DNA of 32,357 nucleotides from Bdellovibrionales bacterium RIFOXYD12_FULL_39_22 (lineage in GTDB: Bacteria > Bdellovibrionota > Bacteriovoracia > Bacteriovoracales > Bacteriovoracaceae): the NCBI GenBank assembly GCA_001770205.1, contig MEQL01000044.1, forward strand, positions 62,001 to 94,357, in the 5' to 3' direction. The notes under the pieces were generated by a model that ran no database searches, had not been told where the DNA came from, and worked only from the letters and a program-made list of their open reading frames with translations. Numbering within the stretch: position 1 is the stretch's first letter; the number at the start of each line of letters is the position of its first letter. This document shows positions 1 to 32,357 of the stretch, piece after piece. The translations under genes and the position numbers were made by a program.

Positions 1-521
1 TAAGTTAGATCATTTTTTAAAATATCTAAATTGCGATCAATGCAAGAGGTGCGGACGATTAACCCACTACCTTCTGGAACATCTAACTGTTCGGTTATCT
101 CTTTTAGACGACTTCGCTCTTCTCCTTGAATTTTTCGAGAGATGCCAATTTTATTATTGGAGATGGGCATGAAGACCAAATATTTTCCTGGTAATCCGAT
201 ATTGGTAGTCAGATAAGCACCTTTGGTGCCGCGTTCATCTTTTTGTATTTGAATAACCAATTTCTGATGTGGCCTAACTTTTTCATTTGGATAGATGCGG
301 CGAATATCATCAAGAGGTATGAAACCGCGCTTATCTTTGCCGTAGTCAACGAAGGCAGCATTAAGAGCATGGGCAATATTTTCAATTATTCCGATATAAA
401 TGTTAGACTTGTTATCTTCGTTGTATCGTGACTCCATCTGAAAATCTACAAGATAGTTGTCGTTGACCATGGCCACTCGAATCTCTTCTTGCTGAGTGGC
501 ATTTATTAAAATATGCTTCAT
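1..521 (-). CDS. rne: Ribonuclease E (Rne/Rng family), N-terminal part; runs off the window start
   Basis: Manual minus-strand translation from ATG at 521: MKHILINATQQEEIRVAMV...SNIYIGIIENIAHALNAAFVDYGKDKRGFIPL...IQIQKDERGTKGAYLTTNIGLPGKYLVFMP...GISRKI...GLIVRT, which closely follows the RNase E N-terminus (MKRMLINATQQEELRVALV...AAFVDYG...KEERGNKGAALTT). Frame is open to the window edge. Confidence 0.92.
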   Translation of the reverse strand, partial: MKHILINATQQEEIRVAMVNDNYLVDFQMESRYNEDNKSNIYIGIIENIAHALNAAFVDYGKDKRGFIPLDDIRRIYPNEKVRPHQKLVIQIQKDERGTKGAYLTTNIGLPGKYLVFMPISNNKIGISRKIQGEERSRLKEITEQLDVPEGSGLIVRTSCIDRNLDILKNDLT

Positions 522-661
522 AATTTTCCCGTTATCGTACTAATCTATTATCCTACTATTTTGTTTCTGCGTGGGATTTATCTCTTTTTTGTAGTACTCA
601 GACCTTACCAGAATTGCCTTCATTTTACAAACAACCTTTATGAAGTTACATTATTATTAAT

Positions 662-1153
662 ATGCAAAACAAAAATAAACAAAAAAATAAAGATAGATCC
701 ATTTTTGAAATTGTAGGTAAGCGTGAACGAGATATTCGCCAAACAATTGTTAATGCGGAGGCGATGAAGGATTTTGGAGATGTTTTTGGAAAAAAAATTT
801 TAATTGTAGATGATGATCAAGCTTTCACTGATTTTGTCGTTCATAGTTTAAAAAGTTTTGGCCTTTTTGAAGTCAAGAGCGCCTCCGATGCGGGATGGGG
901 AATTAAGAAATTTATTGATGAAGTCCCAGATCTTTTAATTATCGATATTTTTTTACCACAGACAGATGGACTAAAGTTGGCCAAGGCCATGTTGGCCCTT
1001 TATGAGAGAGAGTTTCCTATTTTATTTGTCTCGGCCAATAAAAGTTTTGGGCGAGAAATTGAAGAAAGTGGTTTTGCTGCTAAGTATAAGTTTTTGGCAA
1101 AACCAATTAATAAAGAGTTATTGAAAGAATATGTTACCGAACTCCTAAGATAG
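662..1153 (+). CDS. Response regulator, single receiver domain with about 44-aa N-terminal extension
   Basis: ILIVDDD, LLIID(phosphoacceptor)IFLPQTDG, FVSA and LAKP receiver motifs. Confidence 0.88.
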   Translation: MQNKNKQKNKDRSIFEIVGKRERDIRQTIVNAEAMKDFGDVFGKKILIVDDDQAFTDFVVHSLKSFGLFEVKSASDAGWGIKKFIDEVPDLLIIDIFLPQTDGLKLAKAMLALYEREFPILFVSANKSFGREIEESGFAAKYKFLAKPINKELLKEYVTELLR

Positions 1154-1163
1154 TGAGTGTCTG

Positions 1164-1847
1164 ATGTCGATTAAAGGCCGTGATATTTTAATGATAGATG
1201 ATGATCCCTCTATCACCGCGCTTGTTGGAAAAGTGTTAGAAAATGTCGGTCTGCTTTTTCGAATTGCCACTGGATTAGAGCAAGCGTTCTATTCGCTCAG
1301 AGTACAGATCCCACATTTGATAATTTTAGATTTAATGTTAGGCAATGAAGAGAGTGGACTAACTTTTTTAGAAAGACGAAGATTAGATCCTCAATTAAAT
1401 GCTATTCCAGTTATAATTTTGAGTGCAGTGAAAGAAAAAAAAGTGGTTAATCGGGCACTATCTTATGAAGGGGTCGATTATTTACTAAAACCTCTGAATG
1501 CAAAGTTATTGCTACAACGAGTTCGTAAAAATTTATTAGGGGTGGCCGCCAAGCGAGTTGTTTTTGCTGATGAAGATCGGCCAGCGGTCTTGGCCCAAAT
1601 TGATGGACAAGTTGAATCAATCAATGAAGTATCTTGTACGGTATTGGCCGGTATGAAAATGCAAGTGGACGCACCAGTTAAGATTAAATCTAGTTTTTTT
1701 GAAAACTTTTTTGGTGATAATGTACAATTTATCACAATGGGGCAGAGTGAATTTGTTGAAGATGGGCAGTTTCGGGCCAGAATATTATTTCGTGGAATTA
1801 CTGAAGAACAGGCGAGGAAAATAAGGTTAGCAAAGTGGAAGAAGTAA
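1164..1847 (+). CDS. Response regulator: receiver plus degenerate PilZ-like C-terminal domain
   Basis: LMIDDD, LIILDLML, ILSA, LLKP; beta-rich C-terminus with SINEVS and a terminal F-x(n)-helix. PilZ-like call is inference. Confidence 0.82.
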   Translation: MSIKGRDILMIDDDPSITALVGKVLENVGLLFRIATGLEQAFYSLRVQIPHLIILDLMLGNEESGLTFLERRRLDPQLNAIPVIILSAVKEKKVVNRALSYEGVDYLLKPLNAKLLLQRVRKNLLGVAAKRVVFADEDRPAVLAQIDGQVESINEVSCTVLAGMKMQVDAPVKIKSSFFENFFGDNVQFITMGQSEFVEDGQFRARILFRGITEEQARKIRLAKWKK

Positions 1848-2569
1848 AGAGTGAAAAAATATTTATTATCTCCATTGATGATGATGTCGATTTTAATTTG
1901 TTATTATCAAATAGGTTAAAAAATCATGGGATTAAAATTATAACCACTTCTACGGCCATCGAATTTGCTGATACCTTAAAAAGTAATCCCACTCCTGATC
2001 TTTGTATTGTGGATTTGAATTTAACGGAAAGGCCTGGCGCTGGATTAACCTTGATAGAAGCTATGACGATAAAATATCCACAGTTGCCCATTTTTGTCAT
2101 GTCTCGCCGACGTGATGGAGCAGATATTATTGCCGCCTTAGAGGCCGGGGCATTAGATTATCTTTCAAAGCCGTTGGATGTTGATTTACTGCTTTCTAAA
2201 ATTGAGCACAATCTTAAAACAAAAGTGGAAAATTTTGTTCAATTACCGCTGTTAAAAATTGCCAATTTTGCCTCTAATTGTACTTTGTTTGCCAATTTTA
2301 AAATTAGAGAAATTAATGAGTTTGGAATAATCTTGGATTGTGTGAACTTTATGGCCAAAGGGGCGATGGTAAAACTATTTGGAGAAATAATCTCTGAAAT
2401 TTTTCAAGAAGAGTCAGTGCTGCTGCGAGTGCATGATGTTACTCTCCAGCGTGAAACTGGCCGTTTTTATAGTTTTTTAGAGTTTGCTTCCGAAGATCAG
2501 CGTTTAAATCAAAGCGTGCGGAATTGGTTGGATGACCAACTCGGATCAGGTATTTTGCAAAAATCTTAA
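1835..2569 (+). CDS. Response regulator: receiver plus degenerate PilZ-like C-terminal domain
   Basis: ISIDDD, LCIVDLNL, VMS, GALDYLSKP; C-terminal EINEFGIIL...LEF...VRNWL. GTG start overlaps the upstream gene. Confidence 0.82.
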   Translation: MEEVKSEKIFIISIDDDVDFNLLLSNRLKNHGIKIITTSTAIEFADTLKSNPTPDLCIVDLNLTERPGAGLTLIEAMTIKYPQLPIFVMSRRRDGADIIAALEAGALDYLSKPLDVDLLLSKIEHNLKTKVENFVQLPLLKIANFASNCTLFANFKIREINEFGIILDCVNFMAKGAMVKLFGEIISEIFQEESVLLRVHDVTLQRETGRFYSFLEFASEDQRLNQSVRNWLDDQLGSGILQKS

Positions 2570-2576
2570 ATAGTTT

Positions 2577-4052
2577 TTAGTAAAAATTTCCGGTGGATAT
2601 TTTTTCTAGTGCAATAAAAGGCATGTCATAGCGATATTTCTTTATCCAATTTTCTGAAAGGCAGGCATGTCCTCCCTTGCCCCAACCAATGCCCCAGCTA
2701 TTGGCGGTAATCAAGCAGAATGTTCCTTCGCTACTATGTAGCTTGGGAGGCAGTTTCATATACCCCACAAGTAGCAGAGCATGTCCCTCAGCATGACTAT
2801 CTAGTGTTGCCGATTTCCCTTCTGGATTATTTATAAAGACGTAACCATTATTATTGTAAAAGCTCTCTGATAATTTAAAACCTGCAATTACTGGAGTATT
2901 GTTTTTTAGGGCGCTAATAATTTCTGCGGAAGATCTAATCTCTGAAAAGTTAACCACTTTGGCATAACCACGTTGACACGATTCAGAAAGTGGCGTCAGG
3001 GTAACATTGTTGCTATTGCCACTCGCGTTGTATGGACAGTCAGAAGACTTGGGAATATCTGGGCGAGAGGATTTTTTACTTTGCTGAAACTCTGCTAGAA
3101 CCCATGATCCTTGTTGTGGACAAGGCGAACTTTGACATTTTGGCTTGCTGGCCCAAAAAAAGTATTGCTCCGAAAGTCTATTTTTATCTTGCTGTCTGGC
3201 CAATAAAATTTCGATGGCCCGCACACCAGCAAAAGAGGCACAGGTGGGCCGTTTTCCCTGATCTTTAGTCTCCGCAAAAAAGGCACTATCTATAACGTGG
3301 TAATCTTCAAAGACCGGCATCTTTATCTCTTGTACGATGGCAGTAGGCAGCGGAGTAGCAGTGCTAATAGGGGGAGGCGTTGGAGTGTTTTTTGTGGAAG
3401 GCGTGAGTGGGGAAGGCGTGGGGGCCGTGACTACTGGAGCAACTTCTTCTTTAGGAATGGGAGGTAGATTTTTTTTGTATTCAGGAATTCTTTTTATATA
3501 CTTACCTTTTTCTTCAAGCCATTTTGCTAGTAGCTTTTTTTTCTCTTCCTGCCATACTTCAATCTCTTTTTTCTTTTCTTCTTCCCATTTATCAATTTCT
3601 GCTAGCTTGGAGTCCATCCAATCTTCGTTATTTTCAGCAGAAGAGGAACGTTTTGACATCATTGCATTCATCTGATTTTTTTTATCATTGGCCTGACGTT
3701 CTTTGAGTCTCTGTCTATTTTGTTCCAGCATGGCCTGAATTTTTGATTGGCCAGCACTAGGAGTGGGGGCCTTGGTAGGTTCTTTGTTAGCAATTAAAGG
3801 TTTCTTTATGGGAGTAGGTGTTACAGGGCCAGAACGGTTACCATTTTTGTCATCTAAAGGAGGTAGATCTTTTTTTTCTGGTTCAATAACAACCTTCTTT
3901 ATACTTCCTTCTAGTTTGAAATCCTTTTCAATGGCATTTTGAATCTCTTCTAAAATAACCAATTTCTTTTTTTCTTCGAAGGAGCTATCAGAGGCGTAGG
4001 TGTTAGCAGTTAGAACAAAGACGAGGACGCAGAAGATAGTTTTTAAACTCAA
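2577..4052 (-). CDS. Secreted papain-like cysteine peptidase (family C1) with long low-complexity/coiled-coil N-terminal region
   Basis: Signal peptide ending TYA; catalytic motifs DQGKRPTCASFA (Gln, Cys), LSEQY, GHALLLVGY (His), NSWGIGWGKGGH (Asn). TTG start. Confidence 0.9.
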   Translation of the reverse strand: MSLKTIFCVLVFVLTANTYASDSSFEEKKKLVILEEIQNAIEKDFKLEGSIKKVVIEPEKKDLPPLDDKNGNRSGPVTPTPIKKPLIANKEPTKAPTPSAGQSKIQAMLEQNRQRLKERQANDKKNQMNAMMSKRSSSAENNEDWMDSKLAEIDKWEEEKKKEIEVWQEEKKKLLAKWLEEKGKYIKRIPEYKKNLPPIPKEEVAPVVTAPTPSPLTPSTKNTPTPPPISTATPLPTAIVQEIKMPVFEDYHVIDSAFFAETKDQGKRPTCASFAGVRAIEILLARQQDKNRLSEQYFFWASKPKCQSSPCPQQGSWVLAEFQQSKKSSRPDIPKSSDCPYNASGNSNNVTLTPLSESCQRGYAKVVNFSEIRSSAEIISALKNNTPVIAGFKLSESFYNNNGYVFINNPEGKSATLDSHAEGHALLLVGYMKLPPKLHSSEGTFCLITANSWGIGWGKGGHACLSENWIKKYRYDMPFIALEKISTGNFY

Positions 4053-4250
4053 GCAAAATCTCCGGTTGAAGCAATTCTAATTTAAATCAAGAAAGGATAA
4101 AGCAAAGAGTTTGATTTTAAAAGAAGATATAAGTTGATTAAAATAATACGATAATGGCATGTTTTGCGATTATTGATTTGTAATTTATAAAGAGATCGAC
4201 TAGCATTGTTCAAAATATCCCCAACATTTTACCAACCGATGAGGTAGTAA

Positions 4251-5093
4251 TTGAAAAAAATTAGTGTGCTTGTTGCGTTTTTATTTGGGTTTTTCGGCGA
4301 TACAGTTTTTGCAGAGTCGATAGATATCGCTAAAGCAATTTTTGTAAAAGGGCGTGTCTACTTTCTCTGTACCTCAAATCCAACAGACAAAGAGCAGCGA
4401 CTGAAAAAAGATATGGCACTCCAGGATGGATGCAGCATTGTTGTTAAAGCGTCTAAAGATAATTCTGGCCTGGCCATTATCGGCTTCGGAGAAAATTTTA
4501 GTTCAAAGATGAAAATAACTGAAGAGTCTAAAGTGACAATTAGTCGAAAAACGCATGGTACAGTAGGGGCCGCAGATTACCGTAAAATTGACAGTATGGT
4601 GGTGGGAGCGGGAAATTTACTAATAAACTATGTTAATTCCGATAAGGAAAAAAATAAACTAGAAGTAAAAACAGCGAAGGCATCTTTGGGGGTAAGAGGG
4701 ACGGAGTTTTTTACCTATGTAGATAAAAATGGCAACACCTCCATGACGGTTGATTCGGGAGTAGTGTCGGTGGCCGGAACGGAGGCCTCTGCCTCTGGAG
4801 AGAGCGGCATTATGGTGGAAAAAGGCAAAGGAACAATTGTGGCAGAAGATGGAACCGTACCAATGGCCAAAGAACTTGCCTGGAGTAAAGAAGTTAATTG
4901 GAAGGTCGATCCACAAGAAGGAGAGTTAAAACATAGCACTTCTCTTTTTGCTTCCATCGAAGAGCAATACAAAGAGTGGAACAAAGAAATTGAAGCACAA
5001 AAAAAACGGTACCAAGAGGATATTGATGCGCAGAAAAAAAATATAGAGGATGATTTAGAAGAACAAAAGAAGGCACTTTGGGGGGATGGCTGA
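4251..5093 (+). CDS. Exported FecR-domain protein with charged C-terminal helical tail
   Basis: Signal peptide ending VFA; FecR-type VKTAKASLGVRGTEF and VDSGVVSV motifs; GAGGT RBS before TTG. Confidence 0.8.
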   Translation: MKKISVLVAFLFGFFGDTVFAESIDIAKAIFVKGRVYFLCTSNPTDKEQRLKKDMALQDGCSIVVKASKDNSGLAIIGFGENFSSKMKITEESKVTISRKTHGTVGAADYRKIDSMVVGAGNLLINYVNSDKEKNKLEVKTAKASLGVRGTEFFTYVDKNGNTSMTVDSGVVSVAGTEASASGESGIMVEKGKGTIVAEDGTVPMAKELAWSKEVNWKVDPQEGELKHSTSLFASIEEQYKEWNKEIEAQKKRYQEDIDAQKKNIEDDLEEQKKALWGDG

Positions 5094-5143
5094 GTAATGC
5101 CATCTACTTCTTGCCGTGAGTCAACAATGACAAAGGAGAATTT

Positions 5144-5788
5144 ATGCAAAAGTTGTTATCATTGGTTTTAGTTTTAGGAATGGTGGCGGCCATCAATGTT
5201 GGATGTTCATCCAAAGGTAAGGATGGAGAAGAGAGAGAACTGTTAAAGCAATACACCGTGGTGGACGCGGAGTATGCGGCGCTTCCTGGTTGGATTGCTG
5301 AGCCTCAGGCCTGGGCAGAAAGAGAAGATAGTGATGATTATAAGACATATAGATATTTTGTCTCCACTTCGGAAATGGCAGCGAGCAAAAGACTATGTCA
5401 GAAATCTAGTGAGGCACAAGCTGCGGCCAAAATTGCAGGAGAGATTACTCAGTTTATTAAAAACAGTTATGCGCAATCACTACAGGGTGCGCAAGATGAA
5501 GAGGTTACTTCATATATGGAAGATACTTTGGCGCAAGAAATTCAGAGTTTTCTAGTGGGAGTTGTTCAGCACCGAACATATTGGGAAGAGCGTAAGTATA
5601 CCAAAGAGTTGGGCGCTTCCGAAAATAAAGGTGGATTTGTTTGTTCAGCACTTCTAAAAGTTAAAAAAGAGACTATCGAAAAATCAATTGAGCGAGCGAT
5701 GAAAAAACTTTTCTCTAGTGTAACCACCAATCCAGATTCCAAAACAAAAGCAGTGGAAGCATTAAAGGATGTTGAGAAGAAGTTTTAA
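5144..5788 (+). CDS. Lipoprotein, LPP20-like
   Basis: Lipobox-like NVGC; P-x-W motif, AQAAAKIA helix, LVGV...YWE strand pattern; AAGGAG RBS. Confidence 0.7.
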   Translation: MQKLLSLVLVLGMVAAINVGCSSKGKDGEERELLKQYTVVDAEYAALPGWIAEPQAWAEREDSDDYKTYRYFVSTSEMAASKRLCQKSSEAQAAAKIAGEITQFIKNSYAQSLQGAQDEEVTSYMEDTLAQEIQSFLVGVVQHRTYWEERKYTKELGASENKGGFVCSALLKVKKETIEKSIERAMKKLFSSVTTNPDSKTKAVEALKDVEKKF

Positions 5789-5836
5789 CAAATTACCTAT
5801 TTTATATATACAAAGAAATAGGTGTGGAGAGTTACT

Positions 5837-6763
5837 GTGAAAACACTACTATTGTTAGTAATGGCCTGGATGGGTTCTTTTGCCTTTGCGGAAGAACCTG
5901 GTTGGGTAAAGGCACCCGATAAGAATTGTAAAAGCAGTCAACTGTGCGCAGTTGGAGTCGGCGATGGACGTAGTTTGGCCGAGGCGGATGCCAGAAGTGG
6001 GATAGCTAAAATTTTTGAAACAAAAATCAAGGCCACTTTTACCCAAAACACTTCTTCAAATAACAACGATGTATCCACCAATATGTCGGAAGAGATTATG
6101 GAAGAGGTAAATCAAAGCATTGAGGGAATTGAAATTAAGGATACCTACGAGAGTAAAACGGAGTTTTTTGCTTTGGCCATTTTGGATAAAAACAAGGCCT
6201 CTTTAGGTTTTCGCACCAAGATTAAAGAACTTGATGATAAGATAAAAACTTTCATTGCGGATAACTCGGCCAAATCGATTCGTTTGGCCGGAAAACATTT
6301 GCAAACAAGAGAGCAGTTAAATTATCGTTTGCAGTTTCTTTCGGGAAGTGGCATCCCCGCTCCAGTTAGTTATGATGAAATTTTCAAAAAGAAAAAAGCA
6401 TCAACTGCCGGAGTTATTTTGGCGATAAAGATAGAGGCCCCGGAACCAAATGAGATCGAGGCCCTAGTAACTACACTGTTGTCAGAGATGGGCTACAAAG
6501 TTGTAAAAAGTGAGGGAGAGACGGCCACTCATACCGTTTCAGGAAAATTTACCTCAGAGAAGCAATTTTTAAATGTAGAGGGTTTTGAAAAGCATAAATT
6601 TGTTTTGCATATTATTGCAGCAAATAAGAAAGGTGAAAAAAGTGGAAGCATTGATTACAGCTTAGTGCGCACTGGCCGTGATTATGTACAGGCCTTGGAG
6701 AATTCACTGCCGCTTTTTAGAGACTATTTGAATGAGAATCTTGCAGGTTTGAATATTGAATAA
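5837..6763 (+). CDS. Exported LPP20-family domain protein
   Basis: GGAGA RBS favours GTG 5837 over 5822; signal peptide ending AFA; PGWV...AVGVG...AEADARSGIAKIF...IEGIEI...FFALAILDK pattern. Confidence 0.72.
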   Translation: MKTLLLLVMAWMGSFAFAEEPGWVKAPDKNCKSSQLCAVGVGDGRSLAEADARSGIAKIFETKIKATFTQNTSSNNNDVSTNMSEEIMEEVNQSIEGIEIKDTYESKTEFFALAILDKNKASLGFRTKIKELDDKIKTFIADNSAKSIRLAGKHLQTREQLNYRLQFLSGSGIPAPVSYDEIFKKKKASTAGVILAIKIEAPEPNEIEALVTTLLSEMGYKVVKSEGETATHTVSGKFTSEKQFLNVEGFEKHKFVLHIIAANKKGEKSGSIDYSLVRTGRDYVQALENSLPLFRDYLNENLAGLNIE

Positions 6764-6780
6764 ACAAAAGGAGAAGTTCG

Positions 6781-7401
6781 ATGAAAAAGGGATTAGCGTT
6801 ATTAGTGTTGGTGAGTTTTTTGCTGGGGCTACAAGGATGCGGGAGTAATTTCAAGGCCCAACGAGTGTCAGCCGATGAGTCAGATGAAAAGGCCTTAGAG
6901 ATTACCGATAAATGGATTCAGCGTGATACTGAAAATGCTATTAAAGATGTATTACAAAAATTTTCCGCCCATAAGGGGCTACAGCGCTATTTAGGAAAAT
7001 TGGGACGGCAACCTAAGCTTTTTATTAGCAGCGTGCAAAATGAGACTTCCGAAGCATATTTCCCAATTGATGATATGAACGATAAATTATTAGATGAGTT
7101 TTCTAGCTCTGGGGATTACATTTTAATTGATGCTGCGGCCCGCGATAAAATTTTGGCAGAGATTACTTATCAAAATGATGGGATGGTTGATCCAGCGCAG
7201 GCCAAGATGATTGGTAAGCAATCTGGGGCGGATATTTTAATTTTTGGTGCAGTTCGTATGAAGCCAGAGGCAAGAGATGGAAAAACTCTCAAGCAGTACT
7301 CGGTAAATTTGCGTATGACCAATTTAGAGACGGCAGAAGAAGTTTGCCGTGTTAGGTTTGAGGCCAGCAAATATTCTGAGCAAAAAGGTTCTGGCTGGTA
7401 G
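6781..7401 (+). CDS. LpoB-like (penicillin-binding protein activator / CsgG-fold) lipoprotein
   Basis: Lipobox LQGC; VQNETSE-x-x-x-ID, EITYQNDGMVDPAQAKMIGKQSGAD and LRMTNLETAE motifs typical of the LpoB-like family; AAGGAG RBS. Confidence 0.82.
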   Translation: MKKGLALLVLVSFLLGLQGCGSNFKAQRVSADESDEKALEITDKWIQRDTENAIKDVLQKFSAHKGLQRYLGKLGRQPKLFISSVQNETSEAYFPIDDMNDKLLDEFSSSGDYILIDAAARDKILAEITYQNDGMVDPAQAKMIGKQSGADILIFGAVRMKPEARDGKTLKQYSVNLRMTNLETAEEVCRVRFEASKYSEQKGSGW

Positions 7402-7435
7402 AATTTAGATAATAGCATAGTTATTTTTATCTAAA

Positions 7436-7463
7436 GGCCAGCAGAAAGTGCTGGCCTTTTTTT
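7436..7463 (+). terminator. Rho-independent terminator-like hairpin between the LpoB-like and COG3014 genes
   Basis: GGCCAGCA (7436-7443), loop GAAAG, TGCTGGCC (7449-7456), then T7 (7457-7463). Confidence 0.75.
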
Positions 7464-7475
7464 ATTGGAGTTTAT

Positions 7476-9044
7476 GTGATTAACATATTGGTTAAATATA
7501 CTGCTGGCCTAATGTTTGCCTCGTTTTTTCTCGGACTTTTTGGTTGTGCTAGTACCTCGCAAAAAACCGTTTTAGAAGTTAAGTCGTTGGTTCGTGAACG
7601 ACAATTTGAAAAGGCACTTGCCATTATTGAAAGCGATAATTTTTATCCAGAAGAGAGATCTAAATTGCTAAAACTTCTAGAGGATGGCACTGTTCGCTAT
7701 TTTGCGGGCCACTACTATCAGGCCTCTAAATTGTTTTATGAGGCACAGGAGTTGAGTAACAAATTATATACGGTTAGTATCAGCAAAAAAGCGCTAACCG
7801 GTCTGGCCAATGATAGTGCGGATAACTATTATGGCGAACTCTATGAACGTTCATTGATTCGTTTCTACTTTTCACTTTCTAATTTTATGCTTTATCAAAC
7901 GGCAACATATGAGGCACATAGTGAAAAGATAGCAGGGCCAGATGGTAAGCTAATTGAAGGCAAACTTATTCCCGAAAAAAAATTAAGCGAGGGAGAACGC
8001 AGGGTTCATCTGTTTGCTGCTAAAGCGGCCATCGTAGAGTGGGATTCTCTTTTAGAAAACTACAAAAGCGAGCATGCCGGAAAATCGGCGTATAAAGTGG
8101 ATTTGACAGCAAAAATATATGGGGCCTTTATTCATGAGCAGTTTAATTCCAATACTGATAATCAGATAGCGTTGCAATTATACAAAGATGCCAAAGAGGT
8201 ATTATTCAAAAATTATAATACCTATGGAACCTTTAATAGTTCTGAGGAAGCATTTCGCGAAAATTTTTCTAAATTTCCCACCATGGAGCGTGCGGAAGTT
8301 GAGAAAAATTTTGTTCGACCGACTATTCACGCTAAGGATTTGTTAGACTTTATTGACGGAAGAATCGCCAGACTATCCTCTAAAGAGCAAAATGCGGAAG
8401 TGGCAGTGTTGATTCAAAATGATTCGCTTACCGATAAAAGTGAATCAGAAGTTAAGTTACCCATTGATTTAGGCGTCAATATGGGAGCAGATGCAAAAAG
8501 TTTCGGCCAATTTGTCTCTATGGTTTTTTCTTCAGGCCGAGGAGGCATTTTAGATATTGCTTTTAAATTACCAAATGTTGCAAAAAAAATAACGACCGAA
8601 AGGATGGAGTTAGTGGCCAAGGAGAAAAGTGGTAAAGAGTACAAGGTTGCTCTGGCCATTGTTAATCCACTGTCTGATTTGGCCTACGAGGCCTTCAAAA
8701 ATAGTATTGGGGCCATTACCGCCAAAACTACTGCTAGAATTGCCGCCAAATATGTCGCTGCCTTAATGATTGCCTATAATACTTACAAGCATGATCAAGC
8801 GGCCGGATTAGGGGCGGGTATTTTGGCCAGGATGTCGATTAATGCTTCGGAAGGGGCCGATTTGCGTTATTGGTCAACGCTGCCGCATGATTTGCGTTTT
8901 GCAATAATGGATCTTCCGCCTGGGGAGTATGAATTTTTTGTAAATCATATCTCCAATCAAAATAAGATTTCTACAACCTTGTTGGGGAAACAGAGTATAA
9001 ATGAGCGCAAGAGTGATCTTTTTATTCCAGCAAAAGTTAATTGA
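7476..9044 (+). CDS. COG3014-family helical-repeat lipoprotein
   Basis: Lipobox LFGC; NYYGELYE motif; C-terminal ADLRYWSTLP...LPPGEY signature; usual neighbour of LpoB-like/LPP20 genes. Confidence 0.8.
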   Translation: MINILVKYTAGLMFASFFLGLFGCASTSQKTVLEVKSLVRERQFEKALAIIESDNFYPEERSKLLKLLEDGTVRYFAGHYYQASKLFYEAQELSNKLYTVSISKKALTGLANDSADNYYGELYERSLIRFYFSLSNFMLYQTATYEAHSEKIAGPDGKLIEGKLIPEKKLSEGERRVHLFAAKAAIVEWDSLLENYKSEHAGKSAYKVDLTAKIYGAFIHEQFNSNTDNQIALQLYKDAKEVLFKNYNTYGTFNSSEEAFRENFSKFPTMERAEVEKNFVRPTIHAKDLLDFIDGRIARLSSKEQNAEVAVLIQNDSLTDKSESEVKLPIDLGVNMGADAKSFGQFVSMVFSSGRGGILDIAFKLPNVAKKITTERMELVAKEKSGKEYKVALAIVNPLSDLAYEAFKNSIGAITAKTTARIAAKYVAALMIAYNTYKHDQAAGLGAGILARMSINASEGADLRYWSTLPHDLRFAIMDLPPGEYEFFVNHISNQNKISTTLLGKQSINERKSDLFIPAKVN

Positions 9045-9068
9045 GGCAAAAGTAGTGGCCCAAGTTTT

Positions 9069-10283
9069 TTAAAAGGCAAATCCAATTTTTAGTTCTGCGC
9101 CGCCTGATAAGATAGTTGTTTTGGCATCTTCCACTCGTCCAGAGTCGGGATCAAAACCAAGTCCATAGGCGGCCATCTCGCCAGAGAGATATCCGGCCAG
9201 CAGTAATCCGCTTTGATAACGATAGACTCCGCCCAAGTATCCACTGGCCGCATAAATGGCCGTGGGTTTATAGGTAGCGCTGCCGGCCATGGTGTATCGA
9301 TAGAGTGCTAAAAAATCAAAGTAGAATGGATTTTGGTAGTTAATATGGGCGTGTATGCCAGCGTCAGCGTTGGTAATGGATAAATCATCGACCACCACAG
9401 TGATAAGATTTTTTGGATACATTATAGGAATAGTAGACATATCTGCCCCTAAAACGAGCGAGAAGTCAAAAAGTTGGCCAAAAAGATGAGTGTTAGAGAA
9501 TGCTTCGGGAGAGATGGTGATAAGTCCCAAGATATTGGAAATGGTATAGCTCTTTTCTCCGATTAGTGTCTGCGTTTCTTCTAGTGCAGGATAGGTTCCT
9601 CCCACTTGAAAATAAGCAAACTCTAATCCTATTAGGCGAGTAATAGGGAGGTGCGCATTTACGGCGATATCTGGAATTCCCACATTATTATATCCAATAT
9701 CTGCACCACCTAAGGTGGAGGAAAAAGTTAAGAGTGCTACGTTGATTCCTCCACCCAAGAGGAGCTCATATTTTTTTGCTCCGGACTGTTTTGTGTTTTG
9801 ATCTGGTGTGCTGGGGGCCGCAATTGGTTGTGAACGGGATGTAGGTAAAGGCCCGTCAGCAAGGGTGTGGGATATTTTGATACTATTGTCTGTGGATACC
9901 GCCACTTGAATTTTATAGGTGGAAGTAACTTTATCTTTTTGAAGGCGCAGCATGAATAGATAGTTGCCGGGATTTAGATAAGCATAAATCTTAAACTCGC
10001 CGTTGCTATCACTAATTTGTCTGTTTTCTTTTTTTACAAAAAATTGAGCAGGGCCCAAAGCTTGCTTGCCTGTGCCAGAAGAAAAAATTACTTTGCTTCC
10101 TTGGGTGAGTTGCGCTCCGGGGGTTGTTTTTCCGACTAATCTGGCAATGAATTTTCCCTTAGACATGACCCCTTTAGGTCCGGACCATTGCAAGGGGAGA
10201 GATTGTTGCCCATACGCGCACATCTGAAAAAAAAGCACAACTGCTAGTAGAAAAAAAATATGCGTGCGAATGAAATATCGCAA
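9069..10283 (-). CDS. Putative outer-membrane protein: N-terminal beta-sandwich, P/S/T linker, C-terminal beta-barrel
   Basis: Signal peptide ending AYG; alternating amphipathic strands; C-terminus ELKIGFAF (terminal Phe, BAM-type signal); collinear with 19078..20286. Confidence 0.65.
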   Translation of the reverse strand: MRYFIRTHIFFLLAVVLFFQMCAYGQQSLPLQWSGPKGVMSKGKFIARLVGKTTPGAQLTQGSKVIFSSGTGKQALGPAQFFVKKENRQISDSNGEFKIYAYLNPGNYLFMLRLQKDKVTSTYKIQVAVSTDNSIKISHTLADGPLPTSRSQPIAAPSTPDQNTKQSGAKKYELLLGGGINVALLTFSSTLGGADIGYNNVGIPDIAVNAHLPITRLIGLEFAYFQVGGTYPALEETQTLIGEKSYTISNILGLITISPEAFSNTHLFGQLFDFSLVLGADMSTIPIMYPKNLITVVVDDLSITNADAGIHAHINYQNPFYFDFLALYRYTMAGSATYKPTAIYAASGYLGGVYRYQSGLLLAGYLSGEMAAYGLGFDPDSGRVEDAKTTILSGGAELKIGFAF

Positions 10284-10296
10284 TTAATCACCGATC

Positions 10297-10878
10297 CTAT
10301 TGATGACAGTCGTTGCATTTTACTGGTGCTGCCTCATTGCCGGATGCTTTGTGGCAAGTGATACAAATGCGATGCGCCTCGGTGCGCAAAGAGATTACAT
10401 CATCAAAGCGCTTTTGGAAAAGTTGCTCATTGCTTCCTGTCGGATTGGTGCTAAGTGAATTGTTGTGACAACTCGTGCACACGCCATTAGAAAGGTATGA
10501 AGTGGCCGCAATATGCATTTCGTGGTTAAAGTGCACTTCACCTTTGGTGTTATTGAAAACAAAATACTCCGGGTAATCGGCCTGAGAACCAGGGAATGAT
10601 TTGTTTTTTATTTCATCAATATTTTTCTTCCCATCGTTGTCAGAGTCTAATTGCTCCAGTGATTTTAGATTGATTTCACCATTAACCTTTTTATCGCGCA
10701 TCATCAGTCCGTAGGTATTTAAAAAATCTTTAACTACCGGCATATGGCAAGTGGTACAAGAATTAAGTTTTGTGTTTTTTAGAAAAGGGTATTCTGCGAT
10801 CATATAGGTATTTAAACTAGGAGTCGCAAACAAAATAGAAGTAGTAAGTAGGCCAGTGACTAAAATAATATTTTTCAT
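10297..10878 (-). CDS. Exported tetraheme cytochrome c (monoheme/DSDxDG domain plus c7/PpcA-like triheme domain), copy 2
   Basis: Four CxxCH: CTTCH, CTSCH, CITCH, CNDCH; FNHEMH and AH distal-His motifs; signal peptide ending LFA. AAGGAG spacing and the paralog favour ATG 10878 over 10887. Confidence 0.88.
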   Translation of the reverse strand: MKNIILVTGLLTTSILFATPSLNTYMIAEYPFLKNTKLNSCTTCHMPVVKDFLNTYGLMMRDKKVNGEINLKSLEQLDSDNDGKKNIDEIKNKSFPGSQADYPEYFVFNNTKGEVHFNHEMHIAATSYLSNGVCTSCHNNSLSTNPTGSNEQLFQKRFDDVISLRTEAHRICITCHKASGNEAAPVKCNDCHQ

Positions 10879-10905
10879 AGGGATCATTCTCCTTTTGCTA
10901 TGTAA

Positions 10906-11463
10906 TTATTGGTGACAGCCGCCACATTGTACTGGAGCGTTGGCACTTCCTGATTCTCGATGACATCTCCAGCAAAGACGGTGGCCTTCGGAGCGTAAAG
11001 AAATATTGTCATCAAAGCGTTTTAAAAATAGATCAGTTGCTTTATTGTTAGGAGCATCGTGGCAGTTATCGCAATTTCCACTTGACAGATAAGAGGGGGC
11101 GGCAACATGCATTTCGTGATTGAAATCAATATTTCCCTTCTTGTTGGTAAAGATGAAATATTCAGGATAGGTTGCATGAGAGCCGGGGAAGGCCTTATCA
11201 TTAAGCTCATCAATATTCTTTTTGGTATCTAGGTCTGAGTCAGCATCTTCAACGGCCTTAAAATCCATTTTGCTGGCGCGCAAAGAGAGTCCGTAGGAGT
11301 TAAGAGAATCTTTTACAACCGGCATATGGCAGGTGGTACAGGCATGCAGTTTACTATTTCGCAGAAAGGGATACTCGGCGATAAAAAGGGTTGTTAAGCT
11401 GGGGGTAGCAAATAATAAGGTGATGGTAAAAAGCTGAGAGAGTAAAATGATTATATATTTCAT
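10906..11463 (-). CDS. Exported tetraheme cytochrome c (monoheme/DSDxD domain plus c7/PpcA-like triheme domain), copy 1
   Basis: Four CxxCH: CTTCH, CDNCH, CWRCH, CGGCH; FNHEMH and GH motifs; AAGGAGG RBS; signal peptide ending LFA. Confidence 0.88.
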   Translation of the reverse strand: MKYIIILLSQLFTITLLFATPSLTTLFIAEYPFLRNSKLHACTTCHMPVVKDSLNSYGLSLRASKMDFKAVEDADSDLDTKKNIDELNDKAFPGSHATYPEYFIFTNKKGNIDFNHEMHVAAPSYLSSGNCDNCHDAPNNKATDLFLKRFDDNISLRSEGHRLCWRCHRESGSANAPVQCGGCHQ

Positions 11464-11559
11464 ACGATTCCTCCTTCGTTCTACTTACTAAAAATATAAT
11501 ACGGACGAAATGGTAATGGCCACTGTTTTCTCTATACTTTTTACGCTATAATCAATGCC

Positions 11560-12036
11560 ATGTTTTTGGACAATAGAGTAATTTTTTATATCATCATTTT
11601 GCATTCCTTGTTGCTGGGCAACGAGGCCTTGGGTGCCGATAAGCTTAAAAGTGCTAGCACTGATTTTTCTATCGAAAGTAGTGATAGTGTTGATTTTTTA
11701 GCAAATGAGTTAGAGTTAGAAGAGCGTATGCCAACCCCGATACCAGGAAAGGAGCGATTGCCGAAGAAGATTGTCCCTGTTAGGCCAAAGAGCAGCGGAA
11801 CGGCCATTGCTAGTGTAGCTGCTTTGAAACCAACGGTAAGCACAATAATAGTTGCCACCCCACGCCCACTTGCTACTGCTACCTCCACGCCGCCGCCTCT
11901 TTTGACTGCTACTCCTGCACCGACAACTGGGCCGTGGTGGAATAAAATGGTTGATAATTACAAAAAAGTAAAAGGTGCGGCGTTAGAAGTTACCCATGAA
12001 GTTACTGATTTTATAAAGCAAAAGCTTGGACGCTAA
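11560..12036 (+). CDS. Hypothetical exported protein with Pro/Thr-rich linker and C-terminal amphipathic helix
   Basis: Hydrophobic N-terminus; TPRPLATATSTPPPLLTATPAPTT; closely followed by the thioredoxin gene. Confidence 0.65.
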   Translation: MFLDNRVIFYIIILHSLLLGNEALGADKLKSASTDFSIESSDSVDFLANELELEERMPTPIPGKERLPKKIVPVRPKSSGTAIASVAALKPTVSTIIVATPRPLATATSTPPPLLTATPAPTTGPWWNKMVDNYKKVKGAALEVTHEVTDFIKQKLGR

Positions 12037-12050
12037 AAATGGAGGCAGCA

Positions 12051-12554
12051 GTGAACGCTAAACGAATGATAAACTCTTTGCTTTATCTAATGATTGCCGT
12101 ACTGGTGGTTAGAAATGGATTGATTTTTTTTGGTAATAGTGAACTAGAAGGCCAGCGATTAGAGGATCTGATTTTAAATCAAGTTGGTGGCGAAGGAATG
12201 GGAAGGAGGTTATATAGCTTTAAACCTCCTATCGCTATTTTTTTTTGGAGCTTATCTTGTCCGCCTTGTCTGTTTGAGTTAGGACGAATTCAAAGTGCAA
12301 TTAACAACGAAGAGGTCAATCCGCAGAGTATTCTAGCTGTTAATGTCTCCGATTCTCCAGAGACAATCGCTTTGCAAATGGCCAAGCGCAAATGGAATTT
12401 TCCTGTCTTTATAGATTCGTCCAACGGCCTTTCAAAGCAGCTAAAAGTGCAAGCAACTCCTACGGTGGCATATATTGATAGCGAGTTTAAAGTTTCCACC
12501 GTTAATACGGGAGTTAGTCCTTTGCTAATTAATCGATTGTCTAAGATGAAGTAA
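12051..12554 (+). CDS. TlpA/ResA-like membrane-anchored thiol-disulfide oxidoreductase
   Basis: N-terminal TM; FWSLSCPPC active site; cis-Pro motif VQATPT; GGAGG RBS favours GTG 12051 (ATG 12039 is the alternative). Confidence 0.85.
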   Translation: MNAKRMINSLLYLMIAVLVVRNGLIFFGNSELEGQRLEDLILNQVGGEGMGRRLYSFKPPIAIFFWSLSCPPCLFELGRIQSAINNEEVNPQSILAVNVSDSPETIALQMAKRKWNFPVFIDSSNGLSKQLKVQATPTVAYIDSEFKVSTVNTGVSPLLINRLSKMK

Positions 12555-12562
12555 GTGGATCA

Positions 12563-13822
12563 TTATAAAAGTTCAAATCCTCTCATGAAGGCAAGGTATT
12601 CTTTGACGATTGTAGTAGGGCGAGGATTTTCGGAAGTTTTTAAGTGGCAACTGCCGCCTTGAGGGCCATCTCCCCAAAACTTCTTTTTGCAAACAACGGT
12701 GGCATTACACCCTCGAAAGTCGCATTCTAAGGCGTTGCCGGGAATTTGTTTGTAGATAAAATCTTCGCGTGTCACTGCTGATTTGATTCCTTCTACGCAT
12801 TGGGTAAAATAACTATCTTCTGCACCAGTGGAGCATAGCCAATCAAAGACAACGCGCTCAAAATCTTCGCGGTTTGGCCGCTCTTCTAACGCAACGACCG
12901 AAGAAAAGGAGAGAAGGGATGTGGCCATCGATTTTTCACAGGAATCATCTTTATCATCAAAGTTACAGAAAAATTTATAAAAACTAAGGCCTCCTTCTCG
13001 AAAGGTTCCCCAGTATGCCGAATAGTGATTGCGAGATGGCTTCATACGCCAACAGAGGCCTAGGGCACAATCTTCGGGACTTAAAAAAGATCCCATATTA
13101 GTTGAAGTGCGCAAGCTTGGACGAAGATCGCCTTCTTTGTACCACATACCATCAGATTGATATCTTTCAAAAAGAGAGCTGCTTAGAGCTCCGGCCACTG
13201 GAATTTCCCAAATAGCAGAAAGTAGCGGGGCAATATTAAATCCAGAATTACAGCTACTGATGGTGGCATAGGCCCCTTTCATTAGGTTAGGTTTTATTTC
13301 GGAAAGGAGTCCTTTTGCCGTGGGATCAAGATTGGCATCCATTTTTCCCAATTTAAAAACCCATGGGGAGGCGTGGCCAAAAAAATCAATACTAGCAATT
13401 TGGGAAAAAAGTTTTAATTCGCTAATAAAAAGTCTATCAGTAAAAGTTTTATCTTTATAGCTTACTACGCGGACGGAGGAAAAAGCGGCAAAGACTGTCT
13501 CATCATCAGTTTTTCTTACTTCCGGGGAACTCATTATAATAACCTGATGATCAGGCCAAAGTTCGCTGTAGCGTTGAGCTCGTGCTAGTCCTGATTGGAA
13601 AAATTGATCGGAGTCTTTATCTAGCGCAGAACCAATGACAATAACGTGAGTAATCTTGGAGGTATCAAGGATCAAAGATTTAAAGAGGCCCATGCGGTAT
13701 TCTCCGCTATATAATATAGATTTATTATTTGGGTCGACCTCATATTCTTGGTCAAAAAATTCTTGGGCAAAACTTGAAGAAGAGATACTAAGAAGAAGGA
13801 TCATTAGAAGAAGTTGTTTCAT
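12563..13822 (-). CDS. Secreted cysteine-rich hypothetical protein, possible clan CD (His-Cys) peptidase fold
   Basis: Signal peptide ending SFA; IDFFGHA and TISSCNSG motifs; many C-terminal Cys; GGAG RBS. Confidence 0.6.
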   Translation of the reverse strand: MKQLLLMILLLSISSSSFAQEFFDQEYEVDPNNKSILYSGEYRMGLFKSLILDTSKITHVIVIGSALDKDSDQFFQSGLARAQRYSELWPDHQVIIMSSPEVRKTDDETVFAAFSSVRVVSYKDKTFTDRLFISELKLFSQIASIDFFGHASPWVFKLGKMDANLDPTAKGLLSEIKPNLMKGAYATISSCNSGFNIAPLLSAIWEIPVAGALSSSLFERYQSDGMWYKEGDLRPSLRTSTNMGSFLSPEDCALGLCWRMKPSRNHYSAYWGTFREGGLSFYKFFCNFDDKDDSCEKSMATSLLSFSSVVALEERPNREDFERVVFDWLCSTGAEDSYFTQCVEGIKSAVTREDFIYKQIPGNALECDFRGCNATVVCKKKFWGDGPQGGSCHLKTSENPRPTTIVKEYLAFMRGFELL

Positions 13823-13994
13823 AAGATAACTCCATTTTTTTTCAGGCCGCTAGCAATAATTTGGACGCAGGTTGTTTTAGCAAAATGGCCTTTTTTTTCA
13901 ACTAAATATCAGTGGACATGTAAAGATTTCACCATGTACTCTGGTATCGTATTTGCATTTTTACAATAAGATGATGGGCAGGAGTTGTTTTTTT

Positions 13995-15353
13995 ATGAAA
14001 GATTTGACCGTTGGTAGTGAGATGAAATCTATCTTCTTTTTTGCTCTGCCTATGTTGATAGGTAATATCTTCCAACAGCTTTATAGCGTCGTAGATAGCA
14101 TAATTGTTGGAAATTTTTTGGGAACATCAGCTCTGGCGGCCGTTGGAGTGAGTTTTCCTATTTTTTTCTTACTAATTGCTCTGGCCAATGGATTGACTAT
14201 GGGATCTTCCATTTTGGTGGCAAAAAGCTATGGAGCGAAGGACCTTGTACTGGTTCGAAAAACAGCAGATACCGCGTATATCGTTTTGTTTTTAGCGGCC
14301 ATCATTATGTCTACGTTAGGACTTGTAATATCAGGGTGGGCCTTGAAATTTATGCATACTCCAATAGAGGTTTTTGAACAGGCAAAAATTTTTCTAGATA
14401 TTGCGTTGGGTGGATTAATTTTTACCTTCGGATTTAATGGAGTGGCGGCAATTTTAAGAGGTGTTGGTAATTCAAAAACGCCACTTTATTTTTTAGTGAT
14501 AGGAAGTTTAATCAATATTGCTTTGGTGGCCCTTTTTGTTTTAGTTTTTCATTGGGGAGTGGCCGGATCTTCCCTTGCTTCGGTGATCGCGCAGGCCATC
14601 TCTCTTGCCGTAGGACTTATTTATCTTCACCAACGCAATGAACATTTACGTTTGCGACTTTCAGGAATTATTTTTGACTGGAAAATTTTTAAAGAGATGT
14701 TGAAACTGGGTATTCCTTCGGGAGTGCAGATGATGTTAGTGGCGCTGGGAATGTTGGCCATAAATAAATTAGTTAACAGTTATGGTACCAATACGGTAGC
14801 GGCATTCACTATTGGTAATCGCATTGATATGTTTTCATTGCTTCCGGCCATGAATTTATCTATGGCAATCTCTGTTTTCGTTGGACAAAACATTGGAGCA
14901 AAAAAACTCGAGCGGGTAAAAAAGGGATATCTTTCCACCGTGGGGATGTCTGTTCTTGTCTCTTTTTTTATAACGTTTGTTATTTGGCTCGGAGGTAAAC
15001 ATTTACTGGCACTTTTTACTGATGATGTAGCTGTTATTCAAACGGGGTATCAATATCTAGCAACCATCAGCCTTTTTTATTGGGCCTTTTCCATTATGTT
15101 TATTACCAGTGGAGTTATTCGAGGAGCGGGAGATGCTATGGTGCCCATGATTATTACGGTACTTTCTCTTTGGGGGGTTCGAGTTCCAATGGCACATTTT
15201 TTATCTGCCCACTACGGAGAAAATGGAATATGGTGGAGTTCTCCTGTTGCTTGGCTTGTTGGAATGGCCCTTTCCTTGTTGTATTTTTATAGTGGGAGAT
15301 GGAAGCGGGCCCACACGCAAGCGCTTGCGGAGATTGATGCCATCACAGATTAA
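13995..15353 (+). CDS. MATE family efflux transporter
   Basis: MKDLTVG...FALPMLIGNIFQQLYSVVDSIIVG, LRGVGNSKTPL, GQNIGAK, IRGAGD; about 12 TM. AGGAG RBS favours ATG 13995. Confidence 0.95.
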   Translation: MKDLTVGSEMKSIFFFALPMLIGNIFQQLYSVVDSIIVGNFLGTSALAAVGVSFPIFFLLIALANGLTMGSSILVAKSYGAKDLVLVRKTADTAYIVLFLAAIIMSTLGLVISGWALKFMHTPIEVFEQAKIFLDIALGGLIFTFGFNGVAAILRGVGNSKTPLYFLVIGSLINIALVALFVLVFHWGVAGSSLASVIAQAISLAVGLIYLHQRNEHLRLRLSGIIFDWKIFKEMLKLGIPSGVQMMLVALGMLAINKLVNSYGTNTVAAFTIGNRIDMFSLLPAMNLSMAISVFVGQNIGAKKLERVKKGYLSTVGMSVLVSFFITFVIWLGGKHLLALFTDDVAVIQTGYQYLATISLFYWAFSIMFITSGVIRGAGDAMVPMIITVLSLWGVRVPMAHFLSAHYGENGIWWSSPVAWLVGMALSLLYFYSGRWKRAHTQALAEIDAITD

Positions 15354-16485
15354 GTTCGTAGCGAATGAGTTTACTCAATGATTCGGCCAATTCGTAATAA
15401 AAAACAGTCTGAGGATAGATTTCATCGCTAAAAAGAGTATTAAATCCTAATTGTTTTTGCACAATCTCATGAAAATCTGCCATCAAAAGTCCTCTTCGTT
15501 GGGCAACTTTTTTTTCGATTAGATTAAAAACATAACTGCTTCTGCTGCTGTCACAATCAAAAGCAGATGCACGGGCCAGTAGTGGCCGTGCGGTAGCTTT
15601 TTCTCCCATTTTTAACTTGGCCAATCCATCCAAATAAAATTGGGTAGCGTTAGCGAAGCATAATTTAGAGGTCTGGGACAAAATTGCTAGAGCATCTTTG
15701 ATCCTATTTTCTTCGATGGCCAAGGACGCATCATTGTGCTGCTTGGCAATATAGCTATTGGTGGAGTTTGAACAATTCTTTTTTGGGGCCATCTCTAAAT
15801 TAATCGGTGGAGTAACAATGATTAGTTTGGATTTTTTTTGCTTAACTAATTCGGCCAGTTCTTCTAATTCATGTTCAAAAAAAAGATGGCCTACTTCAAA
15901 AATTTTTTGCTGAAGGGCCGCGGGATAAGGAGTTTGATTTTGCACAATCTCCTGTGATGAAAGAGAAATGTAAGAGGTTTGAAAGTAAAATAATTTTGCC
16001 AAGACAGGATAGAGTAGTAGTAATGTTGAGAGGTAGTCATTTTTATAAAGACGAAGATTCCAACTAATAGAATTATACTCATCAATATAAAATTTACGCT
16101 CGTAGAACTCTTCACTGGCACCCATGTAAATAGTGAGAGGAGGTAGCCGATCGAGGGATTTTATTTTTGCCAGGGTTCGGTGTAGGCCTTCATGCTCAGC
16201 GGAAAGATTGTAAATAGAGAGAGGTTTTTTGAGATTAATGGAGGACTTTTCGTTTAGTAGTTTTAGGTAGGAATTGAAACGCACCCCCATACGATCACCA
16301 ATAATAAGTAGGTCAGAATTTTTGATGGCATCGTTATCTAAAGCATAAGGTGTTATAAAGTAAGTATAGGGAACAGTCATTGAAGGAATAGAGATGGCCC
16401 GATAGATCAAAATGCCCACAATGATGGCCGAAATAATTTTTCCTACTTGATAGGTTATTTTTTTATTACTTTTTTTCATATACAC
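15343..16485 (-). CDS. Membrane-anchored SGNH-hydrolase-like protein with TPR-like insertion; catalytic residues apparently absent
   Basis: N-terminal TM; block I-like IIGDRMG; LIIVTPPINL; TPR-like helices; block V-like FSDEIYP. Overlaps the MATE 3' end by 11 nt. Confidence 0.6.
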   Translation of the reverse strand: MYMKKSNKKITYQVGKIISAIIVGILIYRAISIPSMTVPYTYFITPYALDNDAIKNSDLLIIGDRMGVRFNSYLKLLNEKSSINLKKPLSIYNLSAEHEGLHRTLAKIKSLDRLPPLTIYMGASEEFYERKFYIDEYNSISWNLRLYKNDYLSTLLLLYPVLAKLFYFQTSYISLSSQEIVQNQTPYPAALQQKIFEVGHLFFEHELEELAELVKQKKSKLIIVTPPINLEMAPKKNCSNSTNSYIAKQHNDASLAIEENRIKDALAILSQTSKLCFANATQFYLDGLAKLKMGEKATARPLLARASAFDCDSSRSSYVFNLIEKKVAQRRGLLMADFHEIVQKQLGFNTLFSDEIYPQTVFYYELAESLSKLIRYELNL

Positions 16486-16519
16486 TCGGGCCTGGATTCA
16501 CATCGAGATATACTTATTG

Positions 16520-16546
16520 TATACCGATTAGAAATAAATCGGTATA
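16520..16546. promoter_or_regulatory. Perfect 10-bp inverted repeat in a divergent promoter region (candidate operator or hairpin)
   Basis: TATACCGATT-agaaata-AATCGGTATA. Confidence 0.5.
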
Positions 16547-16565
16547 GGAAAGCAGAGAATATTTT

Positions 16566-17744
16566 ATGGAACTATTGGCCCCGGGGGGAAGTTTAGAAAA
16601 ACTAAAGACAGCTGTTTTGTATGGTGCAAATGCTGTTTATGTTGGTGGTGAACGCTTTGGCCTCCGAGCGGCCGCCGATAATTTTTCAGAGATTGAACTA
16701 AAAGATGGAGTGGATTTTGCGCATAAGCATGGTGCCTTAGTTTATTTAACTCTTAATAGTTTTTTATATGGAGAAGAGATTCAGCAATTGCGAGATTATT
16801 TACCAACCTTAGAAAACATAGGCGTTGATGGAGCAATTGTCTCGGATATTGGAGTATTTGAGGTGGTGGCCTCCTTATCTTCTCTGCCCATTCATGTATC
16901 AACCCAGGCCTCTACTATAAATTTGCCACATGTTGAATTTTGGAAGCGTCAGGGTGCTCGGCGAGTGATTTTGGGGAGAGAGGTTTCCATGGCCGCCGCA
17001 ATTGAGATGAGAAAAGAGGCCAAGATTGAGATTGAGCTTTTTATTCACGGTTCCATGTGCATTGCTTATTCCGGAAATTGTATTATCTCCAATTTTACTT
17101 CTGGCCGTGATAGTAATCGCGGCGGTTGTGCACACAGTTGTCGTTTTTTATATGAGCTATCTTTTCCAGAAAATGGAAAAAAAGAGAAAAGTTATTTTAT
17201 GAGTTCCAAAGATTTATGGGGGATTGCGCAGGTCAAGGCGGCCATAGAAGGAGGAATTGATTCTTTAAAAATTGAGGGGCGGATGAAGAGCAATCTCTAT
17301 GTGGCCTCTACAACCAAACTTTATTCCCAATTAGTTAAGGACATTTTGTCCGGTAAGCTTGAGGGCGATGATATCCTGATAAAATATCAAAACGAGTTTT
17401 TGAAAATTCCCAATCGTCATTATTGCGATGGAAATCTTTCACAATATGCTGGAATGGATTCAATTTATAACGATCGCGAAAATGAAATTAAAGAGTACGA
17501 TTTTGTAGGTGTAGTGCTAGAAGCAGATCAGAGCGATTTTATGTTAGTCGAAGTTAGGAGAACTTTTTACGAGGGAGATATGCTTGAGCTTATAACGTTT
17601 GAAGGGGAAGATATTACGTTTAAGGCCCTCCATATTCTAGATGTTCGTGGCAATCGACAGCTAAAAAGTCGGCCAGGGACACTTATAAAAATGCAAAAAA
17701 TTTCACAGGCGGCCAAGTGGAATTTGTTACGGGCAAAAATTTAA
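16566..17744 (+). CDS. Peptidase U32 family Fe-S protein (TrhP/YrrO-like tRNA hydroxylation protein)
   Basis: MELLAPGG, GANAVYVGG, IHVSTQA, HGSMC-x6-C-x15-C-x3-C cluster motif, MSSKDL, SLKIEGRMKS, plus U32 C-terminal domain. Confidence 0.92.
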   Translation: MELLAPGGSLEKLKTAVLYGANAVYVGGERFGLRAAADNFSEIELKDGVDFAHKHGALVYLTLNSFLYGEEIQQLRDYLPTLENIGVDGAIVSDIGVFEVVASLSSLPIHVSTQASTINLPHVEFWKRQGARRVILGREVSMAAAIEMRKEAKIEIELFIHGSMCIAYSGNCIISNFTSGRDSNRGGCAHSCRFLYELSFPENGKKEKSYFMSSKDLWGIAQVKAAIEGGIDSLKIEGRMKSNLYVASTTKLYSQLVKDILSGKLEGDDILIKYQNEFLKIPNRHYCDGNLSQYAGMDSIYNDRENEIKEYDFVGVVLEADQSDFMLVEVRRTFYEGDMLELITFEGEDITFKALHILDVRGNRQLKSRPGTLIKMQKISQAAKWNLLRAKI

Positions 17745-17826
17745 GCATAAAAAGATCCCTATTGTTTTTGCCCAGATCTTAATATACCATGCAAAAATAA
17801 ACTGCTTTAATAATGGAGCAAAAAAA

Positions 17827-19008
17827 ATGAGTGAATTTATTTTTTATGCTCTATCTGTGATGGATATTGAAAAAAACTTATCGCAAACAGGCCATCACTC
17901 TCTGACAATTATCCTTCCACATGCACAACTAACTCCTCATTTGGCACTAGAAAATGATCAATTTGAGAAATTGGCCATCTTTGCTTGGGCACGCGGCCTT
18001 CGGGTTGCTGTTGATTTAGATTTAATACCCGATGATGATCAATTAGAAAAAATTATGCGAGTGGTGGCAGAAATTTTAACAAAGTGGCCAAAGACAATTT
18101 TTCGCGTAAAAAATTATGGATTGGCATCTTTATTAGTCTCTTACTATCCCAACATTTTGCTGCATTTGAATGTTGAGTTTGGCCATCACAACAAAGAATC
18201 CTTGTTAAAATTGGCACACATTTTTGAAAAAAATTTGCAAAGATTTATTTTATCAATAGAGTTGCCGCAAAATGATATCGCCGCCATAGTAGCTGCTTTG
18301 CCCTCTTCTTTGGAGATCGAGATCTTACTTCATGGGCCAATTTTTTTATTTTACTCTCCTCGTAAACTTTTGGGCCGGGATGAAAAAAACGAGGCCCGAT
18401 GGCCTTCGTCCCATCTTTTTGCCTTGGCAGATAGTGAGGAGAATGCGCATAAAAATTTTCGTGTTTATCAAAATAGTCATGGAACTATTTTATATCATCA
18501 CAAATATTTGTCGTTGTTAGAGGAATGGGAAAAATTAGCGCAATTGGGAGTAACCCACTTCCGATTGGATTGGAGAGAGATTAAAGACAGAAGCGCTTTA
18601 TATGATAGTTGGCAAAAAAAAGAATATCTGCAGGTGGCCACGCATACTCCCTTTAAAACCATACGCGGTTTTCATCAAAACAATAAGAGTGATTCTATTT
18701 TTGTAAAATTAAAAAATCAAAATCTTCGGCGACAAGGCCCGCAAGAGAATGGACGCACTTATCTCGGAACAGTTATGGATGTTCAGCGGGGTGGCCATCT
18801 GGCCATTTTAAATTTAAATAGCACTAACCAACTATGTGTAGGAGAACAAATTGTTATAACTACTCCAGAAGGAAAAGAGATTACAGTTAAAGTCGCTTCA
18901 CTTTTTAATTCCCGTTGGCAATCAATAGAGCGTTTAGCATATGAGGAAATTGGTTTCATCAATTATGTCAAAGGAGTGACTACCAAGTCCAAAGTTGAGA
19001 AGGTATAG
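17827..19008 (+). CDS. Peptidase U32 family paralog lacking cluster cysteines (YrrN-like)
   Basis: ILSIEL, EILLHGPIFLFYSPRKLL, NSHGTILY, GVTHFRLD; adjacent to the canonical U32 gene. Confidence 0.78.
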   Translation: MSEFIFYALSVMDIEKNLSQTGHHSLTIILPHAQLTPHLALENDQFEKLAIFAWARGLRVAVDLDLIPDDDQLEKIMRVVAEILTKWPKTIFRVKNYGLASLLVSYYPNILLHLNVEFGHHNKESLLKLAHIFEKNLQRFILSIELPQNDIAAIVAALPSSLEIEILLHGPIFLFYSPRKLLGRDEKNEARWPSSHLFALADSEENAHKNFRVYQNSHGTILYHHKYLSLLEEWEKLAQLGVTHFRLDWREIKDRSALYDSWQKKEYLQVATHTPFKTIRGFHQNNKSDSIFVKLKNQNLRRQGPQENGRTYLGTVMDVQRGGHLAILNLNSTNQLCVGEQIVITTPEGKEITVKVASLFNSRWQSIERLAYEEIGFINYVKGVTTKSKVEKV

Positions 19009-19077
19009 CGTATGGATAATGTTAGGCAGATTTTGCAACTAATTTGCTACCGAAGGATAGTGGGGTAGAATTTGGTT

Positions 19078-20286
19078 ATGAAAAATAGATTAATTTGTAG
19101 TTTGCTACTGTTTAGCTTACTGGCCGCGAGTCAAGTATATGCTTTTGCCGAAATTAGGTGGGAGAGTCCGGCAAAATTTAAAAAAAATGGTAATCTCTAT
19201 ACAATGGTGGCCATTGGCCAGACCAATGAATCAGTGGAAGTATCTGTTAGCGATAAAGTAAAAGTTGTCGCTAATGGACAAGCATCAAAAACTTCTTTTG
19301 TGGCACCAACGGAAGTGGTAAAAAATAGTTCTTACCCCATAAAAAGCACCAGCGCACACGCCTTTGCCCTAAAGTTTCTACTTAAAGATAATCATGCCTA
19401 TGTCTTAAAAGTTATTATTCAAAATAAAATGGGGAAGAGTAAGGAGTATGTGTTGCAGCTTAATGCAAAAAATGGGGCGGCCAACTACAAGGCCAAATTT
19501 TTACGTGATGGAGTAATTAGTAAAAAAAGTGGGCCGATGCCATCTAAAAATGTTGCACTCGATGATCCAAAACTAAAAACGACATACGTTGCAGGAGTAC
19601 ATGGAGGCCTTAATTTTCACAGTTATGGCATGCCGGTGACAGACATTGATTCGGAGGTCTATTATAGCTCCTTTGGTTTTCCGACCTATGGCGCCACTTT
19701 GGAGATTATGCCCAAATCGTTTTATTCTCACCGTTATGAGTTATTGCTGGCCCCGGGGAGTTTGGATGGCATTGAAGATGTCGAAATTAGTGGTTCTAAT
19801 CCCTATTCCTTGATGAAAATAGGAGGAGATTTTATTTGGCATCCAGAGTTTTTGCAAGATTTTCGACTGGCATTTGACCGTTTAGATTTAGTGTTATCGG
19901 TGGGTGTTGATTATTGGTCATTGCCTTTTATTACGCCTTATCTGCGCAAAACATTGTTATCTGAAAGTTTGGCATCTATTTTTATATCCACAGGGGTTGG
20001 TTTTTATTATTACATTGGAAAAGAGTATATTTTAGATGGTATGTTGCGCTACCTAATGCGAGTTTCTGGTGGGTTTGGTGTGGCCTCATCAAAAACCTTG
20101 GCCGGTGATGGAGATTTGGGCCTGCGCTATATCATTAATCCTACCTGGTCTTTAGGCCTTTATGGGACAATGGTTTTTTTACAAGAGAGTGTGGATTTTA
20201 ACTCCCAACTTGCTGCTGATCCGGTGAATGGTTCTCTTTTGTTTTATTCGACTACACTTTCTTTAAAATTACTGATGACTTTTTAA
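19078..20286 (+). CDS. Putative outer-membrane protein: N-terminal beta-sandwich plus C-terminal beta-barrel (paralog of 9069..10283)
   Basis: Signal peptide ending VYA or AFA; amphipathic strands; ends LKLLMTF. ATG 19078 preferred to TTG 19072. Confidence 0.65.
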   Translation: MKNRLICSLLLFSLLAASQVYAFAEIRWESPAKFKKNGNLYTMVAIGQTNESVEVSVSDKVKVVANGQASKTSFVAPTEVVKNSSYPIKSTSAHAFALKFLLKDNHAYVLKVIIQNKMGKSKEYVLQLNAKNGAANYKAKFLRDGVISKKSGPMPSKNVALDDPKLKTTYVAGVHGGLNFHSYGMPVTDIDSEVYYSSFGFPTYGATLEIMPKSFYSHRYELLLAPGSLDGIEDVEISGSNPYSLMKIGGDFIWHPEFLQDFRLAFDRLDLVLSVGVDYWSLPFITPYLRKTLLSESLASIFISTGVGFYYYIGKEYILDGMLRYLMRVSGGFGVASSKTLAGDGDLGLRYIINPTWSLGLYGTMVFLQESVDFNSQLAADPVNGSLLFYSTTLSLKLLMTF

Positions 20287-20307
20287 TCCAAAAAAAAGGA
20301 GAGAGGG

Positions 20308-21627
20308 ATGCGTTTTACACTTACCATCGCGACAATACTTTTTTTTATAGCAACTTCTTCGGGAAGGGCCGCACTGTCTACTTCTAATACTTTTTCCTCT
20401 AAATGGTCAGTTCTTGGAGGAGTGGGAGAGGTAAATGATGCGGATGCGCTCTATTTGAATCCGGCGAGACTAGGGGAAGGGGCCAAATCGGAAATGGCCG
20501 CACATTTTGCTGCTAAGTTCATAAACAGTAGTGGGCCGCTTATTACTAATAACAATTATGAGGGAGAGAGTGTGACTACCACTGATCTGGCGTTGTTGTG
20601 GAAAATGAAATTAGGCAATCGCTGGGGAATTGGCCTGGGACATTATCCGGTGGCCATTTGGGAGAGCTCTTATCCTCAAGTTGATATGAGTGTGGTGGAA
20701 ACTTCCATCTATCCATGGAAGGCCTATCAACCATCTTTACACTCTTATTTCGATATTGATGAACTTGCATTGGGTGCGAGCTATCGTTATTCGGGAAACA
20801 TTTTGCTGGGAGTAGCTTTTCGTGCAACTATAGCGGAAGCAGATTATTCTTACCTTGAATATGATCAACCGACTGATCCCAATAATATGGTGGCCGTGAG
20901 TTTAAAAGAGATGAGCGGTAGTAATTGGGGGGGATTTTCTTTGGGTGCAAGCTATCGGCCGGATAGTATGCGTTGGGGCGCAGGAATGCTTATTCGCACT
21001 CCCATTCAATTAACATTACAAGGCCTATCTTCTGCAGTAGAACAAAGTGCGCTAGTGGAAACAAATGCACAATGGGAGTATGGGCCGCAAAATGCCACTA
21101 TGAAAATGGAGCTTCCACTTTCTATTTCGTTGGGAGGACAATACTACCTCGCAGGCGGACGCGAAATTATTTTTGGTACATATAATTTTATTAATTATGC
21201 CCAGGCCTCTAAATTTTCTTTGGAGGGAGAATCATTATTGGTGTTTGGTAGCACACGGGAAGTAATAAAAGGCCAGGAAGTGCTACTACATTGGAATGAT
21301 TTTCATCAAATAAAACTAGGGTATCAAATCGAAAAAGAAGGTTATGAGTTGATGGGCGGATACGCCATCACCTGGCCGGTGGCCACCGACGATGGAGGCA
21401 ATTCGCAGATGGCCGCCCCTGGATTTGAACATGCGCTCTCTGGTGGGGCAAGCTTTCCGTGGAGTAGTGGCGCTGGAAGTTTGGAGTTATCTACAGAGTA
21501 TAGTTGGATTGAGGGACAAAATAAGAAGACACCTTCGGCAGCAGAAAATTTTCAACGCACTATGCTTGAGGGCGATTTTTCTACGGAAGTAATTGCCTTT
21601 TATTTGGGAGCAAGATGGCGCTGGTAG
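20308..21627 (+). CDS. FadL/OmpP1/TodX-family outer-membrane transporter
   Basis: NDADALYLNPARL hatch motif; GIGL..YP, ELPLSISLGG and WND..QIKLG strand patterns; aromatic C-terminus; AAGGAG RBS. Confidence 0.8.
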   Translation: MRFTLTIATILFFIATSSGRAALSTSNTFSSKWSVLGGVGEVNDADALYLNPARLGEGAKSEMAAHFAAKFINSSGPLITNNNYEGESVTTTDLALLWKMKLGNRWGIGLGHYPVAIWESSYPQVDMSVVETSIYPWKAYQPSLHSYFDIDELALGASYRYSGNILLGVAFRATIAEADYSYLEYDQPTDPNNMVAVSLKEMSGSNWGGFSLGASYRPDSMRWGAGMLIRTPIQLTLQGLSSAVEQSALVETNAQWEYGPQNATMKMELPLSISLGGQYYLAGGREIIFGTYNFINYAQASKFSLEGESLLVFGSTREVIKGQEVLLHWNDFHQIKLGYQIEKEGYELMGGYAITWPVATDDGGNSQMAAPGFEHALSGGASFPWSSGAGSLELSTEYSWIEGQNKKTPSAAENFQRTMLEGDFSTEVIAFYLGARWRW

Positions 21628-21633
21628 TCTAAT

Positions 21634-22338
21634 CTAAATACTAATTCCTAGTGCAAAAATAATATCGGTGTAATCAAGCAGCAAACTTTTACTAGGATTG
21701 CGGACACTATCGACATTATAAAACATCTTAATTAAATCGATGTTAAGATTTACCATTTCAGTTACATAAAAACGCAACTCTCCCTTGAAAAGATAACCAA
21801 TTTTATTTTCGGGAGTGTAAGTATTATTTTTATCTTGAGCATTAAAGGAGATCATATTAGTTTCTCCTTCCATCTGCGTGACTCCTAGTCCAAAGCTCAA
21901 ATCATAATAAAAGATCTGATTAAAAGTGTTAATTTTTCCATAAAATGGGGCAAAAATCAGTGCGCCCCCGTAGTAACCTTTTAGTCGCCGAACAAAGGGG
22001 ACGGCCGCAATATTGGTACTGATATTTTCCATGGTCTGACTATCTTTGTTGCTGACAGTAGAATAAAGCAGTTCAATACCCCATTCTTCCGCCCAGTAGA
22101 ATCCTGTTTTTCCTTGTAGCGTTTTTGCATCCTGAAAATCAACATCAGTACTAAAGCCATAACCCACGTTTAGATACCAAGTAAATTTTTTTTCAAAAGC
22201 TTTATTTTGTAAAACATAGACCACCTTATCAGGATCAAGCCATTCAAAATTGTAGGTATCATTTTCCCCAGAGCTGGCAGATCTTGGTGAGATACATAAG
22301 AAAATTAGTAAACACAGTGCTACAATACTAAATTTCAT
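21634..22338 (-). CDS. Outer-membrane beta-barrel domain protein (TIGR04565, GltA/GltH-like)
   Basis: VYVLQNK-x-F-x-K, WGIE and FAPFYGKIN...YYD motifs; ATGA overlap with the upstream REC gene. Confidence 0.8.
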   Translation of the reverse strand: MKFSIVALCLLIFLCISPRSASSGENDTYNFEWLDPDKVVYVLQNKAFEKKFTWYLNVGYGFSTDVDFQDAKTLQGKTGFYWAEEWGIELLYSTVSNKDSQTMENISTNIAAVPFVRRLKGYYGGALIFAPFYGKINTFNQIFYYDLSFGLGVTQMEGETNMISFNAQDKNNTYTPENKIGYLFKGELRFYVTEMVNLNIDLIKMFYNVDSVRNPSKSLLLDYTDIIFALGISI

Positions 22339-22766
22339 AGTTCACTATCCTTATTGGGAGTGGAAATGCCTAAAATATCGCAGGCCGCTGCAATTAGTTT
22401 TTGATTGGTGAATGGTTTTACTAAAATGTGCTTTATACCATAACGGGTCGCACTGATGACATCTTCTGCTTTCAAAACACCCGAGATTAAGATAATTCTG
22501 GTTTTTTGATAATTAGCGTTACGAGAGTAGTTGTTGATATAATCAACAAGATCAAGTCCTCCGCGTTTGGGTAAAATATTATCAATGATTATTAGGTCAA
22601 ATTTTTGATTACTCAACTTTTGCTTGGCCACTATCACGTCATTGGCAGTGACGACGTTTTCAAATAGTCCTGAAAAGGTAAGAAAAATTTTAACCATATC
22701 ACAGATTTGTTGCTCATCATCAACAACTAGGGCACTAAATTTGTTTTCTAAGCGTAAAAATTTCAC
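22335..22766 (-). CDS. Single-domain response regulator (CheY-like)
   Basis: LVVDDE, LIIIDNILP, LISG, LVKPF. Confidence 0.9.
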   Translation of the reverse strand: MKFLRLENKFSALVVDDEQQICDMVKIFLTFSGLFENVVTANDVIVAKQKLSNQKFDLIIIDNILPKRGGLDLVDYINNYSRNANYQKTRIILISGVLKAEDVISATRYGIKHILVKPFTNQKLIAAACDILGISTPNKDSEL

Positions 22767-22768
22767 AA

Positions 22769-24352
22769 CTATTTCTTCTTTGCCTCTTTAAATACTCCGT
22801 CAATAATTGTCGTAACATCTTCTTTGCTGAATGGTTTTAAAATTAATCCTGCGATATTATATTTTTGACGATCCTCTTGAAAGTGATTCAGAAACTGAGA
22901 GGAAGTTAGATAGATTAAAGGAATTGAGTTGCTTTTTTTTCGGACATTTTTTGCAAAGTCATGGCCGTTCATGCGCGGCATGTTGTAATCGGTAATAATT
23001 AGATCCATTTCTAACTTATCCATCATCTCTAAGGCCTCAGAAGGATCAGTTGAGCCAATCATCGTGTGGCCGACTTCCTCCAAAAAGGTACTAAGGATGT
23101 TTAAAATCTTCTCTTCATCATCCACGACTAAGATTTTTTTTCTACTAGCATCGTTAGAGGCATTCAGCGCATTGACTGAGGCAACATAACTGCTCACTTC
23201 GATTAAGGGAAGTTGTACGGTAAAAATAGATCCTTCATTACTGGATTTGGTAAGTTGTAGTTTTCCATGATGGCCTTCAACAATTTTACTGCTGACGGAT
23301 AGTCCCAGGCCCGTGCCTTCAGAGATTTCTTTCGTAGTAAAAAAAGGAGAAAAAATTTCACCCTGAATTTTTTCAGGAATTCCTGGCCCATTGTCGATAA
23401 CTAAAATCTCTAGACATTCATCTTGTTTGTTTTTCTTGAGTTTAATTTCTACAATTCCGTGAATGTGAGCTGCTGAGATTGTACTTTGTTCCCGGAGAGC
23501 ATCTAGAGCATTTTTTAGCAAATTAACTATAACCTGCTCCATTTCTATTCTATTAACCAGAGTGATAAATTTATCTACAGGGCGCTCAAATTTTAGGTCT
23601 ATACCGGCAGCACGGAAGGGGGTATCTACAAGCATCATGGATTTATCAATTATGGAGATTAAATCATGATATTGCTTTTTTTCCTCACTTTTATGAGCAA
23701 AGCTTTTCATATTCATGACAATGGTTTTTATTCTTTGCAGCGCCTCGGAAATATTCTTGTAAGCGTTATCGACAAGTTCTCTTTCTTGGATAGTTTCATT
23801 TTCTAACACGCGTTCTAAAATTTCGCCATGGCCCATGGCGATGGCCAAAGGATTATTGATTTCATGCGCAATACTGGCCGATAGTTCGCCAAGCGTTGCT
23901 AATTTATCGGCCTGGATAATTTGTCCATGGGCGCGTTTTAGTTCTTCTAATTTTTCGCGATATTTGCGGTGTAATCCTTTTTCTACACTTAAAACATTAA
24001 AGCATAAAATATAACGAGTAGTACTAAGAGGAATGACTTTCATTGAGGCGTGCACTTGACGATCAGGTGCCAAATTTTCTTCTGAGGCATCGGAGGCCAA
24101 TTTTATTTCCATCTCTTGACTGAGCGCCACTTGATTATTGGCCGAGGCCGTAGCAAGTAGTGTTTGTAAAATTTTTTCTTCAACGTTTATAATTTTAAAT
24201 ATAGTTTGCGCGTTTCGGATAATCCTCGGAGATGCTTTGGTGAAGGTGGAGAAAAAATGATTGTAGTAGATTATTTTAAACTTATCATCGATAATGACGA
24301 TGGGTTCAAAAAGGGCATCTAATAGTTGAAATGGTTGAGTATCCTCTTGCAT
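22769..24352 (-). CDS. Cytoplasmic hybrid sensor histidine kinase (PAS-like, HisKA, HATPase, REC)
   Basis: H box AHEINNPL; N box NLLKNA; DNGPG; PFFTTK; GTGLGL; C-terminal VVDDE...ITDYNMP...LKPF; no TM segment. Confidence 0.95.
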   Translation of the reverse strand: MQEDTQPFQLLDALFEPIVIIDDKFKIIYYNHFFSTFTKASPRIIRNAQTIFKIINVEEKILQTLLATASANNQVALSQEMEIKLASDASEENLAPDRQVHASMKVIPLSTTRYILCFNVLSVEKGLHRKYREKLEELKRAHGQIIQADKLATLGELSASIAHEINNPLAIAMGHGEILERVLENETIQERELVDNAYKNISEALQRIKTIVMNMKSFAHKSEEKKQYHDLISIIDKSMMLVDTPFRAAGIDLKFERPVDKFITLVNRIEMEQVIVNLLKNALDALREQSTISAAHIHGIVEIKLKKNKQDECLEILVIDNGPGIPEKIQGEIFSPFFTTKEISEGTGLGLSVSSKIVEGHHGKLQLTKSSNEGSIFTVQLPLIEVSSYVASVNALNASNDASRKKILVVDDEEKILNILSTFLEEVGHTMIGSTDPSEALEMMDKLEMDLIITDYNMPRMNGHDFAKNVRKKSNSIPLIYLTSSQFLNHFQEDRQKYNIAGLILKPFSKEDVTTIIDGVFKEAKKK

Positions 24353-24374
24353 ATAGATAATTCCTTATGTGGGC

Positions 24375-24848
24375 CTATTTTTTTGGTATGAAGGAAAAGT
24401 AATGCTCTTCAATGGCGTCAAATTCCATTTTACTGCTACACTTATCACATTTTATTGCAGGGGCCTTGCGGTTGTTGATGGACTTAACCTCTACTAAAAC
24501 TTGTTTTTCCAAATTGCATTTATCGCAGTAATAGGGTGTATAAAAAGTTTGAATTTGCGATTTGTCCGTAATGAATCCGTGTACAACGTTGATTTGCTCC
24601 ACCACAATTTGTCGACAGTTAAAATATTTTATTGTCGCTTGAGTTCCTATTTTCGTTATCAGAGAAATCCATTCTCGGATTCCGCAGGAGTTAATCATTG
24701 CAACTTGATCAAAATTAAAATGATATTCGGGCATTTTGAGAGCAATGATCTTTTCAAAATCCGCATCCTCGTTGATATTGCCGATAAAATCGACTTTACA
24801 AACATTACCAACCACCTGAGTATTTATGACTAATTTTTCGCTGGACAC
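24375..24848 (-). CDS. STAS (anti-anti-sigma-like) domain protein with C-terminal zinc ribbon
   Basis: FIGNINE; INSCGIREW (STAS D/N-S-x-G phosphoserine position); CDKC...CDKC; AAAGGAG RBS before GTG. Confidence 0.78.
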   Translation of the reverse strand: MSSEKLVINTQVVGNVCKVDFIGNINEDADFEKIIALKMPEYHFNFDQVAMINSCGIREWISLITKIGTQATIKYFNCRQIVVEQINVVHGFITDKSQIQTFYTPYYCDKCNLEKQVLVEVKSINNRKAPAIKCDKCSSKMEFDAIEEHYFSFIPKK

Positions 24849-24881
24849 AAAAAAACTCCTTTTAAAATAATCTTATAGGTC

Positions 24882-26762
24882 TTATGTGAACTTTGTCACA
24901 ATAAGAGTGATATCATCATCGAGCGGATGGGCCGCAAAAAAATCTTTGGCATCGCCGACCACATTATCGCGGAATTTATCACTTTCGAGGTTAATATTAT
25001 TTATAATAGATTTTAAAAAATTTCTATTTCCCCAAGGTTTTTCTTCCTTGTTGGTACACTCAACTATTCCATCAGTAAAAAAAACAATACTTTCGCCAGA
25101 GCAAAAAGATATCGTGCAGTCGTTGTAAGAGGCATCTTTTCTCTCTCCTAAACGAGGGCCGTTGGAATCCATCAAGGGATGGAGATTTTGTTTGGAAATT
25201 TCTTCGCCGGATTGGCCAGGAATAAAATGCAGTGGGTGATTATGAGAAGCGTTGGCATAGATAAGTTCATTTTTTTTGGTATCTATGACGGCAATAAAAA
25301 AAGTCATCAATATTTGACTGCCAATATCGCATACTGCTTTATTCACGATGCGCATCATTTTTGCCGGAGAATTTAAAAGAGAAGGGTCTGATTGGGCCAT
25401 AATTTCTAAGTTTGAGGCAGAGCAATTGGCGGTAGCGGTGAGAAGAGCGGCCGGAACGCCATGGCCGGTGGCATCGGCAATCATTAAAACCGTTTTTCCA
25501 TTAATTTGTAAGTGTCCCCACCAATCTCCTCCACATTCAGTGGCCGGTTCATAGAAGGCGGCAATTTCTAGTTTGCCAAATTTAAGATTATTTGCGGGAA
25601 AAAAAGATTCTTGTACCAGTTTTGCCACTTTAAGTTCATTCTCTAAGCGGATTTTTTCTCCCATCTGGCCCATATAACGAACAATTTCATCGGCCATGTA
25701 GTTGAAAGAATCAGAAAGGGCACCAATCTCATCATGGGAGTGAAGTTCAACGCGGTTTTTAAAATCACTTTGCGCTAGCGTTGATGTCGCGGAAAATAGT
25801 TTCTCAATGGAAGAGGTGATAGTGCGCGAAAAGATTATTCCGATGATGATGGCAATGGAGATAAGGAAAATTCCAAAGTAGAGCGATTTATTCATAAGGG
25901 TGGTAGCGGCCAAAAATGCCCGATCCTTGGAAATTTCGGCAAAGACAAAAAGATCTTCTCCGCTAATTTGATTATGAGCAACTAAAAAAGTTGTTCCGTT
26001 TTCATCCACATAATTGCTAACACCATCTTTTCTATCCACAGAATCAACCAGTGAATTGTAAAAAAGTGCCTTGGCCTGTGGAATTTCTGCCGAGAGATTC
26101 TTTTTTAAAAAAAGACGGCCACTTTTGTCAATTATTAATATCTCGTAAATTTTATTATTAGCTATAAGATCGGCCAAATCATCCATTTTTACGCGAGCTA
26201 CGTAGATCTCGTTTTTTTCTGCGTCAAAGGTGGCCAAAACTAAATGGGGAAATTGAGACGCTGGGTTGTATCCTTCAACATAACGTCGTTTTTTTTCAAT
26301 CATTAAAAATGGAATGGGATTTATTTGGGAATACTTGATAAAGTAATCAACGGGTAGTCCTTGGCCGCTAAGCGAAATTTCATCACTGACAGCAAAAATA
26401 AGTTTAAATTCACCGTCTACCTCGGTTCGCTTATAGATGGAAAATTCGATAAAATTTTTATTGGCCTCAAAAATTGATTTGGCCATTTTTTCTTGTTCAG
26501 GGGTATTGGCGTAGATGCGTCCTAAATAATCAGTAATTTGCAGCGCGTGATCTAAAAAAGAAGCGACCTGTTTGGCGATGGCCTCCGAAGTGTTAAGCCC
26601 TGTTTCATAGATGTAGGCAGATTTATCTTCGCGAAAAAGTTTAAGTGCGAAATAGGCGTAGTAAGATAGAGACGAAGCGACCAGAAGTATAACTACCGCA
26701 ATAAGTTTTAACTTAATAGGAATGCGAACTTTTCTTATTTTAGCAATAGTATTATTTTCCAT
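24882..26762 (-). CDS. Membrane sensor PP2C/SpoIIE (RsbU-like) Ser/Thr phosphatase with periplasmic Cache-like domain and HAMP
   Basis: Two TM segments; HAMP DEIGALSDSFNYM; CGGDWW, IADATGHGVPAAL, FTDGIVE, DDDITL. Confidence 0.93.
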   Translation of the reverse strand: MENNTIAKIRKVRIPIKLKLIAVVILLVASSLSYYAYFALKLFREDKSAYIYETGLNTSEAIAKQVASFLDHALQITDYLGRIYANTPEQEKMAKSIFEANKNFIEFSIYKRTEVDGEFKLIFAVSDEISLSGQGLPVDYFIKYSQINPIPFLMIEKKRRYVEGYNPASQFPHLVLATFDAEKNEIYVARVKMDDLADLIANNKIYEILIIDKSGRLFLKKNLSAEIPQAKALFYNSLVDSVDRKDGVSNYVDENGTTFLVAHNQISGEDLFVFAEISKDRAFLAATTLMNKSLYFGIFLISIAIIIGIIFSRTITSSIEKLFSATSTLAQSDFKNRVELHSHDEIGALSDSFNYMADEIVRYMGQMGEKIRLENELKVAKLVQESFFPANNLKFGKLEIAAFYEPATECGGDWWGHLQINGKTVLMIADATGHGVPAALLTATANCSASNLEIMAQSDPSLLNSPAKMMRIVNKAVCDIGSQILMTFFIAVIDTKKNELIYANASHNHPLHFIPGQSGEEISKQNLHPLMDSNGPRLGERKDASYNDCTISFCSGESIVFFTDGIVECTNKEEKPWGNRNFLKSIINNINLESDKFRDNVVGDAKDFFAAHPLDDDITLIVTKFT

Positions 26763-26856
26763 GTAGAATCTTCTTTGATTATTATGACAAATTGAGAGAA
26801 AATTACAATATAATAATTTAGGTTATATTGCGCGAGGGTTAGAGGATTTTTTTTTA

Positions 26857-29800
26857 ATGATTCGACGTTTCTTTGATTATTTTTTGATTGCTTTCTTTTC
26901 AGTGGTGGCCTATCTGAGCGGGGAGCAAGTTTTTGGAACAGCTCGCAGCGATATGGTTGCCGAGTCAGCAGATATTGTAGGGAAAATTTTAAAAGTTTCC
27001 CATGTAGTTAAGTTAAAGGCGGAAGGATTTTTGGCATGGAATGATGCAAAAGAAGAGCAATCACTGGTATTAAATGATCAGGTATATGTTCATGACTTTT
27101 CCGCTACAACGCTGGCATTTTCAAGTGGGGAAGAGGTTCGTTTGGCCTCGAATACTCTTTTGAAAATTGATGGGACGAAAGATCTCCCTGAAATTAATCT
27201 CAAAAGTGGATTAGTCTACTTTAAAATTTTAGATGAAAAAAAATCGAAATTAAGCTTGCAAATGGGAGGGAAGAAGATAACTTTCAAAAAAAAACGAGGA
27301 ACAAGTGCAGAGCTTGAGATTTTTAAACAGGAAGAGTCTCTAAAAATAGTAGTTCATCAGGGAGAGGTCCAAATGGCCTCTCAAATAGCAACAGACGATA
27401 AAGTAGAAAACTTAGATATCAGCGAGTCGCAGTTTATAGAATTAAATGGCCAAGAAAGTATACCTATTGAGGCCGTTAAAGTAAGAGAAGCAACTTTGTT
27501 TTTACAAAAACCCAATGATGGAGAAAAAATTGTCTCTTATGAAAATAGTGGGCAGGTGGAATTTTTTTGGAAGCAGTTGGCATCAGGTAAGGCCACCAAA
27601 ATTCAAGTCGCTAAAGATCGAAAATTTGAAAACATACTTTTTGAGGAGAGAGTGGAATTGGGCGTAACGTCGCTGTTTTTTAACTACGATTCCCCGGGTA
27701 GCTTCTATTGGCGCGCGCTTACTGTGATAGATGATGGTTCCGAGGAGGAAGAAGAGATGACTCCCCCGCATAGTTTTTCAATAGTCAAAAACAGTCCTCC
27801 TGAATTTTACTATCCGGAGGAAGGGAGTACCATCTTTTTGGATGAGGATGGCCGAGTATTAAACAAGACTCAAGCAATATTGGAGTGGCAATCCAAACAG
27901 GACGCAGATTACTTTTTGGAGTTGTATAAGGGAGAAGATAATGTAGTTGGACAACGGCAAAAAACTAATCGCTACAAATTGTCTAGCTTTTCCGAGGGCG
28001 CCTATCGTTTTCGAGTGAAGTATAAAAATCTTGATATGCCAGATTCTCCTTGGACGTCATTTCGCAATTTTTTTATCGAAAGAGTGCAACTCCCGCGCAT
28101 AAATACCTTGGCCGCCCCTTCGGATGGAGAAGAGTTTATAACAAATCCACAAGGGATCGATCTTCGCTGGGAAGCAGATAAAAATGCCGTCGGTTACTTA
28201 ATTATGCTTGCAACCGACATGGAGTTTGAAAATGTTGTGGTTAGAAAAACGGTCTATGATCATGAATTCAATTTTATGCCAGAAAAATTTTCTACCTATT
28301 TCTGGAAGGTAATGCCCATTGATCGCTTGCAACGAAAAACCACTTTCTCTCCAATTTTTAGTTTTTCCTTGGCCAATTATGCGGTAGAACCCCATTTTCC
28401 CACGGCCCAAGACGAATTGGTATTAAAGAGCGTAGATGATAAGATATCTTTTTTAGTCTCCGGAACAATGCATCCACAGGTTCAATACTACTTACAAATT
28501 GGGGTAAGTGAAAATTTCGAAGGCCATTTTTTTGAGGCCCCTCTGTCGACCTCTGCTTACAAATGGGAAGAGAGCGAAGAAGGACAGTTTTTTTGGCGCA
28601 TAAAGATGGCCGACCCATACGGAATAATTAGCTATTCTCAAGCTATTCCTATTAAAATTGAACAGGCCCCAGAGTTAAAAAAACCGGTGATTGATTTGCA
28701 AAATATAGAGCAGCAAATGGATATTAAGCGGGTTCAACCGAAAAAGCGAAAAAATAAAAATTCCACTTTTTTACATCGCTTTTTTAATTTTATTATAAGT
28801 AGTGCATATGCGGAGAGCGTGGAGAGTGAAGAGTATGTCGACATTGTAAGTATAAGATGGCCCAAACAGAAATTAGCAGTTAAGTATTGCCTGGAAATTT
28901 ATCGTGATGAAAAGGGGCAACGTCAGCTTTTATCCACTATTGTCAGTGGAGTGCAATATGACTGGAAAGATCCACAGCAAGGAAGAGTTTTTTGGCGTAT
29001 TGCGGTGATTGACAAATGGGGAAGGCAGAGTCCTTTTAGTGATCTTATTGCCTTAGATGTTGTATTGCCGGAGAGCCTAAAACCCTTTGATCCACCTCGC
29101 TTGATTTGGCCTTTGTATGATCAGGCCATTGATTTGAAAGATTCTATGGCCACCTTTTCTTGGCAGGGGGCCCACGGAAGCATTAAGTATCAGTTTGTTA
29201 TTGCACATGATGATCAATTCAAGGTTCCTATTTTTAAAACGGAACTTACTGGCCAATCAGTGGCCGTAGATCTTTCACAGATTGTGCAAAGGAAGGCCCT
29301 TTTTTGGCAGGTGGTTGCCTGGAATAATCTAGGTAAAAAGTCAACAACGATTAGACAGAAGGTGATAATCAATCCTCCCAAAAGAAGAAAAAAAATTACG
29401 CATCCTGGATTGCATAAAAATTTAGCGATGATGTTAACACCTAGTTTTGTTAAATATAAATCCAGCAATGAAGAGTTAAATATTGAAATCAATTTTGATG
29501 GAATTGTTTATACCTCTTTTGCCTTGGCCGGCCAATGGGAGCGTTCTAATGGAGATTTTTTTGCCATGCAATCATCTCGCACTTCGGGAGAAGTTTTTGG
29601 AGAAGTGGCCTATCAAGATAACGAATTATACTTATCCTACAACCGCTTTTATTCTTTAGGACTTTCCTTGCCAACATACATTGGCCTAGGAGTGGGGGGA
29701 GATTTCATTACTCAACTTGAGCGAAAAAATGGTGATTTTACTAATGATAATGAACTTTTTTATGAATTACTATTACTAGGCGGCATAGAGTGGGGAACAG

Positions 29801-30015
29801 CGCATAAGAGTCGCTGGATTCATGTCGCAGAATTAGGAATAGGTGGAGGATCAACTCTTCATCTTCAACTAAAATATCAATTGTCGTTTGAGTTATTTAA
29901 TACATATTTTCTTTTTGTAGACGCCGCTCTCACTAAGCGTTTTTTATATGGTAAAGAAGTGGTGATTGAGCTTGATCAGGATAAAATAGGAATTGGGATT
30001 AAAAAATTATTTTAA
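26857..30015 (+). CDS. Large envelope protein: N-terminal anchor, FecR domain, six FN3/Ig-like repeats, C-terminal beta-barrel
   Basis: N-terminal hydrophobic segment; FecR-like L-x-x-N-T-L-L-K-I and VHQGEV; six repeats of P-x-x-G...W...Y-x-L-x-I...(Y/F)WR; about 200-aa amphipathic-strand C-terminus ending IGIGIKKLF. Confidence 0.75.
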   Translation: MIRRFFDYFLIAFFSVVAYLSGEQVFGTARSDMVAESADIVGKILKVSHVVKLKAEGFLAWNDAKEEQSLVLNDQVYVHDFSATTLAFSSGEEVRLASNTLLKIDGTKDLPEINLKSGLVYFKILDEKKSKLSLQMGGKKITFKKKRGTSAELEIFKQEESLKIVVHQGEVQMASQIATDDKVENLDISESQFIELNGQESIPIEAVKVREATLFLQKPNDGEKIVSYENSGQVEFFWKQLASGKATKIQVAKDRKFENILFEERVELGVTSLFFNYDSPGSFYWRALTVIDDGSEEEEEMTPPHSFSIVKNSPPEFYYPEEGSTIFLDEDGRVLNKTQAILEWQSKQDADYFLELYKGEDNVVGQRQKTNRYKLSSFSEGAYRFRVKYKNLDMPDSPWTSFRNFFIERVQLPRINTLAAPSDGEEFITNPQGIDLRWEADKNAVGYLIMLATDMEFENVVVRKTVYDHEFNFMPEKFSTYFWKVMPIDRLQRKTTFSPIFSFSLANYAVEPHFPTAQDELVLKSVDDKISFLVSGTMHPQVQYYLQIGVSENFEGHFFEAPLSTSAYKWEESEEGQFFWRIKMADPYGIISYSQAIPIKIEQAPELKKPVIDLQNIEQQMDIKRVQPKKRKNKNSTFLHRFFNFIISSAYAESVESEEYVDIVSIRWPKQKLAVKYCLEIYRDEKGQRQLLSTIVSGVQYDWKDPQQGRVFWRIAVIDKWGRQSPFSDLIALDVVLPESLKPFDPPRLIWPLYDQAIDLKDSMATFSWQGAHGSIKYQFVIAHDDQFKVPIFKTELTGQSVAVDLSQIVQRKALFWQVVAWNNLGKKSTTIRQKVIINPPKRRKKITHPGLHKNLAMMLTPSFVKYKSSNEELNIEINFDGIVYTSFALAGQWERSNGDFFAMQSSRTSGEVFGEVAYQDNELYLSYNRFYSLGLSLPTYIGLGVGGDFITQLERKNGDFTNDNELFYELLLLGGIEWGTAHKSRWIHVAELGIGGGSTLHLQLKYQLSFELFNTYFLFVDAALTKRFLYGKEVVIELDQDKIGIGIKKLF

Positions 30016-30120
30016 GCTTGGTTTTTTTACAACTTCGATTTTGTCTCTGTATGATATAACACTTCTACTCCAAGCGATTTTAATTTTCTAATTTTGATGC
30101 GAGCACTAAATTATGCGAAG

Positions 30121-30164
30121 AAAAAAATGGGATAGCTCAGTCTGTCTTTCCGAGCGTTGCTCCC
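30121..30164 (-). terminator. Probable terminator of the 30199..30807 gene
   Basis: Minus strand: GGGA-GCAAC-GCTCGG-loop-CTGAGC-TA-TCCC-A-T7. Confidence 0.5.
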
Positions 30165-30198
30165 TTATTCCTTAATAATGAAATTCTTCCTCGACTCA

Positions 30199-30807
30199 CT
30201 AATCTAGCTTATTCAATACTAAATCCAAACGCGAAACGAAATTAAGAAGGTCTTCCTTTTGTTCGACCAGATAATCTTCATCAGAAATTACTGTATTTGA
30301 TAAAGTATGTTGTTGTTCCCACTGTTCAAAAGGATTTAAAGCATCAGCACGAATTCTTCTTTCTTCCTCTCCATTTCTTCCATATTTAGAAGCAATTGCA
30401 GGGAACCCTACGCCAACTCCGAAACCTGCTCCAGAAACTAATGTATACATTGTCCACGCTGATATTGCAGGAACTTCTATAGCTACTCCGATAAATGTTA
30501 TAAATGCAGCACCTGCTCCCATGAAGGCGGCGGCTCCAGATGAGTAAGAAACCTGCATTCTTTCTTTGAATCTTATTCTTTTTAACTCTTTCGTAGCATA
30601 ATATTCGGATGGCCCGAGGAATTTACAATCATCGTCTGCTTGACAAAATTCAAACTTAATAAATTCTTCATCATCAATAAATTCTTTAATAACATTTATA
30701 CGACTTGAACTTTCTTTTGTAATAACATCAGCAAAGGAAGTAAATGAACCTAGTAAAAGTATAGACATTAATAATATTTTCACTGGCCATCCTTTGGAGT
30801 TTTTCAT
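30199..30807 (-). CDS. Hypothetical exported protein with a Gly/Ala-rich hydrophobic hairpin
   Basis: Signal peptide ending SFA; paired Cys (CQADDDC); two hydrophobic G/A-rich segments. Confidence 0.7.
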   Translation of the reverse strand: MKNSKGWPVKILLMSILLLGSFTSFADVITKESSSRINVIKEFIDDEEFIKFEFCQADDDCKFLGPSEYYATKELKRIRFKERMQVSYSSGAAAFMGAGAAFITFIGVAIEVPAISAWTMYTLVSGAGFGVGVGFPAIASKYGRNGEEERRIRADALNPFEQWEQQHTLSNTVISDEDYLVEQKEDLLNFVSRLDLVLNKLD

Positions 30808-30940
30808 CCTAATTTACGAATCAAATATTATAAATCAATGCCCATTATTTCAGATTGTGGTGAAAAATGGGGGTTAATCGTTCACCAATCTAATTCCCAT
30901 GTCCTTAAGGCGACTGTAGCCTTCCCTTTGGACACGCATT

Positions 30941-30968
30941 ATTATATATAAGCTTAGTGTAATGTAAA
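30941..30968 (-). promoter_or_regulatory. Sigma70-type promoter for the 30199..30807 transcript
   Basis: Minus strand TTTACA (30968-30963), 16-nt spacer, TATAAT (30946-30941). Confidence 0.55.
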
Positions 30969-31153
30969 GTTGAGCTCAGCGATAGGATAAGTGTAAATTT
31001 TTACCGCACTGTCAATTTTTTTTCCACCAAATAAAATGGAGTTAAGAAGGCGCAAGGACGAGAACCATAACGGGATTGAGCATGGATATAGTTCCAACTC
31101 GGATCTAATTTGTCCGGCGATCTACTAAATGTAAAAGGAAGAAGGTGTTATTT

Positions 31154-31954
31154 ATGAACAATGAAAACAGCAAACAAAGTAATGAAGCAACCGCATTAAC
31201 GCTGATGGCCGACTTTCCTAAAATATATTGCCCGCTTGTGCGCAAGATATTTAAGATAGATCCAGTTATTTTTAAAAAACTAGGATCTCGCTATAAACTA
31301 AAGGCCCCCGAAGTCTATTTGGTTATTAACAAAGTCAATCCCGGATATGAGTGGGTTTTTGAAGATCCCGAAACCATTGCCGTAGAAAAACTAGATGGAA
31401 CTAATATAAAAATCAAAACAGAAAAAGGACGACTAGTGGCCGTCCAGAATCGAATGAATATCATCGATCCACTTAAGGTAGTAGGAGGGCCAGCACATAT
31501 CGTAGATGGTATTTTGCGCTCGGCCTCCAAAGATTTAATCAAACCAGATGGTGAACAGGTCGGAGAGTTGATAGGCCCTAAATTACAAGGCAATCCCTAC
31601 AAACTGGAGTCACATGAGTGGTATCCTTTTGAGAAGGCCATTACCGATTTGAGATATAAATCTTTTCATGAGCATGAACGGAATTTTGAAAATTGGAGTT
31701 CTTGGTTTAAAGATCATTTACACTCTCGTTATTTTACTAAACGTGCTTCTAAGTTGGGATTGACGGAGTCAGTTTTTGCGGAAGGAGTTATTTTTTATAA
31801 TCTCAAACGCAAAGCAGAGAATAAGTCTTGGCGGGCCAAACTTCGTCGCGATATGTTTGCTTGGTTTTATGAACCAGAGATTCCTGTGGCCGGATATGAT
31901 CCTAATGCTGAATATTCAGATGAGGATCTAAAGCTTCAGGATCTTAAAGACTAA
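31154..31954 (+). CDS. ATP-dependent RNA ligase-like nucleotidyltransferase (RLIG1/C12orf29, DUF5565-like)
   Basis: Motif I EKLDGTN; GELIGPKLQGNPY; motif IV EGVIF; motif V AKLRR; no OB domain. AAGGTG RBS favours ATG 31154. Confidence 0.8.
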   Translation: MNNENSKQSNEATALTLMADFPKIYCPLVRKIFKIDPVIFKKLGSRYKLKAPEVYLVINKVNPGYEWVFEDPETIAVEKLDGTNIKIKTEKGRLVAVQNRMNIIDPLKVVGGPAHIVDGILRSASKDLIKPDGEQVGELIGPKLQGNPYKLESHEWYPFEKAITDLRYKSFHEHERNFENWSSWFKDHLHSRYFTKRASKLGLTESVFAEGVIFYNLKRKAENKSWRAKLRRDMFAWFYEPEIPVAGYDPNAEYSDEDLKLQDLKD

Positions 31955-31985
31955 TCACTTGCATTCTTTAACTACAAGCAAATAG

Positions 31986-32357
31986 TCATAGGTGATCGGT
32001 ATTTACTCTAAACTCAAATAATCCGGCCTTAAAAAGTCCGTTCACCTCAACGATGCTTTTCTCTCTGGGAATACGAGTAGAGAATAAATTTTTTCCGACA
32101 ACTTGTTTCGACAGACCTCGAATTACTTTTGAAATTTTAATAACGGTATTGGATTTTACTCTGGATAAAAAATATCAACCACCGTTGTCAATTGCCTGAA
32201 AAAGCGCAAAGTCAAAATATCCGAGATCAAAAATTATAAGATATCCTGCGACTGTTTTTAAATCCGGAAAATGGTTGTGATCGTTGCTAGTTCCAGGACT
32301 TATATCAAACCATTTTACAACACCGCCAAAAATGTCAAAGCAGTGATGCCACTTTAT
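31986..32357 (-). pseudogene. Disrupted IS4-family (DDE_Tnp_1) transposase fragment; 5' part beyond the window end
   Basis: Manual translation: IKWHHCFD...FDISPGTSNDH...LIIFDLGYFDF...DNGG*YFLSRVKSN...FEFRVNTDHL*. In-frame TGA at 32175-32177; frame ends at 31986 with no Y-x2-R-x3-E (third catalytic residue) motif. Confidence 0.82.

Follow-up and report, generated by a model that had tools for sequence, protein, structure and literature searches.

A conserved signal-peptide-like motif inside a FecR-FN3-barrel protein of Bdellovibrionota and its possible role in an envelope-spanning polyprotein

The window, that is the whole stretch of 32,357 nucleotides analysed here, comes from contig MEQL01000044.1 of Bdellovibrionales bacterium RIFOXYD12_FULL_39_22 and carries a gene for a 1052-aa protein (Table 1), the open reading frame being present as earlier described. 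On balance, we lean towards the explanation that its product is a trans-envelope signalling polyprotein, which would be cut in mid-chain by signal peptidase I at a motif without an h-region and whose halves would lock together again by strand complementation. Computational analysis revealed the architecture, the fold of the barrel, the conservation of the motif, the exchange of the motif with signal peptides and the pairing with a sensor gene, and the cleavage is a step that we infer.

Table 1. Positions of the described features within the window; "res" gives residues of the 1052-aa protein
Feature	Positions	Strand	Length	Basis
Divergent membrane sensor: periplasmic (Cache-like) region, HAMP, SpoIIE/PP2C phosphatase output	24882..26762	-		
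Whole gene: anchor, FecR-like domain, six FN3 repeats (motif within repeat 5), 10-stranded beta-barrel	26857..30015	+	1052 aa	
Predicted N-terminal inner-membrane anchor helix, res 2-27	26860..26937	+		AlphaFold2
FecR-like periplasmic beta domain, res 40-211	26974..27489	+		Pfam, AlphaFold2
FN3-like repeats 1-4, res 214-603	27496..28665	+		AlphaFold2, Foldseek
First strand segment (A/A') of FN3 repeat 5, res about 607-623; proposed donor strand	28675..28725	+		Alignment, two-gene homologs, complex model
Conserved motif, res 637-652: amphipathic helix and A-x-A; proposed signal peptidase I site after A652	28765..28812	+		
Strands B-G of FN3 repeat 5, res 663-735	28843..29061	+		AlphaFold2, two-gene homologs
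FN3-like repeat 6, res 748-839	29098..29373	+		AlphaFold2
10-stranded outer-membrane beta-barrel with terminal Phe, res 854-1052	29416..30012	+		Barrel folded alone

In the full-length AlphaFold2 model (103-row alignment, mean pLDDT 86), an N-terminal helix (residues 2-27) leads into a FecR-like beta domain, after which come six beta-sandwich repeats and, at the C-terminus, a barrel. Foldseek matched this model only to long FN3/Ig arrays, with low TM-scores, and the barrel was therefore folded separately, giving ten strands at a pTM of 0.88. The sequence-only reading had described an anchor, a FecR-like domain, six FN3-like repeats and a barrel ending in Phe; the two models bear this out, and the structure prediction it had called for returns the C-terminus as a transmembrane barrel. 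The best structural matches of the barrel were OmpT (rmsd 3.2 over 197 residues) and OpcA (rmsd 2.4 over 181), both at Z 19.6, the likeness to OmpT being one of fold only, at 9% identity. An even number of strands, amphipathic strands and an aromatic final residue mark it as a predicted outer-membrane beta-barrel, and Pfam assigned the barrels of the family to no consistent family (OMP_b-brl in 2 of 46, E 0.016). The Pfam FecR match of the 1052-aa protein (E 1.3e-4) scores 22.7, below the cut-off of 24, and that of the Halobacteriovorax marinus ortholog scores 31.7, above it. Basic residues precede the N-terminal helix, no A-x-A cut site was evident by eye after the anchor in 36 N-termini, and the anchor is predicted to be uncleaved. 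FecR-type proteins are known for self-cleavage at a Gly-Thr pair; this candidate was dropped, since the pair at residues 145-146 is not conserved in alignment A1. ESM Atlas returned generic Ig/FN3 clusters only, the sole match of a word-index homolog search was the protein itself, and promoter and terminator scans at the locus remained at chance level. An assembly artefact was ruled out by many full-length homologs and by two DNA runs, possibly the window's own source, in each of which one contig covers the whole gene with zero differences.

The motif pointed out earlier (residues 621-652, positions 28717-28812) is separated by 625 residues from the protein's single membrane helix. Its conserved part is an amphipathic helix (moment 0.60) followed by A-x-A, and the alignment of homologs that had been proposed as a check shows both conserved at this position, although overall identity is about 20% among the 103 aligned homologs. 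In alignment A2 (103 rows) the -1 column reads A94/S4/G3/T1 with one gap and the -3 column A76/V8/S8/T3/L3; with Ala at -1 in 94 of 103 homologs, the motif is real and above chance. A652 is among about 20 near-invariant columns of 1052, A-x-A is the best-conserved part of the motif, and the hydrophobic face of the helix is also retained. At the same place the motif was detected in 83 of 98 FecR-plus-barrel proteins, by a scoring matrix trained on that same set. The motif had been placed between repeats 4 and 5, a placement that has to be corrected: by homology it is inside repeat 5, in the loop after the first strand segment.

The proposed signal-peptide layout holds in part. The amphipathic stretch and A-x-A stand, whereas the basic stretch is peculiar to the 1052-aa protein: in 28 of 92 homologs the net charge at -24..-13 is neutral or negative. 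The suspicion of a non-canonical h-region was well founded: the best 12-residue hydropathy of the motif is 0.94 (median 1.08 across 89 homologs), against 2.69 in 128 heuristic signal peptides of the same genome, which were themselves chosen for hydrophobicity, and 71 of 89 homologs have a charged residue at -12..-4. The motif is thus without an h-region, and this, like its distance from the only membrane helix, counts against a cut. What it shares with a canonical Sec/SPI signal peptide is the small residues at -3 and -1; N-terminal position, a conserved basic n-region and a membrane-spanning h-region are all lacking.

Homologs split at the motif position were found at nine loci. There the downstream gene opens with an ordinary hydrophobic signal peptide, after which comes the same FN3 and barrel half with strands B-G of repeat 5 as its first domain, while the upstream protein terminates at the first strand segment of that repeat; stop and start codons overlap in four of the nine. 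Among the two-gene and barrel-less loci seen, no upstream protein carries the motif. Ordinary signal peptides hence exchange with the motif across homologs. In a quick-method tree the two-gene locus L015, on a long branch, groups with five fused-motif proteins (SH-aLRT 97); three labels in this tree are wrong or unsafe, as L008, called two-gene, has the look of a fused gene with a frameshift, and the barrel-less label was given to L027 and L089, which stop at the locus edge.

The halves of L015 were also modelled as a complex, which scored 0.69 versus 0.20 for the best control, in a test that split-domain halves tend to pass through likeness to solved FN3 folds and whose alignment rows came mostly from fused proteins. 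The mark for this score is attained by 116 of 157 solved complexes and by 2 of 215 mismatched pairs. At least 96% of the contacts are shared between runs, with partner pLDDT of at least 89. The interface is formed by the tail of the upstream protein (residues 98-114), modelled as the missing first strand of FN3 repeat 5; the full-length AlphaFold2 model of the 1052-aa protein has no strand at 604-637. A comparable principle is donor-strand complementation in pili, where an Ig-like fold is completed by the strand of another chain.

Further evidence comes from other proteins. In this genome, which has two signal peptidase I genes, the bare 11-residue motif forms the start, and the whole N-terminus, of YajC. 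The N-termini of 30 YajC proteins of the phylum range from the short motif (11 score at least 8) to ordinary signal peptides. A membrane helix follows the motif in YajC and in two other cases, whereas none follows it in the 1052-aa protein. The YajC chain in the PDB is a 37-residue fragment that is silent on processing, and none of the papers found on YajC shows a cut N-terminus. Furthermore, an unrelated secreted family contains the motif internally at 7 of 29 loci, versus 0.05 expected from shuffles. For the C61 secreted protein, the word-index search found no homolog and ESM Atlas gave no usable match.

The mechanism that we propose is as follows. The gene product may act as a relay composed of an outer-membrane barrel, an FN3 rod, a FecR-like domain and an inner-membrane anchor, which would work with the divergently encoded HAMP sensor in passing outside signals, and the gene would represent a two-gene unit in polyprotein form. 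Export of the chain by Sec would rely on its N-terminal anchor, after which the amphipathic helix, lying against the inner membrane on its periplasmic side, could offer A-x-A to signal peptidase I, a presentation that would need no membrane-spanning h-region. A cut after A652 would release the 400-residue FN3-barrel half for ordinary outer-membrane delivery. With the cut located within FN3 repeat 5, the first strand of that repeat would stay on the anchored half, which could re-insert it into the barrel half, resulting in a 1:1 bridge, a step modelled for the natural split homolog and presumed for the 1052-aa protein. A broader proposal, which we put forward tentatively and rate somewhat short of probable, is that Bdellovibrionota possess a general signal of about 11 residues (amphipathic helix and A-[YH]-A), cut by signal peptidase I from the membrane surface without an h-region anywhere in exported chains, so that genes may become polyproteins; here the cut would fall within FN3 and the freed barrel would clip back by strand donation, making a two-membrane bridge from one gene.

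The start codons of the sensor gene and the 1052-aa gene are separated by 94 bp, and a divergent HAMP sensor gene adjoins 81 of 87 homologous FecR genes, the two-gene forms retaining the same neighbour. Among 19 partners scanned the outputs were PP2C in 12, cyclase in five and kinase-type in two; dCache_1 was matched in 5 of the 19, weakly and below the cut-off, and CHASE2 in none of 20 partners. The locus differs from FecI-FecR-FecA systems in that an adjacent ECF sigma factor and TonB-dependent receptor are absent, the neighbour being the HAMP-PP2C sensor.

Some other explanations deserve consideration. It is rather unlikely, in our view, that the chain stays whole across both membranes like Dma1, with the motif left uncut and its amphipathic helix binding to a membrane leaflet, a chaperone or the sensor. 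The amphipathic moment of the helix suits this possibility, and 15 of the 98 FecR and barrel proteins lack the motif: five have the word R-x-P/I-A/S-S instead and ten score neither, about four of which show a degenerate A-x-A by eye. L060, L081, L085, L022 and L026 are fused without motif, L060/P0062 even without any insertion, so cutting at the motif is not obligatory for the family. Dma1 was detected full length across both membranes (PMC10927553), and a cut is thus unnecessary in principle. However, a whole chain would leave unexplained why A-x-A is the best-conserved part of the motif, why a signal peptide replaces it in split forms and why YajC alternates between both forms.

It is improbable that the loop is instead the target of another periplasmic protease, or is cut only when a signal arrives, as in RsiV, the cut being a step of signalling and not of biogenesis. 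The RsiV precedent (PMC6066255) favours such a view, as does the -2 position, occupied by Y or H in 63 of 92 homologs, a narrower range than in ordinary signal peptides of the genome. The R-x-P/I-A/S-S word occurs in the motif loop of seven homologs and is enriched in the proteome (62 versus 26-29 in shuffles), which suggests a second processing code; R-x-P-A-S as a protease site is, however, a guess. In addition, the two-gene forms are permanently split and have the same sensor neighbour, which makes it unlikely that mere separation is the signal.

The sequence-only reading had offered internal cutting, a fusion scar or an internal start at M621, and internal cutting emerges as the best supported of the three, yet unproven. 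A functionless signal-peptide scar from the fusion of two genes is very improbable: the motif sits exactly where two-gene forms carry their signal peptide, but a near-invariant Ala and a retained hydrophobic face at about 20% identity fit a scar poorly, unrelated proteins share the motif, and the tree requires 7 changes to account for the fused-motif forms, of which well-supported branches force at least 3. We give hardly any credence to translation starting internally at or near M621 and yielding the FN3-barrel half as a separate exported protein. M621 is present with basic residues after it, and YajC demonstrates that the bare motif can sit at an N-terminus, but the basic stretch and M621 are not kept in homologs, which led us to reject this reading. 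The M621 column reads I52/L27/V11/F4/M3 of 103, a hydrophobic position of the first strand segment of repeat 5, and only 20 of 92 homologs have Met within -35..-9. Across 51 fused loci, in-frame start codons 5' of the motif (23 of 51 versus 48% of random windows) and Shine-Dalgarno-like words (2 of 51 versus 6%, none before M621) are not enriched. Equally implausible is a cytoplasmic FecR-FN3 half with the motif, which resembles a signal peptide end, exporting the C-terminal half only, as the motif is too weakly hydrophobic for membrane crossing, basic residues lie ahead of the N-terminal helix and the modelled strand exchange with an exported FN3 requires both halves to be periplasmic.

Among known systems, the Dma family likewise joins an inner-membrane helix to an outer-membrane barrel within a single chain, as predicted here, and likewise has a proposed role in signalling across the envelope. 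However, the Dma cytoplasmic anti-sigma domain is absent here, the anchor helix beginning at the N-terminus, and so is the cognate ECF sigma gene, no sigma factor being matched in 29 window proteins scanned. The Dma tether is disordered and its barrel 8-stranded, while a folded FecR-FN3 rod and ten strands are found here, together with an internal signal-peptidase-like site and natural split forms. How a barrel tethered to the inner membrane gets to the outer one is stated as open for the Dma proteins (PMC10927553), and the family described here raises the same question.

A second comparison concerns Sinorhizobium meliloti NsrA with CHASE2 cyclases and the Campylobacterota cluster of a CHASE2 cyclase and a FecR-containing outer-membrane protein (PMC13001267 and PMC9239204). 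There too, an outer-membrane barrel or FecR-containing protein hands an outside signal to an enzyme-linked inner-membrane sensor, and cyclases likewise occur in 5 of 19 partners here. The sensors here are Cache-like/HAMP proteins with mostly PP2C output and no CHASE2 match, and the relay, unlike NsrA (compared by description), is anchored in the inner membrane and carries an internal motif. RsiV of Bacillus subtilis, whose site 1 is cut by signal peptidase (PMC6066255 and PMC8844934), is likewise a membrane protein with an internal signal peptidase I site tied to amphipathic helices. It is an anti-sigma factor, though, and its helices shield the site until lysozyme binds rather than present it, whereas the site described here is far from the membrane helix and appears to replace a signal peptide.

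A weak likeness was found to the Leptospira LIC11435 family (NCBIfam NF047756): residues 666-737 match profile positions 2-69 (E 3.5e-5), with a score of 22.8 against a cut-off of 380 and the remainder unmatched. The match covers the N-terminal end of that family and fits a two-gene form in another phylum. LIC11435 is listed as a predicted outer-membrane protein (PMC5348505) and LIC11436 as a fibronectin binder (PMC11350617).

Bradyrhizobium FbcH and thylakoid PsbY are internally processed polyproteins in which one gene gives two products via type I signal peptidase; their internal signals have membrane-spanning hydrophobic segments, whereas the motif does not. We know of no case that joins strand complementation and an internal signal peptidase cut in a two-membrane bridge. 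In the literature covered on Bdellovibrio FecR/fibronectin, Bdellovibrio signal peptidase and internal signal peptides, subscription journals lying outside, the family and the motif are undescribed, and the portions of PMC4593670 and PMC9360617 available hold no evidence of the short motif.

The family displays three natural solutions side by side: a pair of genes, a single chain bearing a cut-like site and a single chain lacking one. This makes the question of tethered-barrel delivery testable. Such a test is within reach, since the cultured Halobacteriovorax marinus SJ has a motif-bearing ortholog (CBW27625.1). If the motif is cut, signal peptidase I would accept internal sites without a hydrophobic core. 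Programs modelled on N-terminal signal peptides would overlook such sites, and in predatory bacteria several more of the large exported proteins would then be polyproteins.

The reading frame at 26857-30015 (+) encodes 1052 residues, as the sequence-only reading had claimed, with the stretch quoted there at 28717-28812, and the gene is spanned with zero differences in two DNA runs, by a single contig of each; these runs may themselves be the source of the window, which lies at G000:C44:62001-94357. Since the relatives that carry names are Halobacteriovorax marinus and Bdellovibrionales genomes, the source organism most likely belongs to the Bdellovibrionota. The AlphaFold2 input was alignment A2, comprising 103 rows (the window protein and 102 of 150 matches, picked as near-full-length, excluding giant FN3 arrays and most proteins >1100 aa), and the resulting model (mean pLDDT 86, pTM 0.48) places a C-terminal barrel after the sixth repeat and a low-confidence helix (638-646) within a disordered loop at the motif. 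Folded alone, the barrel (last 205 residues) showed ten strands (pLDDT 95, pTM 0.88), and its best structural matches among 48,161 chains compared were OmpT, OpcA and a Legionella porin (Z 19.2-19.6; next row 13.1). The hydrophobicity of the N-terminal helix (12-residue hydropathy 2.53), with no A-x-A seen downstream of it in 36 N-termini inspected, leads us to read this helix as an anchor that stays uncleaved, so that the chain carries one anchor per membrane.

Features of the window protein, its surroundings and a secreted family of the same genome (G000)
Feature	Position	Remark
N-terminal helix	residues 2-27	AlphaFold2
FecR-like domain	residues 40-211	AlphaFold2
Six beta-sandwich repeats	residues 214-311, 317-409, 418-506, 511-603, 663-735, 748-839	AlphaFold2
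Divergent partner gene	24882-26762	HAMP + SpoIIE domains
Second FecR-domain gene, then LPP20 and LpoB-like lipoprotein genes	4251-9044	
Tandem multiheme cytochrome c7-like genes and a 404-aa ORF	9069-11463	ORF without match
Two U32 peptidase-family genes, then two ORFs	16566-21627	ORFs without Pfam/NCBIfam match
37-base stretch directly after the gene	30090-30126	near-exact second copy in an ORF on contig C2 (~24,580)
RNA-ligase-like protein	31145-32357	weak RNA_ligase and RLIG1 matches; adjoining frame at contig end, which we take to resemble a transposase fragment
Secreted paralogs L099-L101	G000:C42:65729-67432, C48:25094-27349, C61:104803-107958	

The mid-chain motif (residues 637-652) is a real, conserved feature. 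The window protein found matches in 27 of 61 related genomes, and homolog profile A1 (E <=1e-10) in 301 of the phylum's 401 genomes, many over the FecR-FN3 part only. Among proteins P0001-P0150, 119 were <1900 aa with a FecR match, and 98 of these also matched the barrel profile; the motif stood at the same place in 83/98, an R-x-P/I-A/S-S word replaced it in five and ten scored as neither, the positives being partly circular because the motif matrix was trained on the same protein set. Free of this circularity are the A2 columns relative to the proposed cut after A652, namely -1 (A94/S4/G3/T1/gap1), -3 (A76/V8/S8/T3/L3) and -6 (I51/F25/L13/V6), with A652 among some 20 near-invariant columns. 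The conserved core consists of a helix, hydrophobic on one face, then A-[YH]-A and frequently acidic residues; in the window protein the helix moment is 0.60 (mean 0.43 across 89 homologs) and the hydropathy 0.94 (median 1.08 in homologs), too polar for membrane spanning. The basic stretch described earlier is not conserved, net charge being zero or negative in 28/92 homologs. The R-x-[PI]-A-S word, which stands in the motif's place in some homologs (listed for P0045, P0048, P0054, P0081, P0108, P0109 and P0132), is about twofold enriched in the G000 proteome (62 vs 26-29), often in exported proteins, and may be a further signal for processing.

In nine loci (L015, L016, L023, L083, L084, L087, L088, L091, L097) the FecR-FN3 chain ends where the fused form has the motif, and the downstream gene encodes a hydrophobic signal peptide, then FN3 as in the fused form, and a barrel-like C-terminus, except in L016 and L023, which are cut by the locus edge. 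Hydropathy at the downstream start was 1.75-3.45, taken over the first 45 open-frame positions, some of which precede the start codon. The two genes overlap by their stop and start in L015, L016, L083 and L091; in L088 an extra gene separates the halves (266 aa, L088:3145-3942, with an HNH-like end by eye). A second type, split after repeat 5, was found in L011, L076, L078 and a G000 paralog (C12:11840-16078), whose next gene encodes a signal peptide and a barrel-like protein. This 1413-aa FecR-FN3 paralog (locus L103, G000:C12:6006-16078) has neither motif nor barrel, and two sensor-like genes also follow it. The motif was absent from all upstream proteins of both split types and from the barrel-less forms seen. 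When a quick tree was built from the N-terminal 300 residues, with three unsafe labels (L008, L027, L089), L015 grouped on a long branch with five fused-motif proteins (SH-aLRT 97), a placement which suggests that L015 arose by gene fission and regained an ordinary signal peptide.

A P-x-L-x-x-P segment plus a short strand opens the FN3 repeats, ahead of the strand ending in Trp. In repeat 5 the segment lies upstream of the motif, and two-gene upstream proteins terminate with it; the proposed cut site falls within a domain, FN3 repeat 5. In homolog P0062 (L060) the segment is directly continuous with the rest of the repeat, with zero insertion. When the two natural chains of L015 were modelled as a complex, the score was 0.69, compared with 0.20 for the best control (the mark is reached by 116/157 solved complexes and 2/215 mismatched pairs), bearing in mind that split domains tend to pass through likeness to solved folds and that the alignment rows were mostly fused proteins. 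At least 96% of contacts were shared among runs, partner pLDDT was at least 89, and the closest contacts joined tail residues 101-104 and 109 to FN3 residues 54-58 and 66-76, the place of the first strand. A further caution is that the full-length AlphaFold2 model of the window protein has no strand at 604-637.

We somewhat favor a mechanism in which the protein would be exported on its N-terminal anchor, signal peptidase I would cut after A652 at the membrane surface, the barrel half would travel free and the two halves would re-lock via strand donation. In RsiV, the site that signal peptidase cuts is associated with amphipathic helices (PMC6066255; PMC8844934). Counting against this mechanism are chiefly that the motif has no h-region, that it lies far from any membrane helix (such a helix follows within 45 residues at 3/6 motif sites outside the window protein; none follows in the window protein) and that some fused homologs have no motif (L022, L026, L060, L081, L085; up to 10 motif-scored proteins). 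An uncut chain with the motif as a binding helix is a distinctly less probable account, and cutting by another or a regulated protease is less probable still. That the motif is a scar we regard as improbable, and an internal export signal as highly improbable. Equally so is the internal translation start at M621 raised by the sequence-only reading, which was rejected, as this residue aligns with I, L or V in homologs; neither in-frame start codons at -35..-9 (23/51 fused loci vs 48% of random windows in the same genes) nor Shine-Dalgarno-like words (2/51 vs 6%) were enriched, and AGAGGA stands upstream of M1, with no such word before M621.

The motif also occurs elsewhere. A scan of 3464 G000 ORFs gave 31 matches at score >=11 (12-15 in shuffles), and 12 matches lay <=45 residues from an N-terminus. 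The top internal matches were one small exported protein and three paralogs of a secreted family without a Pfam match (L099-L101), which have Gly/Ala-rich hydrophobic segments, a common C-terminal I-F-x-I-I-x-x-R-Y and one or two internal helix-plus-A-x-A copies; they are candidates for polyprotein processing. The internal motif was present in 7/29 loci related to this family, many of them truncated, against 0.05 expected. In addition, the N-terminus of G000 YajC (C12:51365-51715, L134) is a bare 11-residue motif, and 11/30 YajC proteins of the phylum score >=8, while many others start with ordinary signal peptides. YajC N-termini (L134, L137-L165) range from a 7-11-residue motif up to full signal peptides, an alternation that provides a second instance of exchange between two forms. 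The N-terminus of E. coli YajC is similar. None of the papers found shows that YajC is cleaved.

A gene related to the divergent partner adjoins 81/87 FecR genes in the loci examined, a count obtained among kindred loci with a query containing HAMP. HAMP was found in all 19 partners scanned, with PP2C (12), cyclase (5) or kinase-type (2) outputs and a weak dCache_1 match in five. That the input region is constant and the outputs vary points to a module for signalling, and from the gene pairing we infer that the relay may touch the sensor. In its working the module would resemble NsrA, which acts with CHASE2 cyclases (PMC13001267), and a Campylobacterota cluster of a cyclase and a FecR-containing outer-membrane protein (PMC9239204). 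The Dma proteins span both membranes as a single chain but belong to the anti-sigma factors; their tether is disordered and their barrel has eight strands (PMC10927553), in contrast to the ten strands modelled here. Just beyond the motif, the window protein shows a weak match to the N-terminal end of the Leptospira LIC11435 family, far under the cut-off. No description of the family or motif was found in the literature covered, which did not extend to subscription journals. Among trans-envelope signalling relays, we regard the window protein as a new variant, one that has a probable unusual processing signal.
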